Shown: one piece after another, positions 1 through 49,376 of the stretch
Position numbering within the stretch: the first letter of the stretch is position 1
Layout of the letters: each line of letters begins with the position of its first letter
Virus record (IMG/VR): IMGVR_UViG_2531839433_000005
Span: 1-49,376 of that record
Direction: 5' to 3' (one strand)
Source: a virus
Lineage: Duplodnaviria > Heunggongvirae > Uroviricota > Caudoviricetes
DNA: 49,376 nt
Notes under the pieces: generated by a model
Database searches by the model: none
Seen by the model: only the letters and a program-made list of their open reading frames with translations
What the model was told of the DNA's origin: nothing
Translations under genes and position numbers: made by a program

Positions 1-1131
1 TCAAATGACCAGTTTTTTCCACTCCTTACCACGTGCATCGTTGTAAATATCGGTCATTTTTTGATTCGAATGGCCAAGCAAAATTTGGGTGTCGATCCCT
101 TGCTCCCTGAACAAACGCTCCGACAATGATCGCTGTTCATGGAAAGAGGGTGGGGTACCATTAGCGCACCAGTTGTAATCTACAGAGTCCCGCGCTTTTT
201 TAAATGCAACTGTTAACGTTGCTGGCTTAACCATCCCGCCGCGCTTGGCTGTCCCTTTCGCATGATGGTGGTGCAATAGCCACGGACTAAGAACGCAATC
301 GCGACAGGATGACACCACATCATCCAGGGTGAGATTTAATTTATTGCAACGCAGAGCAAGAGGGATGGCAATCCGGGTTCCTGTTTTTTGCTGTTCGACA
401 TGAAGATAACCATCCCGGATATCCGAAAATTGCATTTTGCAAATATCTGAAAGGCGCTGGCCTGTCATCAGTGCCAGCAGCATGCCGCGCTGTAAAAAGT
501 AACCATCCTTTTCCGCTGCGTTATAAATCATCATCCACTCATCAAAAGTCAGTCGCTGTCTTGATATCCGCACCTGCGGTTTTTTTGCCGATTCTGCAGG
601 GTTAAAGCCTGGCGGAACATCGCCTGTTTGCTGAGCTTCTCGGAAAACATCGATCAGTACCTTCCTGAAAATTTGTCCCATTCTGTTATGTCCTCTGGCC
701 TTGTACTCTTCCAGCACCGATACCACATCTTTTACGGTTATGGCATCTAACGGTCTGGTGCCAAAACGTTCATCAAATACCCTGAGAGGGGCCGCTTTTT
801 GTTTCAGCGTGTTGAGTTTGATCTCTCCGTTTTCATATCTTTCCTGTTGAATTTTTCTGTAATTATTCAGAAAAATGGAAACGGTTGATGAACCGCCGGT
901 ATCATTAATAATTTTCTCCTGCAGACTGAGCATTTGTTTCATTTGCTGCCTGGCAAGACGGCTGTTCGCTTCTGCTGCAATAGTTTCTGCCAGTTTCTGG
1001 TCAATACTGCCGAGACCGTGATTTTTGCCTGTTATGGGATGCCTGTAACGCCAGTAAACTTTGTTATTTCTTTTGTCAAAATACGGAGATAATCCCGGAA
1101 CATCAGTTTTATATTTTCGCGGGCGCGCCAT
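1..1131 (-). CDS. int: Phage tyrosine integrase
   Basis: 376-aa ORF at the prophage end; C-terminal region carries R (TGQRLSD), HxxR (FHEQRS) and terminal Tyr (MTDIY) motifs typical of tyrosine recombinases; start overlaps the xis-like ORF. Confidence 0.85.
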   Translation of the reverse strand: MARPRKYKTDVPGLSPYFDKRNNKVYWRYRHPITGKNHGLGSIDQKLAETIAAEANSRLARQQMKQMLSLQEKIINDTGGSSTVSIFLNNYRKIQQERYENGEIKLNTLKQKAAPLRVFDERFGTRPLDAITVKDVVSVLEEYKARGHNRMGQIFRKVLIDVFREAQQTGDVPPGFNPAESAKKPQVRISRQRLTFDEWMMIYNAAEKDGYFLQRGMLLALMTGQRLSDICKMQFSDIRDGYLHVEQQKTGTRIAIPLALRCNKLNLTLDDVVSSCRDCVLSPWLLHHHHAKGTAKRGGMVKPATLTVAFKKARDSVDYNWCANGTPPSFHEQRSLSERLFREQGIDTQILLGHSNQKMTDIYNDARGKEWKKLVI

Positions 1132-1357
1132 CTTCCAGTATCCTCTTCAAGGCTGGGTGATCTGTAGCGATCACCTCCGGCTTGTTTACCATTCCGACAA
1201 AGCGAGCTTGCGGATCCACTCGCCAGTGTCTTCCAACTTTTTTGGGAAGAGGAAATATCATTCCGGCTTTAGCGTATTTACTTAACGTGCCCGGAGTAGG
1301 GACCGGATCGCTGAATTCCTCTTTTGCCCACTCAGTGAGCAGAATAAGTCTTGCCAT
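1109..1357 (-). CDS. xis: Excisionase-like small DNA-binding protein
   Basis: 82-aa basic ORF immediately upstream of and overlapping int on the same strand, the usual xis position. Confidence 0.55.
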   Translation of the reverse strand: MARLILLTEWAKEEFSDPVPTPGTLSKYAKAGMIFPLPKKVGRHWRVDPQARFVGMVNKPEVIATDHPALKRILEDGAPAKI

Positions 1358-1421
1358 GAGCGTCGTTCGCTAATCATGGTCGTCGCCACTATAGCTGGTG
1401 GGCGACGACCGGGGTTGAACA

Positions 1422-3893
1422 TTAAAAATCAGCCTGACTCGGGATCAGTTTTTGCCAGATAGCTGAAACGTATTTTGCCTGGTAACGAGCGTCATCAAGT
1501 GCATTATGGCGCTCACCTTCGAATGGGATAGCAGTTCTGGCATCGAAGTCTATGGCTTTCCCCAGCTCAACGATTGTGCGTACATCGCGATCGTTGTAGT
1601 AACGCCACGGGCAGGGGATCCCCTGCCGCTCGTATGAACGGCGCAAAATAGTGTTGTCGAAGTTGGCTCCATTTCCCCAGACCTGAACAAAAAATTCACC
1701 GGAGTTTTCGTCGATAAATTCCCGCAATTGTAACAGTGCATCATCTAACGGGATTTCATCGGTCATAATGGCAGATTGCGCTTCGCGTGATTGTTTAAGC
1801 CACCATTTAATGGTGTCCCGATCAATGACTCCGCCAGCAGTTTCCAGATCGATAGTCTTACTAAATTCCGGTCCCATATCTCCGGTTTGCGGATCGAAAA
1901 ATATTGCACCTATTGAGATAATCGGGGCATCGGGATTTTTTCCCATGGTTTCAAGGTCGATCATCAGATGAATCCCCGCTCTGCTGGTGGATGTGAGATT
2001 ATGATGACCGTTCGCCTTAATTAAGGGATCTGACGCCTCGCCAGTTTCACTATCGCTGGCATGATGCTGATTGCCGCCAGTGTTCTCCTTGTGCTGATGC
2101 GCAGTGCCTTCCATTTCCTCCGGATCATTTTCCTGAACTTCAGGCTGATTCTCTCCATCGAATATTTCCTGGTATGTTGCGTCACCCATCACCGCACCAC
2201 AATCAGGGCAGTTGCCGCCACCGCTCTGACCGCAGGCGGTGCAGATCTTTTCCGGTTCCTGTTGCACTACTGGTTCAGGTTGTTTCGTTTCTGGCTCGTT
2301 TTGTTGCGTATTTGGGCTGTTTTGTTCCGCTTTCTGGTCGTTCTGTTCCGTTTCTTGCTGGTTCTGGTTCGCAGAATCGCGGGTCTGGATCCCCTTAACC
2401 CATTTCGGATCATTCGGGTCGCTAATCCCTTCAACAAATTCACCACGTGATACTGCAAGCAGTTCATCGGCGTCAGGCTGGCTGATATTGGCTGCCTGCA
2501 TAATTTTGTTTACTTCGTCAGCGGTAACTTTTACTGACCCTGGTTGTGCGGTCGTGTCAGATGCACCAGTATTTTGTTGTGAACCTGAGTATGTACCGTT
2601 TTTGCGGGCGAAATATTCTTCTTTCGTGATTTCAGTAGCCCCAGCAGACAGCGCCTTATCCAGACCAGAAAGTTTGTTTGCGCGACCGTATTTTTCGCCA
2701 TCCTTGTCGGTGAAGAGGAAGTAGAACGGCCCCTCACGTTCTACAGATGGTTCGACTTCCACTTTGCATTCGGTTTTTTCGTTGTCTGGAATTGCCGTTT
2801 CCACTGCATCAGTTTCTGGTACTGGCGACGAGAGAGTATCAGTTGCGCTCTGATTTGTTCCTTCATCTTCAAACACGCCCTTTGTAGTCAGGTATTCAGT
2901 AATGTATTTGTTCAGTGCCACAGGGTCTTTGTGAATGTCGATCGGACGTTCACGGACAAGGCCAAAAATAGTCTGGCGGTCGTAGCGAAGGGCATCAGGC
3001 TGTTTGCGCATTGATGCCGAGATACGCTTCCAGTCTTCGCGGTCGTTGTCGATAACTTCATTTTTTGCCCAGCGATGGATGCTGCCGTCAATGTTTCCGG
3101 CATCCACATCACCAGGCCAGAGAGCGTAGGCCAGTTCGTCATCCAGTGTTTTCCATGTCTGCTTGTATTCGCGATGAATGGCAGCAATGACCAGGTTGAT
3201 TTTTCCTGTTGAATTTTCAGTGTGCTGTTGATTGGCTCTGGCGCGGGCGAGATCAACAACAGACGTGTATTTTCCGGTTTCCTTGCGTTCACCTTCGCGA
3301 CGTTTTTTCCAGATGCGCATCTCTGCCTGAATTTCGGGCCATTTGGCACCAGGCTTACATTTATGCTTAACCCACCCGATGGCATGCAGCTTAAGCTCCG
3401 GATACATGGCGTTAACTTCTGGCATTTTCATCAACGCTTCAACGATATGTCCGTCGAATGTTGCCATGTCTTCCTGCAACAATTCCTGCGCGCTAATCAC
3501 CATATCAACGGTGATGTTTTCACATGTGTCGAACTTAACCATGACAGCGTTCTGTACTTCAGGGGCCAGCTTGTCAAAAGTGACGTTCATCGGATCTGAT
3601 TCAGTCTCAACCGGGACAAAGGAAGCAGACTCCTCATCCCAGCGGTTTTCCTGCATATATTCAGCATCCCAGGAATCGAGGGCAGGGCGGGGTATACCGG
3701 GTTTATCCTCGCAAACAAGAAATTTATAAGCGCAGTCCTGAGCAGCCGGATAATGTTCCAGGAATTGCCAGTGAAATTTTGCTCGTGCACGGCGTTCGTC
3801 GCCAGCTTCAATGGCTGTGGCTACAGCCACAGCGCCTTCTTCCCTTGTTGCCAGTTCGTCAGGAATAGCGGCGCAAATAAAGACTTTACTCAT
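1422..3893 (-). CDS. Putative exonuclease with C-terminal DnaQ-like (DEDDh) 3'-5' exonuclease domain
   Basis: 823-aa ORF; C-terminal motifs LMIDLETMG (Exo I), WGNGANFD (Exo II), HNALDDARYQ (Exo III); Cys-rich CTACGQ..CPDCG zinc-ribbon-like motif; Q/E/N-rich linker encoded by imperfect 21-bp tandem repeats. Confidence 0.7.
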   Translation of the reverse strand: MSKVFICAAIPDELATREEGAVAVATAIEAGDERRARAKFHWQFLEHYPAAQDCAYKFLVCEDKPGIPRPALDSWDAEYMQENRWDEESASFVPVETESDPMNVTFDKLAPEVQNAVMVKFDTCENITVDMVISAQELLQEDMATFDGHIVEALMKMPEVNAMYPELKLHAIGWVKHKCKPGAKWPEIQAEMRIWKKRREGERKETGKYTSVVDLARARANQQHTENSTGKINLVIAAIHREYKQTWKTLDDELAYALWPGDVDAGNIDGSIHRWAKNEVIDNDREDWKRISASMRKQPDALRYDRQTIFGLVRERPIDIHKDPVALNKYITEYLTTKGVFEDEGTNQSATDTLSSPVPETDAVETAIPDNEKTECKVEVEPSVEREGPFYFLFTDKDGEKYGRANKLSGLDKALSAGATEITKEEYFARKNGTYSGSQQNTGASDTTAQPGSVKVTADEVNKIMQAANISQPDADELLAVSRGEFVEGISDPNDPKWVKGIQTRDSANQNQQETEQNDQKAEQNSPNTQQNEPETKQPEPVVQQEPEKICTACGQSGGGNCPDCGAVMGDATYQEIFDGENQPEVQENDPEEMEGTAHQHKENTGGNQHHASDSETGEASDPLIKANGHHNLTSTSRAGIHLMIDLETMGKNPDAPIISIGAIFFDPQTGDMGPEFSKTIDLETAGGVIDRDTIKWWLKQSREAQSAIMTDEIPLDDALLQLREFIDENSGEFFVQVWGNGANFDNTILRRSYERQGIPCPWRYYNDRDVRTIVELGKAIDFDARTAIPFEGERHNALDDARYQAKYVSAIWQKLIPSQADF

Positions 3894-4016
3894 TTTGTTT
3901 TAACCTCATGACAGATTTAAGGATGAACAAATCCCTGCCATTGCTGGCATATAAGAATCAAATCTGATGTATTCATTAAGCTGAATGTCGTATTGTGGCA
4001 GTTATTTTATTACTGC

Positions 4017-4238
4017 TCACCATGACTCTGCTTTTACAGGTAAACCATCACGACCAAGGAAGACTTTAATCATGGTTTCCTTAATACAGTGTTGTGTGGA
4101 AAAATCACGAATATAGAGCCGTTGTTTTTTAATGTTGTTTACCGAAGCAATATATGTTCTTCCTTTATGAATAACATAATCACCGGGAGTCACGCACTGA
4201 CGAGGAATCTCATCAGTTCCGAAGTGATGAGCAATCAT
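4017..4238 (-). CDS. Hypothetical small protein
   Basis: ORF with GGAG Shine-Dalgarno upstream of the second in-frame ATG; first ATG at 4250 is an alternative start. Confidence 0.4.
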
Positions 4239-4800
4239 AATTATCTCCATTTTTACAAATGAACTTTGTTGATGCGGTGCCTGGTGCCTCCAGGTGACGT
4301 TAACCAGTTAACAATTAACGCCGGATACAGAGAACCCACCCATAACACTGTTTTTGGTTTTAACTGTTCCGCGTGCGCTTAGCCGCATTCACCGCATCAC
4401 AAAATTCACTTTAAAAAGGGCGGCAGAGCAGTCACGGAGTAAACTGATACCGCCAAACGCCACCAGAAAATTGATAACAGAGGGCGTTGTAGCGGGGTTG
4501 TCACTTAAGCGTATGGTCAACCTGACAACCCGGTGTCCTCAACGGGGAAGGAATAACCCCGCCATACTTACCGCCGCGCCATTTCGCGGATTGCCACAAC
4601 CGGAAGCGCACGGTCGAATTAAATTTAACGACACCGTACAGTGAGACGAACTTCGCCGTGCGCTTTCGCGTTATGCCCTGACTTTTCAGGAAAATGCCCT
4701 TTCAGTAAACTGTCAGTGCCGGATGCTCACCCGTGTCCGGCGCACGCACTCCACCTGACCCGTGGAGAACTCCTTAATTACCAACCCTCAGGAGGGTGAA

Positions 4801-5022
4801 ATGACTAGTAAAAATGTAAATATCCAGTTTAACCACGATGTTTCTCCTGCTGGACTTGCGGATGAGCTCACTGCTATAAAAACGGCAATTATGCTACTTG
4901 CTGCTAAGTTGCCTGCGTCATCAAAGCCAGCGGAAATTTGTGACTCATTGCGTAAGATGAATTCAACAAAATGCAATGAGATGGCATCACTTATTGAAAG
5001 TGCAATTGATTTTAATGATTAA
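4801..5022 (+). CDS. Hypothetical small protein (plus-strand gene inside leftward operon)
   Basis: ORF preceded by strong RBS AGGAGGG; 3' end overlaps the convergent ORF 5012..5386 by 11 bp; longer form would start at 4762. Confidence 0.4.
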   Translation: MTSKNVNIQFNHDVSPAGLADELTAIKTAIMLLAAKLPASSKPAEICDSLRKMNSTKCNEMASLIESAIDFND

Positions 5023-5386
5023 TCGAAATTTCATGGCTAACTGTAACACTCCCATCTGTGGCGGGATGGTTTAAATCGCTGGGATTAATGCCGCACTCAG
5101 TAAAATGGTTCTTAAGGGGTTCTATCCGAATCCCTTTCTTTTTCATTAACAAGCCAAAACCCTTATCAATGATATCCATTAATTCCAGGAAGTATTTTTC
5201 ATGTAAATCCTGGTTATCAGAGAGCTGCTTCTCTTCGTACAGACCGATAAAGGCACGACGCACGTTACCGGATATAGTATCGATGGTTTCTTTTTCTACG
5301 GTACTCAGGTCAAGAGTCGCCAGTTGGGAACGAACTATATTCGCTGCCATTTCCTGGAATTGCATTGGTAAATCTTTAAATTCCAT
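5012..5386 (-). CDS. Hypothetical protein
   Basis: 124-aa ORF, tightly packed with the downstream small leftward ORFs. Confidence 0.45.
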   Translation of the reverse strand: MEFKDLPMQFQEMAANIVRSQLATLDLSTVEKETIDTISGNVRRAFIGLYEEKQLSDNQDLHEKYFLELMDIIDKGFGLLMKKKGIRIEPLKNHFTECGINPSDLNHPATDGSVTVSHEISINH

Positions 5387-5408
5387 TATTAGCCTCGTTG
5401 GTTAGCTA

Positions 5409-5627
5409 TTAACGCGGGCATGTAATCATTCTGGCAATGCTTAATGCCGCTGCTTTTTCCAGCCTGGTGATATCCTGCTCCAGAGCGGACAGATTTTCAG
5501 CCTGCTTAGCCCTGGCTTCATTGGCCCATTTCAGGTCCTGCGCAGCCTTAATTTTCTGGTGCATCCACTCATAAAGTTCATCATCGGTATAGTCTGGCGC
5601 GATGATGACGGGTTCTCGTTTCTGCAT
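5409..5627 (-). CDS. Hypothetical small protein (early-left region)
   Basis: 72-aa ORF in leftward early operon; size and position reminiscent of Kil-type small proteins, but no sequence assignment possible. Confidence 0.45.
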   Translation of the reverse strand: MQKREPVIIAPDYTDDELYEWMHQKIKAAQDLKWANEARAKQAENLSALEQDITRLEKAAALSIARMITCPR

Positions 5628-5656
5628 ACTGATTCCTCGCGGTGCTGCTTCGCTTA

Positions 5657-5785
5657 TCAGCCGTTAGATTTTGCCGGGCTGGAAAGCGCCTGTATAAACT
5701 CACTGAAGCTGAGAGCTTCTTCGCCTTTGGCAAGGCCTTCGAAGTATTCTTCGTAAGCCTTTTCCATGATTGTGTCGAAATCCAT
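5657..5785 (-). CDS. Hypothetical very small protein (42 aa)
   Basis: Short ORF not in the supplied track; AGGTGA Shine-Dalgarno upstream of ATG; fills the gap between neighbouring leftward genes. Confidence 0.3.
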   Translation of the reverse strand: MDFDTIMEKAYEEYFEGLAKGEEALSFSEFIQALSSPAKSNG

Positions 5786-5786
5786 A

Positions 5787-5942
5787 TCACTCACCTGAGT
5801 TTCTTTTCAGCCAGCGACGGGCACCATTTTCGGTTTTAAACGTTTTGCTTTTGGTATACGTCATCGCGGTGAACGTACCGTCCTGGTTGGGGAACACGCC
5901 ACATACCAGAGATTCGTTGTTGCCAAGATCGATAGTATCCAT
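5787..5942 (-). CDS. Hypothetical small protein (51 aa; longer 78-aa form possible to 6023)
   Basis: Internal ATG preceded by GAGG RBS; first gene downstream of the presumed pL region. Confidence 0.35.
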   Translation of the reverse strand: MDTIDLGNNESLVCGVFPNQDGTFTAMTYTKSKTFKTENGARRWLKRNSGE

Positions 5943-6023
5943 GTTGACCTCATTTCCCCTTAACGCCGGGGTAGCGGAACAAAAACCTGCTGCATAGTTA
6001 TTAAAGTTGAACCCTGCCGTCAT

Positions 6024-6234
6024 GTTCTTACGCCTCGGGCTGGCTACTTAACCCCTGACCACTGCCGGGTAACTCGAAGTATTGCCCTGCATTCTGTGGG
6101 GTGGAGTGAAGGAATGAATGAAGTTTAGAAAAATGAACTTTACAGGTCAATGTTTTTTTATCAAAACATTTTAAGCAGGCAGCTGTTAAGCCATCACCAC
6201 GATGGCATACAGTTAATCAAATAGATGAGGTTGG
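6024..6234. promoter_or_regulatory. Presumed leftward early promoter/operator region (pL-like)
   Basis: 210-bp non-coding gap between the cI stop and the first leftward early gene; contains TTTTGAT/ATCAAAA half-site-like motifs similar to those between cI and cro. Confidence 0.3.
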
Positions 6235-6873
6235 TTAAATATCTTGTTGAATTTTAAAGCATACGCCCAATATGCAAGATAGATCATCCAGCATAATTGA
6301 AGGGTAGCGAGGATTCGTGGGGACTAAAAGAATATCCGGCCCTTCTATCTCCAGTTTACGAATGACAGGTGTTGTGGTCCCTTTGGGTAAGGCAAGGACA
6401 ATATTTCCTGGTTGTACGGTTCGATCGGGATCAACAAAAACTGTTGAACCATTTGGGATGGAAACTCCCCCACCAGATGTTGACATACTGTCACTCTCTA
6501 GAACAACTGCAAAGGTATTGGCCGGGATTTCTCCGACAAGCTGCACACAAGAGGTTATTGAGGAATTTTTCATATAATCACTCCAGCTTGCTGCCTGCTG
6601 AAGTGATAGTAGCGGAACCGTTTTTATCGGCGGTAAAGATAGATCAAGCGAATCACCTGTATTTAACTCTCCTCCATTAAGAAGCCAATTTTCGTTTACT
6701 TTCAATATCTTTGCCAGTGAACTTATGTAACGCGAGGACGGCGCTCCTCCACCGTTCATCCATTGACTTACGGAGCCTTTTGATGCGCCAGTGGCATTGA
6801 CAAGGTCTTTGCCTTTCAGGTTTAGCGCATGCATACGTTGGGTTATGCGTTCAGATATTGTTTGCTTGCTCAT
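6235..6873 (-). CDS. cI: CI-type prophage repressor (XRE HTH + S24 LexA-like peptidase domain)
   Basis: 212 aa; N-terminal HTH; C-terminal DSMS Ser motif and downstream Lys (VIRKL) as in LexA/CI autocleavage domains; divergent from a Cro-like gene. Confidence 0.85.
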   Translation of the reverse strand: MSKQTISERITQRMHALNLKGKDLVNATGASKGSVSQWMNGGGAPSSRYISSLAKILKVNENWLLNGGELNTGDSLDLSLPPIKTVPLLSLQQAASWSDYMKNSSITSCVQLVGEIPANTFAVVLESDSMSTSGGGVSIPNGSTVFVDPDRTVQPGNIVLALPKGTTTPVIRKLEIEGPDILLVPTNPRYPSIMLDDLSCILGVCFKIQQDI

Positions 6874-6964
6874 GTTTTGATTTTAAAACACAGATGGTTT
6901 TGTTTCTTGACTTTCTTTGGTTTTGATTATTAAACTTTTGGCGTTCAGTTTTATGGAGCGACTC
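6874..6964. promoter_or_regulatory. Immunity operator/promoter region (oR, pR/pRM-like)
   Basis: Divergent intergenic region; repeated GTTTTGATT(T/A)TTAAAAC-like motifs at 6874..6891 and 6919..6935; candidate -35 TTGACT 6907..6912 and -10 TATTAA 6928..6933 reading toward cro. Confidence 0.4.
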
Positions 6965-7195
6965 ATGAAAAAATCAGAAGTATTAGGCTATTTTGGCGGA
7001 GTTGTTAAAACAGCCGCAGCTCTAGGAACGTCAAAAACCACAGTCAGCATGTGGGGGGAAGAGGTTCCGTGGAAATGGGCGTTGCTAATTCAGGCAGTCA
7101 CTGCCGGGGCGCTCAAATATGAGTTACACATACCGACGGTTGTCATTCCCGGTTCTGATCATAATCCGCCTTCTAACCAAGGGGGGGATTCATGA
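6965..7195 (+). CDS. Cro-like small HTH regulator
   Basis: 76-aa ORF divergent from cI with GGAG RBS; resembles Rac-type YdaS/Cro proteins as recalled. Confidence 0.6.
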   Translation: MKKSEVLGYFGGVVKTAAALGTSKTTVSMWGEEVPWKWALLIQAVTAGALKYELHIPTVVIPGSDHNPPSNQGGDS

Positions 7196-7617
7196 AAATC
7201 AAGCATGAACACATCCGCATGGCGATGAATGCCTGGGCGCATCCGGACGGCGAGAAAGTACCGGCTGCAGAGATTACCAAAGCGTATTTCGAGCTGGGAA
7301 TGACGTTCCCGGAACTGTATGACGACAGCCATCCGGAAGCCCTGGCTCGCAATACCCAGAAAATTTTCCGCTGGGTAGAGAAAGACACCCCTGATGCAGT
7401 TGAAAAAATTCAGGCGTTGTTACCAGCGATCGAAAAGGCAATGCCACCTTTGCTGGTGGCCAGAATGCGCAGCCACAGTTCTGCTTATTTTCGGGAGCTG
7501 GTGGAGACGCGGGAGCGACTGGTGAGAGACGCTGATGATTTTGTCGCAGTGGCAATCGCCGGTTTCAATCAGATGAACCGCGGTGGCCCGGCGGGAAATG
7601 CCGTGGTGATGCACTAA
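7192..7617 (+). CDS. CII-like / YdaT-like regulator
   Basis: 141-aa ORF translationally coupled to cro (ATGA overlap); N-terminus MKIKHEHI.. resembles the Rac YdaT family as recalled. Confidence 0.5.
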   Translation: MKIKHEHIRMAMNAWAHPDGEKVPAAEITKAYFELGMTFPELYDDSHPEALARNTQKIFRWVEKDTPDAVEKIQALLPAIEKAMPPLLVARMRSHSSAYFRELVETRERLVRDADDFVAVAIAGFNQMNRGGPAGNAVVMH

Positions 7618-7640
7618 AAGCACGGTGTTCGGAGTTTTTT

Positions 7641-8588
7641 ATGAGCAGCAAGCTTCATGGTCTTGTCTGGGAAGGGTGTGCCTTCACCGGCATGATCTTA
7701 TCCAGGGTGGCAGTTATGGCTCGCCTTGCAGATTACAGCAATGACGAAGGTGTGTCATGGCCTGCAGTGGAGACCATTCGTCGTCAGATTGGGGCAAAGA
7801 GTGAATCAACGGTTAAAGCTGCGATAGCAGAACTGGAAAAGAACGGCTGGCTGACGAAGGAGGAACGTAAGGTCGGTGGGCGTAATGAAAGCAATATCTA
7901 CCGTCTTAATGTGGAAAAACTCGAAGCAGCAGCAGCGGCAGCGCGTGAGGCATATAAACCGAAAAGAAAAATTAGCCAGGCAAAAAATGACCCGTCAAAT
8001 ATTGCCCCCTCAACGGTTAACCCATCAAATTTTGATGGATCAACCGTTGATAAAAAACAGTCGGATAGGGGGGCGATGGTTGGCCCCGATCCGTCAGTAT
8101 TAAAACCTGATCCGTCAGATAAAAGATCTTTTCGTCCGGAAGCTTCGCAACCGGACATGCAGACGGCTGAACAGGATTTTTTAACCCGACACCCTGACGC
8201 GGTTGTGTTCAGTGCGAAAAAACGCCAGTGGGGTAGCCAGGAAGATTTAGCGTGTGCGCAGTGGATCTGGGGGCGAATCGTGAGTCTTTACGAGCAGGCC
8301 GCCAGCGATGATGGCGAGATTTCGCGACCGAAAGAACCCAACTGGACCGCATGGGCCAACGACGTGCGCACAATGCGGATGCTGGATGGCAGAACTCACA
8401 GACAAATTTGTGAAATGTTTGGTCGGGTGCAGCGGGATCCATTTTGGGTAAAAAATATCATGAGTCCGTCAAAGCTTCGCGAAAAATGGGATGAACTGGT
8501 TATCCGCCTGGGGCGTTCGTCTGTACAGCGTTGTGTGAATCATATTTCTGAGCCGGATACCGAAATTCCGCCGGGGTTCAGGGGGTAA
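7641..8588 (+). CDS. Replication initiation protein (O-like, N-terminal winged-helix)
   Basis: 315-aa ORF directly upstream of the DnaC-like loader; standard lambdoid replication-module position. Confidence 0.6.
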   Translation: MSSKLHGLVWEGCAFTGMILSRVAVMARLADYSNDEGVSWPAVETIRRQIGAKSESTVKAAIAELEKNGWLTKEERKVGGRNESNIYRLNVEKLEAAAAAAREAYKPKRKISQAKNDPSNIAPSTVNPSNFDGSTVDKKQSDRGAMVGPDPSVLKPDPSDKRSFRPEASQPDMQTAEQDFLTRHPDAVVFSAKKRQWGSQEDLACAQWIWGRIVSLYEQAASDDGEISRPKEPNWTAWANDVRTMRMLDGRTHRQICEMFGRVQRDPFWVKNIMSPSKLREKWDELVIRLGRSSVQRCVNHISEPDTEIPPGFRG

Positions 8589-8594
8589 CGGGCC

Positions 8595-9341
8595 ATGAAA
8601 AATATCGCGGCAGGTGGTGTTCTTGAGCGTATCCGTAAGCTGACCCCGCAGCATGTAATCGCGCCGTACCGGACAGTGGACGAGTGGCGCGAGTGGCAAC
8701 TGGCAGAAGGGCGAAAACGTAGCGAGGAGATCAACCGCCAGAATCGCCAGTTGCGGGTGGAAAAAATCCTGAATCGTTCGGGCATCCAGCCTCTGCACAG
8801 CAAATGCTCGTTTGCGAATTATCAGGTGCAGAACGACGGGCAAAAACACGCGCTGAGCCAGGCAAAATCCATCGCTGACGAACTGATGACCGGGTGCACG
8901 AATTTTGTGTTCAGCGGTAAGCCGGGTACCGGAAAGAACCACCTTGCAGCCGCCATTGGCAATCATCTTCTGGCGAAAGGTCGCAGCGTGATTGTGATAA
9001 CGGTGGCTGATGTGATGCTGGCGTTACACAACAGCTACGACAACAAAAACTCAGGCGAAAAATTTTTACAGGGGTTGTGTGATGTTGACCTGCTTGTCCT
9101 GGATGAAATCGGAATGCAGCGGGATACGCGCAACGAGCAGGTCACGCTGAACCAGATAGTCGACCGCAGAACGGCTTCGATGCGTAGTGTCGGAATGCTG
9201 ACGAACCTTAACCACGTAGCGATGAGTACGCTTCTTGGCGAGCGTGTAATGGACCGCATGGTCATGAACGGTGGTCGCTGGGTGAATTTTAACTGGGAGA
9301 GCTGGCGTTCGAATGTCAGACACCTGAGGGTTGTGAAGTAA
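8595..9341 (+). CDS. DnaC-like helicase loader (AAA+ ATPase)
   Basis: Walker A GKPGTGKNHLAAAIG and Walker B DLLVLDEIG motifs; 248 aa. Confidence 0.85.
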   Translation: MKNIAAGGVLERIRKLTPQHVIAPYRTVDEWREWQLAEGRKRSEEINRQNRQLRVEKILNRSGIQPLHSKCSFANYQVQNDGQKHALSQAKSIADELMTGCTNFVFSGKPGTGKNHLAAAIGNHLLAKGRSVIVITVADVMLALHNSYDNKNSGEKFLQGLCDVDLLVLDEIGMQRDTRNEQVTLNQIVDRRTASMRSVGMLTNLNHVAMSTLLGERVMDRMVMNGGRWVNFNWESWRSNVRHLRVVK

Positions 9342-9355
9342 TTTCAGGAGGATTT

Positions 9356-9751
9356 ATGGCGAAACCTTTTTCTCTCGAACAGCGGGAAGAGCTGAAGGCA
9401 CGAATTATCGGGTTGGTACGCAAAAATGAACGCATGACGATGTCGCAGCTGGAGAGAGCGACAGGGGCAGGCTGGCACTCGGTCCGACGCTGCCTTGTGG
9501 ATGTGCTGGCTTGTGGCGATTTATACATGTCCGGGGAATACGGTGTTTTTGCATCAGAGCAGGCGTATCGCGTATGGCGTAAGACACCGGAGAAAAGAAC
9601 CGACCTGACACTGATTCGAAAGTTACCAGACGGAGAAATACGCCGCTACGACAGGAGCCAGAACATAATCTGTCGCGAGTGCCGGAAGAGTGAGGTTATG
9701 CAGCGAGTGCTGGCGTTTTATCAGGGTAATTTTCAGGAGGTGATGGCGTGA
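9356..9751 (+). CDS. Hypothetical protein
   Basis: 131-aa ORF with RBS AGGAGG; overlaps the next gene start. Confidence 0.45.
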   Translation: MAKPFSLEQREELKARIIGLVRKNERMTMSQLERATGAGWHSVRRCLVDVLACGDLYMSGEYGVFASEQAYRVWRKTPEKRTDLTLIRKLPDGEIRRYDRSQNIICRECRKSEVMQRVLAFYQGNFQEVMA

Positions 9752-10044
9752 GGGTGAGAGTCTATATCGCCGGTCCAATGACCGGGTATAAAAATTTCAA
9801 CCGTGAGGCGTTCCACAATGCGGAAGAGGAACTGAAACGGGAAGGGCATACCGTCTTAAACCCGGCAGTACTTCCGGACGGGCTGACACAGCCGCAGTAC
9901 ATGGATATCTGCATGGCGATGATTCGTTGCGTGGATGCGATTTACATGCTGCAAGGCTGGCAGCGGTCAGCAGGCGCTAAGGCGGAACTGGCGCTGGCGG
10001 AGAAGCTGGGGCATGCAGTTATTTTCCAGGAGGAGGTACAGTGA
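9748..10044 (+). CDS. DUF4406-like protein (nucleoside 2-deoxyribosyltransferase-like fold)
   Basis: 98 aa; N-terminal VYIAGPMTG motif characteristic of this family as recalled. Confidence 0.5.
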   Translation: MRVRVYIAGPMTGYKNFNREAFHNAEEELKREGHTVLNPAVLPDGLTQPQYMDICMAMIRCVDAIYMLQGWQRSAGAKAELALAEKLGHAVIFQEEVQ

Positions 10045-10325
10045 ATATCGACGCAACAATGACGATTGGTACGGCCCTCAATACGGGGCTGGCGCTTCTT
10101 GGTTGGTGCTACGTCATGTTCTGCTCATGGCGGTGGCTGTCACTGATGTTACTGAAAAAATGGAATAAACGCTGTAAACAGACGCAGCGGCAGAAGGCAA
10201 TGAATGCGTTTTTTGAGACCTTCGATATTGACAGTATGGAGCCAGGAGAGCCAGCTCGCGTGATTAGCAGAGGAGACGTTGTAATTCTTGTATACCGGAG
10301 TGAAGAGAAATATGAGCGAAATTAA
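10041..10325 (+). CDS. Hypothetical small membrane protein
   Basis: GTG start overlapping the previous stop; hydrophobic N-terminal segment. Confidence 0.4.
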   Translation: MNIDATMTIGTALNTGLALLGWCYVMFCSWRWLSLMLLKKWNKRCKQTQRQKAMNAFFETFDIDSMEPGEPARVISRGDVVILVYRSEEKYERN

Positions 10326-10424
10326 CTATCAGGCACTGCGTGAAGAAGAGAAAGCATAATCCAAATCTGAATAATTAAATTCAGCACTGTAAATAAAATT
10401 TAATCCTTAACCGGAGGAGTATCT

Positions 10425-10637
10425 ATGTTAAATACACAAAAAAACATTAACGCGGAAAAATATAACGAGTGGGTGAAAAAATTTTCTGAGCAGATTTTTA
10501 AAATTACTGGCGACGAGAATGCGGCAAAAAGTGAATTAGAACCATGGACACCTGAAGGAGCCAACCCAAATTATTGCTGGTGGGATGTTGATCCAGTTGA
10601 TGCTGCAAATGAAGCCATGAGTTACCACAACGATTAA
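10425..10637 (+). CDS. Hypothetical small protein (AT-rich)
   Basis: 70-aa ORF with GGAGGAG RBS; convergent with the AT-rich two-gene cassette. Confidence 0.45.
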   Translation: MLNTQKNINAEKYNEWVKKFSEQIFKITGDENAAKSELEPWTPEGANPNYCWWDVDPVDAANEAMSYHND

Positions 10638-10675
10638 TGTCAGGAGGCCGCCCGAAAGGGCGGCTGTTCCGCTGT

Positions 10676-11230
10676 TCAATTATCTAAAATTGTGCTAAAT
10701 CTTTTTATTACCATTAAGAACGTTATAACAGTGATAAAAAAGGATGCATAGGATAAAAAGCTAACAATATATGCAGGTGCGCGAAAATACCATTTCATTA
10801 AATCTACTGCATTGTCAGGCAGGAAATATATTATCACTGAAAATATAACCAATACTATTGAAGTTAATATTGCATAAGCGACGTTGTGGCATAACTGCTC
10901 ATATATGGTTTTGTTAGTGTTTAATGATATCAATTTGTCTCGGGATTTGTTTCCTTCAATTATGTCTGATATCTTAGTGATGGTTTTTTGTTTTTGTTCA
11001 TAAATCATTATTACTGCACTCATTAATAGTGCTGTTGTAATAGCCCCGAAGTTAACGAAGACGGAAGCAATTGCCGGTTTCATTATTCCGTATGTCCAGC
11101 ACAGAACGAAAGAAAGAGATAACGGAACAATAAAATGTACGATAATGTCGCTCATCAACATTGTTCCACGCTGATCTGACATTGTTTTGTAGTGTTTTAT
11201 TATTACACCCAGCACATTTATTTTATTCAT
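10676..11230 (-). CDS. Multi-pass integral membrane protein (candidate effector of two-gene cassette)
   Basis: 184 aa with about four hydrophobic helix-length segments; start overlaps upstream stop (ATGA); strongly AT-rich codon usage unlike flanking phage genes. Confidence 0.6.
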   Translation of the reverse strand: MNKINVLGVIIKHYKTMSDQRGTMLMSDIIVHFIVPLSLSFVLCWTYGIMKPAIASVFVNFGAITTALLMSAVIMIYEQKQKTITKISDIIEGNKSRDKLISLNTNKTIYEQLCHNVAYAILTSIVLVIFSVIIYFLPDNAVDLMKWYFRAPAYIVSFLSYASFFITVITFLMVIKRFSTILDN

Positions 11231-12159
11231 ATAATCACCCCTTTGTTTCCGCTATGCAGTTCTAACAATATATCATTAGAAAGGTTTTTTATCGTGTCAT
11301 GAAGTGCTGTTAGATCAGGTATGCCTGTTAATGGGTCGATTTTTAAATCATTATCATCTAACTCTGCGGAAATTCCTTTTTTTAGTATGGTCTCATAATT
11401 GAAAACGACAGTCCGACTGCCGAGTTGTAAGCTTACTTTTATTGCATCACATTTATCTTCAATAATCTCAATGATGTTTCCTATATTCTTGTTTCTTAAA
11501 TCCCTGAAACTTCCGAACATGCCATTGTTTGCTTTTATTATTAAGTCTGTCTTGATGTTTGTTTTGTTTTGACCAAAGGAATCAGCAATGTCTTTTGGTG
11601 CTTTATATCCTTGAGCCTTAATTTGTTTTAATTCGGAATTGAGAATATATTGAGGGATTTTCTTATGATGTAATGGATTGATTCTTGCTTCGAGTTGAAA
11701 TTTGTTTTTTAGATATTCAGTGATAGAATCAGAAAGGACACCTCGAGCAGAAATATTATCGCAAGAGTGGAATGCAATAATTCCTTCTTCAAGGGTGTCT
11801 GGTAGGTATATTAAAATATAACGTTCTTTGAGTGTTACATCATAAGCAGTTGTCCTATAGTGGATTTTTTTGAGTTTTACATCTTTTATTTCACTGCTTT
11901 CTCCATATTTCCCAACTTTTATATAACCATATATAATTTTCTTTGAGTTATCAAAGTGAAGTTTAGCGTGTTGTTCCAGAGATATTTTAGTTTTGGATAC
12001 GCCAAACTCGATAGGGGTGTTTTTATATAGAGTAAAATAATCAACAAAAAGTTCATATGCCGTTTTTTTATTACTTAAACCCAATTCATTAAGTTTTTTG
12101 CTGGCTCGACTGCCTTTATGGGTCAATACGCGGAATGAATAGAAATTAACGCTGTGCAT
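11227..12159 (-). CDS. Cytoplasmic protein of unknown function (candidate sensor of two-gene cassette)
   Basis: 310-aa Lys/Ile/Asn-rich ORF, no recognisable catalytic motif; translationally coupled to downstream membrane protein. Confidence 0.6.
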   Translation of the reverse strand: MHSVNFYSFRVLTHKGSRASKKLNELGLSNKKTAYELFVDYFTLYKNTPIEFGVSKTKISLEQHAKLHFDNSKKIIYGYIKVGKYGESSEIKDVKLKKIHYRTTAYDVTLKERYILIYLPDTLEEGIIAFHSCDNISARGVLSDSITEYLKNKFQLEARINPLHHKKIPQYILNSELKQIKAQGYKAPKDIADSFGQNKTNIKTDLIIKANNGMFGSFRDLRNKNIGNIIEIIEDKCDAIKVSLQLGSRTVVFNYETILKKGISAELDDNDLKIDPLTGIPDLTALHDTIKNLSNDILLELHSGNKGVII

Positions 12160-12489
12160 GAAAAGTCCTTTTGAACATATAGGAGTATACTAGAACATAA
12201 ATAGATGCAATGCATAAAGGAAAAGCTACCGCAGGGCGAACTCACCCACCGATAACTCTTAACTGGTTGTTTGTAAAAGATAATACATAAATTTGGGTCT
12301 GTGTAAAGAGGTAAGCATCGTCAGGGCAAGGGAGATGTGTTAGGCAATATTGGTAAAATTTACGTTGAGGATAAAAACGGTTTGCGGGAAAAGGAGAGTT
12401 AAGTAGAATTGCTGCGGGTGCTTGAGGCTATCTGTCTCAGGCATGAACACCAAAAGGCAGATAGAGAAAAGCCCCAGTTAACATTACGC

Positions 12490-12560
12490 GTCCTGCAAGA
12501 CGCCTAACATTAATCTGAGGCCCAATCTATGTCTCACAAATGTAGGTTAGCCTCTTACGT
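12490..12560 (-). ncRNA. Putative Sok-like antisense RNA (position inferred, not seen directly)
   Basis: In hok/sok loci the antitoxin RNA is antisense to the mok translation-initiation region (mok ATG at 12529); coordinates approximate. Confidence 0.25.
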
Positions 12561-12585
12561 GCCGAAAGGCAAGGAGAAGCAGGCT

Positions 12586-12741
12586 ATGAAGCAGCAAAAG
12601 GCGATGTTAATCGCCCTGATCGTCATCTGTTTAACCGTCATAGTGACGGCACTGGTAACGAGGAAAGACCTCTGCGAGGTACGAATCCGAACCGGCCAGA
12701 CGGAGGTCGCTGTCTTCACAGCTTACGAACCTGAGGAGTAA
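12586..12741 (+). CDS. hok: Hok/Gef-family type I toxin
   Basis: 51-aa product MKQQKAMLIALIVICLTVIVTALVTRKDLCEVRIRTGQTEVAVFTAYEPEE matches the Hok/Gef family (HokD/RelF-like as recalled); upstream in-frame 70-codon extension from 12529 corresponds to a mok-like leader. Confidence 0.85.
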   Translation: MKQQKAMLIALIVICLTVIVTALVTRKDLCEVRIRTGQTEVAVFTAYEPEE

Positions 12742-12808
12742 GAGACCAGGCGGGGGCGAAATCCCTCGCCACCTCTGATGTGTCAGGCATCCTCAACGCA
12801 CCCGCACT

Positions 12809-12833
12809 TAACCCGCTTCGGCGGGTTTTTTAT
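12809..12833 (+). terminator. Rho-independent terminator (copy 1)
   Basis: Hairpin AACCCGC-TTCG-GCGGGTT followed by T-run. Confidence 0.6.
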
Positions 12834-12880
12834 TGGTTGACAAAATTATGAATATGCACCAATATCTTGGTTGACAAAAG
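12834..12880 (+). promoter_or_regulatory. Candidate promoter with direct-repeat operator
   Basis: TTGGTTGACAAAA at 12834..12846 and 12867..12880 (33 bp apart); -35 TTGACA 12837..12842, candidate -10 CAATAT 12860..12865. Confidence 0.4.
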
Positions 12881-12914
12881 TCGTTTTTTGCACGGATTAG
12901 GCGGAGAAGTGTCT

Positions 12915-13508
12915 ATGCAGAACCATCCATTCCCTTGGGAGTTCTTTCCTGAGTTAACAGAGGAGCGTTTAACCATTATAGCTGAGGAGTTGCTCAGGAT
13001 ACAGGATATTACTCATGAGTTATTGTCATCGCCCTATGATGATAATTACACTCGTGGTGGTTGTACATTTGGGCGTCAGCGGCAGGCGTTGCTACAAATG
13101 TGCGTACGAAAGACATATGACTGGTTAAGACTACTTAATCCTGGCATGGATCTTACGTTTTCAATTGGGAATGTCCCTATTCGTTTCTTTACTGATGACG
13201 CAGATAACCCCAAGAAACGCGGTTTTTTCAAAAGAAATGATGCTGATCGACTCTTTGAGTCAGAGGAGACTACTCCAACTATGCATCGCTTTGTGGTTGA
13301 AAAGCCTGAATTTGAAGGCGAGGGTGGTAGAGTCATTTTTAATGGCTATAACGTGTTTGGTGAGATCGTGTCAACTTGGACATATGGTGCGGACCGTGTT
13401 GTTATGCTGAACTCTGTCGATGATGTACCTCCAGCACCGGTACCTATCGAACTAGAACCTATCAGTGCGTCTAAGACTGAGAAGGAAAAGAAACAAAATA
13501 GCAAATAG
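12915..13508 (+). CDS. Hypothetical protein (module gene A)
   Basis: 197 aa from ATG with GGAG RBS (TTG at 12867 is an alternative start); no recognisable motif. Confidence 0.55.
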   Translation: MQNHPFPWEFFPELTEERLTIIAEELLRIQDITHELLSSPYDDNYTRGGCTFGRQRQALLQMCVRKTYDWLRLLNPGMDLTFSIGNVPIRFFTDDADNPKKRGFFKRNDADRLFESEETTPTMHRFVVEKPEFEGEGGRVIFNGYNVFGEIVSTWTYGADRVVMLNSVDDVPPAPVPIELEPISASKTEKEKKQNSK

Positions 13509-13518
13509 TGGGTGAAAT

Positions 13519-14640
13519 GTGTTTAACGGTACTAATTTAAGACTTGCTCGTCTGTATCACGAGCTATCTCTGGAGCAGGTTGCTGAGAAGGTTGAAAAAA
13601 CACGCCAGTATGTACAGCGACTGGAGTCTGGTTCAGCTACTCCATCCCCAGAGCTTATAAATAAATTAGCCGAGGTTTTGCGCGTGAAGCCCGCCTTTTT
13701 CGAAGGGCAGGAACATTCTCCTGTTAATGAAGAGATTGTACATTTTCGTAAACGCGCCTCGACAAGGATGTCAACGAAGCTATCAACACTCGCTAAGGCT
13801 GAGTTTTATCGTCGTTTTATTGATGTATTTGAAGATAACCTTAATTTGTCACCTGTTCGATTTCCTGAATTTCGTGTCCATACACAAGAAGATATCGAGC
13901 GAGCGGCAGAAAAATGTCGTATTGAGTGGGGCTTAGGCTTTGGCCCAATTGAAAATATGACTCGCCTTGCCGAGAAACTTGGGGCGTTTGTTACTTCATT
14001 TGACTCCGTTTCGGATGAAGTAGATGCACTGTCTGTTCCTCTACGAAGGCCTTTTATTGTTCGAAATACAGCTAAAAATTCACCTTGTAGGCAACGCTTT
14101 GATATTGCTCATGAGGTTGCCCATTTGATTCTTCATGAAGGAATTTCTACTGGGGATAGATTAACTGAATCCCAGGCAAACCGTTTTGCCTCTGCTCTGT
14201 TGCTTCCCAGAACGTCGATGGCGAAATATTTTCCAAGACCTGTGGGGGGGAGGATAAATTGGCAGGGACTAAGCCAATTTAAGTTGACATGGAAAGTAAG
14301 TAAGGCTGCCATTGTTTACAGGGCTCATCAATTAGGACTTTTGACTGATGAGCAGTACAGAACTGCATTTATGGGGTTGAAACGGAAAGGGGAAGCTATT
14401 GATGAAAAAGAAGATTATCTAATCCCTCATGAGCGTCCTGAGTTATTCCGTCGGGCTTTATCGTTTTTATTTGAAGAGTTAGGATACGACCCACAGCGTA
14501 TAGCTGATGAAATGGATATAGAAGTGGACATTTTTTATGAGTTAGCAGGAGATGATCTTCCTGCGGTTCATGAACTGCCAGGAAGTGGTGATGTTGTTTC
14601 ACTACAATCTTACCGAACTCTTAGAGGCAAAATTCACTAG
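13519..14640 (+). CDS. XRE-family HTH fused to ImmA/IrrE-type zinc metallopeptidase (module gene B)
   Basis: N-terminal HTH (LSLEQVAEKVEKTRQYVQRLESG); HExxH motif HEVAHLILHE; GTG start 10 nt after the upstream stop. Confidence 0.75.
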   Translation: MFNGTNLRLARLYHELSLEQVAEKVEKTRQYVQRLESGSATPSPELINKLAEVLRVKPAFFEGQEHSPVNEEIVHFRKRASTRMSTKLSTLAKAEFYRRFIDVFEDNLNLSPVRFPEFRVHTQEDIERAAEKCRIEWGLGFGPIENMTRLAEKLGAFVTSFDSVSDEVDALSVPLRRPFIVRNTAKNSPCRQRFDIAHEVAHLILHEGISTGDRLTESQANRFASALLLPRTSMAKYFPRPVGGRINWQGLSQFKLTWKVSKAAIVYRAHQLGLLTDEQYRTAFMGLKRKGEAIDEKEDYLIPHERPELFRRALSFLFEELGYDPQRIADEMDIEVDIFYELAGDDLPAVHELPGSGDVVSLQSYRTLRGKIH

Positions 14641-14643
14641 GCA

Positions 14644-14668
14644 TAACCCGCTTCGGCGGGTTTTTTGT
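14644..14668 (+). terminator. Rho-independent terminator (copy 2, same hairpin as 12809..12833)
   Basis: AACCCGCTTCGGCGGGTTTTTT repeated. Confidence 0.6.
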
Positions 14669-14741
14669 TTTACGTATTCTGGTTTACAATCTACAGGCCA
14701 GCCTGAACAACTGGCACCTGCTGCGCCAGCAGAGAAAACCG

Positions 14742-15014
14742 ATGGCGCACAATACCAAACATCACAATTCTGATACCGACCTTGCCAGCTGGCACGGGCG
14801 GCGTTCTCATACATTCAAATATGACTGGTACCAGCATGCTCCATGCACTGAAGAACAGGCCGAATGGCTGATTCAGAACTACCGCAGGCGTGGGTACGAC
14901 TTTCAGAAAGACCTCAGCCCTGACTTCCGACACTGGATAATTTCTGTCAGGCTCCCTTATTCCGAACGCCCACCGCGTCCGTCCCGCACATTCCAGCAAC
15001 GCATCTGGAGGTAA
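14742..15014 (+). CDS. Hypothetical protein
   Basis: 90-aa ORF immediately upstream of and adjacent to the DUF968 gene. Confidence 0.4.
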   Translation: MAHNTKHHNSDTDLASWHGRRSHTFKYDWYQHAPCTEEQAEWLIQNYRRRGYDFQKDLSPDFRHWIISVRLPYSERPPRPSRTFQQRIWR

Positions 15015-15015
15015 C

Positions 15016-16062
15016 GTGCGGGTATTACTTCGACCTGTTCTGGTGCCGGAACTTGGGGTGGTTATCGTTAAGCCAGGTCGTGAATCCATGCAGGTATTCC
15101 ATAACGGCAGAGTGCTGGTTGAACCGGAGCCAAAAAGCATGCGCGGTCTGCCGTCCGGAGTCGTTCCTGCTGTTCGCCAGCCGCTGGCGGAGGATAAATC
15201 ATTACTGCCATTTTTCAGCGATGAGCGGGTGATTCGTGCTGCTGGTGGTGCTGGTGCATTGTCTGACTGGCTGTTACGCCACGTTAAATCCTGCCAGTGG
15301 CCTCATGGTGACTATCATCACAGTGAAACCGTCATACATCGTTATGGTACCGGCGCAATGGTGTTGTGCTGGCACTGCGACAACCAGCTGCGTGACCAGA
15401 CATCCGAATCACTCGAGCAACTTGCTCATCAAAACCTGTCAGCATGGATGATTGACGTCATACGCCATGCAATGAATGGCACGCAGGAGCGGGAATTATC
15501 GCTGGCTGAATTATCTTGGTGGGCAACCATAAATAACGTAGCGGACGCACTACCGGAGACGGTATTACGTCGTTCGCTGGGATTGCGCGCGGAAAAAATT
15601 CGCTCAGTATACCGCGAGAGCGACATCGTGCCGGGAGAGCAGACTGCCACCAGCATACTGAAGCAGCGCACAAAAAATCTTGCGCCGCTGCCTCACGCCC
15701 ACCAGCAAAACCCGCCACAGGAAAAGACGGTGGTCAGCATTGCTGTTGATCCGGAGTCTCCGGAATCTTTCATGAAACGACCTAAACGTCGCCGCTGGGT
15801 TAACGAGAAATACACACGCTGGGTGAAGACACAGCCGTGTGCGTGTTGTGGTAAGCCAGCCGACGATCCCCATCACCTGATTGGTCATGGTCAGGGCGGA
15901 ATGGGGACAAAATCTCACGATATTTTTACGCTACCGCTGTGTCGGGAGCATCACAACGAGCTTCATGCGGATCCGCTGGCGTTCGAAGAAAAGCATGGTT
16001 CTCAGGTTGATTTAATTTTTCGTTTTCTTGATCACGCCTTTGCAACTGGCGTGCTTGGGTAA
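15016..16062 (+). CDS. DUF968/YdfU-like protein with C-terminal HNH-type nuclease motif
   Basis: 348 aa; C-terminal CACCGK..HHLIGHGQGGMGTKSHD..CREHHNELH Cys/His cluster; position equivalent to the nin region. Confidence 0.6.
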   Translation: MRVLLRPVLVPELGVVIVKPGRESMQVFHNGRVLVEPEPKSMRGLPSGVVPAVRQPLAEDKSLLPFFSDERVIRAAGGAGALSDWLLRHVKSCQWPHGDYHHSETVIHRYGTGAMVLCWHCDNQLRDQTSESLEQLAHQNLSAWMIDVIRHAMNGTQERELSLAELSWWATINNVADALPETVLRRSLGLRAEKIRSVYRESDIVPGEQTATSILKQRTKNLAPLPHAHQQNPPQEKTVVSIAVDPESPESFMKRPKRRRWVNEKYTRWVKTQPCACCGKPADDPHHLIGHGQGGMGTKSHDIFTLPLCREHHNELHADPLAFEEKHGSQVDLIFRFLDHAFATGVLG

Positions 16063-16074
16063 AAGAGGTGACTG

Positions 16075-16434
16075 ATGCTCATAGATTTGGTTTTACCTTA
16101 CCCGCCGACGGTGAACACTTACTGGCGACGCCGTGGCAGCACATATTTTATCTCGGAGGAGGGAAAGCGTTATCGCCGTGATGTGGCGCTTATTGTTCGC
16201 CAGCAGCGACTGAAATTAAAGCTGTCCGGACGGCTGGCGATAAAGGTGATTGCAGAGCCACCGGATAAACGTCGTCGTGACCTGGACAATATCCTGAAAG
16301 CACCACTGGATGCACTGACACATGCGGGGTTGCTTATCGACGACGAGCAGTTTGATGAAATCAATATTGTGCGCGGTCAGCTCGTTCCTGGTGGGCGACT
16401 GGGGATAAAAATCACAGAATTGGGGTGCGCATGA
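16075..16434 (+). CDS. rusA: RusA-family Holliday junction resolvase
   Basis: 119 aa; conserved RRRDLDN and acidic residues as in RusA. Confidence 0.8.
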   Translation: MLIDLVLPYPPTVNTYWRRRGSTYFISEEGKRYRRDVALIVRQQRLKLKLSGRLAIKVIAEPPDKRRRDLDNILKAPLDALTHAGLLIDDEQFDEINIVRGQLVPGGRLGIKITELGCA

Positions 16435-17120
16435 ATAACCAGTATTTACAGTTTGTGCGTGAGCAGCTCATTATCGCCACCGCTGATTTGAGTGGGGCAA
16501 CAAAAGGTCAGCTTGAAGCCTGGCAGGAGAATGCCATGTTTGATACAGGGCGTTACAGGCGTAAAAAAATCCGGTACCGAGATGAAGTGACCGGAAAAAT
16601 GATTACGCGGGATAATCCACCAATCCCGGGGAAACAATCGCTGGCGAAGGGGACGTCAATTCCTCTGGTCAGTCCGGTTGAGTTTTCGACATCATCGTGG
16701 CGGCGGGCTGTTCTGTCTCTTGAAGAACATCATAAAGCCTGGTTGTTATGGTGTTACAGCGGGAGTATTTGTTGGGAATATCAGATCGCGATAACACAGT
16801 GGGCGTGGAATGAATTTAATACTCAATCCGGTACCAGAAAAATTGCAGGGAAAACGCAGGAACGCCTGAAAAAATTAATCTGGCTGGCGGCGCAGGCAGT
16901 AAAAGCAGAACTTTTTGGTGGGGAAGGTTATGAATACCAGGAGCTGGCATTACTGGCGGGAGTGACAACTAAAAACTGGTCCAAAACATTTACTCGTCAC
17001 TGGGTTGCAATGAAACACATTTTTCACCGACTGGATAGTGAGGCTTTATTGTTTGTAATGAGAACACGTTCAAAACAAAAGGCGGCATTTTCAAAGCAAA
17101 GTGTTGCAAAAGTAGATTGA
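16425..17120 (+). CDS. Putative late-gene antiterminator Q
   Basis: 231-aa ORF immediately upstream of a promoter/terminator pair, tRNAs and lysis genes (canonical Q position); family assignment by position only. Confidence 0.5.
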   Translation: MRMNNQYLQFVREQLIIATADLSGATKGQLEAWQENAMFDTGRYRRKKIRYRDEVTGKMITRDNPPIPGKQSLAKGTSIPLVSPVEFSTSSWRRAVLSLEEHHKAWLLWCYSGSICWEYQIAITQWAWNEFNTQSGTRKIAGKTQERLKKLIWLAAQAVKAELFGGEGYEYQELALLAGVTTKNWSKTFTRHWVAMKHIFHRLDSEALLFVMRTRSKQKAAFSKQSVAKVD

Positions 17121-17132
17121 AAGGCATATATT
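17104..17132 (+). promoter_or_regulatory. Candidate late promoter pR'
   Basis: -35 TTGCAA 17104..17109, 17-nt spacer, -10 TATATT 17127..17132, overlapping the end of the Q ORF. Confidence 0.4.
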
Positions 17133-17185
17133 TCATGCAAATCTGATATTTTGCCGATTTTGTACGTGATGGCAAAAGCAAACAA

Positions 17186-17212
17186 AACCCGCCCACAAGC
17201 GGGTTTTTTTGT
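17186..17212 (+). terminator. Rho-independent terminator (tR'-like)
   Basis: CCCGC-CCACAA-GCGGG hairpin followed by a 7-T run, about 55 nt downstream of the candidate pR'. Confidence 0.6.
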
Positions 17213-17330
17213 GCCACTTATCTCGGATAGAAATGGTGAATGCGCTGGTGGAGGAAGTAAGGGTAATTTTTAACCAGGTGATTCTTGAATGCTTGCAACA
17301 TTTATTTCGTAACGTTATTATCCTGCGCCC

Positions 17331-17406
17331 GGCCCTTTAGCTCAGTGGTGAGAGCGAGCGACTCATAATCGCCAGGTCGCTGGTTCAAATCCAGCAAGGG
17401 CCACCA
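17331..17406 (+). tRNA. tRNA with CAT anticodon (Ile2/Met type)
   Basis: 76 nt; acceptor GGCCCTT/AAGGGCC, D-arm TAGCTCAGTGG, anticodon loop CTCATAA, T-loop GGTTCAAATCC, 3' CCA; resembles E. coli ileX as recalled. Confidence 0.75.
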
Positions 17407-17407
17407 A

Positions 17408-17484
17408 CCGTCACCAGTTCATCAGGAAAGAGCGTCAACCCTTTAAGTTGAGTGTGCGAGGTTCGAGTCCCCGGTGGCGGTCCA
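17408..17484 (+). tRNA. Atypical tRNA-like element (possible anticodon TTT; may be a pseudo-tRNA)
   Basis: Acceptor CCGTCAC/GTGGCGG with one G-U pair, T-loop TTCGAGT, 3' TCCA; D-arm and anticodon loop (C at position 33) are non-canonical. Confidence 0.35.
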
Positions 17485-17486
17485 GT

Positions 17487-17562
<76 letters not shown>

Positions 17563-17565
17563 TAT

Positions 17566-17640
<75 letters not shown>

Positions 17641-17914
17641 GCATTTGAAATAAGCCTTATTGTATTGCAGCACTGGCGTATTTTTTATTACGTGGGAGCA
17701 GGTTGTTTTAAGAGACATTCTGTTCTCTGGCTATAATTTGAGGCCAGGTGTAGCCTCAGTGCTGATTTTTTTACGACAGCAGAATGGTGCATTATCGGTG
17801 GAGATTTTGTATTTCCTGGCAGGGTCGGTGATGCATCATTCCGATGTTGTAAGCATCGCTCAGAATAACGTTGAGATTAATCGCGTACTAAGCAAAACCT
17901 GGAAATACATCCTT

Positions 17915-17942
17915 AACCGCCGCACCAGGCGGTTTTTTTTAT
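17915..17942 (+). terminator. Rho-independent terminator
   Basis: CCGCC-GCACCA-GGCGG hairpin followed by 8 T. Confidence 0.5.
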
Positions 17943-18107
17943 TCATTTTTTTTTCATGGCTCGCTACGGCGGGCCTTTTTCATATCCTCGCCACACCCGG
18001 CGCATATCACATCAAATAACGCCGCGCAAAAGGCATCTGCGGGTGCCTTTGACGGGGTGTTTTTACGGGCCGCTGGTGGCCCTTTTTTATTTACAGGAGA
18101 AAAACGT

Positions 18108-18497
18108 ATGTCTGAACCCTTATCCGGTTCCGGCACGGCTGCGGCGCTCGGTGGGGCGACGGTGTACGGGCTGTTTACCGGAACGGATTTCGGGATTGTG
18201 TTTGGTGCGTTCGCCGGGGCGTTATTTGTGGCAACGATGCCGCAGGCGCTTTCAGTCTGGCGTGTGGTGGCGCATTTTTTGGTGTCGTTTATCGTCGGCG
18301 TGCTGGGGGCGCGCGTGCTGTCAGCCTGGATTGCATCAAAAACAGGGTATGACGGTACATCGGCAGATGCGCTGTGTGCGGTGCTGGTATCGGTGGTGTC
18401 GGTGAAGATTCTGTCGTTCATCCACCAGCAGGATATTGCATCGCTGGTGTCCGGTGTGTTCTCCCGTCTGCGGGGTGGAGGCGGTAATGTTAAGTAA
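18108..18497 (+). CDS. Putative holin (multi-TM membrane protein)
   Basis: 129 aa from ATG with RBS AGGAGA; several Gly/Ala-rich hydrophobic segments; first gene of lysis cassette; a GC hairpin with T-run lies immediately upstream. Confidence 0.55.
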   Translation: MSEPLSGSGTAAALGGATVYGLFTGTDFGIVFGAFAGALFVATMPQALSVWRVVAHFLVSFIVGVLGARVLSAWIASKTGYDGTSADALCAVLVSVVSVKILSFIHQQDIASLVSGVFSRLRGGGGNVK

Positions 18498-18762
18498 CCT
18501 TCCCGGATTACTGAATGTGGTGTTAAGCACGGTTATCGTGCTGACGCTCTTTTTTTATCGTCGTGGTGATTCCAGACATAAACCGCTGATGTCGTGGCTG
18601 GCCTGGCTGCTGATGCTGCTGTATGCCTTTGCGCCACTTTGTTATCTGTGTGGTCGCTTTCCACCCGGTAACTGGCTGGTCGTCCTGATTAACCTGGTGT
18701 TCTGCGTGCTGGTGATACGAGCACGCGGGAACGTATCAAAAATCCTTTCATTACGGAGGTGA
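18487..18762 (+). CDS. Second small membrane protein of lysis cassette (holin/antiholin-like)
   Basis: 91 aa, two or three hydrophobic helices; start overlaps holin stop, end overlaps endolysin start. Confidence 0.5.
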   Translation: MLSNLPGLLNVVLSTVIVLTLFFYRRGDSRHKPLMSWLAWLLMLLYAFAPLCYLCGRFPPGNWLVVLINLVFCVLVIRARGNVSKILSLRR

Positions 18763-18764
18763 GT

Positions 18765-19142
18765 ATGCCCGGTAAATTCAGATTCAGTCGTCGAAGTGAG
18801 AAAAATCTGGAGGGCGTCAAACCACAGCTGGTTGCTGTTGTTCGCCGTGCGCTGGAGCTGACGGAGGTTGACTTCGGTATTACGGAAGGCCTGCGCAGTA
18901 AGTATCGCCAGAAGCAGCTGGTCGCGGAAGGGAAAAGCCAGACCATGAACAGCCGCCACCTGACCGGTGATGCGGTGGATGTTGTGGCCTACATTGGTAG
19001 CCAGGTGTCATGGGACTGGCCTCTGTACGAGAAAATCGCGCAGGCATTTAAGCAGGCTGCCGCAGAGCTGGGAACTGCCATCGAATGGGGCGGGGACTGG
19101 AAAACACTGAAAGACGGGCCTCACTTTCAGTTGAAGCGCTAA
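18765..19142 (+). CDS. Endolysin, peptidase M15 family (L-alanyl-D-glutamate peptidase type)
   Basis: About 125 aa; motif SRHLTGDAVD typical of M15 zinc peptidases; GGAGG RBS; alternative GTG start at 18759. Confidence 0.75.
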   Translation: MPGKFRFSRRSEKNLEGVKPQLVAVVRRALELTEVDFGITEGLRSKYRQKQLVAEGKSQTMNSRHLTGDAVDVVAYIGSQVSWDWPLYEKIAQAFKQAAAELGTAIEWGGDWKTLKDGPHFQLKR

Positions 19143-19156
19143 TAACCAGGTGGTTT

Positions 19157-19339
19157 ATGAGCCGAAAACACTGGACACACAGAATGCCGCGAACGGCGGC
19201 GAAATGGGCACTGGTAGCGATACTGGTGCCTTTTTTCCTGGTGGGATGCGTTAGCCTGGATAAGGTGCGCCAGCTTTTCGATACGGCCTCGCAGGTCTGC
19301 GAAATTGTCGAAAGTGCCAGGCAGTGTATGCAGAACTGA
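19157..19339 (+). CDS. Small lipoprotein (possible spanin-like lysis accessory)
   Basis: 60 aa; signal peptide with lipobox FLVGC; directly follows the endolysin. Confidence 0.5.
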   Translation: MSRKHWTHRMPRTAAKWALVAILVPFFLVGCVSLDKVRQLFDTASQVCEIVESARQCMQN

Positions 19340-19402
19340 TCGCCTGTAAGAGCAGAATATTGTTGAATCTAAGTAAGCGGCTCGTCAGAACCGTATTGAT
19401 AT

Positions 19403-20974
19403 TTACTGAGAGCTCAGATCAACTTTCCAGGGCAACAGATCGCGTACCCGGTTTGCCGGCCAGTCCTGGATATGTTCAATGACGTAGCGCAGCCACTTTT
19501 CTGGCTCCACATTGTTCAGACGGCATGTGCCGATCAGCGAGTACAACACCGCCGCATGTTCACCACCGCTGTCGGAACCCGCGAACATCCACTTTTTCCG
19601 GCCTACGGCCACTCCCCGTAAGGCGTTCTCTGCGATGTTGTTGTCGATTTCCACCCAGCCATTACTGCAGTACACGTTCAGTGCATCCCACTGTTTCAGC
19701 AGGTATGCGAACGCTTTTGCCGTATCTGAGTGACGCGACAGTGTTTTCATCTGTTGCTGTATCCAGTCATACAGTGACTGCATCAGTGGCGCGGCTCTGG
19801 TTTTTCTTGCCGCCAGACGCTGTTCTGCTGAACAGCCCCGGACCTCTGCCTCGATGGCATACAGTTCACCGATACGCTGCAGGGCTTCCGTGGTGATGTC
19901 GGTGGGCGCTCTTGCATGCACATCGTGGATTTTTCTCCGGGCATGAGCCATACACGCGGCTTCCGTTATTCTGCCGGATTCGTATAACGCCCGGTAACCA
20001 CCGTAAGCATCGGCCTGAAGCACACCGCTGTAACCGGCCAGGTGATTTTGTGGATGGATACCTTTCCGGTCCGGACTGTACGCGAACCAGACCGCCGGGG
20101 GCATCTGTGAACCGGCGTTACGGTCATCACGGACGTAGACCCACAGCCGGGCTGTCCGGGTTTTACCGCTGCCCGGCTCCTGGACCGGGACGGGGATATC
20201 ATCAGCATGGACTTTACCGGGCATCAGCACATACTGGCGCAGGACGTCATACAGCGGCTCCAGTAGTTCAGCAACGGCACCTGTCCAGCGCCCCAGTGTG
20301 GCACGGCTCAGCTCCACACCCTGACGGCGGTATATCTCTGACTGGCGGTATAACGGCAGATGGTCTGCATATTTTCCGGTGACGACATGGGCCAGGAGCC
20401 CCGCTCCGGCATAACTGCGTGCAATGGGTTTTGAAGGTACTGGTGCCTGCACGATATGGTCGCACCGACAACAGGCCAGTTTCGGACGTTGTGTTTCGAT
20501 AACCTTAAAGGCGCTGCTGATAAGCTCCAGTTGCTCTGACACATCACATCCCAGAGAACTGAGTTCACCACCACAGGCAGGACAGCATTCCTCTTCCGGC
20601 CGGATAACCCGGGTTTCACGGGGAAGTGAGGCCGGTAACGGTTTACGGGCTGAAGACTGGCGCAGGGCGGATGGCAGTACCGGGTCATATTGCTCACCCA
20701 GCGTTTCCGCCATTTCTTCCTGAAGTGCGCTGATTCGCTCCTGTGCTTCCTGTATCTGCCGTTCGGTTTTTGCACGAAGTTTTTCTGAGCTTTTACCGAA
20801 CTGCATACGTTGCAGTTTCGCAACCAGCGCCTTCAGCCGGTTGATTTCGGAAGCATAAGCCGCCACCCGCTGTGAGAGCAGGCGGTTGTATTCAGCCATC
20901 TGGCGGATGGTGTCCTGTTGCGTCTGCAACAGTGCCCGCAGGCGGGCGTTCTCATGAGCAAGTGAGGTGTCCAT
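19403..20974 (-). CDS. IS66-family transposase (TnpC/orfC)
   Basis: 523 aa; N-terminal coiled-coil/leucine zipper, CxxC zinc-finger-like motifs, DDE-type core as in IS66 transposases. Confidence 0.85.
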
Positions 20975-20993
20975 ATCCTCACTTTACAACGGG

Positions 20994-21341
20994 TTATATG
21001 CGGATTCCAGCGCGTTCCGTTCGTTTCGGGTGCTTCCAGTTGATACCTTCAAGAAGCATGGATAACTGAGCCGGAGTAAGGTGCACCTTGCCGTCACGGG
21101 TGACTGGCCAGACGAAGCGGCCCCGCTCCAGGCGTTTGGTGAAGAGGCACAGTCCGTCACTGTCAGCCCACAACACTTTTATCTGGTCACCCCGGCGTCC
21201 GCGGAAGATGAACAGGTGTCCGGAGAACGGGTCATCCTTCAGGACGTTCTGAACTTTTGATGCCAGGCCGTTAAAGCCATTTCGCATATCGGTGATACCT
21301 GCAACCAGCCAGATACGCGAACCTGCAGGGAGAGATATCAT
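20994..21341 (-). CDS. IS66 accessory protein TnpB (orfB)
   Basis: 115-aa ORF in the characteristic position, overlapping the orfA stop. Confidence 0.8.
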   Translation of the reverse strand: MISLPAGSRIWLVAGITDMRNGFNGLASKVQNVLKDDPFSGHLFIFRGRRGDQIKVLWADSDGLCLFTKRLERGRFVWPVTRDGKVHLTPAQLSMLLEGINWKHPKRTERAGIRI

Positions 21342-22018
21342 CAGTGGCTGCTCCCTTTTATTTCGCGGATAAGTGTCTGTAATAACGCCGGCGTCAGTTT
21401 ACCTTTAAGCCTGAGAGTTCCGGCCGGCAGAACCAGCTCACAACACAGACTGTCGGACGGTGTATTTATCTGCTCTGGTTCCTGTGCGGGGGCCGGGATT
21501 TTATTATCCGGCTCCGGCGTTAACGTCACGGGAAGCAGTGCCGGCATATTTTTTCCGGAAGGCAGCAGGCCACCTTTCCGGTATTGATGGCGCCAGTTGA
21601 AGAGCAGGTTATCGTTGATTCCGTTTTCCCGGGCGATCTGCGCCACACAGGCTCCGGGCTGCAGTGACTGCTCCACTAAGGCGATTTTAAACTCATAAGG
21701 GAAGTTGGGCCGCCGGGGACGTTTTTTTACCACGGGGGCTTCGGATATAACGGTGCTTTCAGGACGTACGACTGGTACCGTGGAAAATTGTCCGTAAAGG
21801 CAGGCATCAAGTTCCTGCTCCGACATGCCTGCGGGCAAAGGCCACGAAAGGCCAGCTCTCCGAAAGCGCACGAACATACTACAAACTGTTGATTTTGGTA
21901 CACCCAGGCGACGCCCGGCCACAACCCGGGGTAAATGTTCTTCAAAGTGAAGACGTAAAGCTTCAGTGATCCAGGTCCGGTGTTTCATACGATAGTGTCC
22001 ATTAAAAATGATGGACAT
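21341..22018 (-). CDS. IS66 accessory protein TnpA (orfA)
   Basis: 225-aa ORF at the upstream end of the IS; HTH-like N-terminus. Confidence 0.7.
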   Translation of the reverse strand: MSIIFNGHYRMKHRTWITEALRLHFEEHLPRVVAGRRLGVPKSTVCSMFVRFRRAGLSWPLPAGMSEQELDACLYGQFSTVPVVRPESTVISEAPVVKKRPRRPNFPYEFKIALVEQSLQPGACVAQIARENGINDNLLFNWRHQYRKGGLLPSGKNMPALLPVTLTPEPDNKIPAPAQEPEQINTPSDSLCCELVLPAGTLRLKGKLTPALLQTLIREIKGSSH

Positions 22019-22133
22019 TATTTTTGTAGAGCCGGAGGAAACAGACCAGACGGTTTAAATGAGCCGGTTACGAATCTAAATTTACTTTGAACAGTGGCCC
22101 GGATGGAAAGGGCATCTAAATAGGAGCAGAAAA

Positions 22134-22343
22134 ATGTTAACTGTAAAAGTCATGTCTCAAAATGGTGGGGAAGAGCTCCATTGCGGGCGTAGCATTGGCT
22201 ATCATCCAGAGCAGCGGAGTATTGCCGTATCGGGAAAGGATGGGAAAGTCATTCTGAAAGATGGAGATATTGCTTATGTAATGAACCAAAACGCTCAAAT
22301 AATATCTGTTTATCGGCCCAATAATAGTCAGAAAAACATTTGA
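22134..22343 (+). CDS. Hypothetical small protein (AT-rich)
   Basis: 69-aa ORF with AGGAG RBS in an AT-rich segment between the IS and cos. Confidence 0.4.
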   Translation: MLTVKVMSQNGGEELHCGRSIGYHPEQRSIAVSGKDGKVILKDGDIAYVMNQNAQIISVYRPNNSQKNI

Positions 22344-22466
22344 ATTTCGCAAGTCCAAAGTTCAGTGGTGATCGTTATCAACTAATTGAAATAACAAGCT
22401 TATGTTTGTGTAATTGGTGATATAGCATGTTAATGCTGAATATCAGCGTCAACATGGAGTTATACA

Positions 22467-22682
22467 ATGGTTTTTAAACACTATTACGTGAACAAAAATG
22501 CTCAGAGCAATGGCGATCATGAGGTGCATGCTGAGGAATGTTCATATCTTCCTGCTGTAGCTAACCGCGATTACCTTGGTTACTATAGTGATTGTTCTTC
22601 GGCGGTAACAGAGGCAAAGGCCAAAGGATATTCCCGGGTGAATGGTTGCTATTGGTGTGCCAATAAGTGCCACACGTCTTAA
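22467..22682 (+). CDS. Hypothetical small Cys-rich protein
   Basis: 71 aa with C..C..CYWCANKCH cysteine cluster; followed by a terminator. Confidence 0.45.
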   Translation: MVFKHYYVNKNAQSNGDHEVHAEECSYLPAVANRDYLGYYSDCSSAVTEAKAKGYSRVNGCYWCANKCHTS

Positions 22683-22701
22683 TCAATTGTCAATAAACCA
22701 T

Positions 22702-22726
22702 AAAGGCCGCTCTGCGGCCTTTTTCA
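22702..22726 (+). terminator. Rho-independent terminator
   Basis: AGGCCGC-TCT-GCGGCCT hairpin followed by TTTTT. Confidence 0.6.
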
Positions 22727-23003
22727 TGTTAAAAAAGATTGCGGCATTACAGCAGCCCTTCACACTGAGTGGCTGCGATAATGTGAGAAATAAAAAACCG
22801 GCAGGGGAAATCCATTGAAGATTTGCCGGTGGCAAAAAGATGGCCATGCTTTCAACCTTAGTCGCAGGGTTACGGAGTGCAACTACGAATGCTGCCGGTA
22901 TATGGCTGAATGGCGTTTCAATGATGTACGTCATCTTATCTGTAAATGTTAATGATAAACGCTCTCATTTGTGCGGGTCCTTCCGGTGGGGTGGCCTGCC
23001 ACG

Positions 23004-23015
23004 GGGCGGAAGGCG
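23004..23015 (+). other. cosN: predicted 12-nt cohesive end (packaging nick site)
   Basis: Flanks ..TCCTTCCGGTG..CACG|GGGCGGAAGGCG|CGCGGGTTTTCGCTATTTATGAAAATTTTCCGG parallel the lambda cos region as recalled; the 12-mer differs from lambda GGGCGGCGACCT in its last six positions. Confidence 0.5.
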
Positions 23016-23175
23016 CGCGGGTTTTCGCTATTTATGAAAATTTTCCGGGGAAAATCATGTCGGTACTTCTCGAACATAACTATTTGTTTTTTCTAATATC
23101 GAATCCGTAAAAGGTCCGACATGAAAACGCCTAAAAAAGTCATTTTCGGGCACTTTCATGTCGGACCCTGTGTTT
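23016..23175 (+). promoter_or_regulatory. cosB-like region with three R-type repeats
   Basis: CATGTCGG at 23056..23063 and 23157..23164 and its reverse complement CCGACATG at 23116..23123, between cosN and nu1. Confidence 0.4.
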
Positions 23176-23191
23176 GTTGTGAGACTGTTTC

Positions 23192-23711
23192 ATGAAGGTT
23201 AATAAAAAGAAACTTGCCGAAATTTTCAACGTGGATCCGCGAACGATTGAACGCTGGCAGTCTCAGGGACTCCCTTGCGTCTCCGGAGGTGGTAAGGGCG
23301 TTGAATCTGTATTTGATACCTCCATGGCAATTCAGTGGTATGCGCAGAGGGAGGCTGATATCGAAAATGAAAAACTCCGTAAAGAGGTTGAGGATTTCAG
23401 GGCTGCCAGTGAGGCAGATCTCCAGCCTGGGACTATTGAGTACGAACGCCATCGACTTACGCGTGCGCAGGCTGACGCCCAGGAGCTGAAGAATGCCAGA
23501 GACTCCGCAGAAGTGGTGGAAACCGCATTCTGTACTTTCGTGCTGTCACGGATCGCAGGTGAAATTGCCAGTATTCTTGACGGGATCCCTCTCTCGGTAC
23601 AGCGGCGTTTTCCGGAACTGGAAAACCGACATGTTGATTTCCTGAAACGGGATATCATCAAAGCCATGAACAAAGCAGCCGCGCTGGATGAACTGATACC
23701 GGGGTTGCTGA

Positions 23712-23737
<26 letters not shown>
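23192..23737 (+). CDS. nu1: Terminase small subunit
   Basis: 181 aa; C-terminal two-thirds match lambda Nu1 as recalled, N-terminal DNA-binding part diverges. Confidence 0.9.
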
Positions 23738-27418
<3,681 letters not shown>

Positions 27419-27438
<20 letters not shown>

Positions 27439-28738
27439 TCTCCCGCATATTGCCAGTATGGCTTTTAATGAGCCGCTGATGCTTGAACCCGCCTATGCGC
27501 GGGTTTTCTTTTGTGCGCTTGCAGGCCAGCTGGGGATCAGCCGCCTGACGGATGCGGTGTCCGGTGACAGCCTGACTGCCGGAGAGGCACCCGCGACGCT
27601 GGCGTTATCCGGTAATGATGACGGGCCACGACAGGCCCGCAGTTATCAGGTCATGAACGGCATCGCCGTGCTGCCGGTGTCCGGCACGCTGGTCAGCCGG
27701 ACGCGGGCGCTGCAGCCGTATTCGGGGATGACCGGTTACAACGGCATTATCGCCCGTCTGCAACAGGCTGCCAGCGACCCGATGGTGGACGGCATTCTGC
27801 TGGATATGGACACGCCCGGCGGAATGGTGGCAGGGGCATTTGACTGCGCTGACATCATCGCCCGTGTGCGTGACATAAAGCCGGTATGGGCGCTGGCCAA
27901 TGACATGAACTGCAGCGCAGGTCAGCTGCTTGCCAGTGCCGCCTCCCGGCGTCTGGTCACGCAGACCGCCCGGACAGGCTCCATCGGCGTCATGATGGCC
28001 CACAGTAATTACGGTGCTGCGCTGGAGAAACAGGGCGTGGAAATCACGCTGATTTACAGCGGCAGCCATAAGGTGGATGGCAACCCCTACAGCCATCTAC
28101 CGGATGATGTCCGGGAGACACTGCAGTCCCGGATGGATGCAACCCGCCGGATGTTTGCACAGAAGGTGTCGGCATATACCGGCCTGTCCGTGCAGGCTGT
28201 GCTGGATACCGAGGCTGCAGTGTACAGCGGTCAGGAGGCCATTGATGCCGGACTGGCTGATGAACTTGTTAACAGTACCGATGCGATCACCGTCATGCGT
28301 GATGCACTGGATGCACGTAAATCCCGTCTCTCAGGAGGGCGAATGACCAAAGAGACTCAATCAACAACTGTTTCAGCCACTGCTTCGCAGGCTGACGTTA
28401 CTGGCGTGGTGCAAGCGACGGAGGGCGAGAACGCCAGCGCTGCGCAGCCGGACGTGAACGCGCAGATCACCGCAGCGGTTGCGGCAGAAAACAGTCGCAT
28501 TATGGGGATCCTCAACTGTGAGGAGGCTCACGGACGCGAAGAACAGGCACGCGTGCTGGCCGAAACCCCCGGTATGACCGTGGAAACGGCCCGCCGTATT
28601 CTGGCCGCAGCACCACAGAGTGCACAGGCGCGCAGTGACACTGCGCTGGATCGTCTGATGCAGGGGGCACCGGCACCGCTGGCTGCAGGTAACCCGGCAT
28701 CTGATGCCGTTAACGATTTGCTGAACACACCAGTGTAA
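27419..28738 (+). CDS. C: Head maturation protease/scaffold C
   Basis: GTG start giving (M)TAELRNLPHIASMAF..; ORF in the track extends further upstream in frame. Confidence 0.8.
28133..28738 (+). CDS. nu3: Scaffolding protein Nu3 (in-frame internal start within C)
   Basis: Internal ATG (MDATRRMFAQ..) in frame with C, as in lambda where Nu3 shares the C-terminal part of C. Confidence 0.6.
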   Translation: MDATRRMFAQKVSAYTGLSVQAVLDTEAAVYSGQEAIDAGLADELVNSTDAITVMRDALDARKSRLSGGRMTKETQSTTVSATASQADVTGVVQATEGENASAAQPDVNAQITAAVAAENSRIMGILNCEEAHGREEQARVLAETPGMTVETARRILAAAPQSAQARSDTALDRLMQGAPAPLAAGNPASDAVNDLLNTPV

Positions 28739-28747
28739 GGGATGTTT

Positions 28748-29080
28748 ATGACGAGCAAAGAAACCTTTACCCATTACCAGCCGCTGGGCAACAGTGACCC
28801 GGCTCATACCGCAACCGCGCCCGGCGGATTGAGTGCGAAAGCGCCTGCAATGACCCCGCTGATGCTGAACACCTCCACCCGTAAGCTGGTTGCGTGGGAT
28901 GGCACCACCGACGGTGCTGCCGTTGGCATTCTGGCGGTTGCTGCTGACCAGACCAGCACCACACTGACGTTCTACAAGTCCGGCACGTTCCGTTATGAGG
29001 ATGTGCTCTGGCCGGAGGCTGCCAGCGACGAGACGAAAAAACGGACCGCGTTTGCCGGAACGGCAATCAGCATCGTTTAA
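28748..29080 (+). CDS. D: Head decoration protein
   Basis: [12 protein letters not shown].. 110 aa, lambda gpD-like. Confidence 0.9.
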
Positions 29081-29135
29081 CCTGACCCTTCATCACTAAA
29101 GGCCGCCTGTGCGGCTTTTTTTACGGGATTTTTTT

Positions 29136-30161
29136 ATGTCGATGTACACAACCGCCCAACTGCTGGCGGCAAATGAGCAGAAATTTAAGTTTGATCCGCT
29201 GTTTCTGCGTCTCTTTTTCCGTGAGAGCTATCCCTTCACCACGGAGAAAGTCTATCTCTCACAAATTCCGGGACTGGTAAACATGGCGCTGTACGTTTCG
29301 CCGATTGTTTCCGGTGAGGTTATCCGCTCCCGTGGCGGCTCCACCTCTGAATTTACACCGGGATATGTCAAGCCCAAGCATGAGGTGAATCCGCAGATGA
29401 CCCTGCGTCGCCTGCCGGATGAAGATCCACAGAATCTGGCGGACCCGGCTTACCGCCGCCGTCGCATCATCCTGCAGAACATGCGAGACGAAGAGCTGGC
29501 CATTGCCCAGGTCGAAGAGATGCAGGCAGTTTCTGCCGTGCTTAAGGGCAAATACACCATGACCGGTGAAGCCTTCGATCCGGTTGAGGTGGATATGGGT
29601 CGCAGTGAAGCGAATAACATCACGCAGTCCGGCAGCACGGAGTGGAGCAAGCGCGACAAGTCCACGTATGACCCGACCGACGATATCGAAGCCTACGCGC
29701 TGAACGCCAGCGGTGTGGTGAATATTATCGTTTTTGATCCGAAAGGCTGGGCGCTGTTCCGTTCCTTCAAAGCCGTCAGGGAGAAGCTGGATACCCGTCG
29801 CGGCTCTCATTCCGAGCTGGAGACAGCGGTGAAAGACCTGGGCAAAGCGGTGTCCTATAAGGGGATGTATGGCGATGTGGCCATCGTCGTGTATTCCGGA
29901 CAGTACGTGGAAAACGGCGTCAAAAAGAACTTTCTGCCGGACAACACGATGGTGCTGGGGAACACTCAGGCTCGCGGTCTGCGCACCTATGGCTGCATTC
30001 AGGATGCGGACGCACAGCGCGAAGGTATTAACGCTTCTGCCCGCTACCCGAAAAACTGGGTGACCAGCGGCGATCCGGCGCGTGAGTTCACCATGATTCA
30101 GTCAGCACCGCTGATGCTGCTGGCTGATCCTGATGAGTTCGTGTCCGTTCAACTGGCGTAA
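29136..30161 (+). CDS. E: Major capsid protein
   Basis: MSMYTTAQLLAANEQ.. 341 aa, lambda gpE-like; preceded by a GC hairpin with T-run. Confidence 0.9.
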   Translation: MSMYTTAQLLAANEQKFKFDPLFLRLFFRESYPFTTEKVYLSQIPGLVNMALYVSPIVSGEVIRSRGGSTSEFTPGYVKPKHEVNPQMTLRRLPDEDPQNLADPAYRRRRIILQNMRDEELAIAQVEEMQAVSAVLKGKYTMTGEAFDPVEVDMGRSEANNITQSGSTEWSKRDKSTYDPTDDIEAYALNASGVVNIIVFDPKGWALFRSFKAVREKLDTRRGSHSELETAVKDLGKAVSYKGMYGDVAIVVYSGQYVENGVKKNFLPDNTMVLGNTQARGLRTYGCIQDADAQREGINASARYPKNWVTSGDPAREFTMIQSAPLMLLADPDEFVSVQLA

Positions 30162-30202
30162 TCATGGCCCTTCGGGGCCATTTTCTCTCTGTGGAGGAGT
30201 CC

Positions 30203-30598
30203 ATGACGAAAGATGAACTGATTGCCCGTCTCCGGTCGCTGGGTGAGCAACTGAACCGTGATGTCAGCCTGACGGGGACGAAAGAAGAACTGGCGCTCCG
30301 TGTGGCAGAGCTGGAAGAGGAGCTTGATGACAAGGATGACGCAGCCGGTCAGGACACGTCTGTCAGCCCGGAAAATGCGCTGACCGGACATGAAAATGAG
30401 GTGGTATCAGCACAGACGGATACCGTGACTGATACGGCTGTTCTGGTCACGGTTGTGGCACTGGTGACGCTGCATACCGATGCACTTCACGCCACGCGGG
30501 ATGAGGCTGTGGCATTTGTGCTGCCGGGAACGGCGTTCCGTGTCTCTGCCGGTGTGGCAGCTGAAATGACAGAGCGCGGCCTGGCCAGAATGCAATAA
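30203..30598 (+). CDS. FI: DNA-packaging/head completion protein FI
   Basis: MTKDELIARLRSLGEQ.. lambda FI-like. Confidence 0.85.
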   Translation: MTKDELIARLRSLGEQLNRDVSLTGTKEELALRVAELEEELDDKDDAAGQDTSVSPENALTGHENEVVSAQTDTVTDTAVLVTVVALVTLHTDALHATRDEAVAFVLPGTAFRVSAGVAAEMTERGLARMQ

Positions 30599-30609
30599 CG
30601 GGAGGCGCT

Positions 30610-30963
30610 GTGGCTGATTTCGATAACCTGTTCGATGCTGCCATTGCCCGCGCCGATGAAACGATACGCGGGTACATGGGAACGTCAGCCACCATGACAT
30701 CCGGTGAGCAGTCCGGCGCAGTAATACGTGGTGTTTTTGATGACCCTGAAAATATCAGCTATGCCGGACAGGGCGTGCGCGTTGAAGGCTCCAGCCCGTC
30801 CCTGTTTGTCCGGACTGATGATGTGCGGCAGCTGCGGCGCGGCGACACGCTGACCATCGGTGAGGAAAACTTCTGGATAGACCGGATTTCGCCGGATGAT
30901 GGCGGAAGCTGTCATCTCTGGCTTGGGCGGGGCGTACCGCCTGCCGTTAACCGTCGCCGCTGA
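30610..30963 (+). CDS. FII: Head-tail joining protein FII
   Basis: 117 aa, MADFDNLFDAAIARADE.., lambda FII-like. Confidence 0.85.
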   Translation: MADFDNLFDAAIARADETIRGYMGTSATMTSGEQSGAVIRGVFDDPENISYAGQGVRVEGSSPSLFVRTDDVRQLRRGDTLTIGEENFWIDRISPDDGGSCHLWLGRGVPPAVNRRR

Positions 30964-30974
30964 AAGGGGGATGT

Positions 30975-31553
30975 ATGGCCATAAAAGGTCTTGAGCAGGC
31001 CGTTGAAAACCTCAGCCGTATCAGCAGAACGGCGGTGCCCGGTGCCGCCGCAATGGCCATTAACCGCGTTGCTTCATCCGCGATATCGCAGTCGGTGGCA
31101 CAGGTTGCCCGTGAGACAAAGGTACGCCGGAAACTGGTAAAGGAAAGGGCCAGGCTGAAAAGGGCCACGGTCAAAAATCCGCAGGCCAGAATCAAGGTTA
31201 ACCGGGGGGATTTGCCCGTAATCAAGCTGGGTAACGCGCGGGTTGTCCTGTCCCGCCGCAGGCGTCGTAAAAAGGGGCAGCGTTCAGCCCTGAAAGGTGG
31301 CGGCAGTGTGCTTGTGGTGGGAAACCGTCGTATTCCCGGCACGTTTATTCAGCAACTGAAAAACGGCCGGTGGCATGTTATGCAGCGTGTGGCCGGGAAA
31401 AACCGTTACCCCATTGATGTAGTGAAAATCCCGATGGCGGTGCCGCTGACCACGGCGTTTAAACAGAATATTGAACGGATACGGCGTGAACGTCTTCCGA
31501 AAGAGCTGGGCTATGCGCTGCAGCATCAACTGAGAATGGTAATAAAGCGATGA
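30975..31553 (+). CDS. Z: Tail completion protein Z
   Basis: 192 aa, lambda Z-like. Confidence 0.85.
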   Translation: MAIKGLEQAVENLSRISRTAVPGAAAMAINRVASSAISQSVAQVARETKVRRKLVKERARLKRATVKNPQARIKVNRGDLPVIKLGNARVVLSRRRRRKKGQRSALKGGGSVLVVGNRRIPGTFIQQLKNGRWHVMQRVAGKNRYPIDVVKIPMAVPLTTAFKQNIERIRRERLPKELGYALQHQLRMVIKR

Positions 31554-42700: not shown

Positions 42701-45676
42701 GTGAGTATGGCAGTAAAGATTTCAGGTGTACTGAAAGATGGTGCAGGTAAGCCGATACAAAACTGCACCATTCAGCTAAAGGCCAGGCGCAACAGCACCA
42801 CGGTGGTGGTGAACACAGTGGCCTCAGAAAACCCGGATGAAGCCGGGCGTTACACAATGGACGTCGAGTATGGTCAGTACAGCGTCAGTCTGTTGGTGGA
42901 GGGATTCCCGCCGTCACACGCCGGGATTATCACTGTATATGAGGACTCAAAGCCGGGCACACTGAATGATTTCCTCGGTGCAATGACGGAGGATGATGTC
43001 CGGCCAGAGGCACTGCGCCGTTTTGAACTGATGGTGGAAGAGGTGGCGCGTAACGCGTCCGCAGTGGCACAGAACACGGCAGCTGCGAAGAAGTCAGCCA
43101 GCGATGCCAGCACATCAGCCCGTGAGGCGGCAACCCATGCGACTGATGCTGCAGACTCAGCACGCGCAGCCAGCACGTCAGCCGGACAGGCCGCGACGTC
43201 GGCTCGGTCAGCGTCTTCCAGCGCAGGAACGGCATCAACAAAGGCCAGTGAAGCAGCGAAAAGTGCTGCTGCTGCAGAGTCATCAAAAAGCGCGGCAGCT
43301 ACCAGCGCCAGTGCCGCGAAAACGTCAGAAACGAATGCCGCAGCATCACAAAAATCGGCAGCCACTTCTGCATCCACAGCGACCACGAAGGCGTCAGAAG
43401 CTGCCACCTCGGCACGGGGTGCGGCGGCCTCAAAAGAGGCAGCGAAATCATCAGAAACGAATGCATCATCAAGTGCCAGTAGTGCAGCTTCCTCGGCAAC
43501 GGCGGCAGGAAATTCCGCGAAGGCGGCAAAAACGTCCGAGACGAACGCCAGGTCTTCTGAAACAGCAGCGGGACAGAGCGCCTCAGCTGCGGCAGGTTCA
43601 AAAACAGCGGCTGCGTCGTCTGCCAGTGCCGCGTCAACAAGTGCCGGGCAGGCCTCAGCCAGTGCCACCGCCGCCGGAAAATCGGCAGAAAGCGCCGCAT
43701 CATCCGCTTCAACAGCCACAACGAAGGCTGGCGAAGCCACTGAGCAGGCCACTGCAGCAGCGAGGTCTGCTTCTGCAGCAAAAACCTCTGAAACAAATGC
43801 AAAGACTTCAGCAGACAATGCTGCTTCCTCTAAGGCGGCAGCCGCATCGTCCGCTGGTTCAGCGGCGTCATCGGCATCATCTGCGTCTGCTTCAAAAGAT
43901 GAGGCGACCAGACAAGCGTCAGCAGCGAAAGGTAGTGCCACGACAGCAACAACGAAAGCATCAGAGGCGGCAGGCAGTGCGACGGCTGCATCTCAGAGCA
44001 AAGTTGCTGCTGAATCCGCGGCAACGCGTGCCGAAACAGCAGCAAAACGGGCAGAGGATATTGCTGATGCCGTATCTCTGGAAGATGCGAGCACGACGAA
44101 AAAAGGTGTGGTTCAGCTTAGTAGTGCAACCAATAGCACATCTGAAACGCAGGCTGCAACGCCGAAAGCAGTAAAGGCCGCGTATGACCTTGCTGGCGCA
44201 AAATATACCGCTCAGGACGCCACGACGGCACAAAAAGGGATAGTCCAGCTCAGTAGTGCCACCAACAGCACGTCTGAAACACTGGCTGCGACACCGAAAG
44301 CGGTTAAGGCGGTAATGGATGAAACAAATAAGAAAGCCCCATTAAACAGCCCGGCGCTGACCGGAACGCCAACAACGCCAACTGCGCCAAAAGGGACTAA
44401 TAATACTCAGATCGCAAGCACGGCTTATGTGATGGCCGCGATTGCCGCACTTGTAGATTCGTCACCTGATGCACTGAACACGCTGAACGAGCTGGCGGCG
44501 GCGCTGGGCAACGACCCGAATTTTGCGACCACCATGACTAACGCGCTTGCGGGTAAGCAACCGAAAGATGCCACCCTGACGGCGCTGGCCGGGCTTGCTA
44601 CTGCGGCAGACAAGTTTCCGTATTTTACGGGGAATGATGTCGCCAGCCTGGCAACTCTGACAAAAGTCGGGCGGGATATTCTTGCGAAATCGACCGTTGC
44701 CGCTGTTATCGAATACCTCGGTTTACAGGAAACGGTAAATCAGGCTTCTGGCGCATTACAGAAAAACCAGAACGGCGCAGATATTCCGGGAAAAGATACC
44801 TTCACCAAAAATATTGGGGCCTGCCGCGCATATAGCGCATGGCTGAATATTGGTGGCGATAGTCAGGCCTGGACAACCGCGCAATTTATTTCGTGGCTGG
44901 AGAGTCAGGGAGCATTTAACCATCCTTACTGGATGTGCAAAGGCTCATGGGCTTATGCAAATAATAAGGTCATTACAGATACAGGTTGCGGAAATATTTG
45001 TCTTGCAGGTGCTGTGGTGGAAGTTATTGGCACTCGCGGCGCAATGACCATACGCGTTACTACGCCGAGCACGTCCAGCGGCGGCGGAATTACTAACGCT
45101 CAATTCACCTATATTAATCATGGTGATGCTTATGCTCCTGGCTGGCGACGAGACTACAACACGAAAAACCAGCAGCCTGCATTTGCTTTAGGGCAGACAG
45201 GAAGCAGGGTTGCAAATGATAAAGCTGTTGGCTGGAACTGGAATAGCGGTGTTTATGATGCAGATATCAAAGGCGCAACAGCATTAATACTCCACTTCAA
45301 TATGAATACGGGGAGTTGCCCTGCCGTACAGTTCCGTGTGAATTACAGGAACGGCGGTATCTTTTATCGTTCAGCGCGTGATGGTTATGGCTTTGAAGAT
45401 AACTGGTCAGCGTTTTACACCACAACCTACAAACCCTCTGCGGGGGATGTTGGTGCATATACCAAAGCGGAATGTAACTCAAAGTTTATTACAGGTATTC
45501 GTCTGGGCGGTCTGTCATCTGTTCAGACATGGAATGGTCCCGGCTGGTCTGACAGGTCAGGTTATGTCGTTACGGGTTCAGTTAACGGAAACCGTGATGA
45601 ATTAATTGATACAACACAGGCAAGGCCAGTTCAGTATTGCATTAATGGAACGTGGTATAACGCGGGGAGTATTTAA
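42701..45676 (+). CDS. stf: Side tail fibre protein (Stf-like) with invertible C-terminal part
   Basis: 991 aa; conserved N-terminus, long Ala/Ser/Thr-rich repeat region, two copies of the tail-fibre repeat (..VQLSSATNSTSET.AATPKAVK..), C-terminal domain encoded inside the invertible segment. Confidence 0.85.
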   Translation: MSMAVKISGVLKDGAGKPIQNCTIQLKARRNSTTVVVNTVASENPDEAGRYTMDVEYGQYSVSLLVEGFPPSHAGIITVYEDSKPGTLNDFLGAMTEDDVRPEALRRFELMVEEVARNASAVAQNTAAAKKSASDASTSAREAATHATDAADSARAASTSAGQAATSARSASSSAGTASTKASEAAKSAAAAESSKSAAATSASAAKTSETNAAASQKSAATSASTATTKASEAATSARGAAASKEAAKSSETNASSSASSAASSATAAGNSAKAAKTSETNARSSETAAGQSASAAAGSKTAAASSASAASTSAGQASASATAAGKSAESAASSASTATTKAGEATEQATAAARSASAAKTSETNAKTSADNAASSKAAAASSAGSAASSASSASASKDEATRQASAAKGSATTATTKASEAAGSATAASQSKVAAESAATRAETAAKRAEDIADAVSLEDASTTKKGVVQLSSATNSTSETQAATPKAVKAAYDLAGAKYTAQDATTAQKGIVQLSSATNSTSETLAATPKAVKAVMDETNKKAPLNSPALTGTPTTPTAPKGTNNTQIASTAYVMAAIAALVDSSPDALNTLNELAAALGNDPNFATTMTNALAGKQPKDATLTALAGLATAADKFPYFTGNDVASLATLTKVGRDILAKSTVAAVIEYLGLQETVNQASGALQKNQNGADIPGKDTFTKNIGACRAYSAWLNIGGDSQAWTTAQFISWLESQGAFNHPYWMCKGSWAYANNKVITDTGCGNICLAGAVVEVIGTRGAMTIRVTTPSTSSGGGITNAQFTYINHGDAYAPGWRRDYNTKNQQPAFALGQTGSRVANDKAVGWNWNSGVYDADIKGATALILHFNMNTGSCPAVQFRVNYRNGGIFYRSARDGYGFEDNWSAFYTTTYKPSAGDVGAYTKAECNSKFITGIRLGGLSSVQTWNGPGWSDRSGYVVTGSVNGNRDELIDTTQARPVQYCINGTWYNAGSI
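44707..44732. other. Left crossover site of Gin/Pin-type inversion system
   Basis: TTATCGAATACCTCGGTTTACAGGAA, inverted copy of the site at 47921..47946; about 75 bp of near-identical flanking inverted repeat. Confidence 0.7.
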
Positions 45677-45678
45677 TC

Positions 45679-46212
45679 ATGATGCACTTAAAAAACATTA
45701 CTGCTGGCAATCCTAAAACAAAAGAGCAATACCAGCTAACAAAGCAATTTAACATCAAATGGCTTTATTCAGATGATGGAAAAAACTGGTATGAGGAACA
45801 AAAGAATTTCCGGCCAGACACATTGAAAATGGCCTATGACCATAACGGCGTTATTATTTGTATTGAAAAGGATGTTTCAGCAATTAATCCGGAAGGCGCA
45901 AGCGTCGTTGAATTACCTGATATTACAGCAAATCGCCGTGCTGATATTTCGGGTAAATGGATGTTCAAAGATGGCGTAGTGATAAAGCGAACTTATACCG
46001 AAGAGGAACAGAGGCAGCAGGCAGAGAATGAAAAGCAAAGCCTGTTGCAACTTGTCAGGGATAAAACCCAGCTATGGGACTCACAGCTACGGCTGGGCAT
46101 CATTTCCGACGAGAATAAACAAAAATTAACCGAGTGGATGCTCTATGCGCAGAAAGTCGAATCTACAGACACCTCCAGCCTGCCAGTAACATTTCCCGAA
46201 CAACCTGAATGA
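45679..46212 (+). CDS. tfa: Tail fibre assembly protein (Tfa), orientation A
   Basis: 177 aa, N-terminus [21 protein letters not shown].. typical of the Tfa/gp38 chaperone family. Confidence 0.8.
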   Translation: MMHLKNITAGNPKTKEQYQLTKQFNIKWLYSDDGKNWYEEQKNFRPDTLKMAYDHNGVIICIEKDVSAINPEGASVVELPDITANRRADISGKWMFKDGVVIKRTYTEEEQRQQAENEKQSLLQLVRDKTQLWDSQLRLGIISDENKQKLTEWMLYAQKVESTDTSSLPVTFPEQPE

Positions 46213-46214
46213 GA

Positions 46215-46245
46215 CAAGGCCCGATAGCGGGCCTTAATTTTTATT
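46215..46245. terminator. Bidirectional hairpin terminator between convergent tfa genes
   Basis: AGGCCCG-ATAGC-GGGCCT hairpin with A/T-rich flanks. Confidence 0.5.
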
Positions 46246-46771
46246 CAGGCTTTTGTGGCCATTCAGGATTTGCCCTATCCACACGGCTGACCAGAACACT
46301 GTAGCGTTCCCATGCTTCCAGTCGTGTGCGTTCCTCGTCTGTTGCCATATTCAACCTGACAGCGCGTTCCAGCGGCTGGATGACTGATTCAGCTTCGGAA
46401 AGCAATGCGGCCTTTTGTGATTCGGCCTGTTGTTGCTGTTCGTCTGCCGTATAAATCCGTTTAACCACAGCTCCATCCTTAAACATCCACTTTCCTGAAT
46501 CATCAGCGCGGCGGTTGGCTGTAATATCTGGAACCTCGACAACGCTAAAACCTTCGGGATTAAGCGTGGATGCATCTTTGGTGATGGCGACAATAATATT
46601 ATTTGCATCGTAAACAATCTTTATTGTGTCTGGCTGAAAGTTTTTCACTTCCTCATACCAGTTTTTACCGTCTTCTGTATATAACCAGATAACATCAAAA
46701 TTCTTTGTTAGCTGATATTGCTCTTTTGTTTTTGGATTTCCTGACTTAATATTTTTTAAATGCTGCATCAT
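46241..46771 (-). CDS. tfa: Tail fibre assembly protein (Tfa'), orientation B
   Basis: 176 aa, paralogous to tfa on the opposite strand ([22 protein letters not shown]..). Confidence 0.8.
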
Positions 46772-47920
46772 TTACACCTGTGCGACGTTATACCATGTGC
46801 CATTGATGTATTTTTGTATTGGTCTGAAGATGGCTTCATCATCGCCATCTACTTCACCAATGATTCTTAATCCGGTAATTGCGTGTCCGGCTTTTTCATA
46901 GCGACCACCACGCGCCATCAATTGAACAACACGCGTACCCAGGCGAACATCTTTCACATAGCGGGAATCAAAATTCCCCCAGTTGCTGGGCTGCATCTGA
47001 CCGTTAACAGCAAATGTTACTGAGTTATCTGTATTTCGCTGACTATAGAAATGCCAGCCTGAATCATCACCAAGCTCTGCAACAGTTGGTCTTGATGAAG
47101 TGCCCCATAAATAAAACTTTGCGTTCTTCGTGGAGTTGTTGGAGCTGGATAGCGAGAATTTTTTACTATCACCTGCCTGAATGTTTTTAAAAGCAATAGC
47201 CACTCCATTCTGAAAGCGGAATACTCGCTGACTATTAGCGTAAACATCCAGAATACCATCACCATTCTGTTTAAATCCGGTATCATTATCACCCAAAACA
47301 ATCGAGTTACCGCCAAGAGCACTGGATGTTCCGATGCCCAGAGCACCATTCAATTGACCGCCAGATAATGACAACGCCCCAACCTCAGCAGCAGTCGGTT
47401 TAATGTGCGAACTGTAAATTACATATACAGTTCCATCTGTCAGGCCTGTTGGTTTATTCGCTGTATAAGTTGGTGATGTATGAATCGTTACGCTGGCGTT
47501 ACCGGTATAATCCCACTGAATATTAACACCTGTGGCGTAATTACCTATTTCAACATAAACATCATAGGTATCACCGGATGTATTCACCCATGCAATATTA
47601 GTAAATCCAGCCGATGTTCGTCGCCATAATGCACCAGTAATACCTTTTGGATTCCCATTTCCGGCACGCAGAACCAGCTCAGAGATGCCTGCCTGATGCG
47701 GGGCGCCAACGTTATACCCTGCGCCACCAATCAGGCTTATGTAAACCACGGAACTGGCTTGTGGCATTGTTACAGTTGCCAGTTTGAACCATCCAGCCCC
47801 ACCACTAAAAGACATGGTTGTTGAATTTGTTGTGCCGATATTACGCAGGAATAGTTTTTTATCGGGAATATCTGCGCCGTTCTGTTTTTTCTGTAATGCG
47901 CCAGAAGCCTGATTTACCGT
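46772..47920 (-). CDS. Alternative tail-fibre C-terminal variable segment (start-less in this orientation)
   Basis: Open frame on the minus strand from the right crossover site through a 347-aa ORF ending ..INGTWYNVAQV (cf. stf C-terminus ..INGTWYNAGSI); would be fused in frame to the constant stf 5' part after inversion. Confidence 0.6.
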   Translation of the reverse strand, partial: TVNQASGALQKKQNGADIPDKKLFLRNIGTTNSTTMSFSGGAGWFKLATVTMPQASSVVYISLIGGAGYNVGAPHQAGISELVLRAGNGNPKGITGALWRRTSAGFTNIAWVNTSGDTYDVYVEIGNYATGVNIQWDYTGNASVTIHTSPTYTANKPTGLTDGTVYVIYSSHIKPTAAEVGALSLSGGQLNGALGIGTSSALGGNSIVLGDNDTGFKQNGDGILDVYANSQRVFRFQNGVAIAFKNIQAGDSKKFSLSSSNNSTKNAKFYLWGTSSRPTVAELGDDSGWHFYSQRNTDNSVTFAVNGQMQPSNWGNFDSRYVKDVRLGTRVVQLMARGGRYEKAGHAITGLRIIGEVDGDDEAIFRPIQKYINGTWYNVAQV

Positions 47921-47946
47921 TTCCTGTAAACCGAGGTTTTAGATAA
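47921..47946. other. Right crossover site of Gin/Pin-type inversion system
   Basis: TTCCTGTAAACCGAGGTTTTAGATAA, resembles gix/hix/pix-type 26-bp sites as recalled; immediately upstream of the invertase start. Confidence 0.7.
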
Positions 47947-48000
47947 TGGCGGTTTCTGGCCTGCATGGCATGATTTGTGCTTTTGGACGGGAGATTCAGC

Positions 48001-48195
48001 GTGCTGATTGGCTATGTAAGGGTATCAACAAATGACCAGAATACAGACCTGCAACGAAACGCTCTTGTTTGTGCAGGATGTGAACAAATATTTGAAGATA
48101 AATTAAGCGGAACAAGGACAGGCCAACCTGGATTAAAACGTGCTTTAAAGCGCCTTCAAAAAGGTGACGCACTGGTTGTCTGGAAACTGGACTGA
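48001..48195 (+). pseudogene. Truncated serine DNA invertase (Pin/Gin/Hin family), N-terminal 64 codons only
   Basis: (V)LIGYVRVSTNDQNTDLQRNALVCAGCEQIFEDKLSGTRTG..LVVWKLD then stop; the catalytic-Ser region (YVRVST) is present but the rest of the catalytic domain and the C-terminal HTH are missing. Confidence 0.8.
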
Positions 48196-48233
48196 CTGGG
48201 TCACTGTATGCGGCATCTTGTCGTGCTGGTGGT

Positions 48234-48305
48234 GGAAGCCTGGAAAAAGTATCGGGTGTTGCTGAACCGTGTTGATACATCAACTGCACCTGATATTGAG
48301 TGGCC
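48234..48305 (+). repeat. 72-bp direct repeat, copy 1 (3' end of a Tfa gene; copy 2 at 49283..49354)
   Basis: GGAAGCCTGGAA(A/G)AAGTATCGGGTGTTGCTGAACCGTGTTGATACATCAAC(T/C)GCACCTGATATTGAGTGGCC; two mismatches between copies. Confidence 0.85.
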
Positions 48306-48381
48306 TACGAACCCTGTCAGGGAGTAATCATTGGGATTATGCCGCAGCACGTCTTAAGCAAGAACGTGCTGCGGTTGGATG

Positions 48382-49050
48382 CTATTTTTTCCCTGAAGCG
48401 GAAAACATTACTACAGTACCTTGAACCTTGGTTTTAACATTCTCGAAATGCTCTGAGAGTATATGTGTTAAGCCTTCTTCGGAATCTTTTGTGTTTGAAA
48501 AGATGCCTTTCTGATTGTAAATGCGCATCAGTTTTTGACCGAAGCTATTGTGCACAACTCCATCGCCAAGAATTGTGGCTCCGTATAGAGTTCCATCGTC
48601 AGTTAAGGCCTGCGCCGCATTGCGTATTACACAGCTTTTTGTAGATATATTTCCAGGCAGGCAGTGAAGAAGGTAAAACATGGAAATGGAATCAAATTGA
48701 CCATGTAACGCCGCGGGATAAGGATCAAAAACATCATGGCTAATTTTATGTTTAATTTTTGATTCCCCAGCCCTTGTAGATGCCGCGTTCAGGCTAGCTT
48801 CGTTCAAATCCATTAAAGATATCAGACTACTCTCAGGTACGTGAGTAAGGTAAAACCCAGTTCCAACACCAATATCCAGATGGTTGTTACCTAAATGTTC
48901 CAGAAAGTGTGGAAGAAGGTGTTCCTTTGTAGGACATCCCCATGCAAGCCGATTTGATACTCCCAAAACCCACCAGTCATAAAGCTTTAGGGTAAGTGGT
49001 GTGTAAATTTTAGCCCCATCATCTGTGTTTTTTTTCATTAATTTCACCAT
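48382..49050 (-). CDS. Class I SAM-dependent methyltransferase (cargo gene)
   Basis: 222 aa; motif I LDIGVGTGFY; AT-rich relative to the tail genes; flanked by the 72-bp direct repeats. Confidence 0.7.
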   Translation of the reverse strand: MVKLMKKNTDDGAKIYTPLTLKLYDWWVLGVSNRLAWGCPTKEHLLPHFLEHLGNNHLDIGVGTGFYLTHVPESSLISLMDLNEASLNAASTRAGESKIKHKISHDVFDPYPAALHGQFDSISMFYLLHCLPGNISTKSCVIRNAAQALTDDGTLYGATILGDGVVHNSFGQKLMRIYNQKGIFSNTKDSEEGLTHILSEHFENVKTKVQGTVVMFSASGKK

Positions 49051-49106
49051 GTTATAGTTTTATTTGTGAATTAAATCAATTGTGGCGATGAATTACAAGA
49101 GGTTAA

Positions 49107-49376
49107 ATGCTGCCGCAGCATAGCGATATTGAAATAGCCTGGTATGCTTCGATACAGCAGGAGCCGAATGGCTGGAAGACCGTCACCACACAGTTCTACA
49201 TCCAGGAATTCAGTGAGCATATTGCGCCACTTCAGGATGCTGTAGAGCTGGAGATCGCAACGGAGGAAGAAAACTCGTTGCTGGAAGCCTGGAAGAAGTA
49301 TCGGGTGTTGCTGAACCGTGTTGATACATCAACCGCACCTGATATTGAGTGGCCGGAAGAACCAGACACAATGTAA
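49107..49376 (+). pseudogene. Tail fibre assembly protein fragment (C-terminal part only)
   Basis: C-terminal ..[46 protein letters not shown].. matches Tfa C-termini; N-terminal part unrelated and preceded by AT-rich non-coding sequence. Confidence 0.6.

Follow-up and report, generated by a model that had tools for sequence, protein, structure and literature searches.

A two-gene cassette with RexAB-type architecture in an E. coli lambdoid prophage as a probable phage-exclusion system

RexAB of phage lambda, encoded downstream of cI and beside the repressor, is the oldest known abortive-infection system; its membrane component, RexB, is a protein of 144 aa with four transmembrane (TM) helices. 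Five Rex-like systems have been described to date (PMC12894663). RexABpp (PP_5643/PP_5644), from Pseudomonas putida prophage P1, is an experimentally shown defence system that resembles RexAB by predicted structure and by HHpred, RexApp being recovered as a RexA homologue at 98% (PMC12894663). Rex-like pairs are also present in actinobacteriophages (Sbash gp30/31, CarolAnn gp44/43 and Butters gp30/31), and in the Butters pair it is the cytosolic partner that acts as effector, under restraint by the membrane protein. Sucellos (SclA/SclB), a cassette of two genes that brings its own promoter with it in the Vibrio cholerae superintegron, is experimentally antiphage and RexAB-like by predicted structure, without a Pfam match to RexA or RexB; for SclB a TM pore is predicted, and Sucellos homologues lie preferentially in prophages, often those of Salmonella (Darracq et al., bioRxiv 10.1101/2024.07.02.601686). 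To judge from the primer name '367-368' in that paper, SclA/SclB of V. cholerae N16961 are VCA0367-VCA0368.

Our analysis concerns two adjacent genes, here called A and B, that a Rac/Qin-like lambdoid prophage of ETEC (E. coli) carries in its nin region. The window, that is, the whole stretch of DNA that was analysed, comprises 49,376 nucleotides. Based on the RexA-like fold of A and on the four-helix membrane partner B, we propose that the cassette is a RexAB-type two-component abortive-infection or phage-exclusion system carried as a prophage moron, a reading to which we assign a probability of roughly 0.7. As a RexAB/Sucellos-type defence it would most likely belong to a kind of system that is already known. 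The features on which the argument draws are as follows.

11227..12159, minus strand: gene A, 310 aa from an ATG start, a putative cytoplasmic infection sensor
10676..11230, minus strand: gene B, 184 aa from an ATG start, a putative inner-membrane pore or channel effector
11227..11230, minus strand: ATGA stop/start overlap of A and B, four shared bases read directly in the sequence
12280..12307, minus strand: candidate cassette promoter (TTTACA, 16 nt, TATTAT), about 120 nt upstream of the start of A
10646..10668, no strand assigned: GC-rich hairpin at the left cassette junction, with the convergent 70-aa gene on one side and B on the other

The two minus-strand genes and their ATGA overlap, as described in the initial annotation, are borne out by the open reading frames and by the sequence itself. 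The same 4-nt overlap recurs in 45 of 58 loci, and a Shine-Dalgarno-like AAAGGGG lies 7-8 nt upstream of the B start, within the 3' end of A; the overlap implies translational coupling of the two genes. Expression of the cassette probably starts at a promoter of its own and does not depend on the lytic operon. The candidate at 12280..12307 has 10/12 consensus matches, but the number of promoter-like sites that the consensus scan found in the region is not above shuffled expectation, so the choice of this site is one of position. The hairpin at 10646..10668 (folded energy -19 kcal/mol, z = -2.5) is a probable terminator, a role that we infer given that a U-tract is absent from the minus strand. 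It also forms the left edge of the acquired unit, which runs from about 10640/10664 to about 12362 and has the hok/sok locus as its right edge. In phages without A and B, homology to the window stops at 10663, and in contexts that share A and B only, it begins at 10640 (hits H47-H50). The convergent 70-aa gene (10425..10637), suggested earlier as a further member of the acquired block, does not belong there: it is common to Stx and other lambdoid phages that have neither A nor B, and A and B are found without it (H47-H50; loci L002 and L003). Such independent inheritance led us to reject it as a third component, and its distribution marks it as prophage backbone, outside the cassette.

The acquired unit stands out by its composition and by its orientation. 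The GC content of the 1.7-kb cassette block is 0.334, against 0.515 for the window, as the earlier description of an AT-rich block had it; it ranges from 0.31 to 0.35 over 10600..12199, compared with 0.51-0.55 for the replication genes on the left side, and in 20/20 genomes the flanks are less AT-rich than the cassette. An HTH_36/O-like gene (7641..8588) and a DnaC-like gene (8595..9341) lie on the left, and antiterminator Q begins about 4.3 kb to the right of A in a 100%-identical record. Gene positions thus agree with the initial placement of the pair between the replication genes and Q on the opposite strand: the pair sits about 3.4 kb to the right of a replication gene, with both A and B antiparallel to the surrounding early-right operon.

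By hydropathy, A has no hydrophobic TM segment. Its predicted structure falls into the RexA/RdgC two-domain fold class, resembles both RexA and RdgC, and displays the RexA-type layout: as modelled, a beta-rich N-terminal domain (residues 1-155) is followed by an inserted alpha/beta domain (157-272), and a long helix (283-301) lies at the C-terminus, an arrangement that matches the split globular domain and inserted dimerisation domain of RexA. Only G83 and G86 are invariant across 75 diverse A homologues, a pattern without a catalytic signature that fits a binder or sensor, in agreement with the original view of A as a soluble protein lacking a catalytic motif. The pI of 9.2 is suggestive, by analogy, of non-specific DNA binding and dimerisation.

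B contains four hydrophobic segments (about 25-43, 58-76, 119-137 and 155-173 by hydropathy), which upholds its initial description as a multi-TM protein, an absence of TM helices having been named beforehand as a refuting outcome. Its termini are basic, and a long charged loop spans residues 77-117. Invariant residues cluster in TM2 (N60, F61, G62, I64, A67, L68 and L69), with Q79 just past it, giving the local motif VNFGAITTALLM...Q across TM2 and after; at the C-terminus, K176-R177 is invariant as well. B matches phrog_15250, a family without functional annotation, and sequence and profile searches, including those of PDB chains, returned no relative of known function; a pore activity of B is therefore proposed purely by analogy.

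Neither protein could initially be matched to a named family, and this holds for Pfam, NCBIfam and PADLOC, which returned nothing for A, B or 75 A relatives; nor did sequence and profile searches of PDB chains return anything meaningful for either protein. A profile and structure search against RexA and RexB had been proposed at the outset. Sequence homology did not emerge from it: A has no Pfam match at E<=1, its 75 relatives have no RexA/RexB match at E<=5, B has no Pfam RexB match, and hhalign probabilities stayed below 1% (0.1-0.3% for lambda RexA against A profiles A1 and A3, 0.5% for lambda RexB against B profile A2). What the comparison did yield is the RexA/RdgC fold of A. A DUF6731 match in one of the 75 A relatives (E = 0.0037) was taken as noise. 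A k-mer protein search with the 75-sequence A profile returned only close relatives, and Foldseek against viral structures (BFVD) returned five uncharacterised phage proteins, RexA not being among the matches.

How does the pair compare with the systems described above? Like lambda RexB, B has four TM segments, and it is the downstream, co-expressed four-TM partner typical of RexAB-type systems (four segments, ATGA overlap, adjacency in 58/61 loci). A is 31 residues longer than lambda RexA and B is 40 residues longer than lambda RexB, with a 40-residue charged TM2-TM3 loop, and no similarity between the lambda proteins and A or B is detectable by Pfam or hhalign. Unlike lambda rexAB beside its repressor, A and B occupy the opposite strand of the nin region; in the window they do not adjoin the immunity repressor. 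Repressor-adjacent placement is seen in the Pf inovirus PfAC16 and is not universal among described Rex-like systems. RexApp is recognised as a RexA homologue by HHpred, whereas hhalign with the lambda RexA sequence alone as its target does not detect A. The actinobacteriophage pairs share with A and B the combination of a cytosolic RexA-like protein and a membrane partner in a temperate phage, and heterotypic defence has been shown for theirs; they differ in coming from Actinobacteria and in having been detected by BLAST-level Rex similarity. RdgC, in turn, is a chromosomal housekeeping protein without a membrane partner, encoded by a stand-alone gene, whereas A has B as its partner and no Pfam RdgC match. 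At the computational level, the earlier proposal of a sensor and membrane-effector architecture like that of RexA/RexB is supported by the four TM segments of B, the linkage of the two genes, their defence-system neighbours, and the RexABpp and Sucellos precedents.

The A/B family, compared by description only, fits every Sucellos descriptor: it combines a RexAB-like predicted structure with the lack of a Pfam RexA/RexB match, and its homologues are mainly prophage-borne, often in Salmonella, and occur in Vibrio. Set beside Sucellos in this way, the cassette is probably related to it, with the difference that Sucellos is an integron cassette and the copy studied here resides in an E. coli lambdoid prophage. 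No V. cholerae members were present among 20 clusters looked up, including the relatives nearest to the Vibrio copy. The label "uncharacterised" given to the pair at first agrees with the databases, where the family is "hypothetical", and is probably out of date, since Sucellos may be the same family.

Kiwa (KwaA/KwaB) likewise joins a four-TM membrane protein to a soluble partner that binds DNA and is about 310 aa long. We rejected this assignment, as there is no KwaA/KwaB profile match and the gene order is opposite; Kiwa markers were absent at the level of PADLOC families at E<=1, in the 75 relatives, and as Pfam DUF4868.

The A family comprises at least 575 clusters at 50% identity, labelled only "hypothetical" in Pfam, NCBIfam, PADLOC 2.0 and RefSeq, and ranges over E. 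coli, Salmonella, Klebsiella, Pseudomonas, Acinetobacter, Aeromonas, Vibrio and Photobacterium. The closest clusters, with 361 (A) and 398 (B) member sequences, are source-named Salmonella; in E. coli the distribution is rare and patchy (37/5426 complete genomes). A Vibrio sp. locus (L051) looks phage-like, and attC-type repeats were looked for there and none seen; a Photobacterium contig (L067) carries small co-directional genes and a ParDE pair, with no attC sites identified. A and B are intact and adjacent in 58 of 61 gammaproteobacterial loci (38/41 loci together with 20/20 genome loci), and the pairing is retained down to about 20% A identity. Pairwise identities of A and B co-diverge closely (Pearson 0.986). 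Given a dN/dS of 0.05-0.16 for both (0.04-0.16 where B is listed by itself), indicating purifying selection, and alleles free of indels, A and B are real genes. B is better conserved than A in 90% of comparisons, the pattern that would be expected of a conserved effector and a faster-evolving sensor.

The pair moves as a unit among the defence hotspots of several prophage types (lambdoid, P2-like, myovirus and Pf) and among small plasmids. In the lambdoid nin region it adjoins hok/sok and Rosmer; in P2-like prophages it lies either between gpA and the portal gene, adjoining IetA/IetS, or in the interval that separates the tail-fibre genes from the sheath gene; elsewhere it is found beside integrases, inside the tail module of a myovirus, beside the repressor in PfAC16, and on small plasmids (mobilisable ones of 5.4-5.7 kb and Acinetobacter plasmids). 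Rosmer, IetAS, a Shosta-like pair and a TIR-like protein are its neighbours in independent contexts, which gives substance to the initial suggestion of a prophage defence hotspot. Since hok/sok adjoins the pair in every E. coli context and in E. coli contexts only, we rejected it as a component of the system. A role as holin or in lysis was likewise rejected: the pair never lies within a lysis cassette and is present in inoviruses and plasmids.

With lambda RexAB, RexABpp of P. putida and Sucellos of V. cholerae as analogues, we propose that A functions as a cytoplasmic, non-enzymatic sensor of RexA/RdgC two-domain fold, whose dimer would clamp DNA or a phage protein-DNA intermediate of early infection. 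Activated A may then engage B in the inner membrane, at an A:B ratio that translational coupling would fix. An oligomer of B would form a channel or pore and collapse the membrane potential, and the depolarisation would stop growth or kill the cell before the infecting phage completes its cycle, yielding an antiphage phenotype. The direction of signalling is not fixed by the architecture, since the roles are reversed in the Butters Rex-like system. Standing against the RexAB reading as a whole are the absence of a sequence-level link to RexA or RexB, the Foldseek result against viral structures in which RexA did not appear, the want of a functionally characterised relative of B, the position of the window pair away from the repressor, and the weakness of the promoter evidence.

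Could the pair serve an end other than abortive infection? The Butters precedent for reversed roles makes it conceivable that the pair is an addiction or TA-like module, in which B is a membrane toxin checked by A, or a toxic A is sequestered by B as in gp30/gp31, and whose main role is to stabilise the carrier prophage or plasmid, any antiphage effect being secondary or absent. Its presence on mobilisable and Acinetobacter plasmids, the constant company of hok/sok in E. coli, and the stoichiometry set by tight translational coupling are in keeping with this. Yet A, at 310 aa and with a RexA/RdgC fold, is far from the small labile antitoxins of classical modules, no TA family was matched in Pfam or NCBIfam, and the sites are classic defence hotspots adjoining other defence systems; we regard the explanation as unlikely, noting that TA and abortive-infection functions are not mutually exclusive. 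Less likely still is superinfection exclusion at the envelope, by which B, aided by A, would keep the DNA of incoming phages out or halt them at an early step in the membrane, much as Sie or Imm proteins do, and leave the host unharmed. B is a small polytopic inner-membrane prophage protein like many Sie proteins, and a sieB gene is present in related prophages; however, known injection blockers come without a strictly conserved 310-aa cytoplasmic partner of DNA-clamp fold, filamentous phages and plasmids carry the pair too, and the nearest characterised analogues bring about growth arrest or death after infection.

The explanation that we consider least likely is that A mainly serves its own prophage, in the lysis-lysogeny switch like RexA or in RecA-dependent recombination like RdgC, with B only anchoring or regulating A. 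RexA does bias the lambda switch without RexB, RdgC limits RecA activities, A resembles both folds, and in PfAC16 the repressor adjoins the pair. A regulatory role in one phage is nonetheless hard to reconcile with a mobile pair whose carriers are plasmids and phages of unrelated types and whose positions vary, among them a tail module, the two P2 hotspots and sites near integrases; moreover, it is B and not A that is the better conserved, and the window pair lies far from the repressor, on the strand opposite to the early operon.

We thus favour RexAB/Sucellos-type defence. If the family is Sucellos, the gain is modest and consists mainly in extending a discovery of 2024 to ETEC prophages. 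Alternatively, and more tentatively, the A/B superfamily may not be Sucellos but a separate, hitherto undescribed branch of RexAB-analogous defence, with a sensor whose structure would fall between that of RdgC, the host recombination regulator, and that of phage RexA, a possibility that we hold to be doubtful. Were it true, the branch would comprise at least 575 clusters (50% identity) and be spread over the phages of Gammaproteobacteria, inoviruses and plasmids. The placement of the sensor between RdgC and RexA would suggest an RdgC-like ancestry: Rex-type sensors would then descend from an RdgC-like DNA clamp, and would read recombination or replication intermediates of the phage. The analysis exposes a large family with RexAB-type architecture, in which annotation pipelines could label thousands of genes, and provides an E. 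coli-native, genetically tractable copy in which to study the activation of a four-TM effector by a RexA-fold sensor.

The cassette under study comprises A, which encodes a soluble protein of 310 aa, and B, which encodes a membrane protein of 184 aa, and it is a real, intact and mobile two-gene unit of the RexAB type. In the window, it is set among the following features:

10425..10637, convergent to A/B: 70-aa gene, phrog_4659
10646..10668: GC-rich hairpin at the left junction, folding energy -19 kcal/mol
10676..11230, minus strand: B, ORF of 184 aa
11227..12159, minus strand: A, ORF of 310 aa
about 120 nt upstream of A: promoter-like site TTTACA-16-TATTAT, a position-based candidate
12416..12741, plus strand: hok/sok type I toxin-antitoxin locus (Rfam and Pfam)
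12867..14640, plus strand: Rosmer system (PADLOC), directly right of hok/sok
12867..13508, plus strand: RmrT (PADLOC, 7e-93)
13519..14640, plus strand: RmrA (PADLOC, 8e-201), with HTH and M78 peptidase

The minus-strand gene pair described in the initial annotation is confirmed in the sequence: A ends and B begins within a shared ATGA, and a Shine-Dalgarno-like AAAGGGG lies within the 3' end of A. The block is indeed AT-rich, with a GC content of 0.334 for the cassette versus 0.515 for the window (0.31-0.35 over A/B versus 0.51-0.55 in the replication genes leftward), and the pairing of a soluble with a multi-TM protein also holds, B having four hydrophobic segments and A none. Compared with alleles that differ by 5-25% at the amino-acid level, A and B show strong purifying selection (dN/dS 0.05-0.16) and no indels. 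Reading frames, composition, hydrophobic segments and selection together establish that the observation is real. The window is matched at 100% identity by a Rac/Qin-like lambdoid prophage of the enterotoxigenic E. coli strains 504239 and TW11681, in which the two products are annotated "hypothetical protein" (WP_000556394.1 and WP_001033795.1) and the antiterminator Q gene begins about 4.3 kb right of A.

Where does the acquired unit end? Backbone homology stops at window position 10663 to the left of the unit and restarts to its right at about 12363-12370, the beginning of hok/sok; sok (Rfam RF01794) spans 12416..12591, and the Hok/Gef ORF (Pfam Hok) ends at 12741. This locus adjoins A/B in every E. 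coli context examined, and not in other genera. The 70-aa gene, suggested earlier to belong to the same block, has to be removed from it, since it is common to Stx and other lambdoid phages lacking A and B, while both genes occur without it in other E. coli prophages (matches H47-H50; loci L002 and L003), and it is inherited apart from them. Just upstream of it, at 9748..10325 on the plus strand, lie two uncharacterised nin-region genes, whose products belong to DUF4406 (nucleoside 2-deoxyribosyltransferase-like, 5e-38) and DUF4752 (4e-43). The promoter-like site upstream of A is nominated by its position, given that such sites are no more numerous in the region than expected by chance.

A and B travel together. 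Of the first 41 loci, 38 have the two genes adjacent and intact, and the other three contain a truncated or frameshifted copy; when species-representative genomes were scanned, each of the 20 loci recovered had both. The pairing is kept even where A shares only about 20% identity with its counterpart in the window. Of 58 loci, 45 have the same 4-nt overlap. When 55 loci are compared in pairs, identity in A correlates with identity in B (Pearson 0.986), and B is the better conserved in 90% of comparisons. Invariant residues in B cluster in TM2 (N60, F61, G62, I64, A67, L68 and L69, with Q79 just beyond; local motif VNFGAITTALLM...Q), and K176-R177 at the C-terminus are likewise invariant. Pairing, co-divergence, the recurrent overlap and the greater conservation of B mark the pair as an obligate two-protein machine in which the effector is conserved and the sensor evolves faster.

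As first noted, neither protein can be assigned to a named family: PHROG matches are confined to families of unknown function, and Pfam, NCBIfam and PADLOC 2.0 return nothing for A or B. A k-mer search places relatives of A only in Enterobacterales (identity at least 46%) and yields a somewhat broader set for B (down to 37%). The family of A proves far larger in an exhaustive profile search, which retrieves 575 clusters (50% identity) at E <= 1e-3 and 115 at E <= 1e-10, with lengths mostly of about 300-330 residues among the matches listed. The closest clusters of A and B hold 361 and 398 member sequences, source-named Salmonella; Vibrio sp. and Photobacterium also contain family members. At least two further A subfamilies, P0106 (308 aa, 82 sequences) and P0128 (302 aa, 298 sequences), occur in E. 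coli, Salmonella, Klebsiella, Enterobacter and Citrobacter, all annotated as hypothetical. Among 75 diverse A members, none matches Pfam or PADLOC and only G83 and G86 are invariant, a degree of sequence conservation that argues against an enzymatic role. Kiwa was considered and rejected as an identity for the cassette because PADLOC matches neither A, B nor these 75 members.

The AlphaFold model of A is mediocre with a shallow alignment (pLDDT 71) and confident with the 75-sequence alignment (pLDDT 91.6, pTM 0.87), predicting a beta-rich N-terminal domain, an inserted alpha/beta domain and a long C-terminal helix. This model puts A in the RexA/RdgC/Iml3-Chl4 fold class; RexA is the nearest match, followed by Iml3 (8.6), RdgC (7.7 over 189 residues), CENP-N (7.6) and Chl4 (7.0). 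The proposed likeness to RexA/RexB is borne out at the level of the predicted fold of A, whereas hhalign related neither RexA nor RexB by sequence to the cassette proteins, and RexA was not among the matches when A was compared with viral models by Foldseek. Homology between A and RexA is likely, not proven.

The cassette is rare in E. coli, occurring in only 37 of 5426 complete genomes, as two alleles, and in each of 20 genomes its GC content lies 5-23 points below that of the flanking DNA. It was found in the following settings:

E. coli Rac/Qin-like prophages, in the nin region and in every case immediately upstream of hokD
Enterobacter lambdoid prophages, also in the nin region but in the same direction as the early operon
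Yersinia P2-like prophage, between the gpA and portal genes, followed directly by IetA (1e-76) and IetS (5e-49)
second P2-like prophage, between tail-fibre genes and invertase and sheath genes
integrase-proximal sites, once by a TIR-like protein and once by a probable Shosta/PsyrTA-like pair
within a myovirus tail module
Pseudomonas filamentous phage PfAC16, beside the repressor
small Col-type and Acinetobacter plasmids

We take both P2 positions to be tin/old and Z/fun, which Rousset et al. 2022 describe as antiviral hotspots. The defence-hotspot setting originally proposed is supported by these neighbours (IetA/IetS, TIR-like and Shosta/PsyrTA-like) and, in the window, by the complete Rosmer system that follows hok/sok to the right; Rosmer is missing from the otherwise similar E24377A prophage, and hence represents a second, independent insertion into the same hotspot.

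Several individual loci deserve mention. A/B is disrupted in only one of the 37 E. coli genomes, that of DS26-1 (NZ_CP035879.1 830478..833454; H33/H61), where IS1 splits it. The pair adjoining A/B at L040 (6597..7744, minus strand) consists of a PRTase-like protein (PsyrT 6e-9, ShosT 2e-5) and a 189-aa protein that lacks a database match and appears SLOG/DprA-like by its sequence; the two probably form a Shosta/PsyrTA-like system. In the cassette-carrying prophage of E. coli E24377A (L001), Ser/Thr kinase and PP2C phosphatase genes directly follow Q (11509..13013, plus strand), and another prophage contig with A/B (L027) encodes a pertussis-toxin S1-like ADP-ribosyltransferase (150..875, minus strand; PF02917, 1e-16). 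A 1.7-kb contig (L044; GC 0.355) of a MAG labelled Flavobacterium psychrophilum, with 70% identity to B and a partial A, is most likely enterobacterial DNA that was mis-binned, not a Bacteroidota occurrence. In Photobacterium sp. OFAV2-7 (L067, 1..3810), the A homologue ends a run of small co-directional genes, including a ParD/ParE pair, in a layout resembling a chromosomal integron array; a search for attC sites identified none.

Drawing on lambda RexAB and its analogues, we propose the following model, to which we assign a probability of roughly 0.7. A would act as a dimeric sensor of DNA or of a protein-DNA complex and, upon infection, would activate B, a four-TM protein that may form a channel or pore; the resulting collapse of the membrane potential would lead to growth arrest or death and abort the infection. 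The analysis itself provides the anatomy, fold class, linkage, selection and context; DNA binding, dimerisation, the step from A to B, pore formation and the phenotype are all carried over by analogy. It is conceivable, if unlikely, that the pair is instead a toxin-antitoxin or addiction module, its roles possibly reversed as in the Butters gp30/gp31 system. Less probable still is a non-lethal superinfection exclusion acting at the membrane, and least probable a part played in the switch or recombination of the phage that carries the pair.

Apart from the 70-aa gene, the original reading of A/B as a RexA/RexB-like pair was essentially right, as judged by anatomy, fold class, linkage and context, with the phenotype presumed from analogues. 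Among named systems, the nearest are lambda RexAB, RexABpp of P. putida (PMC12894663), Rex-like pairs of actinobacteriophages and, above all, Sucellos (SclA/SclB). The latter, from the V. cholerae superintegron, is described as a cassette of two genes under a promoter of their own, in which both genes are required and the phenotype is abortive, and whose homologues are mostly prophage-borne, "often in Salmonella" (bioRxiv 10.1101/2024.07.02.601686). Compared by description, the A/B family agrees with Sucellos on every one of these points, on the phenotype by presumption, and we consider the odds that it belongs to Sucellos somewhat better than even. The wider family still lacks annotation in standard libraries. 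A/B is a RexAB-type system, of a known rather than a new kind, and one possibly already covered by Sucellos.

Follow-up and report, generated by a model that had tools for sequence, protein, structure and literature searches.

Does the small toxin gene in the replication-to-Q region of a Rac-like lambdoid prophage belong to a complete type I toxin–antitoxin locus, and what may such a locus do for the prophage that carries it? The question is raised by the window, i.e. the whole stretch of 49,376 nucleotides that we analysed (IMG/VR record IMGVR_UViG_2531839433_000005), in which an earlier note claimed a Hok/Sok-type type I locus at 12420-12833. The claim is borne out, with coordinates essentially as given there. 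Only the start has to be moved, to a predicted transcript start at ~12416 with its -10 hexamer TAGAAT further upstream (12404-12409), while the rest of the extent stands. As read from its sequence, the segment 12381–12833 is a complete hok/sok-family type I toxin–antitoxin cassette of the hokD/hokW type, as found in lambdoid prophages, and we put the probability that it is an intact hok/sok member working by the canonical mechanism at about 0.9. The sequence elements on which this reading stands are collected in Table 1, and these elements, their conservation and their covariation are direct observations. A decayed or IS-disrupted hok locus was considered and ruled out, as the reading frame, the Shine-Dalgarno sequence, tac, fbi and the Sok promoter are all intact.

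Table 1. Positions of the cassette elements and of the downstream gene pair in the window
Feature	Position	Strand	Description	Basis
Putative hok mRNA promoter	12381..12409	+	-35 TTTGCG (12381-12386), 17-nt spacer, -10 TAGAAT (12404-12409)	Position and hexamers aligned in relatives
Predicted full-length hok mRNA	12416..12833	+	~418 nt	Putative start to terminator T run
tac element	12416..12427	+	5' end, GGGUGCUUGAGG; partner fbi, alternatively ucb	MFE and covariation
5' leader hairpin	12428..12464	+	10 bp, CUAUCUGUCU / AGGCAGAUAG	MFE
Predicted Sok-type antisense RNA	12467..12537	-	~71 nt	Transfer of the 933W sokW misc_RNA feature by alignment
ucb-like element	12469..12475	+	AAGCCCC; alternative tac partner after 3' processing	Rfam model structure line
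mok-like ORF	12529..12741	+	70 codons, in frame with hok, shares the hok stop codon	ORF list
Sok promoter	12544..12572	-	-35 TTGCCT (12567-12572), 17-nt spacer, -10 TAACCT (12544-12549)	Minus-strand reading and 933W identity
hok Shine-Dalgarno	12573..12576	+	GGAG, 9 nt before the hok ATG	Read from the sequence
hok toxin gene, HokD allele	12586..12741	+	51 aa + stop	Pfam HOK_GEF, PHROG 251, identity to K-12 hokD
UACG motif	12724..12727	+	Tyr47 codon TAC + G	Candidate TadA A-to-I editing site
3' UTR hairpin	12749..12770	+	GGCGGGGG-CGAAAU-CCCUCGCC	MFE
fbi (fold-back inhibition) element	12791..12803	+	CCUCAACGCACCC	MFE, haplotypes, pair counts
Intrinsic terminator	12810..12833	+	AACCCGC-UUCG-GCGGGUU + T run	Terminator scan (hairpin 12810..12827)
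197-aa protein	12915..13508			PADLOC RmrT, 308 bits
373-aa HTH + M78-peptidase protein	13519..14640			PADLOC RmrA, 665 bits

For comparison, 53 related loci were collected from one-genome-per-species contigs, and 41 distinct full-length loci, coming from Escherichia, Kluyvera, Photorhabdus, Citrobacter, Pantoea and Erwinia, were aligned by MAFFT. The toxin itself is readily recognised as the 51-aa Hok/Gef-family protein described in the earlier note. The peptide that the ORF list gives from the internal ATG at 12586, MKQQKAMLIALIVICLTVIVTALVTRKDLCEVRIRTGQTEVAVFTAYEPEE, matches Pfam HOK_GEF with 82.9 bits (E 1.2e-23; cut-off 22) and PHROG 251 (“MokW-like host killing”), and the NCBIfam Hok models yield only matches below their cut-off (48.5 bits vs 73). 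Alignment, proposed as a check for a broken hok frame, finds the frame intact and the coding DNA identical to that of K-12 hokD. The in-frame leader ORF is present as well, in the same mok–hok arrangement as in mokW of 933W, and its ATG is kept in 38 of the 41 aligned sequences; L032 has ATA instead, and in L044 and L055 the ATG is shifted by a few columns. Judging from this layout, the mok start upstream of hok and the overlap of the two frames would allow translational coupling. The GGAG of hok lies directly upstream of the opposite-strand Sok -35 box, 1 nt from it, and the CAAGGAG block is nearly invariant across the 41 loci. HokD is toxic when overexpressed, and TadA A-to-I editing in a UACG context has been reported for the hokB, hokC, hokD and hokE mRNAs (bioRxiv 10.1101/2025.08.07.668861). 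The hexamer TACGAA from 12724 is invariant (41 of 41 aligned loci), and by analogy editing at this candidate site would recode Tyr47 to Cys.

The RNA part of the cassette was examined from the leader onwards. The hok leader (12416..12591, plus strand) matches the Rfam sok family RF01794 over model positions 1-157 of 157 (118.6 bits, gathering threshold 59, E 5e-28), and this match recurs in the gathering scan of the whole window. Since it falls on the strand of the hok mRNA, the match reports the conserved hok leader, which holds the complement of Sok. The 5' end of the mRNA was set by position 1 of the Rfam model together with the alignment to the R1-type hok mRNA start, and the 3' end was set by the terminator. 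Upstream of this start the hok promoter appears to be weak. A consensus sigma-70 promoter scan did not find it, its match being weak and below the threshold, and for this reason we count it as inferred; it was placed from its position and from TATAAT-like hexamers aligned in relatives, which have TATAAT, TACAAT or TATATT at the -10 position, with the conserved GGG(U/C)GCUUG start following after 6-7 nt. At the other end, the terminator/fold-back-like hairpin seen earlier proves to be real and to comprise a terminator hairpin with its T run and a separate fold-back element (fbi). The 3' UTR hairpin is kept in related loci with a variable loop. A sub-threshold match of Rfam isrK on the hok 3' UTR (31.8 bits, gathering threshold 50) was taken as hairpin-plus-terminator resemblance and rejected.

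In hok mRNAs of this family the two ends are expected to meet, and the predicted fold agrees with this. The MFE of 12416-12833 is -165.9 kcal/mol (z = -7.6 vs shuffles), and the structure pairs nt 1-12 (tac) with fbi in a 12-bp helix with one bulged C. Compensatory changes across the 41 related loci support this long-range pairing. They are found at positions 4, 11 and 12 of the helix: at position 4, 25 loci have U-A and 12 have C-G, a switch that occurred in several distinct lineages, and position 12 turns from G-C to A-U in 5 loci. Besides the haplotype of the window (Table 1), the alignment contains for example those of Photorhabdus (tac GGGCGCUUGAGA, fbi UCUCAAGCGCCC), Kluyvera (tac GGGUGCUUGAGA, fbi UCUCAACGCACCC) and Citrobacter (tac GGGUGCUUGAAG, fbi CUUCAUAGCACCC). 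In total 90.9% of the tac-fbi cells are paired, compared with 42-55% after displacing the 3' partners by 1-3 columns, and 28 cells are changed on both sides. The covariation score was reached by 0 of 500 shuffles, a control that is not to be read as a probability, and the loci share descent. The outer half of the helix is only 81% paired in the MAFFT alignment; this low score arises because the one-base bulge is absent from Photorhabdus-type loci, which puts them out of register by one column. When pairing was counted per sequence with a bulge allowed, 10.5-12 of the 12 pairs are formed in all but two of the 41 loci, namely L049 (10) and the R1-type L004 (9.5).

Two further helices of the leader were counted in the same way. 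The 5' leader hairpin (helix 3 of the covariation count) reaches 92% pairing, and three of its pairs show changes on both sides. In the 7-bp tac-ucb helix 99% of the cells are paired in the 41 loci and the pairs are invariant, so that covariation is uninformative on this helix. The tac base that has no partner in Rfam's alternative tac-ucb helix is position 4, which covaries. The MFE structure of a 3'-trimmed transcript (12416-12788) shows a local 5' hairpin instead of the expected tac-ucb helix, a result that does not tell the active conformations apart. The local hairpin resembles the metastable 5' hairpin described for R1. From what is known of R1, the active mRNA would be the refolded state.

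For the antisense gene, the earlier note proposed to look for a sok promoter on the minus strand. Such a promoter is present: its 29 bp, identical in 933W, are those of the experimentally validated sokW promoter, so that it was placed through identity to the mutated sokW -10 and not through consensus strength. The consensus sigma-70 promoter scan did not find it, because the -10 TAACCT matches the consensus at only 3 of 6 positions. The predicted Sok start is at 12537, 7 nt downstream of the -10. The predicted RNA consists of a single-stranded 5' tail of ~16 nt (GUGAGACAUAGAUUGG), a long hairpin and a 3' end with a U tail (GGGGCUUUU); it folds with -33.7 kcal/mol (z = -5.7) and, by its sequence, would be complementary to the mok translation-initiation region. 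The hairpin is ~16-18 nt longer than the Rfam consensus, a property common to the hokD/hokW clade and some Kluyvera loci. For the homologue in Sp5 the function of these parts is known from experiment (Takada et al. 2021, PMC8621323). In the “pro-less” construct, the change of the -10 from TAACCT to GAGCCG (primer YO-421) abolished protection against HokW, and sokW supplied in trans restored it. [quoted passage not shown]

In order to see how widespread the cassette is, we searched with a 471-bp stretch (12380-12850). Of 5426 complete E. coli genomes, 4939 have a match, which reaches ≥80% coverage in 3909, with a median of 2 places and up to 10 places in a matching genome. Six E. coli chromosomes contain it with 100% identity, and the feature is annotated there as hokD. 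Matches were also found in 450 plasmid-collection records and in 101 phage records, including 933W and VT2-Sakai, in which it is annotated as mokW/hokW/sokW. The locus, shared by these 3909 E. coli genomes and by many Stx and lambdoid phages, is thus nothing new: RefSeq has it as hokD, it goes by hokW/sokW in Stx phages, and experiments have characterised it. As a discovery it is therefore of little value, being a textbook hok/sok cassette with the well-characterised close homologue hokW-sokW. For annotation it is more useful, because PGAP gives only the 51-aa CDS and mok, the Sok gene, the promoter and tac/fbi can now be placed to the base.

The closest characterised relative is hokW-sokW (mokW) of the Stx2 phages 933W and Sp5/VT2-Sakai, which shares the architecture and aligns with 92% of the 471-bp query at 93.8% nucleotide identity. 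In 933W not only the Sok promoter but also tac, fbi and the extended Sok hairpin are identical to the window, and 47 of the 51 residues of HokW (92%) are shared. The four differing residues lie at the C-terminus (VDYESEK in HokW, TAYEPEE here). Several substitutions are found in the Sok 5' tail, mok codons 2-4 and the hairpin, and the 3' terminator is different, with homology ending at ~12813. The place in the phage genome also differs from that in 933W, the cassette of the window being placed after the replication genes and before Q, with rmrTA as its neighbour.

The window was also compared with K-12 hokD (relF of the relBEF operon, Qin prophage). The two do not differ in the coding DNA of hok and hardly differ in the 3' UTR, fbi and terminator (~12567 to 12830), and the relative place of the gene, ahead of DUF968 and Q, is the same as well. 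However, the K-12 locus has no tac, ucb, Sok gene with its promoter or mok start, and contains relE instead. Nothing upstream of ~12567 is shared, which makes the window copy the complete, autonomous version and the K-12 copy a 5'-truncated one; the cassette thus illustrates the ancestral, autonomous form of the truncated hokD/relF. A relBE-hokD arrangement as in the K-12 Qin prophage was looked for and rejected, as the DNA upstream of hok is the native hok leader and not relE.

More distant relatives keep the same plan. R1 hok/sok and the copies on F-type plasmids arrange their elements as here (tac, leader hairpin, ucb, Sok target, in-frame mok, hok, 3' hairpin and fbi), the Rfam model match is common to R1 and the window, and the R1 Sok promoter lies at the same place (TTGCGC-17-TATCCT vs TTGCCT-17-TAACCT here). 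R1 Hok, however, is only 42% identical to Hok here. Compared with R1, the window has a Sok hairpin longer by ~16-18 nt, a shorter loop in the leader hairpin and an fbi helix with a one-base bulge, and it is carried by a prophage, whereas the R1 copy is plasmid-borne. Chromosomal loci of the hokC (gef)/sokC type have a Hok with 80-82% identity, the same tac and the fbi CUUCAACGCACCC; they differ by a short Sok hairpin, a near-consensus Sok -35 (TTGACC) and a fixed chromosomal site that is not a prophage.

The surroundings of the cassette were then compared with complete genomes. Positions 1..25850 of the window are 99.996% identical to E. coli 504239 (NZ_CP025859.1), in which they belong to a Rac-like lambdoid prophage adjoining ompW. 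The cassette is situated between the replication genes and the DUF968/RusA/Q genes. In this prophage cro is frameshifted and an IS66-family element is inserted in the late region, between the lysis and terminase genes; the host prophage is probably defective. According to the gene list no relBE-like genes are adjacent, in agreement with the earlier note, although a toxin–antitoxin-type defence pair, RmrT/RmrA, follows downstream. This rmrT/rmrA pair (RosmerTA, an experimentally supported defence system; bioRxiv 10.1101/2022.05.11.491447) begins 82 bp past the T run of the hok terminator. Upstream there are two overlapping minus-strand genes that are AT-rich (GC 0.32-0.33 vs 0.515 for the window) and encode proteins of 184 aa and 310 aa. 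Both match only PHROGs of unknown function; searches of Pfam, NCBIfam and PADLOC gave no match, nor did a sequence search of the PDB, and their single-sequence AlphaFold models (pLDDT 58.8 and 30.3) are too poor for a fold search. Among 5426 genomes, 22 contain the hok-rmrT junction and 37 the junction with the upstream genes; in most of the others, homology to the cassette stops at ~12396 and ~12829-12835, with variable flanks. These ends and the rare junctions indicate that the cassette is a discrete module in a mosaic accessory region. With hok, RosmerTA and the two-gene operon of unknown function, the replication-to-Q region of this Rac-like prophage is marked as an accessory/defence hot spot.

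A mechanism can be proposed for the cassette, all steps of which, including transcription, 3' processing and toxicity in this strain, we infer from R1 hok/sok and Sp5 hokW-sokW. The weak promoter would give a stable mRNA of ~418 nt, in which tac is locked to fbi, so that ribosomes and Sok are both kept off. Slow trimming from the 3' end would remove fbi, and the 5' end would then refold and expose the mok start and the Sok target. As long as the cassette is transcribed, the minus-strand TTGCCT/TAACCT promoter would supply a short-lived 71-nt Sok that pairs across the mok start, blocks translation of mok and hence the coupled translation of hok, and leads to degradation of the duplex. Once the supply of Sok stops, be it by loss of the DNA, by shut-off of host transcription by an infecting phage or by prophage induction, the stable mRNA would be translated, and the 51-aa Hok would insert in the inner membrane and kill or lyse the cell.

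Stabilisation of the element and phage exclusion, the roles suggested in the earlier note, are plausible; the candidate roles are not mutually exclusive, and each of them taken alone is rather unlikely. The sole direct experiment on a near-identical prophage copy, that on hokW-sokW of Sp5, points to help with lysis and phage release on induction (PMC8621323). In this case SOS induction would make Sok disappear, and Hok would act before holin and endolysin and speed up lysis and release. In Sp5 the sokW RNA vanished after mitomycin C and production of HokW was RecA-dependent (Takada et al. 2021, PMC8621323), and the phage yield was halved in the hokW-sokW deletion strain (PMC8621323); the same Sok promoter and a 92% identical toxin are present here. 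We can hold this role only tentatively for the window copy, since the cro frameshift and the IS66-family element make productive induction doubtful and weaken a part in lysis here, and the cassette occupies the replication-to-Q accessory region instead of the 933W position. Addiction, in which post-segregational killing stabilises the prophage or its accessory segment against excision or deletion, is a comparably tentative proposal. It is the classical function of plasmid hok/sok, the 933W annotation proposes “prophage maintenance”, and the architecture required for it is complete. On the other side, the Sp5 deletion had no effect on growth and stabilisation was not reported (PMC8621323), and cross-reacting Sok could come from paralogous cassettes resident in the same cell; the best-matching genome has 3 places. 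In addition, intact chromosomal hok loci failed in tests of post-segregational killing, and a recent preprint summarises earlier work in which intact chromosomal hokA, hokB and hokC failed in plasmid-stabilisation tests (bioRxiv 10.1101/2025.08.07.668861); an intact sequence is therefore no guarantee of the killing phenotype.

The same failures would suit an intact cassette with no measurable phenotype, i.e. a selfish passenger module of mosaic lambdoid prophages that has neither a stabilising nor a defence effect. Its behaviour as a discrete mobile module with variable flanks and rare junctions (22 downstream and 37 upstream) and its number of up to 10 copies per genome fit this idea too. We regard it as unlikely, because the regulatory elements are all conserved with compensatory changes, which implies ongoing selection on the RNA mechanism, and because effects of the near-identical hokW-sokW could be measured in an Sp5 lysogen. 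Abortive infection, or phage exclusion, is similarly improbable. It would begin with the shut-off of transcription by a phage, after which the labile Sok decays and Hok kills the cell, and the cassette would be part of a small prophage defence island. The RmrT/RmrA pair detected by PADLOC directly downstream speaks for such an island, and R1 hok/sok on a high-copy plasmid lowered the plating of T4 (as cited in PMC8621323), though the effect was modest. However, when thousands of hok loci were surveyed, they were not enriched in the vicinity of defence systems (bioRxiv 10.1101/2025.08.07.668861), and the rarity of the hok-rmrT junction (22 of 5426 genomes) suggests that the adjacency is probably a chance product of mosaicism.

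Finally, the variation among eight hokD/hokW-type sequences is concentrated in three places, the loop of the leader hairpin, the loop of the 3' UTR hairpin and positions 12520-12536, the last of which encode the Sok 5' tail and mok codons 2-4. It is conceivable, if quite improbable, that this hot spot in the Sok 5' tail and mok codons 2-4 serves as a specificity code, which would give each co-resident prophage (up to 10 cassettes per genome) a private, non-cross-protecting module for addiction or abortive infection, here maybe within one defence island together with RosmerTA and the AT-rich operon.

The two genes lying directly 3' of the hok cassette are, as judged from their sequences, a RosmerTA-type toxin-antitoxin/defence pair. 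In the RefSeq annotation of the matching genome, their labels go no further than "hypothetical protein" and "helix-turn-helix domain-containing protein", and of 5426 E. coli genomes only 22 contain the hok-rmrT junction. The stretch that separates the rmrT-like gene from the hok terminator contains two copies of the 11-mer GGTTGACAAAA, 34 bp apart, both of which include the consensus TTGACA. These repeats may be the promoter of rmrTA, or an operator to which RmrA, the HTH antitoxin, would bind.

The accessory region containing hok and the RosmerTA-type genes also includes an operon of two genes upstream of hok, encoding proteins of 184 aa and 310 aa, in which stop and start overlap at ATGA. 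This operon is AT-rich (GC content 0.32–0.33, versus 0.515 for the window). Neither protein has a sequence match in Pfam, NCBIfam, PADLOC or PDB; the sole matches are PHROGs 15250 and 15676, both with unknown function, and the quality of single-sequence structure models was too low for use. Because it shares the accessory region with hok and RosmerTA, the operon could be a candidate for uncharacterised moron or defence genes.

Features of the window around the hok cassette and other RNA genes
Feature	Window position	Strand	Basis or remark
rmrT-like gene, 197 aa	12915..13508	+	PADLOC RmrT, 308 bits
rmrA-like gene, 373 aa, HTH_3 + Peptidase_M78	13519..14640	+	PADLOC RmrA, 665 bits
11-mer GGTTGACAAAA, two copies	12835..12845 and 12869..12879	+	read from sequence
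Operon gene	10676..11230	-	184-aa/310-aa pair with 11227..12159
Operon gene	11227..12159	-	184-aa/310-aa pair with 10676..11230
DicF sRNA	4418..4468	-	69.6 bits
Three phage-borne tRNAs, downstream of Q	17331..17637	+	annotated Ile, Thr, Gly in matching genome
IS009 RNA-family match, near the window's end	49130..49333	+	RNA-family scan

The element that carries the cassette is a Rac-like lambdoid prophage adjoining ompW, and window 1..25850 corresponds to 57366..83215 of NZ_CP025859.1 (E. coli 504239). In this prophage, cro is frameshifted, the LexA-family (cI-like) gene is short (112 aa), dicB is partial, and an IS66-family element (ISCro1) lies between the lysis and terminase genes; from these lesions, the prophage is therefore probably defective.

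In the hok mRNA, the 3' UTR (hairpin and terminator; window 12750..12831, + strand) gave a sub-threshold Rfam match to isrK, an Hfq-binding sRNA of a Salmonella prophage, at 31.8 bits against a gathering threshold of 50 (E = 1.2e-4, local search), which is probably a mere hairpin-plus-terminator likeness. The motif TACGAA (Tyr47 codon plus G; window 12724..12729, + strand) shows no variation across the 41 hok loci of the alignment, the R1 type included. A-to-I editing by TadA was reported in the UACG context of Hok mRNAs, where it would recode Tyr to Cys (bioRxiv 10.1101/2025.08.07.668861), and the motif fits this context as a candidate editing site.

In a comparison of eight hokD/hokW-type cassettes that are nearly identical elsewhere, substitutions concentrate in window 12520..12536, with 6 of the 10 columns in 12526–12535 being variable. 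This segment encodes the 5' single-stranded tail of Sok, the predicted antisense RNA, together with codons 2–4 of mok, and its variation might limit cross-protection between several cassettes of one genome. One hokD-type paralogue, L007 from E. coli ECMA0423 (CP178302.1, 1947710–1949062), specifies a Hok of 100% identity but has diverged at its 5' end, where GACTGCATGTGGCT replaces the tac sequence GGGTGCTTGAGGCT; the tac element of this copy seems to be damaged.

Follow-up and report, generated by a model that had tools for sequence, protein, structure and literature searches.

A RosmerTA cassette between two copies of a terminator hairpin downstream of hokD in a lambdoid Escherichia coli prophage

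The hokD locus and its RosmerTA cassette

The window, i.e., the whole stretch of 49,376 nt that was analysed, belongs to a lambdoid prophage of the E. coli ETEC strain 504239. The cassette described here lies between hokD on the one side and a 90-aa gene, ydfU, rusA, and Q on the other (Table 1). An Rfam scan of positions 11500–15500 returned the sok family alone, plus a sub-threshold isrK-like match, and the two AT-rich genes upstream of hok have no match in PADLOC, Pfam, or NCBIfam.

The module between the two predicted terminators, T1 and T2, is the known anti-phage toxin–antitoxin defence system RosmerTA. The insert features only two ORFs, both assigned to this system: rmrT and rmrA, which are co-oriented and separated by 10 nt. 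More than 80 loci retain the two genes as a pair. The rmrT product matched no family in Pfam or NCBIfam. RmrA matches the PADLOC family over residues 1–368 of 370 (8.2e-201) and carries an HTH_3 domain (residues 7–61, 1.5e-12) and a Peptidase_M78 domain (residues 151–269, 8.3e-17), whose HExxH motif is visible in the translation. The cassette has a GC content of 42–45%, compared with 50–56% in the flanking and downstream phage genes.

Upstream of rmrT, a 13-nt exact direct repeat occurs at 12833 and 12867. The layout of this dual motif is kept in approximately 55 relatives, down to 40% RmrA identity; the dual TTGACA motif is not called by a consensus promoter scan because the −10 element is weak. 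The cassette is best read from its sequence as a self-contained moron consisting of a putative promoter/operator pair, rmrT, rmrA, and a predicted intrinsic terminator.

Table 1. Features of the hokD locus and the inserted segment (window positions)
Feature	Position	Strand	Basis
hok/sok regulatory region, Rfam sok family	12416..12591	+	RF01794, 118.6 bits vs gathering score 59, E 1.3e-27
mok/hokD type I toxin frame (hokD annotated 12586-12741)	12529..12741	+	Pfam HOK_GEF 3e-23; RefSeq annotation hokD
T1, native hokD intrinsic terminator, left repeat copy	12809..12831	+	Prediction; same hairpin and upstream context after hok in empty-site prophages
Segment absent from empty sites, 1835 bp (the cassette and one copy of the repeat)	12832..14666	+	Alignment to L309, L310, L001; exact breakpoints inside the repeat not resolvable
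Candidate cassette promoter/operator region	12833..12900	+	Two TTGGTTGACAAAA-N10-TGCAC copies 34 bp apart, TTGACA being −35-like; putative function
rmrT, RosmerTA toxin, 197 aa	12915..13508	+	PADLOC RmrT PDLC03929, 5.5e-93, full length; phrog_5786
rmrA, RosmerTA antitoxin, 373 aa, XRE-type HTH and M78 Zn-peptidase with HEVAH motif	13519..14640	+	PADLOC RmrA PDLC03943, Pfam
T2, rmrTA operon terminator, right repeat copy	14644..14666	+	Prediction; same or compensatorily changed hairpin ending relatives in non-hok contexts
90-aa conserved phage gene, directly after the single terminator in empty sites	14742..15014	+	phrog_1212, 1.1e-36; empty-site phage annotation
ydfU-like DUF968 gene, conserved right flank	15016..16062	+	Pfam DUF968 5.4e-77

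The two terminator copies

The two terminators share an exact repeat of 23 nt, TAACCC...TTTTTT, and the sequence TAACCCGCTTCGGCGGGTTTTTT is present exactly twice in the window—after hok and after the HTH-peptidase gene, as had been noted in the preliminary description, whose coordinates (12809..12833 and 14644..14668) were right to within 2 nt. The copy-to-copy spacing is 1835 bp. Given one mismatch, the repeat stretches to 26 nt (12809–12834 and 14644–14669). The 22-mer AACCCGCTTCGGCGGGTTTTTT, located at 12810–12831 and 14645–14666, finds no third match in the window even when 3 mismatches are allowed and no match at all in 100 dinucleotide shuffles.

Both copies score as strong predicted intrinsic terminators: each features a 7-bp stem with 5 G–C pairs, a UUCG loop, and a U-run. 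The hairpin centroid energy of T1 is −11.8 kcal/mol, that of T2 −13.8 kcal/mol. T1 starts 68 nt past the hok stop codon and T2 3 nt past the stop codon of rmrA. The context of T2 is chimeric—of the cassette type on its 5′ side and of the target type on its 3′ side.

Empty sites

The empty site envisaged beforehand, namely hok followed by a single terminator and the gene at 14742, was found with the same flanks in E. coli TUM1880 and CREC-2. It reads hok 3′UTR, one terminator, GTTTTACGTATTCTGG..., and the 14742-type gene; its junction equals the left context of the window, one repeat, and the right context of the window, exactly. L309 and L310 correspond to the window minus 1835 bp and match down to the 6-T run. 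No extra nucleotide is present at the junctions; compared with the empty site, the window has exactly one repeat unit more. Empty sites are carried by L001, L002, L309, and L310, collinear relatives whose flanking genes are adjacent. A synthetic deletion junction is contiguous in approximately 2764 of 5426 complete E. coli genomes (about half), and empty junctions were found on several flank haplotypes.

Distribution of the cassette

The cassette occurs in 23 of the 5426 complete E. coli genomes (0.4%), many of which, judging by strain name, are presumably ETEC isolates. It is always situated at the hok locus and always accompanied by both terminator copies: no carrier holds the module with a single copy, and both junctions were recovered in 23 of 23. 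Searching 72,556 plasmids yielded no copy. Together with 10 viral contigs, the 23 genomes amount to 33 near-identical copies, all at one locus, which do not document movement from terminator to terminator.

In the 10 viral contigs, the cassette is 99.7 to 100% identical, whereas the hok side is 39 to 100% and ydfU 80 to 100% identical; the flanks of the carrier prophages differ by up to 20% around a nearly invariant insert. In two of them, L013 and L017, the right-flank haplotype changes exactly at the U-run of T2. This switch, the near-identity of the cassette across divergent prophages, and a GC content different from that of the flanks point to a foreign origin of the cassette. Since the right flank switches at T2 in only 2 of the 10 contigs and the other diverging contigs begin to differ further right, ordinary recombination in the flanks explains much of the spread between prophages.

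Other cargos at the hok terminator

The interval between the hok terminator and ydfU is a well-documented but fairly ordinary hot spot of gene insertion, in which prophages hold nothing or other cargo. At least five other cargos at the hok terminator likewise end in a second copy of the hairpin: two further Rosmer types (L003/L358 and L194/L280), a Fic/DOC gene (L269), a split pair of HTH and M78 peptidase genes (L330), and a 130-aa gene (L004/L005). The 5′ context of these second copies is unlike that of hok, and their 3′ flank is the local empty-site haplotype. Bracketing by two copies does not extend to all cargos of the site: rem (L008, L009), a 290-bp AT-rich segment (L006/L323), and the L303 type occur with the hok copy only.

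A set of 80 viral contigs with hok, 849 kb in total, contains the terminator core 89 times, in every case at the hok site, along with 161 terminator-like hairpins. Across viral contigs in general, the exact 21-mer is found in more than 120, mostly in contexts unrelated to hok, and represents a common terminator design.

Relatives in other genomic contexts

Members of the family were also found away from hok. In these contexts, a hairpin that is either the same or compensatorily changed follows rmrA at a distance of 10 to 25 nt. The relative L019 (88% RmrA identity) carries the 3′ hairpin AACCCGCTTCGGCGGGTTT; L312 (87% RmrT identity) features a compensatory change, CCTGC...GCAGG; and relatives in the P2 hotspot end in ATCCCGCTTCGGCGGGAT, with an RmrT relative at 56% identity sitting in the P2 gpA–portal slot. 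L019, L312, and the P2 type have no matching terminator upstream of the cassette. In L313 (77% RmrT identity), whose neighbours are a tRNA and an integrase, rmrA is followed by the exact 21-mer, and a hairpin with the same stem and a different loop lies approximately 150 nt upstream, after the tRNA.

Because relatives outside hok carry the hairpin only at the 3′ end, the right copy is assigned to the cassette and the left one to hok: as judged by these comparisons, T1 is hok's own predicted terminator and T2 the cassette's own. An origin of T2 by copying of T1 during insertion is not favoured, as the hairpin already closes the relatives elsewhere and is missing from their upstream side. For the same reason, two pre-existing look-alike terminators, that of hok and that of the cassette, are considered the substrate.

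Proposed origin of the insertion

In our reading, a self-contained RosmerTA moron was probably captured by short-homology recombination within a shared terminator. The identity of T1 and T2 would go back to a cassette lineage that already carried the same hairpin class (ACCCGC-TTCG-GCGGGT with a U-run), and it was most likely inside the shared stretch of 16 to 23 nt that recombination resolved the insertion. Because the hairpin is absent upstream of the cassette in the L019, L312, and P2 types, the left junction calls for either a circular intermediate or illegitimate joining. We infer two possible routes: a circularised cassette may have entered by a single crossover, or one homologous crossover in the terminator may have been paired with a join at the U-run that was illegitimate or based on microhomology. 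Either route could be carried out by host RecA or by a phage recombinase of the Rad52 type, since such enzymes tolerate short homology. Afterwards, the cassette would have spread among divergent lambdoid prophages via recombination in the terminator or in flanks further out. In the resulting arrangement, T1 would still end the hok mRNA, and T2 would end the rmrTA transcript and insulate the downstream gene series towards Q.

Acquisition by recombination within the terminator, as put forward in the preliminary description, is supported in this way by junctions inside the terminator and by precise empty sites. Both of the checks suggested there agree with it, and neither of the two outcomes named there as speaking against it was observed. 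Its view of the module as a discrete mobile cargo cassette holds for discreteness; mobility appears to be passive only, as the insert carries neither a recombinase nor terminal inverted repeats and occupies one locus.

Three other explanations have to be weighed against capture. The identity of the terminators alone could be the result of convergence, because the 21-mer is a common design, shared by more than 120 viral contigs whose contexts are mostly unrelated. The cassette would then have been inserted by random illegitimate recombination and have survived because the spot behind a terminator is harmless, with the two hairpins agreeing since GC stem, UUCG loop, and U-run form a common optimum. 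The hairpin was indeed present in the cassette lineage before its arrival, and donor-like relatives show no detectable homology for the left junction. However, chance joining is at odds with junctions that lack any extra nucleotide and leave exactly one additional repeat unit, with at least six cargo types at the hok site sharing the same terminator core, and with the confinement of this core to one site among the 161 hairpin terminators of the same phages. We regard convergence as improbable, albeit the strongest of the competitors. The direction could also be reversed—the order terminator–cargo–terminator being older and the empty sites being the products of deletion across the direct repeats of 23 nt. 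Repeats of such length and orientation are able to promote deletion, and the resulting empty site would be indistinguishable from those observed. Such a history would have to accommodate empty junctions that occur in roughly half of the genomes and with several haplotypes of the flank, a rare and nearly clonal cassette in diverged backgrounds, its deviating GC content, and different unrelated cargos in the same slot, which makes it very improbable as the general explanation. Occasional loss of the cassette by repeat deletion is likely and compatible with capture.

An autonomous mobile element—a transposon or an integrase- or integron-type cassette—duplicating its target on insertion would account for a direct repeat around a discrete insert, and a repeat capable of forming a hairpin superficially resembles attC or REP-type targets. 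Yet both ORFs of the insert belong to RosmerTA, and no recombinase or mobility gene and no terminal inverted repeats were found in it; a target duplication of 23 to 26 nt would be far longer than those made by transposases; the hairpin is a perfect terminator stem and not an attC-like imperfect one; and every copy lies at one locus, with none on the plasmids. A self-mobile element is rejected on these grounds and can be regarded as effectively refuted.

Comparison with known systems

RosmerTA is an experimentally validated, prophage-borne family of defence toxin–antitoxin systems (Millman et al. 2022, 10.1101/2022.05.11.491447; Ernits et al. 2023, PMC10440598). For other members of the family, neutralisation of toxicity by RmrA and protection against phages are known (10.1101/2022.05.11.491447; PMC10440598). 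The module of strain 504239 shares the two-gene operon, the small upstream toxin, and an antitoxin combining an N-terminal XRE HTH with an ImmA/IrrE M78 Zn-peptidase bearing HExxH; nothing essential differs, and the toxin belongs to a family without known mechanism (PDLC03929/phrog_5786). Defence activity of this allele is presumed from its sequence.

A moron, in the concept of Juhala and Hendrix, is an accessory transcription unit of lambdoid phages with its own promoter and terminator. The cassette resembles morons in being inserted between genes that are adjacent in related phages, in its distinct base composition, and in its own predicted terminator. Classical morons are thought to be acquired through illegitimate recombination at random, and no role in mobility is ascribed to their regulatory sequences (PMC2839356). 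Here, in contrast, the terminator of the cassette matches that of the target, and the junctions lie inside the terminator, repeatedly.

The gene cassettes of integrons are exchanged at a fixed platform and bracketed by attC hairpins. Hairpin-forming repeats around exchangeable cargo at a fixed platform are a common trait; unlike integron cassettes, the RosmerTA insert lacks an IntI integrase, features a putative promoter of its own and a perfect GC stem with a U-run, and forms no array.

In the PeSL (promoter-early stem-loop) cassettes of T4-type phages, non-essential genes are flanked on either side by a repeated stem-loop of the terminator type (Arbiol et al. 2010, PMC2839356; PMC4122927), and a sister genome carries a single stem-loop copy and no gene. 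Homologous recombination between the repeats was proposed to yield insertion, deletion, and mini-circles without a dedicated recombinase; the PeSL motif is a composite of promoter and stem-loop of roughly 100 bp, occurs many times per genome, dispersed over hyperplastic regions, and its circles were shown by inverse PCR (PMC2839356; PMC4122927). The hok site shares with PeSL the stem-loops around the cargo, also for five other cargos, and the single copy in genomes without cargo. It differs in that the shared stretch is only 16 to 26 nt long and present in two copies in 49 kb of a lambdoid prophage, and in that the motif is not dispersed in related contigs.

A bolder reading, which we put forward as a doubtful possibility, is that the hokD terminator hairpin serves as an integrase-free landing pad addressing cassettes with the same ACCCGC-TTCG-GCGGGT terminator, which would be moved as small circles or linear fragments by RecA or Red/RecT-type short-homology recombination. 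If true, a terminator of 16 to 23 nt would shuttle RosmerTA-like cassettes among lambdoid phages, P2 hotspots, and tRNA–integrase junctions. This would be a lambdoid counterpart of the PeSL shuffling of T4 and would explain in concrete terms how defence systems pass from one hotspot to another without common flanking genes.

The P2/P4 hotspots likewise offer a fixed intergenic slot in a temperate phage, with alternative defence or toxin–antitoxin cargos or none (PMC9122126; PMC13586616). The phage family and the slot are different here, the latter reaching from the hokD terminator to ydfU, upstream of Q. The papers on P2/P4 leave open how cargo is transferred among unrelated elements, and terminators are not mentioned in them (PMC9122126; PMC13586616); the route between elements without shared flanking genes is stated to be unknown in recent work on phage defence hotspots (PMC13586616). 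A terminator borne by the cassette and matching that of the target is a simple and testable candidate for the short homology required. The RosmerTA module is a known defence system, and its site is a cargo slot typical of prophages. The locus is useful as a clean experiment of nature, with an exact empty site, a cassette that is almost clonal among diverged prophages, and at least six different cargos sharing the terminator of the target, the core of which is found nowhere else in these phages. The interval between the hok terminator and ydfU is, in addition, a convenient place to mine more accessory and defence genes.

Terminators and Gene Content

The lambdoid prophage carries int/xis and replication genes, followed on to head and tail genes, and is 100% identical over the window to NZ_CP025859.1 57366-106741 of E. 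coli 504239, a strain from human stool in India. From hok/sok, the local series runs through T1, two genes, and T2 to a 90-aa gene, a ydfU-like DUF968 gene, rusA, and Q. T1 and T2 are the left and right copies of one hairpin, noticed in a preliminary description at the same positions, and the 49,376-bp window contains no further match to the sequence with up to three mismatches allowed (0 of 100 dinucleotide-preserving shuffles contain a match). The exact repeat amounts to 23 nt once the preceding T is counted and to 26 nt with one mismatch, and the copies are spaced by 1835 bp. Both are predicted intrinsic terminators, with a 7-bp stem of five G-C pairs, a UUCG loop, and a U-run. The prophage looks partially decayed, with a frameshifted cro-like gene and gpJ; an IS66-family element (ISCro1) is inserted downstream of the lysis genes, and three tRNA genes, for Ile, Thr, and Gly, lie after Q. 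Together these features occupy 6965-7208, 17331-17640, 19403-22018, and 38497-41975.

Features of the window, rmrA-associated hairpins of relatives, and cargos followed by a second terminator copy
Feature	Locus	Position	Description
Two-gene block, minus strand	window	10676-12159	184 aa and 310 aa, 30-34% GC
hok/sok	window	12416-12591	Rfam sok, 118.6 bits; Pfam HOK_GEF, 3e-23
isrK match (Salmonella prophage sRNA)	window	12750-12831	hok 3' UTR plus T1; sub-threshold, 31.8 bits (gathering score 50)
T1, AACCCGCTTCGGCGGGTTTTTT	window	12810-12831	26-nt repeat 12809-12834; predicted -11.8 kcal/mol
Dual motif	window	12833-12900	TTGGTTGACAAAA, twice
rmrT	window	12915-13508	197 aa; PADLOC RmrT PDLC03929, full length, 5.5e-93
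rmrA	window	13519-14640	373 aa; PADLOC RmrA PDLC03943, 8.2e-201
T2, AACCCGCTTCGGCGGGTTTTTT	window	14645-14666	26-nt repeat 14644-14669; predicted -13.8 kcal/mol
90-aa gene	window	14742-15014	phrog_1212
Hairpin after rmrA	L019		RmrA 88%; AACCCGCTTCGGCGGGTTT
Hairpin after rmrA	L312, Phytobacter		RmrT 87%; GCCTGCTTCGGCAGGT, compensatory double change
Hairpin after rmrA	L313, 1-2030		RmrT 77%; exact 21-mer; between tRNA 3' end and integrase
Hairpin after rmrA	L031		CCCAC...GTGGG
Hairpin after rmrA	L020-L029, L051, L075, P2-hotspot relatives L314-L319		ATCCCGCTT(C/T/A)GGCGGGAT
Second Rosmer type	phage Tritos/L358		RmrA 32% identical, toxin unrelated
Third Rosmer type	L194/L204/L280		RmrA 43%
Fic/DOC-family gene	L269	+338..+832	T1 at oriented position 1655
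Split HTH and M78-peptidase pair	L330	+178..+1016 after T1	Resembles ImmR/ImmA or a split RmrA
130-aa gene, function unassigned			T1 cut to ACCCGCTTCGGCGTTT, folding lost

Judged by their PADLOC matches, the two genes between the terminators represent RosmerTA, an already known defence system. RmrA features Pfam HTH_3 and Peptidase_M78 domains with an HEVAH motif. The RosmerTA toxin-antitoxin family has been validated as anti-phage and pairs a Zn-peptidase/HTH antitoxin with diverse toxins (10.1101/2022.05.11.491447; PMC10440598). By analogy with other members, for which this is shown, the cassette would be expected to work in a lysogen as an abortive-infection-type defence. The AlphaFold2 model of RmrT (pLDDT 80) gives weak, recurrent matches to the PD-(D/E)XK restriction endonucleases NaeI, SwaI, ThaI, and BcnI, and D94, D95, and E129 are invariant acidic residues; RmrT may, tentatively, be a nuclease-like toxin.

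Directly after T1, the 13-nt motif occurs exactly twice, 34 bp apart, with TGCAC about 10 nt after each copy. The dual arrangement GTTGACAAA-N10-11-TGCAC(C), with copies 33-34 bp apart, precedes rmrT in about 55 relatives ranging from Enterobacterales to Pseudomonas and Halomonas, with RmrA identity down to about 40%. This TTGACA-containing motif is likely the rmrTA promoter with operators for the RmrA HTH, at which RmrA would autoregulate as other HTH antitoxins do. Since T1 is intact, the 3' end of the hok mRNA would be unaltered, and T2 would terminate the rmrTA operon and block read-through into the gene series towards Q. From dual motif to T2, the cassette has the anatomy of a moron, and its site is a typical prophage cargo slot.

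The AT-rich block just upstream of hok appears to be a second insert, either accessory or candidate defence. Its two genes have no Pfam, NCBIfam, or PADLOC match and hit only the unknown-function PHROGs phrog_15250 and phrog_15676; homologues of 74-77% identity likewise adjoin hok in L257, another compared locus.

Empty Sites and Carriers

Phages vB_EcoS-640R1 and Evi carry hok, a single terminator, and then the 90-aa gene. The matching flank haplotype is found in E. coli TUM1880 and CREC-2, reading ...CACTT AACCCGCTTCGGCGGGTTTTTT GTTTTACGTATTCTGG..., i.e., the left context of T1, a single repeat, again with six T's, and the right context of T2. A synthetic empty junction (the window with 12832-14666 deleted; counted if one place covers at least 80% of the query) occurs in 2764 of 5426 complete E. 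coli genomes at a best identity of 97.2%, mostly as one contiguous piece among the matches listed. The empty site proposed in the preliminary description—hok, one terminator, and the 14742 gene—hence exists. The cassette itself is present in 23 of the 5426 genomes, always chromosomal and at least 99% identical, and is absent from 72,556 plasmids. Both junctions are found in all 23 carriers (the hok side at 100% identity, the right side with a different flank in one genome), so the module is never seen in a relative with just a single terminator copy. Many carriers are presumably, from their strain names, enterotoxigenic E. coli of humans and pigs (e.g., TW11681, TW10598, B2C, UMNF18, FMU073332, ETEC4090).

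The GC content of the cassette is 42-45% vs 50-56% from ydfU onwards. Ten IMG/VR contigs match the cassette of the window at 99.7-100% identity, and their flanks are 39-100% (hok segment), 87-100% (90-aa gene region), and 80-100% (ydfU) identical. The GC contrast and the near-identity across diverged flanks argue for a recent foreign insert. In two contigs (L013, L017), the right flank turns 640R1-type exactly at the T2 U-run; the other right-diverging contigs differ only beyond that, starting anywhere from about 75 nt after T2 (L015, L014) to within ydfU (L012, L016, L018, L039), so that spreading of the cassette among prophages used the terminator as well as ordinary homology in the flanks.

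Origin of the Two Terminators

In all examined sites, whether empty or otherwise occupied, hokD is followed by T1 in the upstream context CAC(T/G)TAACCCGC; T1 is hok's own terminator. The origin of T2 was traced in cassette relatives outside hok contexts, drawn from viral contigs, species genomes, and public assemblies. Many of these carry the hairpin 10-25 nt past the rmrA stop codon, and none has it in the roughly 260 nt preceding rmrT. From the recurrence of the same or a compensated hairpin, the T2 type is a part of the cassette lineage that is inherited vertically and constrained in structure. The reading of the duplication as an insertion scar is supported, with the refinement that the right-hand copy belongs to the cassette. 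In L314-L319 (gene 4001-4600), a 56%-identical RmrT and its RmrA occupy the slot that P2-like phages have between gpA/ParM-StbB and portal genes; together with the tRNA-integrase site of L313, this puts one lineage in several of the classical cargo slots found in unrelated elements.

Other Cargos at the hok Site

The 80 sampled hok sites include 32 empty ones, 18 of rem type, and 12-13 in which a cargo is followed by a second terminator copy. In each such cargo, the second copy has (c/g)atACCCGC or aaaACCCGC as its 5' context vs cttAACCCGC at hok, and its 3' flank is one of three local haplotypes (empty-site or rem-type), as would be expected of a chimera of cargo and target terminators. Not every cargo has a second copy; rem (as in K-12 Qin), an AT-rich segment of 290 bp, and the cargo of L303 type come with the hok copy only. 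The terminator-to-terminator spacing of the Rosmer cargo in L194 (2816-4651) and L280 is also 1835 bp, probably by coincidence. In L007 (ETEC1738, about 1530-1650), the hok-to-rem interval holds about 13 tandem copies of the 9-nt unit GTATTGTTT, alongside a frameshifted rem.

Insertion Mechanism

If a circular cassette bearing one terminator recombined with the hok terminator by a single crossover, the target would gain exactly one repeat unit plus the cargo; a homologous crossover in the terminator with an illegitimate join at the U-run would yield the same product. The insert features neither a recombinase gene nor terminal inverted repeats, so general recombination of host or phage must be responsible. 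RecA-dependent recombination needs about 20-30 bp of homology, and Rad52-type phage recombinases tolerate short and diverged homology.

Convergent terminator design could conceivably be the sole cause of the T1/T2 identity. The exact 21-mer is a widespread design, being present in at least 120 IMG/VR stretches, with most of the 80 loci read unrelated to hok. However, on both strands of 80 viral contigs bearing hok (848,858 bp), which hold 161 simple terminator-like hairpins, the core ACCCGCTTCGGCGGGT (up to one mismatch) is found 89 times at the hok site and 0 times elsewhere; the two observations pull in opposite directions on whether the coincidence is meaningful. The second copy also recurs with other cargos at this very site. 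Caution on recombination in the terminator also comes from the near-identical cassette copies, 33 of 33 at one locus, and from donor-like relatives lacking a matching upstream hairpin. Insertion by recombination in the terminator, as first proposed, is nonetheless supported, as is the discreteness of the cassette; its mobility is passive only, given the missing recombinase and the single locus of the near-identical copies.

Comparison With Known Systems

Recurrent terminator bracketing at the hokD terminator, of which no description was found in the literature searched, bears on the open question of how defence cassettes move between hotspots. Its closest documented analogue is PeSL shuffling in T4-type phages, where promoter/terminator stem-loops flank ORFans, sister genomes carry a single motif, and motif-motif recombination yields mini-circles (PMC2839356). 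Lambdoid morons have been set against PeSLs, their regulatory sequences not being thought of as vehicles of mobility (PMC2839356). The hok-site bracketing differs from PeSLs in a shared stretch of only 16-26 nt and in a motif that is not dispersed over the genome.

What the first reader, a model, noticed from the sequence alone, without database searches (positions are those of the whole stretch)
12834..14668. Module of an unknown 197-aa protein plus an HTH-ImmA/IrrE metallopeptidase fusion, behind a direct-repeat operator
Gene B fuses an XRE-type HTH to a zinc peptidase with an intact HExxH motif (HEVAHLILHE). Such HTH/peptidase pairs or fusions act as signal-cleavable repressors (ImmR/ImmA, CapH/CapP) or as antitoxins, so gene A is plausibly the regulated effector or toxin. 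The promoter carries the 13-bp repeat TTGGTTGACAAAA twice, 33 bp apart, overlapping a -35 TTGACA, a likely autoregulatory operator. The module sits between hok and the nin-like genes.
Basis: partly seen in the sequence, partly recalled or inferred. Interest (0 to 1): 0.75.

Follow-up and report, generated by a model that had tools for sequence, protein, structure and literature searches.

The report
Known RosmerTA toxin-antitoxin cassette in prophage
This is a two-gene toxin-antitoxin cassette of the already described RosmerTA type, inserted in a lambda-like E. coli prophage; essentially the same module was studied in 2021, so it is real but not new.

Summary
A 197-aa gene (12915-13508) is followed 10 nt later by a 373-aa XRE-HTH/M78 zinc-peptidase fusion (13519-14640; HEVAH at residues 198-202).

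The pair is a RosmerTA system. PADLOC scores gene A as RmrT (E 5.5e-93) and gene B as RmrA (E 8e-201).

It is essentially the prophage module of E. coli E101 published by Rousset et al. (2021). The window's RmrA differs by one residue from their antidote WP_000481765.1. In that work the toxin makes clpP essential, and a T46S change suppresses this. The family also includes the validated Vibrio mimicus Vmi480/Vmi470 pair.

New here:
- The cassette is a 1,835-bp insertion at the hok terminator, flanked by a duplicated 23-bp terminator.
- The upstream unit GTTGACAAA-N10-TGCA occurs twice, about 34 bp apart, in the window and all 23 complete pairs found elsewhere, down to 32% toxin identity. Only the first copy carries a -10 (24/24 versus 0/24).
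- An HTH residue co-varies with an operator base.

The toxin's biochemical activity remains unknown: no Pfam family, no solved relative, only weak nuclease-like fold hints. Verdict: already known, low interest.

The parts
12809..12831 (+). hok terminator; left copy of the 23-bp direct repeat TAACCCGCTTCGGCGGGTTTTTT that bounds the cassette
   Evidence: Terminator scan finds a hairpin at 12810-12827 followed by a T run. The exact 23-bp duplicate was located. The alignment with phage PPompW_132418 is collinear up to this point.
12836..12859 (+). Operator-like unit O1 (GTTGACAAA-N10-TGCAC), overlapping the -35 hexamer TTGACA (12837-12842) and the spacer of the cassette promoter
   Evidence: Position matrix over 24 loci: GTTGAC and TGCA are invariant or nearly so.
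12860..12865 (+). -10 hexamer CAATAT, 17 bp after TTGACA
   Evidence: A at position 2 and T at position 6 are present at this offset after O1 in 24 of 24 loci, and after O2 in 0 of 24. The stricter consensus scan missed it because only 3 of 6 bases match.
12870..12893 (+). Operator-like unit O2 (GTTGACAAA-N10-TGCAC), with no -10; it lies over the inferred transcription start and 5' leader
   Evidence: Spacing from O1 is 34 bp in 19 of 24 loci (range 31-34).
12915..13508 (+). rmrT: 197-aa toxin of the Vmi480 / E101_02645 family (RefSeq WP_001179381.1)
   Evidence: PADLOC RmrT PDLC03929, E 5.5e-93, full length. phrog_5786. No Pfam family. 80 homologues in one search and 420 cluster representatives in another. 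T46, the site of the published suppressor, lies in the conserved DDNYTRG motif.
13519..14640 (+). rmrA: 373-aa antitoxin and presumed autorepressor, an XRE HTH fused to an ImmA/IrrE (M78) zinc peptidase with a C-terminal helical region (RefSeq WP_000481764.1)
   Evidence: PADLOC RmrA PDLC03943, E 8e-201. Pfam HTH_3 plus Peptidase_M78. H198, E199, H202, H206 and E217 are invariant in 23 homologues and in 50 database relatives. AF2 model: pLDDT 92.3, pTM 0.88.
14110..14124 (+). Codons for the HEVAH zinc-binding motif (residues 198-202)
14244..14250 (+). G7 homopolymer inside rmrA (codons for V242-G243-G244)
   Evidence: It is G6 in strain ETEC4090, where rmrA is annotated as 245-aa and 118-aa pieces next to an intact rmrT.
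14644..14666 (+). Cassette terminator; right copy of the 23-bp direct repeat
   Evidence: Hairpin at 14645-14662 followed by a T run. Exact duplicate of 12809-12831.

Best explanation
The region is a self-contained RosmerTA toxin-antitoxin cassette of the Vmi480/Vmi470 subfamily. It was inserted as a 1,835-bp unit (12832-14666) at the hok terminator of an ompW-integrated lambdoid prophage found mainly in enterotoxigenic E. coli.

Shown here or in the cited papers:
- rmrT encodes a soluble 197-aa toxin, and rmrA the HTH/zinc-peptidase antidote.
- The two genes are always adjacent and co-oriented, 5-35 nt apart or overlapping by a few bases.
- In the near-identical E101 module, toxicity appears when clpP is knocked down, and is relieved by repressing the toxin gene or by a T46S change in it.

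Inferred:
- One sigma-70 promoter (TTGACA, 17 bp, CAATAT) drives both genes.
- RmrA binds through its HTH to two copies of GTTGACAAA-N10-TGCA, one over the -35 and spacer, the other over the transcription start. This would repress its own operon.
- RmrA also neutralises RmrT after translation. Its strictly conserved metallopeptidase site suggests catalysis rather than simple sequestration, and ClpXP is needed to keep the toxin harmless.
- Phage infection, through an unknown trigger, frees RmrT and stops the cell before phage are released (abortive infection). This would protect the lysogen population and the prophage against competing phages.

The biochemical target of RmrT is unknown. My best guess is that it binds or acts on a cytoplasmic macromolecular target, rather than the membrane.
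For: Identity:
- PADLOC gives RmrT at E 5.5e-93 and RmrA at E 8e-201, both full length.
- Millman et al. define RosmerTA as a Zn-peptidase antitoxin plus a toxin of unknown function, cite Luo 2015 and Rousset 2021 as precedents, and could not delete rmrA.
- Rousset et al. describe toxin WP_001179380.1 and antidote WP_000481765.1 on an E101 prophage. The module makes clpP essential, T46S suppresses this, and the effect transfers to K-12.
- That exact antidote accession sits at this locus in strain UMNF18, next to a toxin identical to the window's. The window's RmrA differs from it only by A343V.
- A 2025 preprint explicitly calls the E101 toxin an RmrT. It reports clpX(P) essential only in the three Pectobacteriaceae strains that carry RosmerTA.

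Neutralisation beyond transcription:
- Vmi470 rescues Vmi480 when both are expressed from PBAD, without the native promoter.
- In S. pneumoniae, RipB rescues RipA in trans.

Genetic linkage: RmrT is followed directly by RmrA in 23 of 24 loci from gamma- and betaproteobacteria.

Operator:
- Both units are conserved in all 24 loci examined.
- A -10 with A2 and T6 follows O1 in 24/24 and O2 in 0/24.
- HTH residue 34 tracks the base after TGCA in O1: Arg with C in 13/13, Lys with another base in 9/9, in three separate clades.

Peptidase: the catalytic residues are invariant.

Cassette and context:
- Duplicated terminator.
- The empty site is contiguous in 2,788 of 5,426 E. coli genomes.
- A homologue sits beside an anti-phage DUF499 gene in Tn7-like cargo of A. 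baumannii plasmids.
- Another sits in the same nin-region slot of a Klebsiella lambdoid element.
Against: - No paper I could read tests phage defence for this toxin family. The verified RosmerTA (E. coli OLC-716) has a toxin with no detectable similarity to this one. Tested RosmerTA systems protect only narrowly.
- Binding of RmrA to O1 and O2, cleavage of RmrT, and the way ClpXP acts are all inferred, not shown.
- The residue-base co-variation rests on 22 loci and a rough tree.
- The identity of the window's toxin to WP_001179380.1 is inferred, because that accession was not in the genomes I opened.
- In two genomes rmrA is split by a frameshift while rmrT stays intact. If real, the full-length antitoxin is not always required.
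Confidence: 0.85

Rival explanations
1. The cassette is only an addiction or stabilisation module, or a stress switch, for the mobile element that carries it. It has no role against phages.
For: The experimental data on this toxin family concern toxicity, antidote function and clpP dependence, not phages. It sits next to hok/sok, a classical post-segregational killer. Homologues occur on plasmids and genomic islands. In S. pneumoniae a Rosmer system feeds into competence rather than a shown defence role.
Against: Other RosmerTA systems do protect against phages. A homologue lies beside an anti-phage-associated DUF499 gene in transposon cargo. The position is a typical accessory-gene (moron) slot in prophages, and PADLOC lists this toxin family as RmrT. 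An integrated prophage gains little from plasmid-style addiction.
Confidence: 0.25
2. RmrA works like ImmR/ImmA or CapH/CapP fused into one chain. It acts purely as a repressor that cuts itself between the HTH and the peptidase when it senses DNA damage or a phage cue, and toxin control is entirely transcriptional.
For: Weak PADLOC matches to CapP (E 2.8e-17) and CapH (E 4.9e-10). The motif H75-F76-R77 between the two domains is invariant in 23 and in 50 relatives. Two operators are conserved. Ernits et al. suggest HTH cleavage for Rosmer-like systems.
Against: Vmi470 neutralises Vmi480 from a foreign promoter, and RipB acts in trans on an IPTG-driven ripA, so control is not only transcriptional. 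The inter-domain segment is modelled with confidence (pLDDT about 83, overall pTM 0.88), not as a free linker. No data link the system to DNA damage. The clpP and clpX dependence points to protein-level control.
Confidence: 0.15
3. RmrT is a divergent PD-(D/E)xK-type nuclease that degrades DNA once released.
Confidence: 0.12

Closest known systems
E. coli E101 prophage toxin-antidote module E101_02645/E101_02644 (Rousset et al. 2021; bioRxiv 10.1101/2020.05.25.114553)
   Same: Same locus type (prophage) and same gene order. The antidote accession WP_000481765.1 differs from the window's RmrA by one residue (A343V), and in strain UMNF18 it is paired with a toxin identical to the window's. T46, the site of the published suppressor, is present.
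   Different: The E101 toxin allele (WP_001179380.1) could not be compared directly. The paper did not describe the promoter or operators, or the insertion structure. It left the biological role open.
Vibrio mimicus Vmi480/Vmi470 toxin-antitoxin pair (Luo et al. 2015, PMC4671572)
   Same: A toxin of about 198 aa comes first, then an HTH/Zn-peptidase antidote of 362 aa after a 5-bp gap, with its own promoter. The toxin is lethal in E. coli and is rescued by the antidote. Rousset et al. report 33% and 42% identity to the E101 proteins.
   Different: It is carried on the genomic island MGIVmi1, not a prophage. I did not have the sequences to align here.
Experimentally verified RosmerTA of E. coli OLC-716 (Millman et al. 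2022)
   Same: RmrA architecture (HTH plus M78 peptidase, with an FR motif after the HTH), a two-gene operon, and an antitoxin that cannot be deleted.
   Different: The toxin is a different family (PDLC03935 versus PDLC03929). No significant similarity was found by BLASTP, by HMM, or by profile-profile comparison (E 0.16 and 0.019). Phage defence is shown only for that system.
RipA/RipB (spr1630/spr1629) Rosmer system of S. pneumoniae (PMC12795458)
   Same: HTH/ImmA-like antitoxin. The toxin makes both the antitoxin and a Clp component (ClpX) essential, which parallels the clpP dependence of the E101 module. RmrA gives a partial NCBIfam match to the spr1629 family (174 bits, below the 335-bit cut-off).
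   Different: RipA targets the DnaN sliding clamp. The RmrT here has no NCBIfam match of any kind and its target is unknown.
ImmR/ImmA (ICEBs1) and CapH/CapP (CBASS regulation)
   Same: An XRE HTH combined with an M78 HExxH peptidase, and control of a harmful or costly downstream function.
   Different: In those systems the repressor and the protease are separate proteins, and the protease cleaves the repressor on a DNA-damage cue. Here they are one chain, the controlled gene is an upstream co-transcribed toxin, and no cleavage has been shown.
PD-lambda-2 (Vassallo et al. 2022, PMC9519451)
   Same: Contains an Xre-peptidase fusion next to a toxin-like gene and defends E. coli against phage.
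   Different: It has three components with a HigB-like first gene. There the Xre-peptidase protein itself is toxic and is neutralised by the HigB-like protein.

Membership tests
RosmerTA (Millman 2022; DefenseFinder and PADLOC definition) | RmrA: a protein with an ImmA/IrrE (M78) zinc-peptidase domain, usually with an N-terminal XRE HTH | tested here: met
   PADLOC RmrA PDLC03943 at E 8e-201, covering 368 of 370 model positions. Pfam HTH_3 plus Peptidase_M78. HExxH and E217 are invariant.
RosmerTA (Millman 2022; DefenseFinder and PADLOC definition) | An adjacent, co-oriented gene belonging to one of the catalogued RmrT toxin families | tested here: met
   PADLOC RmrT PDLC03929 at E 5.5e-93, full length. 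The two genes are adjacent in 23 of 24 loci.
RosmerTA (Millman 2022; DefenseFinder and PADLOC definition) | RmrT is toxic and RmrA neutralises it | not testable with these tools
   Literature only. For the E101 module: clpP knock-down is toxic, and is rescued by repressing the toxin gene or by T46S. For Vmi480/Vmi470: lethality and rescue in E. coli.
RosmerTA (Millman 2022; DefenseFinder and PADLOC definition) | Protection against phage infection | not testable with these tools
   Shown for the OLC-716 system, the Gordonia phage Kita system and S. thermophilus systems, all with other toxin families. I found no test for this toxin family.
RosmerTA (Millman 2022; DefenseFinder and PADLOC definition) | Toxin homologous to the experimentally verified RmrT (not a strict requirement, since RmrT toxins are polymorphic) | tested here: not met
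   BLASTP E 1.1. HMM score -2.5 bits. hhalign E 0.16 and 0.019, probability below 3%. The two toxins match different PADLOC models.
Type II toxin-antitoxin operon with an autoregulating antitoxin | Operator sites for the antitoxin's DNA-binding domain in its own promoter | tested here: inconclusive
   Two conserved GTTGACAAA-N10-TGCA units occur in all 24 loci, and the second has no promoter function. HTH residue 34 co-varies with an operator base. Binding itself was not tested.
ImmR/ImmA and CapH/CapP signal-cleaved repressor pairs | Separate repressor and protease genes, with the repressor cleaved on a DNA-damage signal | tested here: not met
   HTH and peptidase are one 373-aa chain, modelled as one compact unit with pTM 0.88. 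Cleavage cannot be tested here.
PD-(D/E)xK nucleases (considered for RmrT) | The core alpha-beta-beta-beta-alpha-beta fold, recognisable by structure comparison | tested here: inconclusive
PD-(D/E)xK nucleases (considered for RmrT) | A conserved catalytic D...(D/E)xK signature | tested here: not met
   D79 is 63% conserved, D94 68%, D95 77%, E129 71% and K101 71% across 189 family members. Only D42, R54, R90 and R125 are well kept among polar residues.

The most novel reading that the evidence does not exclude
The dependence on ClpXP is the sensing mechanism itself. RmrT is made continuously and is disposed of continuously by the RmrA peptidase together with ClpXP. The cassette would then act as a guard of host proteolysis, firing when a phage inhibits, saturates or diverts ClpXP, or blocks RmrA. 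This would make Vmi480-family RosmerTA systems a surveillance device for a host housekeeping function. The conserved double operator would set the steady-state flux. A toxin with a new fold and a new target would be the second novel element.
Probability: 0.15. Interest if true: 0.6.

Novelty: already known. Interest (0 to 1): 0.22.

Why it matters
As a finding it mostly confirms that the first-stage reader can recognise a toxin-antitoxin or defence cassette from raw sequence. The system type was named in 2022. This very module was studied genetically in 2021. Standard defence-finding tools would label it at once.

What remains open concerns the whole RosmerTA class:
- what the Vmi480-family toxin does;
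- why cells carrying these systems need ClpP or ClpX;
- whether the peptidase cuts the toxin, itself or something else;
- what the phage trigger is.

The conserved two-operator promoter and the residue-base co-variation found here give a concrete handle for testing autoregulation.

Tried and rejected
- **Near-identical DNA in phage records.** Only the first ~96 bases of the query (the tail of hok and its terminator) match. The cassette is absent from 50,697 phage records, and tblastn finds one distant hit, in a mislabelled Salmonella contig.
- **Homology between this toxin and the verified OLC-716 RmrT.** BLASTP, an HMM of 189 family members, and two profile-profile comparisons all fall short of significance. 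A resemblance seen by eye in the N-terminal helices (YTRGxxTFGRQR versus TSRGQYFYGE) stays unproven.
- **A sliding-clamp-binding motif in RmrT, by analogy with RipA.** The conserved loop motif D-Q/R-L-F (residues 111-114) does not fit the QLxLF consensus. I dropped the idea; this rests on my own knowledge of the motif.
- **A structured RNA in the 5' leader.** The fold is no better than shuffled sequence (z -0.76), and Rfam finds only sok and a sub-threshold isrK-like match on the hok side.
- **A full sigma-70 consensus promoter.** The strict scan finds none upstream. The promoter became evident only from cross-species conservation.
- **The published toxin accession WP_001179380.1.** It was not in the four genome copies I opened.
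- **RmrA against solved structures by sequence.** Only generic HTH matches appeared.
Full report
**Observation**

- Gene A runs from ATG 12915 to the stop at 13508 (197 aa), with a GGAG eight bases upstream.
- Gene B starts at GTG 13519, ten bases after gene A's stop, and ends at 14640 (373 aa).
- Pfam finds an XRE-type HTH at residues 7-61 and a Peptidase_M78 (ImmA/IrrE) domain at 151-269 in gene B, and nothing in gene A.
- HEVAHLILHE begins at residue 198.
- The 13-bp repeat TTGGTTGACAAAA is exact and occurs only twice in the window, at 12833-12845 and 12867-12879, 34 bp start to start.
- Upstream lies hokD (12586-12741) with a strong sok RNA match. Downstream lie a small ORF, DUF968, RusA and Q.

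**What it is**

PADLOC models identify the pair at once. Gene A is RmrT (PDLC03929, E 5.5e-93, full length) and gene B is RmrA (PDLC03943, E 8e-201).

These are the two components of RosmerTA. Millman et al. defined it as an antitoxin with a Zn-peptidase plus a toxin of unknown function, citing Luo 2015 and Rousset 2021 as earlier examples of this layout. They could not obtain an rmrA deletion. Ernits et al. describe RmrA as a hub antitoxin paired with many unrelated RmrT toxins.

The window is an ompW-integrated lambdoid prophage. It is 100% identical over this stretch to E. coli strain 504239 and four other genomes. The cassette is present in 23 of 5,426 complete E. coli genomes, many of them named ETEC strains (e.g. 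TW10598, TW11681, ETEC4090), always at 99.4% identity or more. It is annotated only as 'hypothetical protein' and 'helix-turn-helix domain-containing protein'.

**It has already been studied**

Rousset et al. (bioRxiv 10.1101/2020.05.25.114553, section 13) found that clpP is essential in E. coli E101 because of a prophage module. The module consists of a domain-less toxin (E101_02645, WP_001179380.1) and a downstream antidote (E101_02644, WP_000481765.1).
- Suppressors of the clpP requirement had lost the prophage or carried T46S in the toxin.
- Repressing the toxin gene relieved the defect.
- Moving the module to K-12 made clpP knock-down harmful, unless the T46S allele was used.
- They report 33% and 42% identity to the Vibrio mimicus Vmi480/Vmi470 pair.

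The antidote accession WP_000481765.1 is annotated at this same locus in strains UMNF18 and 99-3165. In UMNF18 it sits next to a toxin identical to the window's. The window's RmrA differs from it only by A343V. The window's toxin is WP_001179381.1. I could not open a record carrying WP_001179380.1, so near-identity of the toxin alleles is inferred. All copies I saw differ by at most three residues, and T46 is present.

Luo et al. showed that Vmi480 (198 aa) is lethal in E. coli and that Vmi470 (362 aa, HTH plus Zn-peptidase) rescues it, also when both are expressed from PBAD. They could not delete vmi470 alone.

A 2025 preprint refers to the E101 toxin as an RmrT. It finds rmrA essential, and clpX(P) essential only in the three Pectobacteriaceae strains that carry RosmerTA.

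In S. pneumoniae the Rosmer pair RipA/RipB behaves similarly. The toxin makes both ripB and clpX essential, and it targets the DnaN clamp.

**The toxin family**

One search returned 80 relatives of about 197-200 aa, none with a Pfam domain. A profile search of 1.84 billion cluster representatives found 420 at E up to 0.001, almost all stand-alone proteins of about 200 aa.

The closer relatives share DDNYTRG, FGRQR, PxRFFTDD, PKKxGFFRRNxxDQLF and RFVVEKPEFEGEG. Across the wider family only P7, D42, R54, W70, R90, P99, R125 and W155 stay above 85%.

The residues a PD-(D/E)xK nuclease would need are only 63-77% conserved. There is no sequence relative in the PDB and no Pfam family shared by 66 diverse members. 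I therefore treat 'nuclease' as a weak lead.

The toxin shows no significant similarity to the experimentally verified RmrT of E. coli OLC-716, which matches a different PADLOC model. It has no predicted membrane segment, unlike the Gordonia phage Kita RmrT.

**The antitoxin**

H198, E199, H202, H206, E217 and the ANRF motif are invariant in 23 homologues taken from other genomes and in 50 database relatives. The peptidase site is therefore under selection.

H75-F76-R77, between the HTH and the peptidase, is also invariant. The AlphaFold2 model is very confident (pLDDT 92.3, pTM 0.88). It places this segment in an ordered stretch (pLDDT about 83) with a beta-bridge at residue 75, not in a free linker. 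I could not inspect contacts, so I cannot tell whether this segment sits in the active site.

**Linkage and regulation (new here)**

A scan of one genome per species found 24 loci in gamma- and betaproteobacteria. In 23 of them the RmrT gene is followed directly by an RmrA homologue, 5-35 nt downstream or overlapping its stop. The remaining locus holds only a toxin fragment.

Upstream of rmrT, the window and all 23 complete loci carry two copies of GTTGACAAA-N10-TGCA. They are 34 bp apart in 19 of the 24, with a range of 31-34.

The first copy is followed, 17 bp after TTGACA, by a hexamer with A at position 2 and T at position 6 in 24 of 24 cases. In the window this is CAATAT at 12860-12865. 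The second copy never has one (0 of 24).

The first unit is thus a promoter. The second cannot be explained as a promoter, yet it keeps GTTGAC and TGCA at the same offsets. That is what one expects of a protein-binding site placed over the transcription start.

Each unit has partial dyad symmetry (ACAA-N9-TTTG). This becomes perfect in one Pseudomonas locus, TGACAAAA-N6-TTTTGTCA.

Residue 34 of the HTH recognition helix tracks the base after TGCA in O1. Arg goes with C in 13 of 13 loci, and Lys with another base in 9 of 9. The Arg/C state occurs in three separate clades of a rough RmrA tree. This is suggestive, not proof, that RmrA reads these sites.

**The cassette as an insertion (new here)**

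The 23-bp hok terminator TAACCCGCTTCGGCGGGTTTTTT is repeated exactly after rmrA, at 12809-12831 and 14644-14666. I built an artificial 'empty site' by joining hok and its terminator directly to the downstream sequence. It matches as one contiguous piece, at about 94% identity, in many of the 2,788 of 5,426 E. coli genomes that cover at least 80% of it. One of these is a second prophage of UMNF18.

The cassette is therefore a discrete 1,835-bp addition (12832-14666) to a very common prophage backbone.

Relatives sit in the same nin-region slot of a lambdoid element on a Klebsiella plasmid. Others sit in Tn7-like cargo next to an anti-phage-associated DUF499 gene in A. baumannii plasmids. The family is nearly absent from deposited phage genomes (1 of 50,697 records) and occurs on 24 plasmids.

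**How it most likely works**

Shown (here or in the cited papers):
- rmrT is the toxin and rmrA the antidote.
- The two genes are strictly linked.
- The peptidase site is conserved.
- The toxin becomes harmful when ClpP is depleted.
- In related pairs the antidote works even from a foreign promoter.

Inferred:
- RmrA represses the operon at O1 and O2.
- RmrA removes or inactivates RmrT catalytically, with ClpXP completing the job.
- A phage cue upsets this balance and the freed toxin aborts the infection.

The defence role is likely by family membership and by context, but I found no test of it for this toxin family. RosmerTA systems that have been tested protect narrowly.

**Verdict**

The module is already known, both as a named system type and as this specific E. 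coli prophage module. Interest is low. The residual value lies in the conserved double operator, the insertion structure, and the still unknown activity of the toxin.

Noticed in passing
window 10676-12159 (- strand): Two overlapping minus-strand ORFs (184 aa and 310 aa, ATGA overlap) lie between the replication genes and hok. They are annotated hypothetical and have no Pfam or PADLOC match. They sit in an accessory-gene position and may be another unknown accessory or defence pair.
   Followed up: partly
window 12809-12831 and 14644-14666: An exact 23-bp duplication of the hok terminator brackets the cassette. The cassette-free arrangement is contiguous in thousands of E. coli prophages. The mechanism of insertion is unknown: it could be recombination at the terminator or target duplication.
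   Followed up: partly
window 14244-14250: A G7 run lies inside rmrA. In ETEC4090 it is G6, and rmrA is annotated as 245-aa and 118-aa pieces beside an intact rmrT. Strain 2011EL-1370-2 also has a 1-nt shorter match and an extra annotated ORF, but I did not open that record. This could be a sequencing error or real frameshift variation. If real, the C-terminal 118 residues need not be joined to the rest of the protein.
   Followed up: partly
window 12750-12831: A sub-threshold Rfam match to the Hfq-binding sRNA isrK (31.8 bits against a gathering score of 50, E 2e-4) covers the hok 3' region and its terminator. sok matches strongly at 12416-12591.
   Followed up: no
RmrA residue 34 (window 13618-13620) versus the base after TGCA of O1 (window 12859): Arg34 goes with C (13/13) and Lys34 with A, G or T (9/9) across 22 loci, in three separate clades. 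This may be a specificity-determining contact.
   Followed up: partly
RmrT residue 46 (window 13050-13052): The published loss-of-toxicity change T46S is the natural residue in several homologues (DDNYSR in P0022, P0058 and P0060). The effect of Ser at this position must therefore depend on context, or be partial.
   Followed up: no
RmrA residues 75-77 (window 13741-13749): H-F-R between the HTH and the peptidase is invariant in 23 and in 50 relatives. It is modelled in an ordered segment with a beta-bridge. The verified OLC-716 RmrA also has FR at the matching place. It could be a pseudo-substrate or a self-cleavage site.
   Followed up: partly
L030 5001-6720; L031 2995-4725: Homologous cassettes occupy the same slot, between the replication genes and DinI/RusA/Q, of a lambdoid element on a Klebsiella plasmid. 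They also occur in Tn7-like transposon cargo next to an anti-phage DUF499 gene on A. baumannii plasmids.
   Followed up: partly
window, downstream of Q and in the lysis region (from L001 annotation): The prophage carries a tRNA cluster (Ile, Thr, Gly) after Q, an IS66-family ISCro1 insertion after the lysis genes, and a frameshifted Cro/CI gene.
   Followed up: no

Follow-up and report, generated by a model that had tools for sequence, protein, structure and literature searches.

How a phage whose lysis genes include no evident inner-membrane spanin would breach the outer membrane of its host is the question raised by the lysis cassette at positions 18108-19339 of the DNA analysed here, a stretch of 49,376 nucleotides from a lambda-like siphovirus prophage (the window). 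The cassette consists of four closely packed genes in the same orientation (Table 1), all of them found where a previous reading of the letters alone (the sequence-only reading) had placed them. That reading had judged that these genes are not of the S/R/Rz type, and they are indeed of the phiP27 type, with about 90% nucleotide identity to L28-L31 of phage phiP27. Going by gene content and order, the cassette is an already known phiP27-type lysis module, located 3' of Q in a lambda-like ETEC prophage. The family E-values of its genes range from 1e-21 to 1e-75 and are far beyond chance.

Table 1. Features of the lysis region and its surroundings, in window coordinates.
Feature	Position	Strand	Basis and remarks
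Q antiterminator	16431..17120	+	PF06323, E 9e-92; phrog_304; PGAP 'bacteriophage antitermination protein Q'
tRNA cluster, between Q and the lysis genes	17331..17640	+	ARAGORN; PGAP lists 3 of 4
Probable late leader	17708..18082	+	Consensus scan: promoter-like site, then three terminator-like hairpins
Holin-family protein 1 (Phage_holin_8), 129 aa	18108..18497	+	PF16931, E 2e-22; phrog_198 holin, E 4e-42
Holin-family protein 2 (Phage_holin_3_7), 91 aa	18487..18762	+	PF05449, E 5e-21; phrog_217 holin, E 6e-36
M15C L-alanyl-D-glutamate endopeptidase endolysin, 125 aa	18765..19142	+	PF13539; phrog_465, E 6e-75
Prolipoprotein, 60 aa	19157..19339	+	phrog_7528 match; only lipobox ORF in the window
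Terminator-like hairpin, then T-run	19206..19231	+	Scan; within the signal-peptide codons of the lipoprotein gene
IS66-family element, ISCro1-like (tnpA, tnpB, transposase)	19373..22071	-	PGAP names; ends read from sequence
Two small soluble ORFs, cassette to terS	22134..22682	+	22134-22343, phrog_3909; 22467-22682, phrog_4298, Cys-rich

The position of Q places the cassette in the predicted late operon. The four tRNAs that lie between them comprise one with a CAT anticodon (Met according to ARAGORN, Ile according to PGAP), Lys-TTT, Thr-TGT and Gly-TCC. They are followed by a segment with one sigma-70-like promoter (17708-17737) and terminator-like hairpins at 17915-17934, 17958-17975 and 18067-18082, which may act as a Q-dependent leader; in the region as a whole the consensus scan found 12 terminator-like sites, against 3.3 expected. 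The prophage itself may be defective, as cro and gpJ are frameshifted and an IS is present in the PGAP record.

The two small membrane proteins at the start of the cassette both match holin families, with Pfam scores well above the gathering cut-offs (79.9 versus 26.4 bits for Phage_holin_8 and 75 versus 25.4 for Phage_holin_3_7). By hydropathy the former has about three to four hydrophobic spans and the latter three spans and a basic C-terminus, and together with the adjoining endolysin gene these features identify both as members of the holin families. An AGGAG Shine-Dalgarno sequence precedes the ATG at 18108, and the two genes overlap by 11 nt. The third product, already recognised as an M15 endolysin by the sequence-only reading, scores 48 bits against Peptidase_M15_4 (PF13539; cut-off 25) and matches solved L-Ala-D-Glu endopeptidases (23ri, E 1e-43; 8q2g; Serratia ChiX, 5opz, E 9e-43) as well as the T5 endolysin (2mxz, E 2e-23). 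Its zinc motif, H65-x6-D72 ... H120, is complete, and the segment SRHLTGDAVD corresponds to residues 63-72. No hydrophobic segment was found in a hydropathy scan of the protein, N-terminus included, so the enzyme is of neither the SAR nor the secreted type. The fold, the zinc motif and the lack of an export signal are those of an M15C L-Ala-D-Glu endopeptidase endolysin, and from its homologues the bond cut would be L-Ala-D-Glu.

The last gene encodes the short lipoprotein with lipobox FLVGC that had been pointed out from the sequence. The motif occupies residues 27-31 (lipobox L-V-G-C, with the Cys31 codon at 19247-19249) and leaves a mature part of about 30 residues, CVSLDKVRQLFDTASQVCEIVESARQCMQN. 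Its match to phrog_7528, whose function is unknown, extends from end to end (60/60, E 1e-35), which shows that the protein is complete; a second possible start in the same frame, at 19184, would yield 51 residues. The gene is preceded by the Shine-Dalgarno sequence AGGTGG and separated from the endolysin gene by 14 nt. The n-region of the signal peptide is unusually long and basic. Position +2 is Val, and in relatives Ala, Thr, Gly, Ser or Glu, but never Asp. With a lipobox and no inner-membrane retention signal, the protein has the attributes of an o-spanin and is predicted to sit in the outer membrane. Across its homologues the lipobox is invariant and Cys48 and Cys57 are nearly so, giving a Cys-x16-Cys-x8-Cys pattern specific to this family. 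The mature part has a net charge of -1 and a moderate hydrophobic moment (about 0.5), and is predicted to be helical, without proline; the AlphaFold model, a single long helix of low confidence (pLDDT 68), provides no mechanistic clue. Pfam, with Lysis_col and Entericidin among its families, gave no match to the window protein (E up to 0.1) or to any of 25 members of the family (E up to 10). A literature search found no experimental work on the lipoprotein, and a 2025 paper on an Stx2e holin mentions neither spanins nor lipoproteins.

The gene is under purifying selection, with a pN/pS of 0.19 over 49 unique alleles, a value that lies between those of the endolysin (0.11) and the two holins (0.28 and 0.36). 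Synonymous divergence is reduced in codons 10-31, and the hairpin within the gene is kept almost base for base in about 50 alleles, that of Lelliottia included. We considered two other ways of reading this stretch. An 84-aa form starting at ATG 19085 would start inside the endolysin gene, near its end, and does not persist where inserts intervene, and it is also disfavoured by the PHROG profile and most homologues, which are 60 or 51 aa long. An ORF in the +3 frame (19150-19254), equivalent to the annotated L32 of phiP27, is, according to pN/pS, the wrong frame of the lipoprotein gene.

We then considered whether the lipoprotein has an inner-membrane partner. A search of all frames of 18760-19370, by which an embedded or overlapping spanin gene would have been detected, revealed no ORF with a TMD. 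In the whole 49-kb window the lipoprotein is the sole ORF with a lipobox, and the only ORFs with an N-terminal TMD are HokD and antisense junk; these scans are simple hydropathy and regex heuristics. Searches with lambda Rz and Rz1 (tblastn against the window) gave no match, the PGAP annotation of the identical record lists no spanin, and spanin genes placed elsewhere in the prophage, as in T4, were not found by any of these means. The 69-aa and 71-aa ORFs ahead of terS, which could have encoded an i-spanin 3' of the lipoprotein, have no TMD, and none of the downstream ORFs in the related loci L092, L094 and L095 is a type II membrane protein. The window thus contains neither a u-spanin nor an i-spanin candidate, that is, no type II protein with a periplasmic coiled-coil encoded near the o-spanin gene, and the same holds for the flanks of 92 related loci (up to 4 kb on each side) and for the complete genomes of phiP27 and phiSTEC1575-Stx2k. 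The view taken from the sequence, that the lipoprotein is the only spanin-like candidate and that no inner-membrane spanin is evident, therefore stands, and a canonical i-/o-spanin pair, which would have overturned it, was looked for and not found.

The sequence-only reading had also drawn attention to an IS66 element next to the cassette. The element does lie directly 3' of it, but is irrelevant to the missing partner, as the insertion is intergenic and breaks nothing. It has tnpA, tnpB and a DDE transposase, ends GTAAGCGGCTC and GTAACCGGCTC with terminal inverted repeats that begin with GTAA, and an 8-bp target duplication, GAATCTAA, at 19365-19372 and 22072-22079, which together make it a member of the IS66 family. 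Relatives free of the IS align up to window position 19372, and E24377A has an empty site with the same gene order. We thus reject the idea that the element destroyed an i-spanin gene, in view of the clean intergenic insertion, the 8-bp duplication and the identity of the IS-free relatives.

The closest described system is that of the Stx2e phage phiP27, which has the same four genes in the same order, L28-L30 and then the lipoprotein gene, with 98% amino-acid identity for the endolysin and 88% for the lipoprotein, whose gene is unannotated in phiP27 (20706-20861). The two phages differ in that phiP27 is a myovirus with stx2e, whereas the window is a lambda-like siphovirus prophage, and in that the endolysin and lipoprotein genes of phiP27 are separated by a 492-nt insert, which the window lacks. 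The call of this lipoprotein as an o-spanin is a bioinformatic one that predates our analysis: Kongari et al. 2018 (PMC6139136) list phiP27 as a 'separated' two-component spanin, and the window protein belongs to their singleton 'PhiP27' o-spanin family. The published partner, a 64-aa i-spanin, sits within the 492-nt insert, occurs in phiP27 only, has no PHROG family and starts with TTG. Its ORF is antisense to a conserved 90-aa ORF with an ATG start and a full-length match to phrog_36812; locus L061 retains a homologue of the 90-aa ORF with 45% identity, and there the sense ORF is shortened to 36 aa. Being confined to a phiP27-specific insert and antisense to a conserved gene, the published i-spanin is probably a shadow ORF.

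The family to which the lipoprotein belongs is small and almost confined to Enterobacteriaceae. A profile search of 1.84 billion representatives recovered only 24 clusters, none annotated, and those whose source was checked are enterobacterial; a scan of species-representative genomes gave four loci only, of which one, in Cellvibrionaceae, is probably spurious. Among 5,426 complete E. coli genomes, about 580 have matches to parts of the cassette region, 123 of them in a single piece that covers 80% or more of the probe, and the cassette is also present in Stx2e, Stx2k and LT-II toxin phages. Throughout, the lipoprotein gene lies 3' of the endolysin gene, in lambda-like siphoviruses, the phiP27 myovirus and a Mu-like phage (L095), with three holin sets and two endolysin types: Holin_8 and Holin_3_7 with an M15 or GH108 endolysin, Phage_holin_3_1 with M15 (L092), and a single 117-aa holin with GH108 (L090). 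In compact loci the two genes directly adjoin, the gap being exactly 14 nt in 37 of the 92 related loci and at most 17 nt in about 45; in L095 they share 4 nt, and in Lelliottia L090 about 20 nt. Elsewhere inserted genes intervene, and the junction is a hot spot for unrelated inserts such as KilA-N genes, a reverse-strand ORF and small ORFs. About 41 of the 92 loci, but not the window, have at this junction a gene of phrog_4493/1115, which ends 1 nt before the lipoprotein start and encodes a small tail-anchored membrane protein whose C-terminal TMD (...AFAIRLVAVAVLIWAVRWW) is conserved. No phage partner of the lipoprotein is conserved across the relatives.

The reading that we favour, with a probability of about 0.5, is that the lipoprotein carries out the outer-membrane step without a canonical phage i-spanin, in a Q-dependent late cassette of the phiP27 type. 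The two co-translated holin-family proteins would permeabilise the inner membrane, and the soluble M15C endopeptidase would leave through the holes and cut the stem peptides of the peptidoglycan. After export through Sec and lipidation at Cys31, the lipoprotein would, for lack of an Asp at +2, be taken by the Lol pathway to the outer membrane and its inner leaflet; the 30-residue helical Cys-x8-Cys mature domain may breach that membrane either alone or through a host envelope component. Two properties of the protein speak against such a role: a mature part of about 30 residues cannot bridge the periplasm in the manner of a spanin, and its charge of -1 is not cationic like the phiKT disruptin. 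In addition, the phrog_4493/1115 protein could be a non-canonical partner.

In that case the lipoprotein would be the o-subunit of a pair completed by the phrog_4493/1115 protein, with or without a 44-aa protein of phrog_4906, or by a holin, and the cassette of the window would have lost the partner or would use a holin, and may be impaired in the outer-membrane step. This is compatible with the published two-component assignment of phiP27 and with the possibility that other topologies serve as i-spanins (Kongari et al. 2018, PMC6139136), as well as with the position of the tail-anchored gene, but we regard it as unlikely. The compact form without such a gene is the commonest, and extends to the contexts that diverge most (Citrobacter L089, Lelliottia L090, L092 and Mu-like L095); mature lipoproteins of identical sequence are found whether the accessory genes are there or not, so the two do not co-vary; and no holin type is common to all contexts. 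Outside the membrane the accessory proteins have no more than about 15-30 residues, and their charge distribution would favour a cytoplasmic N-terminus, and the phiP27 i-spanin, for the reasons given above, offers little precedent. We also doubt that the lipoprotein is a late accessory protein that affects lysis timing, modifies the envelope or acts in exclusion or receptor masking in the style of T5 Llp or Cor, the phages being spanin-less and relying on the endolysin and on osmotic or shear forces. In the census of Kongari et al. 2018 (PMC6139136), no spanin could be identified in about 13% of phages that infect Gram-negative hosts, and in 31 genomes a lipoprotein is present but no linked i-spanin; the protein matches no known lysis family; and the unrelated inserts at the junction mean that the gene order tolerates uncoupling. 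On the other hand, the gene points the same way as the endolysin gene and translation of the two is often coupled, which does not look like an independently expressed insert, and the linkage of the lipoprotein gene to lysis genes rather than to tail or receptor-binding genes across three virion types argues against receptor masking. Salmonella phage Solent, which like ChiX and T5 has an M15C endolysin (71% identity to that of the window), differs in encoding an overlapped canonical i-/o-spanin pair one small holin/antiholin gene beyond the endolysin, whereas the window has the lipoprotein gene directly after the endolysin gene and no spanin pair; the roughly equivalent place suggests replacement by position.

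Colicin lysis proteins (BRPs) and entericidin B are very small lipoproteins, with mature parts of about 25-35 residues, that permeabilise or lyse the envelope and whose genes are the last in an induced operon. The window protein could act similarly, permeabilising indirectly, for example by activation of the host phospholipase PldA, and not by membrane fusion. The format is alike: the precursor has about 50-60 residues, of which about 30 form the mature part, and the gene stands at the end of a stress- or late-induced operon; the long basic n-region would fit too. There is nevertheless no detectable sequence relationship to either Pfam family, and BRPs are rich in Gly, Ser and Thr, unlike the helical mature lipoprotein with its two conserved cysteines, which makes this mechanism very improbable.

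Comparison with other known systems sets the lipoprotein apart. Rz1 of lambda is a 60-aa protein with a mature part of 40 aa, and like the window protein, for which this location is predicted, it is a small outer-membrane lipoprotein encoded at the 3' end of the cassette, with extra cysteines that possibly form disulfides. The window has no Rz-like type II partner, embedded, overlapped or separated, and no sequence similarity to Rz/Rz1. The mature window lipoprotein is predicted to be helical and has no proline, whereas Rz1 is rich in proline and lacks structure (Kongari et al. 2018, PMC6139136). The unimolecular spanin of phage T1, gp11, is likewise the product of a single gene in the spanin position, with an N-terminal lipobox. 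At about 131 aa it is much longer than the window protein, which has no C-terminal TMD or other hydrophobic segment after Cys31 and, at 60 aa, is far too short for the periplasm. The 'disruptin' of phage phiKT, gp28 (bioRxiv 10.1101/515445), is a single small protein proposed as a spanin substitute in a spanin-less coliphage, and is reported to be a cationic peptide of the antimicrobial type. A disruptin of this type is cationic, amphipathic and non-lipidated; the window protein is lipid-anchored, with a net negative charge on its mature part, and so does not belong to it. A tentative and bolder extension of our reading, which we hold to be possible but somewhat less likely than not to be right, is that the lipoprotein founds a further class of outer-membrane lysis proteins, a stand-alone lipid-anchored disruptor with no inner-membrane subunit, neither spanin nor cationic disruptin, that acts perhaps via a host envelope protein, the two-component call for phiP27 being an artefact.

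For the reference census of spanins, these results correct a probable mis-assignment. At 62 residues, the published phiP27 pair is shorter than any other of the 528 systems listed (Kongari et al. 2018, PMC6139136), and its i-spanin is an extreme outlier that sets the lower bound of 'periplasmic length'. How spanin-less phages breach the outer membrane is an acknowledged open question. To our knowledge, the phiKT disruptin is the only alternative to spanins that has been described. The cassette offers a candidate outer-membrane disruptor in E. coli itself, encoded by a single 183-bp gene, which may breach the outer membrane by an undescribed route. In toxin-converting phages, the outer-membrane step also governs toxin release.

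Four ORFs in the same orientation fill window positions 18108-19339 (ORF listing), and the sequence-only reading, which had described two membrane proteins, an M15 endolysin and a lipoprotein with an FLVGC lipobox, was accurate in every detail. The two holin-family genes overlap by 11 nt, and the endolysin matches L-alanyl-D-glutamate endopeptidases of solved structure (23ri, 8q2g and Serratia ChiX, 5opz, E about 1e-43), as well as the T5 endolysin (2mxz, E 2e-23). A hydropathy scan found no hydrophobic segment in the endolysin, which rules out a SAR endolysin and indicates a canonical holin-dependent enzyme. On the first holin, phrog_16047 (a separate PHROGs family, 73 aa) covers only residues 58-127 and phrog_21855 residues 1-46; this split indicates that some annotators call an internal start, the GTG of 18279-18497, and a dual-start holin/antiholin arrangement of this gene is a possibility.

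Late-gene features of the window, with coordinates and family assignments
Feature	Position	Strand	Evidence
Q antiterminator	16431-17120	+	PF06323
Holin-family protein 1, Phage_holin_8, 129 aa	18108-18497	+	Pfam E 2e-22; phrog_198 holin
Holin-family protein 2, Phage_holin_3_7 ("putative 3TM holin"), 91 aa	18487-18762	+	Pfam E 5e-21; phrog_217 holin
Endolysin, Peptidase_M15_4, 125 aa	18765-19142	+	Pfam; phrog_465 endolysin, E 6e-75
Lipoprotein, 60 aa	19157-19339	+	phrog_7528 (unknown function), 60/60, E 1e-35
IS66 element	19373 (GTAAGCGGCTC...) to 22071 (...GAGCCGGTTAC)		ends read from sequence

ETEC strain 504239 (CP025859) and several further ETEC genomes contain a prophage with 100% identity to the window, whose head and tail genes are lambda-like. 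Four tRNA genes lie between Q and the cassette; ARAGORN calls a tRNA-Lys(TTT) at 17408-17484, between a CAT-anticodon tRNA (Ile according to PGAP, Met according to ARAGORN) and tRNA-Thr, which is missing from the PGAP annotation of the identical record. Just upstream of the first holin gene, a leader (17708-18082) carries a promoter-like site followed by three terminator-like hairpins, and from this leader and the upstream Q gene we infer that the cassette opens a Q-dependent late operon. The PGAP 'hypothetical protein' at 17759-18019 spans these hairpins, and is probably a non-coding, 6S-RNA-like late leader rather than a gene. In the same record cro (6965-7208) and the tail-tip gene J (gpJ, 38497-41975) are frameshifted and dicB is partial, which, together with the IS66 element, suggests a decaying prophage.

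In the lipoprotein, MSRKHWTHRMPRTAAKWALVAILVPFFLVG followed by CVSLDKVRQLFDTASQVCEIVESARQCMQN, a basic n-region and a hydrophobic core precede an LVGC lipobox; the protein is complete, as phrog_7528 is matched end to end, and no Pfam or NCBIfam family was matched. A word-indexed search returned 130 clusters of homologues, nearly all from E. coli, with others from Salmonella, Cronobacter, Citrobacter and Yersinia. The family is small, as a full HMM search among 1.84 billion representatives yielded just 24 clusters at the 50% identity level. The L-x-G-C lipobox is invariant and Cys48 and Cys57 nearly so, the divergent members retaining Cys(lipid)-x16-Cys-x8-Cys within a mature length of 29-35 residues; Asp occurs at position +2 in no member. 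The mean pN/pS of the gene is 0.19 (49 unique alleles), compared with 0.11 for the endolysin and 0.28 and 0.36 for the two holins, and the N-terminal extension (0.17), signal peptide (0.24) and mature part (0.16) are all constrained. The gene is thus genuinely protein-coding and under selection. With a hydrophobic moment of about 0.5 and a net charge of -1, the mature part is a moderately amphipathic peptide, and AlphaFold models the lipoprotein as a single long helix, with low confidence (pLDDT 68); the phiP27 homologue is listed as 83% helix by Kongari et al. (PMC6139136).

Two in-frame ATG starts, 19157 (Met1, conserved in 88/88 loci) and 19184 (Met10, 85/88), would give the same mature lipoprotein with signal-peptide n-regions of different length and charge. 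The signal-peptide coding part also contains a strong terminator-like hairpin (19206-19231; 11-bp stem, then T6), which is kept almost base-for-base in about 50 alleles, including that of Lelliottia (56% protein identity), and where synonymous divergence is reduced (pS 0.125 versus about 0.23). The hairpin might mark a joint left by recombination, or terminate transcription internally so that expression is confined to transcripts antiterminated by Q.

The absence of an evident inner-membrane spanin, as proposed in the sequence-only reading, was borne out. No ORF in any frame of 18760-19370, where an embedded or overlapping gene was sought, has a hydrophobic segment. When every ATG, GTG and TTG start was enumerated in six frames across the whole 49-kb window, the lipoprotein was the sole lipobox candidate, and a single N-terminal TMD was seen in no ORFs other than HokD and obvious antisense artefacts. 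Lambda Rz and Rz1 gave no tblastn match in the window, the PGAP annotation of the identical record contains no spanin, and the two small ORFs between IS66 and terS (phrog_3909, phrog_4298) are soluble; a canonical i-spanin/o-spanin pair thus did not turn up. A heuristic scan likewise found no Rz-like ORF in any of the loci (flanks up to 4 kb) or in the complete phiP27 and Stx2k genomes. The IS66 element does lie downstream of the lysis genes as reported, but has no bearing on the absent partner: it is flanked by an 8-bp direct repeat, GAATCTAA, at 19365-19372 and 22072-22079, E. coli E24377A has the empty site with a single copy, and IS-free relatives keep the same order of lipoprotein gene, 69-aa ORF, about 850 nt of spacer and terS. 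Disruption of a spanin gene is thereby excluded; the element interrupted nothing and is a red herring.

Among named phages, Stx2e phage phiP27 is the nearest (genes L28-L30, about 90% nucleotide identity); phiSTEC1575-Stx2k and a phage with the deposited name Actinobacillus vB_Apl-pPE4 have the same lysis module, and the LT-IIb phage SerU has part of it. Of 5,426 complete E. coli genomes, 581 match parts of a 1,751-nt probe containing the cassette, and in 123 a single match spans 80% or more of the probe. A survey of Stx phages found the Rz gene family in 277 of 279; in its place, the two Stx2e phages of cluster C have a classical holin and the metallopeptidase endolysin.

Kongari et al. 2018 (PMC6139136) classified phiP27 as having a "separated" two-component spanin, with a 64-aa i-spanin (NC_003356 20348-20542; 32-aa periplasmic part) and a 51-aa o-spanin (20706-20861; 30-aa mature part), both singleton families and the shortest pair among 528 systems ("as short as 62 residues"). 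Our lipoprotein is homologous to this o-spanin, which was read from the second Met. The i-spanin is doubtful, because it sits in 492 nt of sequence absent from the window and from most relatives, starts with TTG, has no PHROG family, and was found by tblastn in only 1 of 91 loci. It is, moreover, wholly antisense to an unannotated 90-aa ATG ORF (4273-4545 of our phiP27 locus; 20332-20604 of the phiP27 record), which has a full-length match in phrog_36812 (E 5e-20), and in locus L061, where a 45%-identical homologue of this 90-aa gene occupies the same place, the sense-strand ORF is down to 36 aa. Most likely, the 64-aa ORF is a shadow ORF and phiP27 has no recognisable i-spanin. In the phiP27 record L31 and L32 are annotated in wrong frames and the lipoprotein gene was missed.

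Linkage was followed in 80 IMG/VR loci, four genome loci, annotated phage records and contigs with the most divergent homologues. The lipoprotein gene follows an M15 endolysin without accessory gene in 45 of 92 loci with a homologue (37 of these with the window's exact 14-nt gap), and M15 plus the small tail-anchored membrane protein phrog_4493 in 12; in about 30 a GH108-type endolysin replaces M15, with phrog_4493 or phrog_1115, the latter with or without the 44-aa TMD protein phrog_4906. KilA-N genes or the reverse-strand ORF of phiP27 are present as unrelated inserts in a few loci. The endolysin-lipoprotein junction is an insertion hot spot (L001, L006, L007, L065 and L088) for these and other small ORFs; other borders of the cassette in relatives adjoin the toxin genes stx2e, stx2k and LT-IIb, and terB. 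Mature lipoproteins of identical sequence are shared by cassettes with and without accessory genes, and by cassettes with M15 and with GH108 endolysins. The most divergent homologues also directly follow the endolysin gene: after Phage_holin_3_1 and M15 in L092, after a single 117-aa holin and GH108 in Lelliottia (L090), where the lipoprotein gene overlaps the endolysin gene end, and after holin_8, holin_3_7 and GH108, with a 4-nt overlap, in a Mu-like phage (L095/L096). The lipoprotein thus accompanies lysis genes in three virion types, lambda-like siphovirus, phiP27 myovirus and Mu-like. In Salmonella phage Solent, whose endolysin is 71% identical to ours, the endolysin is followed, in the annotation of a lysis-specialist group, by a small holin/antiholin gene and then an overlapped i-/o-spanin pair, so the lipoprotein stands roughly where closely related cassettes hold spanins.

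The gene identities are well supported, as is an order of events in which the holins would act first, then the endopeptidase, followed by an outer-membrane step. That the lipoprotein carries out this last step is suggested by where its gene lies in the cassette, by co-expression and coupling with the endolysin gene and by its independence of tail type. Since no phage-encoded partner recurs in all contexts, it would act alone or through a host component (probability of this reading about 0.5). A BRP- or entericidin-like, PldA-dependent mechanism is attractive as a sub-hypothesis by format only, as Pfam searches detected no sequence relationship. Spanin-like bridging is argued against by the 30 mature residues, which cannot span the periplasm, and disruptin-like action by the acidic, lipid-anchored nature of the peptide.

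It is rather unlikely that the lipoprotein works with a non-canonical partner. The best candidates, the tail-anchored phrog_4493/1115 proteins, recur just upstream of the lipoprotein gene in about 41 of 92 loci, but are absent from the window. These tiny proteins (e.g. L035 3662-3996, L038 3826-3999, L006 3507-3680) vary at the N-terminus and share a conserved TMD at the C-terminus (...AFAIRLVAVAVLIWAVRWW), and the phrog_4493 gene stops 1 nt ahead of the lipoprotein start; they form an uncharacterised component of lysis cassettes and may be a partner or regulator. We also consider it improbable that the lipoprotein is a non-lytic accessory, which would leave these phages truly spanin-less; receptor masking, as by T5 Llp or Cor, is disfavoured by the independence of tail type.

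The cassette type was already known, and the lipoprotein had been labelled an o-spanin in silico. What is new is a lipoprotein family without a canonical i-spanin in any context examined, whose single published partner, that of phiP27, is probably an artefact. The family therefore offers a concrete candidate, tractable in E. coli, for another way of disrupting the outer membrane.

Follow-up and report, generated by a model that had tools for sequence, protein, structure and literature searches.

A complete, probably transposition-competent ISCro1 element between the lysis cassette and cos of an ompW-integrated lambdoid prophage in an ETEC lineage

The stretch of DNA analysed here (the window, 49,376 bp) corresponds to positions 57366-106741 of the Escherichia coli 504239 chromosome, bar a few SNPs and an inversion at ~44.7-47.95 kb. 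It carries a lambdoid prophage whose integration site is the 3' end of ompW (window 1-49376; NZ_CP025859.1 57201-107406). The last ~125 bp of ompW is present again at the far end of the prophage, as a duplicate with 77.6% identity. The two ompW 3' ends are 50,084 bp apart, and the prophage is therefore ~50.1 kb long with the insertion sequence (IS) described below, and ~47.4 kb without it. The late region ahead of the IS runs in the order Q, tRNA cluster, two holins, M15 endolysin and a lipobox-like ORF of 60 aa. Beyond the IS come two small genes without an assigned function, a strong bidirectional hairpin terminator at 22702-22722, and then cos. The features of the insertion region are as follows.

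16431-17120: Q antiterminator, intact (RefSeq annotation)
18108-19339, + strand: lysis cassette: two holin genes, an M15 endolysin gene and a 60-aa ORF containing LVGC, a lipobox-like motif (PHROGs, RefSeq)
19365-19372: left copy of the 8-bp target-site duplication, GAATCTAA, adjoining the element end
19373-22071, genes on the - strand: ISCro1 (IS66 family), complete, 2699 bp; full-length copies 99.9-100% identical at other loci
19373-19394: terminal inverted repeat IRR, tnpC-distal end, GTAAGCGGCTCGTCAGAACCGT
19403-20974, - strand: tnpC, DDE transposase, 523 aa (PF03050, PF13007, PF13005, PF13817; NF033517)
20994-21341, - strand: tnpB, IS66 Orf2-type accessory protein, 115 aa (PF05717; NF033819)
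21341-22018, - strand: tnpA, HTH accessory protein, 225 aa (PF01527 HTH_Tnp_1; NF038385)
22050-22071: terminal inverted repeat IRL, tnpA-proximal end, reverse complement GTAACCGGCTCATTTAAACCGT
22072-22079: right copy of the 8-bp target-site duplication, GAATCTAA, adjoining the element end
22134-22343, + strand: 69-aa hypothetical protein, first gene downstream of the IS (phrog_3909, unknown function)
23004-23015, + strand: inferred cosN cohesive-end position (alignment to phage 21)
23192-23737, + strand: terminase small subunit (PHROG 57)

The element landed in a spacer of 87 bp that separates the final ORF of the lysis cassette from a small hypothetical gene and is AT-rich, with a GC content of 40% compared with 51% for the window. 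The IS lies 25 bp past the stop codon of the 60-aa ORF (19157-19339; phrog_7528, function unassigned in PHROGs), 54 bp ahead of the start codon (ATG) of the 69-aa ORF, the ribosome-binding site of which is intact, and 925 bp upstream of cos. The element is oriented antisense to the direction of phage late transcription. Searching for an exact or near match to the lambda cosN was uninformative, and cos was placed by homology to phage 21 instead: the cos and genome records of phage 21 align, from their base 13, with the window from 23016 onward, so the cohesive end was assigned to ~23004-23015. An earlier reading of the DNA, made from the sequence only, had located the insertion between the lysis cassette and cos; this is correct, with the lysis genes upstream and cos at ~23004. 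No ORF spans the target in the empty site, which lies between annotated CDSs in E24377A. Disruption of a gene by the IS was considered and rejected, as no coding sequence is interrupted.

The prophage that carries the element has several irregularities of its own. Two overlapping ORFs, 38497-39192 and 39153-41975, take the place of an undivided tail tip gene J, which is flagged as frameshifted in the RefSeq record of strain 504239; this split is the strongest sign of a prophage defect. The same record lists cro as frameshifted and dicB as partial. The cro-like gene (6965-7208), which bears the RefSeq frameshift flag, adjoins a CI-like repressor ORF (6235-6873) that encodes 212 aa in the window, whereas in 504239 the annotation is confined to its 112 C-terminal aa (LexA family). 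Taken from sequence, the prophage is probably defective irrespective of the IS.

The 3.25 kb tail-fibre segment at 44700-47952 is inverted relative to the otherwise near-identical strain 504239, and has at its two ends inverted repeats of 95 bp (44700-44794 and 47858-47952) with 92% complementarity. The segment looks like an invertible host-range segment of the Gin/Pin/Min type. The annotated 'recombinase family protein' beside it (48001-48195) is only 64 aa long, so inversion may be driven in trans. ARAGORN calls four genes in the tRNA cluster that follows Q and precedes the lysis genes (17331-17640): CAT (an Ile tRNA in RefSeq), Lys-TTT (17408-17484), Thr-TGT and Gly-TCC. Only three of them are in RefSeq, which lacks Lys-TTT.

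A 1.2-kb stretch that includes the endolysin, the insertion site and two small ORFs is 100% identical in prophages with different early and head genes (503440). The same endolysin-to-small-ORF stretch is also identical in the heavily deleted prophage of E24377A (window 18700-22680 compared with L001 and L007), in which the small terminase gene is directly followed by a Lom fragment and stfR. This distribution points clearly to modular exchange of the endolysin/insertion-site segment between prophages.

Re-inspection of the window sequence delimited the IS66-family element to 19373-22071, a length of 2699 bp. It contains three genes in the order tnpA-tnpB-tnpC. The tnpA stop codon overlaps the tnpB ATG (TGATG, 21339-21343), and 19 bp separate the end of tnpB from the start of tnpC. 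TnpA scored 296 bits against the NCBIfam model NF038385 (IS66_access_TnpA; cut-off 150), and TnpB, an accessory protein of the IS66 Orf2 type, matched PF05717 (TnpB_IS66) at 4.7e-40 and NF033819 at 129 bits (cut-off 50). TnpC is a DDE transposase of the type found in the family, with zinc-finger and leucine-zipper N-terminal parts: its domains are leucine-zipper, zf-IS66, DDE_Tnp_IS66 and IS66_C. It matched Pfam PF03050 (DDE_Tnp_IS66) at 1e-102 over profile positions 1-283 of 284, and the NCBIfam equivalog NF033517 at 476 bits (cut-off 180). We aligned TnpC with relatives of 55-97% identity from Citrobacter, Hafnia, Cupriavidus and a Lachnospiraceae MAG. Residues D258/D259, D322 and E442, and the CxAHARRK motif at 341-348, were invariant, a conservation pattern that is as would be expected for an intact DDE enzyme.

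The IS66-family inverted-repeat consensus is 5'-GTAA(G/C)CG, as known from ISfinder and from Han et al. 2001. Both ends of the element start in this way: the terminal inverted repeats GTAAGCGGCTCGTCAGAACCGT and GTAACCGGCTCATTTAAACCGT are imperfect, and match at 17 of 22 positions. The IRR end abuts differing flanking sequences in eight other copies of the element. Outside the inverted repeats lie the two identical copies of GAATCTAA, an 8-bp duplication of the size found in the family. The octamer occurs exactly twice in the 49,376-bp window, both times directly at the element ends. Around one copy per window would be expected by chance, and 26 of 100 shuffled sequences reached two copies; the count alone is consequently weak proof, and it is the abutment of both ends that carries the weight. 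Neither a second IS copy nor IS fragments were found elsewhere in the window. The sequence-only reading had described a 2699-bp, three-ORF element of IS66 type with imperfect terminal inverted repeats and a perfect 8-bp direct repeat. Each part of that description holds: coordinates, length and ORF number are right, the protein profile scores exceed the curated cut-offs, the ends are of the GTAA type, and the flanking octamers at 19365-19372 and 22072-22079 are identical.

To reconstruct the empty site, 600 bp of each flank was joined by a single GAATCTAA and the resulting query was searched against complete E. coli genomes. The reconstructed site was contiguous, ungapped and 100% identical over 1200 bp in at least seven complete genomes, including E24377A, and at least 80% of the query was covered in 17 complete genomes. 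The E24377A target is intergenic, lying between CDS 4385-4567 and CDS 4655-4864 of locus L001. Because the empty site holds one GAATCTAA and matches perfectly across 1200 bp, the element arrived by simple transposition, which bears out the earlier proposal of a simple insertion. Perfect 8-bp duplications, all different, also flank six of the eight other copies that we retrieved (99.9-100% identical), and it follows that the ends are as delimited here and that the element has moved repeatedly.

We are therefore highly confident that window 19373-22071 is an intact, probably transposition-competent ISCro1 that entered the ompW lambdoid prophage of an ETEC lineage by simple transposition. Competence is probable, judging from the intact ORFs and from the 100% identical copies found at several loci of the same genomes with distinct target-site duplications. 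By analogy with the family, TnpC, assisted by its accessory proteins TnpA and TnpB, would be the DDE transposase that joins the GTAAGCG/GTAACCG-type ends to the target; the target would be cut with an 8-bp stagger, the repair of which would have duplicated GAATCTAA.

Two of the retrieved copies lack a target-site duplication. Both are on plasmids, p504239_155 (L008) and p67_83 (L014), between traD and a thermonuclease gene, and their flanking octamers, GACCAACT and CGGTGGTC, are reciprocally swapped. The swapped flanks suggest recombination or inversion between IS copies.

Six complete ETEC genomes have the left junction of the insertion at 100% identity; the isolates come from several countries, India and Saudi Arabia among them. 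The insertion is thus an inherited lineage marker and not an event specific to one strain. This qualifies the earlier view that the insertion is recent. The perfect duplication and the identity of the element to other copies agree with that view, but the insertion predates the spread of the lineage, as six genomes share the junction.

A further ISCro1 was found in the same spacer of the ETEC isolate L3_E36 (NZ_LR882997.1), 12 bp upstream and in the same orientation (L004, reverse complement, 6181-8895, corresponding to window 19353-19360). This copy has its own target-site duplication, CAGAATAT, and shows seven mismatches to the window copy, and GAATCTAA is single and intact beside it. It sits in a different mosaic lambdoid prophage, with flanks 98.8% identical to those in the window. 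On this sequence evidence, the L3_E36 insertion is independent of the one in the window.

The proximity of the two insertions raises the question of whether ISCro1 prefers to insert into the spacer that divides the lysis cassette from the 69-aa gene, favoured there by local DNA structure or composition or by coupling to replication, or whether a neutral site was hit at random. The independent L3_E36 event only 12 bp away and in the same orientation is in keeping with a hotspot, as is the AT-rich composition of the spacer (40% GC against 51% for the window); beta-clamp-binding motifs in TnpB/TnpC and an orientation bias have been reported for the family (PMC3971601). However, there are only two events, and of the 339 genomes with part of the module, most match unbroken across the site, which is thus empty in them. 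Eight other target-site duplications share no common sequence and range from very AT-rich to GC-rich, and no target consensus is apparent among the ten duplications collected. Insertions into neutral intergenic prophage DNA are also the ones that would be expected to survive. Survival in neutral DNA is an adequate explanation and two events do not establish a hotspot, so that we regard a preferred target as unlikely. The stricter proposal, that ISCro1 favours this ~90-bp AT-rich spacer and enters it in one orientation, with at least two independent insertions, is a speculation to which we give still less credence; if true, it would indicate that an IS66-family element chooses its target by structure or in a manner coupled to replication.

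In a simple transposition into the spacer, the consequence for the prophage is most likely close to neutral, as read from the sequence. A sigma-70 consensus scan of 18000-23300 found no outward or interrupted promoter, and a simple scan of the + strand inside the IS revealed a few weak terminator-like hairpins (for example, 21474-21497). The Q-modified RNA polymerase of lambdoid phages reads through terminators. An effect of the IS on late transcription is possible in principle, as the head and tail genes lie downstream in the late direction, but is expected to be small given an intact Q, whose modified polymerase is resistant to terminators. The suggestion that the insertion alters lysis timing is unsupported: every lysis gene lies upstream of the intergenic IS, and polarity on lysis cannot arise from an element downstream of all of them.

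A more consequential outcome would be an IS that is polar on the head and tail genes, or that pushes the prophage towards its packaging limit, and so helps to lock the prophage in, on a path to domestication or decay. All structural genes (23192-46411) are downstream of the IS in the late direction, where polarity would act. The insertion enlarges the prophage by 2.7 kb, from ~47.4 to ~50.1 kb. The packaging ceiling of lambda is ~105% of its 48.5 kb genome, and the prophage at ~50.1 kb (~103%) comes near to it; the split J and frameshifted cro show that other defects exist. ISCro1 can also depress a neighbouring gene, having lowered afaA transcription in ST131 when located in the promoter region (PMC8764528). 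Yet in the prophage no ORF, ribosome-binding site or recognizable promoter is interrupted, Q is intact and its modified polymerase would pass terminators, the lysis genes are upstream and escape polarity, and 50.1 kb is still inside the lambda packaging range. We therefore consider a disruptive role quite improbable. As for the claim that the IS adds to the signs of prophage decay, such signs do exist elsewhere (the split J, cro and dicB), but the IS itself is weak evidence of decay because it breaks no gene.

That the element is an inactive relic, or that its 8-bp repeat is coincidental or an assembly artefact, is hardly conceivable: one GAATCTAA would be expected by chance in a window of this size, but the repeats sit at the exact IS ends, the empty site holds a single copy, all three ORFs are full length, identical copies elsewhere have different duplications, and the junction is common to six independent complete assemblies. 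A chance repeat or artefact was ruled out by the empty site, the shared junctions and the duplications of the other copies.

The intact ISCro1 at 19373-22071 is an ordinary, already annotated IS insertion that matters little. It can serve as a clean lineage marker for one ETEC clade, for which occupied and empty sites are both at hand. As a 2.7-kb passenger, it brings the prophage near the packaging ceiling of lambda. The genome holds several identical ISCro1 copies able to mediate rearrangements, and the swapped plasmid flanks suggest past events of this kind; the insertion gives the genome one more homologous copy for IS-mediated rearrangement. The one point of mild interest, for target choice in the IS66 family, is the pair of independent insertions 12 bp apart.

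The element is a common one. BLAST against complete E. coli genomes found at least 80% of it covered at one place in 1493 of 5426 genomes, with a best match of at least 99% identity in 1785 records; at least 80% was covered at one place in 1399 plasmid records. Copies that are 99.9-100% identical are present on the chromosomes and plasmids of many ETEC strains, often several per genome. The insertion is already annotated at the same position in the record of strain 504239 in RefSeq; the element is known, and nothing about it is novel.

Three named elements of the family invite comparison. ISEc8, an IS66-family element of O157:H7 Stx prophages, likewise resides inside lambdoid prophages, but shares only ~71% nucleotide identity with our element over part of tnpC, and is thus a different element. 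Han et al. reportedly described IS679 and the IS66 prototype elements in 2001 (J Bacteriol 183:4296). These share with the window element the three ORFs, the translational overlap of tnpA and tnpB with tnpC shortly downstream, the imperfect inverted repeats that start with GTAA, the 8-bp duplication and a size of ~2.7 kb. IS679 is nevertheless a different named element, here compared by description only, and Citrobacter rodentium has been reported with IS679 and ISCro1 as separate entries (PMC3072379).

The closest counterpart is ISCro1. RefSeq labels the tnpC of identical copies, which also have tnpA and tnpB, as 'IS66-like element ISCro1 family transposase'. ISCro1 was first named in C. rodentium ICC168 and is widespread in E. 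coli chromosomes and plasmids. No C. rodentium locus was among those returned by our scan of genome contigs for the element. ISCro1 has undergone expansion in C. rodentium, to 24 copies (PMC3072379), and has been published as 2699 bp long with an 8-bp target-site duplication (PMC12115866); one paper gives 2,824 bp for the copy in EC958 (PMC8764528). We detected no difference between the window element and ISCro1, as judged by the RefSeq label and the published description rather than by the ISfinder reference. We identify the element as ISCro1 on the basis of the RefSeq 'ISCro1 family' label and the matching published length and duplication: the two have in common the 2699 bp, the 8-bp target-site duplication, the tnpA-tnpB-tnpC order and the many identical copies per genome.

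Follow-up and report, generated by a model that had tools for sequence, protein, structure and literature searches.

The window analysed here, a stretch of 49,376 nucleotides, corresponds to positions 57366-106741 of NZ_CP025859, and its middle 24 kb is 100% identical to the prophage of ETEC strain 504239 (NZ_CP025859) and of 5 other complete genomes. The genes follow the order Rac-type integrase, replication, Q, lysis, cos, head and tail genes, and tail fibres, with the cos region located where the lysis and head genes join, which is the expected place for a lambda-like cos. The features of this region are the following, in coordinates of the window.

22975-22981 (+): cosQ, GGGTCCT, packaging-termination signal; an exact match to the annotated cosQ of phage 21, also found in lambda
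22982-23003 (+): cosQ-cosN spacer, TCCGGTGGGGTGGCCTGCCACG, 22 nt; diverged from lambda and 1 nt shorter
23004-23015 (+): cosN cohesive-end segment, GGGCGGAAGGCG; left half GGGCGG and the CG at both nick positions kept, predicted 12-nt 5' overhang
23016-23048 (+): I2 segment between cosN and cosB, lambda-type; 33/33 identical to lambda, 29/33 to phage 21
23053-23068 (+): R3, putative TerS binding site of the 21 type, AATCATGTCGGTACTT; homologous to phage 21 R3 (bp 50-65), 15/16 identical
23077-23089 (-): I1, IHF-like site, AAACAAATAGTTA; one mismatch to WATCAANNNNTTR, at the position of phage 21 I1
23113-23128 (-): R2, inverted R element of the 21 type; matches the core and the extended motif
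23154-23170 (+): R1, R element of the 21 type, TTTCATGTCGGACCCTG; matches the core and the extended motif
23192-23737 (+): nu1 (TerS), 181 amino acids, chimeric; Pfam Phage_Nu1, E = 1.8e-90
23712-25637 (+): gene A (TerL), 641 amino acids, lambda-type; Pfam GpA_ATPase and GpA_nuclease

Both nu1 and A are intact open reading frames. The nu1 product covers positions 1-164 of the 164 of the Phage_Nu1 profile (PF07471) with a score of 301 bits, the gathering cut-off being 30. Codons 1 to about 64 specify a winged helix-turn-helix domain of the 21 type, a transition follows at nucleotides 23386-23410, and the remainder, from about codon 74 to codon 181, is of the lambda type. An initial annotation of this DNA had described the N-terminal part of Nu1 as divergent from lambda and the C-terminal two-thirds as matching it, and both statements hold: residues 1-75 show 60% identity to lambda and 84% to phage 21 gp1, while past residue 70 there are 2 amino acid differences from lambda, and nucleotides 23411-23737 show 95.7% identity with lambda and 58.7% with phage 21. 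At positions 20 and 24 the protein has the E and S of phage 21 instead of the Q and E of lambda, and all 11 residues of the recognition helix agree with phage 21. In a comparison with PDB 7LWR, the sequence of which is that of phage 21 gp1 residues 1-54, 48 of the 54 residues are identical and four of the six differences sit in the wing, which in phage 21 has the sequence CASKGSKGIE. The fold of the Nu1 domain is covered by solved structures, namely those of the lambda domain (PDB 1J9I, 68 residues) and of the phage 21 domain with the identical helix (7LWR). The N-terminal region of TerL contacts TerS. Gene A shows 98.4% nucleotide identity to lambda between 23776 and 25637, and the TerS C-terminal domain and TerL are both lambda-type apart from gpA residues ~8-22, as a lambda-type TerS-TerL pairing calls for. 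That stretch at the start of gene A (window 23738-23775; lambda sequence VNRLRHFVRAGLRSL) is only 71% identical to lambda, compared with 98% for the rest of the gene; it falls in the N-terminal region of TerL, and the same divergent patch is present in Escherichia phage IdasGreatGrand.

Sites that differ between lambda (J02459) and phage 21 (OL657228) were scored in a direct alignment by which of the two phages the window matches, with this outcome.

23016-23048 (I2): 4 matches to lambda, 0 to phage 21
23049-23385: 12 matches to lambda, 117 to phage 21
23386-23410 (mixed): 7 matches to lambda, 4 to phage 21
23411-25637: 745 matches to lambda, 21 to phage 21

The contrast between 23049-23385 and 23411-25637 has a Fisher p of 3e-109. 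A single breakpoint is best placed between 23403 and 23407, at about codon 71 of nu1, just past the DNA-binding domain as delimited by the 68-residue lambda construct. The recombination junction that the initial annotation had placed inside nu1 is supported by an abrupt switch between phage 21 and lambda. Only one junction had been proposed, however, and a second, located at 23048/23049 (chromosome bp 45-49), had been overlooked; given this second border, the 21-type material forms a cassette of ~355 bp. As read from the alignment, recombination has set this cassette, made up of cosB and the TerS winged-helix domain, into lambda-type surroundings: I2 on its left is lambda-type, and so, on its right, are TerL and the core and C-terminus of TerS. 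Neither the N-terminal domain of Nu1 nor cos is identical to lambda in the alignments with lambda and phage 21, as had been supposed. The identity to phage 21 is 80% for cosB and 91.5% for the 5' part of nu1, values at which the cassette is not recent phage 21 DNA; the lambda-type parts reach 96-98% identity with lambda. We considered whether convergence or gradual divergence could have produced the mosaic and rejected both, as identity switches abruptly and reciprocally.

The phage 21 record (OL657228) annotates R3 at bp 50-65, I1 at 74-86, an inverted R2 at 107-122, and R1 at 150-166. The corresponding R cores of the window all read CATGTCGG and occupy 23056-23063 (+), 23116-23123 (-), and 23157-23164 (+), so the three R elements reported earlier at 23056, 23116 (inverted), and 23157 had been placed exactly. 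Taken alone the 8-mer carries little weight, with 5 matches in the window and 1.9 expected. The extended motif TCATGTCGGNMC occurs at these three R sites only, with 0.03 matches expected and 0 of 100 shuffles reaching 3. Over bp 55-63, R3 has the same sequence as phage 21, TGTCGGTAC, with a G at both bp 56 and bp 59, and the distance between cosN and R3 is that of both lambda and phage 21. I1 is the sole IHF-like match of its kind within cosB. By motif and position, the three 21-type R elements and the IHF-like site make up a predicted tripartite cosB. A fourth CATGTCGG core, inverted, was observed at window 23626-23633 (-) in the lambda-derived part of nu1; lambda has the same at bp 623-630. 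It recalls the accessory rR2 site of N15 and is probably a chance match to the 21-type R core.

Lambda and phage 21 discriminate more than 1,000-fold against each other's DNA through the interaction of TerS with cosB, the key determinants being TerS residues 20 and 24 and R3 bp 56 and 59, with the cosN-R3 distance critical (PMC4669245); the roles of the 21-type determinants are also drawn from PMC9026076. E20 and S24, the phage 21 helix, the 21-type bases at R3 bp 56 and 59 within the conserved bp 55-63, and the right distance from cosN are all found here, and from these we infer that the terminase has a packaging specificity of the 21 type, which supports the phage-21-like switch suggested in the initial annotation. 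Since the recognition pair, cosB and the TerS winged-helix domain, is of the 21 type, the enzyme should select DNA with a 21-type cosB. The cassette could instead define a specificity related to that of phage 21 and yet distinct from it, in which the changes in the wing and in cosB block cross-packaging. This finds some support in the 6 differences among the 54 domain residues and the clustering of four of them in the wing, in the 80% identity of cosB, where R3 bp 54 is A and not G as in phage 21 and R2 is shifted by 1 bp, and in the clean separation of the two sub-variants into lineages in IMG/VR. We nevertheless regard it as unlikely, considering that the recognition helix does not differ from the phage 21 one and E20 and S24 are of the 21 type, that R3 bp 55-63 are identical and the lambda equivalent of this segment contacts the domain, and that all three R cores take the form that phage 21 itself has in R2 and R1. 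With a 21-type specificity as the preferred reading, full cross-compatibility with phage 21 is still not guaranteed, because of the six substitutions in the Nu1 domain and the divergence of cosB. Packaging would proceed as in lambda. A TerS dimer, aided by an IHF-induced bend at I1, would bind R3, R2, and R1; the cosB-bound TerS, its C-terminus still pairing with the lambda-type TerL, would anchor TerL, and cosN would be nicked 12 bp apart. The terminase would remain on the cosB end and then dock on the prohead, and at termination the next cos would be recognised through cosQ, cosN, and I2.

Aligned to the joined lambda ends, the 12-mer GGGCGGAAGGCG differs from the lambda cohesive end GGGCGGCGACCT at bp 7, 8, 9, 10, and 12, while bp 11 (C) is the same. 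The initial annotation had predicted a cohesive end unlike lambda in its last six positions; the variant 12-mer is present, but five of the six positions differ. On its left the 12-mer is flanked by ACG as in lambda, and on its right by CGCGGGTTTTCGCTATTTATGAAAATTTTCCGG, which is identical to lambda in 33 of 33 positions. The context CACG/GGGCGGAAGGCG/CGCGGG keeps the left half and the CG flanks that are described as conserved, as is cosQ (PMC4669245). The distance from cosQ to cosN is 22 nt, compared with 23 nt in both lambda and phage 21. All the parts of a lambda-like cos are present, that is cosQ, the cosN left half with its CG flanks, I2, which is needed for termination (PMC4669245), and a complex cosB. 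Natural differences at cosN bp 7-12 are common, and this half tolerates mutation with minimal effect because sequence matters little to the cosB-anchored TerL when it nicks the bottom strand (PMC4669245). Such variants occur in N15 and phiD326 (bp 9 and 12) and in Gifsy-1 (bp 8, 9, and 11) (PMC4669245), and mEp213 and LLS have the cohesive end GGGCGGCGCGCT (PMC12315714). In all five, as in the AAGGCG allele of the window, variation is confined to bp 7-12 and GGGCGG, the CG flanks, and cosQ are kept. With five changed positions AAGGCG exceeds any cosN variant named in these two reports (PMC4669245, PMC12315714), yet it is frequent in sequence databases. It fits the published rule that cosN bp 7-12 are free to vary, and the variant cohesive end is an independent polymorphism outside the specificity switch. 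Another right half, AGACCT, is found in phage PhiR70_1, the cohesive end of which is GGGCGGAGACCT. A literature search with the exact 12-mer GGGCGGAAGGCG returned an unrelated plant paper as its sole match. Natural cosN variation is reportedly surveyed by Vahanian et al. 2017 (Virology 509:140).

Given the right half AAGGCG, the virion ends should carry a 12-nt overhang reading 5'-GGGCGGAAGGCG. The sequence at the bottom-strand nick, CGCGCG, could in principle shift that nick by 2 nt and yield an overhang of another length, as ...AAGGCGCGCGGG contains a pair of CG dinucleotides in phase, against a single one in lambda, a consideration drawn by inference only. We hold this to be very improbable: the bottom nick is set by measurement from the cosB-bound TerS and is insensitive to bp 7-12 (PMC4669245, PMC9026076), and the interval from cosN to R3 equals that of lambda and phage 21. 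We keep to the 12-nt end, and consider it likely, at a probability of roughly 0.85, that a lambda-like prophage residing in an ETEC chromosome has its cos site and terminase operon here, as a lambda/21 chimera with a variant cosN.

A close known relative in design is lambda-21 hy51, which has cosB-21 and a TerS gene with a 5' half from phage 21 gene 1 and a 3' half from Nu1, and which is a 21-specific helper (PMC4669245). This viable laboratory hybrid from the Feiss laboratory has the same architecture, likewise with lambda TerL. It differs in that it came from a lambda x phage 21 cross, while the cassette described here belongs to a diverged 21-type lineage and is accompanied by a lambda-type I2 and a variant cosN. 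Phage 21 itself (OL657228; 7LWR) shares the tripartite organisation of cosB, in which R elements of the CATGTCGG type and I1 occupy equivalent places, as well as the helix and E20/S24, but has its own TerS C-terminal domain and TerL (59-66% nucleotide identity), the lambda cosN, four differences in I2, and another wing. Escherichia phage IdasGreatGrand (PP925829), which its GenBank record gives as isolated on E. coli, has the same cosB, chimeric nu1, and gene A start patch, and is 99% identical over window 23016-23800; it differs from the window in its cosN, which is that of lambda (GGGCGGCGACCT), and in its cosQ-cosN spacer, which has the standard 23 nt. Escherichia phages PhiR46_1 (PV340565) and YDC107_1 (CP025712) carry the variant cohesive end; they have an identical 48-nt cosN region with GGGCGGAAGGCG, and their sequences are deposited in prophage order. 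PhiR46_1 is unlike the window in having, by alignment, a lambda-type cosB and Nu1 N-terminus and in its 23-nt cosQ spacer; its TerL is lambda-type. YDC107_1 also differs by a lambda-type cosB and Nu1 N-terminus, as judged by tblastn identity only. Thus each of the two modules, the chimeric one in IdasGreatGrand and the AAGGCG cosN in PhiR46_1, exists in a deposited phage genome, while AAGGCG together with a 21-type cosB was found in no isolated or deposited phage of the collection. A literature search found no publication describing the PhiR phages.

Of 5,426 complete E. coli genomes, 372 contain at least 80% of the segment 22940-23200, ETEC H10407 and E24377A being two of them. Among 120 lambda-like cos sites listed from IMG/VR, the right half of cosN is CGACCT in 114, AAGGCG in 5, and CGACCG in 1, and an IMG/VR scan for the variant located AAGGCG at at least 51 lambda-like cos sites or contigs. 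Most of the AAGGCG sites listed have a lambda-type cosB and many different spacers; 14 have a 21-type cosB, 13 of them with the 22-nt spacer of the window. This spacer haplotype in turn is almost always associated in IMG/VR with AAGGCG and a 21-type cosB. In IMG/VR, AAGGCG also occurs with another 22-nt spacer haplotype, TCTGATGACCTGAGCTCTCACG, which is unrelated to the first (for example at locus L222), and the 1-nt-shorter spacing must therefore have arisen or spread more than once. Across 146 distinct IMG/VR haplotypes, the R3 class and the recognition helix are perfectly linked, and the cosB sub-variant of the window is always joined to a lambda-type TerS C-terminus (25/25, IMG/VR). No TerL residue co-varied with the cosN allele as a fixed difference between 3 variant and 33 canonical full-length TerL sequences. 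When one genome per species was scanned, the variant cosN appeared only in Escherichia sp. E1V33, with a lambda-type cosB.

The AAGGCG allele might define a cohesive-end incompatibility group, an idea we think doubtful and put forward as speculation. If it were true, tandem polylysogens or mixed concatemers could give rise to genomes begun at one cosN type and ended at the other, whose ends would mismatch at 5 of the 12 positions and fail to cyclise; this would reduce gene flow, or hijacking, among lambda-like phages that otherwise package each other's DNA; and it could account for the coexistence of the alleles with only two single-step variants, CGACCG (one contig) and AGACCT (PhiR70_1).

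Further R3 classes were observed at lambda-like cos sites of IMG/VR (loci L092, L102, L132, L220, and relatives) in which cosN and I2 are conserved. One is GATCCATGTCCGG; others in the same group of loci are AATCAGATCCG, with the helix VRTITAWQSQG, and GCATGTCAG, with the helix IRTIDRWQTQG, and one has GGGGACTGGTGG. Their sequences suggest more packaging specificities than the characterised lambda, 21, and N15 types.

The packaging module, a lambda/21 chimera whose variant cohesive end is a common one, is real and ordinary, and nothing new in kind. It provides a natural example of a specificity pair, cosB and the TerS DNA-binding domain, that moves as one small cassette with a junction at the TerS domain boundary, and of a cosN right half that is free to vary. 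Predictions of termini for lambda-like prophages of E. coli, ETEC included, should allow for the variant end, which is also relevant to lambda-based cos and packaging tools applied to such phages. Beyond annotation its importance is small.

The copy in the window shows several lesions. The tail tip gene J (window 38497-41975) is frameshifted and consists of two overlapping frames, 38497-39192 and 39153-41975, and cro (6965-7208) is frameshifted according to the annotation of the identical RefSeq record. An IS66-family element, named ISCro1 in that record, occupies 19373-22071, where it separates the lysis genes from cos and lies 930 bp upstream of the latter, and is flanked by an 8-bp target duplication, GAATCTAA, at 19365-19372 and 22072-22079; as the insertion is intergenic, it disrupts no obvious gene. 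On account of the two frameshifts and the insertion, this prophage copy may be unable to yield infectious particles unaided. The same three lesions would suit a reading in which cos is a decaying relic of a defective prophage, inactivated by the changed cosN right half and the shorter cosQ spacer. That reading is very improbable in view of the 12-mer being unchanged on at least 18 different spacer/cosB backgrounds and in phage PhiR46_1, of the existence of the second 22-nt spacer haplotype, and of the intact state of cosQ, the cosN left half, the CG flanks, I2, and the R3 core, which are reported to be selectively constrained, and of the nu1 and A frames. Two other observations concern genes elsewhere in the prophage. 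A CI-like repressor of 212 amino acids (HTH and an S24 peptidase-like C-terminus) is encoded by a complete open frame at window 6235-6873 (-), of which the identical RefSeq record annotates only the C-terminal 113 amino acids, as a LexA family protein. The annotation of the same record places tRNA genes for Ile, Thr, and Gly at window 17331-17640, just downstream of the Q antiterminator gene.

Follow-up and report, generated by a model that had tools for sequence, protein, structure and literature searches.

The window (the whole 49,376-nt stretch of viral DNA analyzed here) very probably carries, in the tail-fibre gene stf, an orphan Gin-type inversion switch that can be operated in trans by an invertase made elsewhere in the cell. 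The invertible segment flipped after the adjacent invertase gene had been truncated, with the crossover at the core of the recombination sites. The flips are most likely the work of invertases of other prophages, and we infer the identity of these enzymes. The switch is another instance of a kind already known, and the Gin/Pin paradigm is mechanistically unchanged by it.

Structure of the invertible fibre locus

The host element of the switch is a defective lambda-like (lambdoid) prophage of Escherichia coli integrated in ompW. Its J gene is frameshifted, and an IS66-family element interrupts the prophage. Pfam detected Ail/Lom upstream of stf, and the fibre genes showed the characteristics of lambdoid Stf and Tfa, namely the presence of PF08400, PF03406, and PF02413 and a position after J and lom. 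An annotated twin of this prophage, in E. coli 504239, has the lambda-like order of morphogenesis genes. The features of the locus are as follows.

42707..44705, + strand: constant part of stf, outside the invertible segment (Pfam PF08400 and PF03406)
44706..44731, - strand: left crossover site, gix-like, 12-2-12, core dinucleotide TC at 44718-44719
44720..47932, no strand: invertible segment, 3213 bp between the core dinucleotides; flipping this interval reproduces the 504239 prophage
44720..45676, + strand: cassette X, active variable C-terminus of Stf, homologous to Mu S' and P7 gpS Sv
45679..46212, + strand: tfa-X, chaperone of cassette X (PF02413; 96.6% identical to Mu U')
46241..46771, - strand: tfa-Y, chaperone of the silent cassette (PF02413)
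46772..47932, - strand: cassette Y, silent start-less variable C-terminus (in-frame fusion computed)
47921..47946, + strand: right crossover site TTCCTGTAAACCGAGGTTTTAGATAA, 26 bp, 12-2-12, core GA at 47933-47934
48001..48195, + strand: gin/pin stub, 64 codons from a GTG start to a TGA that takes the place of an Arg codon of intact homologues
48019..48086, no strand: stretch corresponding in position to the recombinational enhancer (Fis sites), inside the stub, 86-153 bp from the right core
48230..48305, + strand: 3' fragment of tfa joined to the stub, forming direct repeat D2 with 49279-49354 (96%)

The constant part of stf encodes an N-terminal prophage tail-fibre domain, Ala/Ser-rich repeats, and Phage_fiber_2 repeats, and the first 686 residues of Stf are identical in both orientation forms. 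The annotated start of Stf is the ATG at 42707, from which the protein look-up gave a match; the look-up from the GTG at 42701 gave none. In the orientation found in the window (orientation A), Stf consists of 989 aa and ends in cassette X, which showed 94.6% amino-acid identity with both the C-terminus of Mu S' and P7 gpS Sv, and 90-96% nucleotide identity to the segments of Mu, D108, P1, and P7. tfa-Y was 97.7% and 93.7% identical to P7 U' and Mu U, respectively. After inversion, cassette Y was computed to be fused in frame to the constant part, giving a 1057-aa Stf, and a 1057-aa Stf is annotated in E. coli 504239 (WP_000268769.1). The last 193 aa of cassette Y were approximately 91% identical to the C-terminus of phage P2 gpH. 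The locus thus contains alternative fibre ends with their cognate chaperones on opposite strands and a constant part outside the segment.

The two crossover sites lie in a 95-nt inverted repeat with 92% complementarity (44700-44794 and 47858-47952). Aligned in inverted orientation, they share 24 of 26 positions and differ at two, and the right site matches the Mu site adjoining gin at 25 of 26 positions. With up to three mismatches allowed, exactly two matches to the site were found in the window and none in 100 shuffled sequences. The locus has the paired, inverted 12-2-12 sites with matching cores of a DNA-inversion switch. From the core into the segment, a near-identical inverted flank extends for approximately 75 nt.

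The preliminary description of this DNA had the anatomy right in proposing a Gin/Pin-type segment, arranged as in Mu G / P1 C, whose invertase is truncated. The ORFs and Pfam results bear out the segment of about 3.2 kb, with an stf end plus tfa in one direction and a start-less end plus a second tfa in the other, and the alignment of the variable domains suggested in that description matched the cassettes to fibre ends of Mu, P1, P7, and P2. Its inverted pair of 26-bp sites held on re-alignment (24/26 identity, and two matches in the window versus none in the shuffles), and the near-identical inverted flank of about 75 bp was seen running inward from the core. The right site had been placed correctly at 47921..47946, whereas the left site, given as 44707..44732, was one base off and occupies 44706-44731.

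Truncated invertase gene and retained probable enhancer region

The invertase gene next to the right site had been described as cut off after 64 codons, and the ORF, Pfam, and alignment to intact homologues agree with this. The TGA of the stub is a nonsense codon at position 65. Its match to the Resolvase profile of Pfam, which has 145 positions, is restricted to positions 2-73, and Pfam found no DNA-binding domain in it. It is identical to Mu gin at 186 of 192 nt, and its nucleotide identity to cin is only about 69%. An intact homologue in L006 encodes a 196-aa protein and likewise starts with GTG. Homology to the invertase continues past the stop codon of the stub to approximately 48233, and alignment to intact invertases showed that the junction between the stub and the tfa fragment is a deletion or replacement by which invertase codons ~79 to 196 were lost. 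In 504239, the annotation calls the fragment at the junction a partial tfa. No intact serine invertase gene adjoins the segment; such a gene would encode ~185-196 aa comprising a catalytic domain and, at the C-terminus, an HTH. Judging from its sequence, the adjacent gene is certainly dead and non-functional in cis, with its 3' two-thirds swapped for a tfa fragment.

The retained part of the gene includes the region 48019-48086 (nt 19-86 of the stub), which is identical to Mu gin at 68 of 68 positions. In the P7 record, the cin enhancer is annotated at the same nucleotides of cin (19-86). The gin coding region contains three Fis sites (PMC3378877), and the Hin enhancer lies approximately 100 bp from hixL (PMC3798978). 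The stub keeps unchanged this stretch, which corresponds to the Fis-dependent enhancer and is, by sequence identity, a probable enhancer. We infer Fis dependence, and any phenotypic output, of the switch.

Both orientations beside the same truncated invertase gene

In-silico flipping of 44720-47932 turned the window into the prophage sequence of E. coli 504239, with a single SNP in all 49,376 nt. The two prophages carry the identical stub and have the segment in opposite orientations. Orientation A with exactly the Stf of the window was found in seven draft assemblies, and orientation A with a recombinant patch was found in WS1933D. Among complete genomes with window-type cassettes, orientation B, the opposite one, was found in 55 and orientation A in one, where each assembly shows the majority orientation only. 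In one of the two orientations, annotation labels the fibre gene "incomplete".

In the window lineage, SNP mapping could narrow the crossover only to a block of 51 identical nt (44715-44765), so that site-specific and homologous exchange were inseparable in this lineage; the version of the locus in the ST131 clone gave the resolution. In that version, the repeats are limited to the 26-bp sites, with only about 12 bp of identity inside them. Comparison of JJ1886 and EC958 showed that the inner half-sites were swapped and the outer ones were kept, which maps the crossover to approximately 11 bp around the core GA. ST131-type junctions matched the JJ1886 form in 143 genomes and the in-silico flipped form in 239 genomes, the best 25 matches listed being 100% identical. 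In the wider species, the junction between the stub and the tfa fragment was found in 536 of 5426 complete E. coli genomes (~10%). The 504239 twin, together with the ST131 junctions and half-sites, thus demonstrates actual inversion with exchange at the core.

Both orientations, for which the preliminary description had suggested looking, were therefore found in assemblies (504239 versus the window, and 143 versus 239 in ST131), and carriers of the dead invertase were not confined to one orientation. That description had been headed "locked switch", a reading in which the segment became frozen when the invertase was lost, both orientations having been fixed before the truncation. The certain loss of function of the invertase in cis and the strong skew of the complete genomes with window-type cassettes (55 B versus 1 A) are consistent with such freezing. 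However, the identical nonsense codon and fusion junction lie beside both orientations in prophages that are one SNP in 49 kb apart, and the same stub flanks both within the single clone ST131. Had the orientations been fixed before truncation, the same pair of lesions would have had to arise or be transferred several times; independent recurrent truncation was considered and rejected. The locked reading is unlikely, and as a general statement it is already contradicted. Of the earlier wording that the segment is "probably frozen unless another invertase acts in trans", the first part is not supported, and the caveat is where the data point.

The flips might instead stem from RecA-dependent homologous exchange between the two copies of the 95-nt repeat, without the action of any invertase. 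The 51-nt perfect block that holds the crossover in the window lineage is compatible with rare exchange of this kind. In ST131, however, identity extends over only about 12 bp within the sites, each orientation is common, and the point of exchange lies at the core; efficient RecA-dependent exchange requires far more than 12 bp. We regard homologous recombination as quite improbable.

Mis-assembly over the inverted repeats could also yield apparent differences in orientation, and one draft contig (L012) indeed stops within the right repeat, at window position 47911. However, the repeats (26-95 nt) are shorter than a single read, both orientations occur in hundreds of independently finished genomes, drafts cover the entire region with 100% identity, and both orientations yield complete in-frame fibre genes. 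An assembly artefact is extremely improbable and was rejected on account of the short repeats, the number of finished genomes, and the in-frame fibres both ways.

Candidate trans-acting invertases

Since both sites and the probable enhancer are intact, an invertase supplied from elsewhere could invert the segment. In such a trans-operated switch, the two inverted gix-like sites would bracket two cassettes, each comprising a variable Stf end and the matching Tfa chaperone, and a Gin/Pin/Cin-family invertase, typically from a co-resident P2-like or Mu-like prophage, would invert the segment. The Mu S'/U'-type end would be expressed in the orientation of the window, and an end with a P2 gpH-type tip together with a Mu U-type chaperone would be expressed in the other.

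Invertase genes were searched for with chimeric queries, in which a unique prophage marker was joined to the 3' half of an invertase gene, and the places matched per record were counted; these counts refer to chromosomes only and give neither coordinates nor intactness. In the Gin-type search, the flipped WS1933D had three places beyond the marker, and FDAARGOS_1077 had four, yet the latter is in orientation B. All seven chromosomes with the identical prophage marker had one PinR/Q-type gene each. In five of these seven, all in orientation B, no 3' half of the Gin/PinE/Cin type was found, so the segment may in practice be frozen there, as the locked reading would have it. The association between invertases and orientation comes from seven, probably clonal, chromosomes and hence represents very few independent observations.

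According to published work, the e14 P segment can be inverted in trans by PinQ and PinR, which come from Qin and Rac; the G segment of Mu is a substrate of PinE, and the H segment is one of Fin (PMC12529663). A preprint on ST131 reported PCR-confirmed switching in a BP-4795-like prophage, with an invertase only in co-resident P88-like and phiE255-like prophages (10.1101/2022.05.07.487787). From its description, that locus probably belongs to the same ompW-locus family as those of JJ1886 and EC958.

Implications

A truncated invertase beside an invertible segment does not mean a fixed phase, since what counts in cis is the sites together with the probable enhancer, whereas a different prophage can supply the enzyme. 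Across hundreds of finished E. coli genomes, those of the ST131 clone among them, the fibre gene at the ompW locus is polymorphic in orientation. This polymorphism affects pan-genome and pseudogene calls and is relevant to the prediction of host range from such prophages.

A more far-reaching and doubtful interpretation is that the locus is maintained as a "satellite" switch, in which the stub, enhancer, and sites are kept and co-resident P2- or Mu-like invertases drive inversion. If this were true, about 10% of E. coli genomes would keep an ompW module without an enzyme of its own, and fibre choice would be coupled across prophages. Because the prophage is defective, a host-level role was considered as an alternative within this interpretation, for example receptor masking, as has been shown for StfE2 of e14.

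Comparison with known inversion systems

The locus closely parallels the G segment of Mu with Gin, sharing the right site (25/26), the 5' part of the invertase gene (186/192 nt), the enhancer region (68/68), and the gene order of variable end, chaperone, chaperone', variable end', and invertase. Cassette X is approximately 95-97% identical to S'/U', and tfa-Y is 94% identical to U. The two systems differ in that the constant part is that of Mu S in Mu and of the lambda Stf type in this lambdoid prophage, that the tip of cassette Y is P2 gpH-like whereas Mu has the S variable end, and that the invertase of the window is a 64-codon stub.

The C segment of P1 and P7 with Cin has homologous cassettes, with 96% nucleotide identity of P7 over 44753-46986 of the window, and an enhancer annotated in the 5' end of cin. 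However, transcription of cin runs towards the segment, with the enhancer of this gene approximately 0.5 kb from cixL, whereas the layout of the window is that of Mu.

The stub, sites, and enhancer are not described in the ST131 preprint, but a reversible inversion between tail-fibre genes was confirmed by PCR in its BP-4795-like prophage, which, like that of the window, is lambdoid and has no functional invertase of its own.

The e14 P segment differs from the window in keeping an intact pinE, in having sites (TTCTCCCAAACCAACGTTTATGAAAA) and cassettes unlike those of the window and a segment of 1.8 kb, and in the cell-level anti-phage role that has been shown for e14. Like the switch of the window, it is a fibre switch in a cryptic E. 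coli prophage; invertases of other prophages can flip it, which provides a precedent for the operation in trans of a switch that resides in a defective element.

Architecture of the fibre locus

The invertible segment spans 3213 bp from core to core, and its left crossover site falls at codon 671 of stf, whose product combines a prophage tail-fibre N-terminal domain with fibre repeats. Orientation A denotes the form in the window, with variable end X expressed, and orientation B the flipped form, with variable end Y expressed.

Features of the fibre locus
42043-42642: lom, upstream of the crossover sites
42707 (annotated start): stf, upstream and running into the segment; 989-aa product in the window's orientation
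44706-44731: left 26-bp crossover site, inverted copy of the right site with 2 mismatches
up to 45676, + strand: cassette X, active stf variable end
45679-46212, + strand: tfa-X, chaperone gene paired with cassette X
46241-46771, - strand: tfa-Y, chaperone gene paired with cassette Y
46772-47932, - strand: cassette Y, start-less variable end
47921-47946: right 26-bp crossover site TTCCTGTAAACCGAGGTTTTAGATAA, within a 95-nt inverted repeat
48001 (GTG) to 48193-48195 (TGA): resolvase-family ORF of 64 codons (the stub), right of the segment

A repeat finder identified 44700-44794 and 47858-47952 as an inverted repeat of 95 nt with 92% complementarity, which contains both crossover sites. A pattern search allowing up to three mismatches returned exactly two crossover-site matches in the 49-kb window and none in 100 shuffles. 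Both sites have a 12-2-12 layout, and since the core is TC at the left (44718-19) and GA at the right (47933-34), the sites are inverted and their cores compatible. The paired inverted 26-bp sites of the preliminary description were both present, with the left one placed there one base too far to the right. After in-silico inversion, cassette Y joined stf in frame to give a 1057-aa Stf sharing its first 686 residues with the 989-aa form. Within the constant part of stf, 43082-44038 holds a periodic repeat rich in Ala and Ser, made of 33-nt units (e.g. AAKTSETNA) at irregular spacing, and the long ORFs of 355, 356, and 167 aa lying over it on the opposite strand or in other frames look like by-products of the repeat rather than genes.

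The invertase remnant

The stub was aligned with an intact 196-aa homologue, which also has a GTG start, and with Mu gin and e14 pinE. In the KLDRLGR motif, a TGA replaces the conserved Arg codon, and invertase homology runs out near 48233, at the fusion to the 3′ end of a tfa gene; this tfa fragment is one copy of direct repeat D2, with its partner at 49279-49354. The two lesions indicate an invertase gene with a nonsense codon and without its 3′ two-thirds. The preliminary description was right to call the locus an invertible fibre segment of the Gin/Pin type whose invertase is truncated. Within 48230-49354, two 76-nt direct repeats flank a class I SAM-dependent methyltransferase gene (48382-49050, - strand); the repeats are 96% identical and are both tfa 3′ ends, the first being the one fused to the stub. 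This methyltransferase cassette and the stub occur together in numerous E. coli genomes, including ST131.

Orientation in the lineage of the window

The window comprises an entire prophage, inserted in ompW and adjoining yciE/yciF; in ST131, the integration adjoins trpA. E. coli 504239 carries a twin prophage (NZ_CP025859.1, 57366-106741) with the identical 64-codon recombinase fragment and the segment reversed. With 44720-47932 inverted in silico, a single SNP, at 4652, separates the window from this prophage over the full 49,376 nt. Because the stub is shared, the flip occurred later than the truncation.

The prophage is defective and probably yields no infectious particles: J is broken into two ORFs, of 231 and 940 aa (38497-41975; annotated as frameshifted in the twin), and ISCro1 (IS66-family; tnpA, tnpB, and transposase, annotated in the twin) lies between the lysis and terminase genes at about 19403-22018, the twin being identical to the window at both positions. 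The annotated twin also has three tRNA genes (Ile, Thr, and Gly) downstream of Q, at about 17331-17640 of the window, and a Rac-like early region (1-7000) with kil, a dicB fragment, ydfC, and hokD.

Among complete genomes, the orientation A right junction was found in WS1933D only and the orientation B junction in 55. The exact orientation A Stf is also encoded by seven draft assemblies, one of which is 100% identical to the window across 12.7 kb. WS1933D differs from window positions 41800-49376 by 53 SNPs, all within a 1.2-kb patch (44846-46053) covering the cassette X variable end and tfa-X; the patch resembles a tract brought in from another S′/U′ copy by recombination or gene conversion, and this strain has many related places. 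A short-read contig in orientation A (GCA_012388415.1) ends at window position 47911, inside the right inverted repeat, perhaps because the sequenced culture contained both orientations, or just because the repeat interrupted assembly.

The locus across E. coli and ST131

The stub-tfa fusion junction was detected in 536 of 5426 complete E. coli genomes (211-nt probe across the junction, at least 80% covered) and is old and widespread. JJ1886 (ST131) has the identical architecture at ompW with other cassettes, a further decayed stub, and inverted identity limited to the 26-bp sites. Its junction occurs in 143 genomes and the in-silico flipped form in 239, EC958 among them (the best 25 matches listed were 100% identical). 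Isolate pairs with related names differ in orientation (4/0 versus 4/1-1 and 4/4; 2019_APHA versus 2017_APHA). Between JJ1886 and EC958, the inner half-sites (TTCTCG... / TTCCTG...) are swapped and the outer half-sites unchanged, which narrows the exchange point to about 11 bp that include the central GA. Exchange at the core is the signature of Gin-type site-specific recombination rather than of homologous recombination. The JJ1886 stub (6096-6275 of the extracted locus) has an extra TGG-to-TGA change a few codons ahead of the shared TGA and SNPs within the stretch equivalent to the enhancer; both orientations are still common in ST131.

Probable enhancer and candidate enzymes

In cis, Gin-type inversion depends on a pair of sites plus an enhancer. 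In the P7 record, the enhancer of cin is annotated over nt 19-86 of that gene. Its counterpart in the stub (48019-48086) matches Mu gin at 68 of 68 positions, at a distance of 86-153 bp from the right core. The gin coding region holds three Fis sites (PMC3378877), and the 65-bp Hin enhancer lies about 100 bp from hixL (PMC3798978). From this match and spacing, the stub probably keeps a Fis-type enhancer at its native position.

Invertase genes were counted in seven chromosomes using a chimeric query joining a unique prophage marker to the 3′ half of a Gin-type gene, counting places whether intact or not; in a local control, the 3′-half probe picked up gin, pinE, and cin and missed pinR. Beyond the marker, no Gin-type 3′ half was found in five orientation B chromosomes (504239, 67-1, TW11681, S1-NGR-02-A, and LR883000), and there were three places in WS1933D (orientation A) and four in FDAARGOS_1077 (orientation B). 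A second query, with the pinR 3′ half, showed that all seven carry a single PinR/Q-type gene. These counts, from chromosomes only and very few independent lineages, fit a segment that is frozen without a Gin/Pin-type enzyme and flippable with one.

Cross-complementation among these invertases is established: PinQ and PinR, encoded by Qin and Rac, flip the e14 P segment (PMC12529663), and the same paper cites PinE activity on Mu G and Fin activity on the Salmonella H segment. A preprint (10.1101/2022.05.07.487787) reports that switching in an ST131 BP-4795-like prophage was confirmed by PCR, with the invertase encoded only by co-resident P88-like and phiE255-like prophages. The window's segment is best read as an orphan switch, most likely flipped in trans, and the earlier reading of it as locked is unsupported: the same stub stands beside both orientations, in the window and 504239 and again within ST131. 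Two points are of use, namely the wide spread of the stub locus, present in about 10% of complete E. coli genomes, and the polymorphism of its orientation inside clones. A host-level role akin to that of e14 StfE2 is speculation by analogy.

Relation to known systems

Nucleotide identity places the segment in the Mu G / P1 C family: P7, P1, D108, and Mu are 90-96% identical to window 44750-46980. At the protein level, the Mu S′ variable end and P7 gpS Sv are each 94.6% identical to cassette X, and Mu U′ is 96.6% identical to tfa-X; tfa-Y shares 97.7% identity with P7 U′ and 93.7% with Mu U, and the tip formed by the last 193 aa of cassette Y shares about 91% with the phage P2 gpH C-terminus. 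The stub matches Mu gin at 186 of 192 nt and, on this comparison, is a gin allele. The Mu crossover site differs from the window's right site at one position, whereas e14 pinE and the e14 sites are clearly further removed from the window's stub and sites than those of Mu. The kind of system is classical, and its action in trans has precedents.
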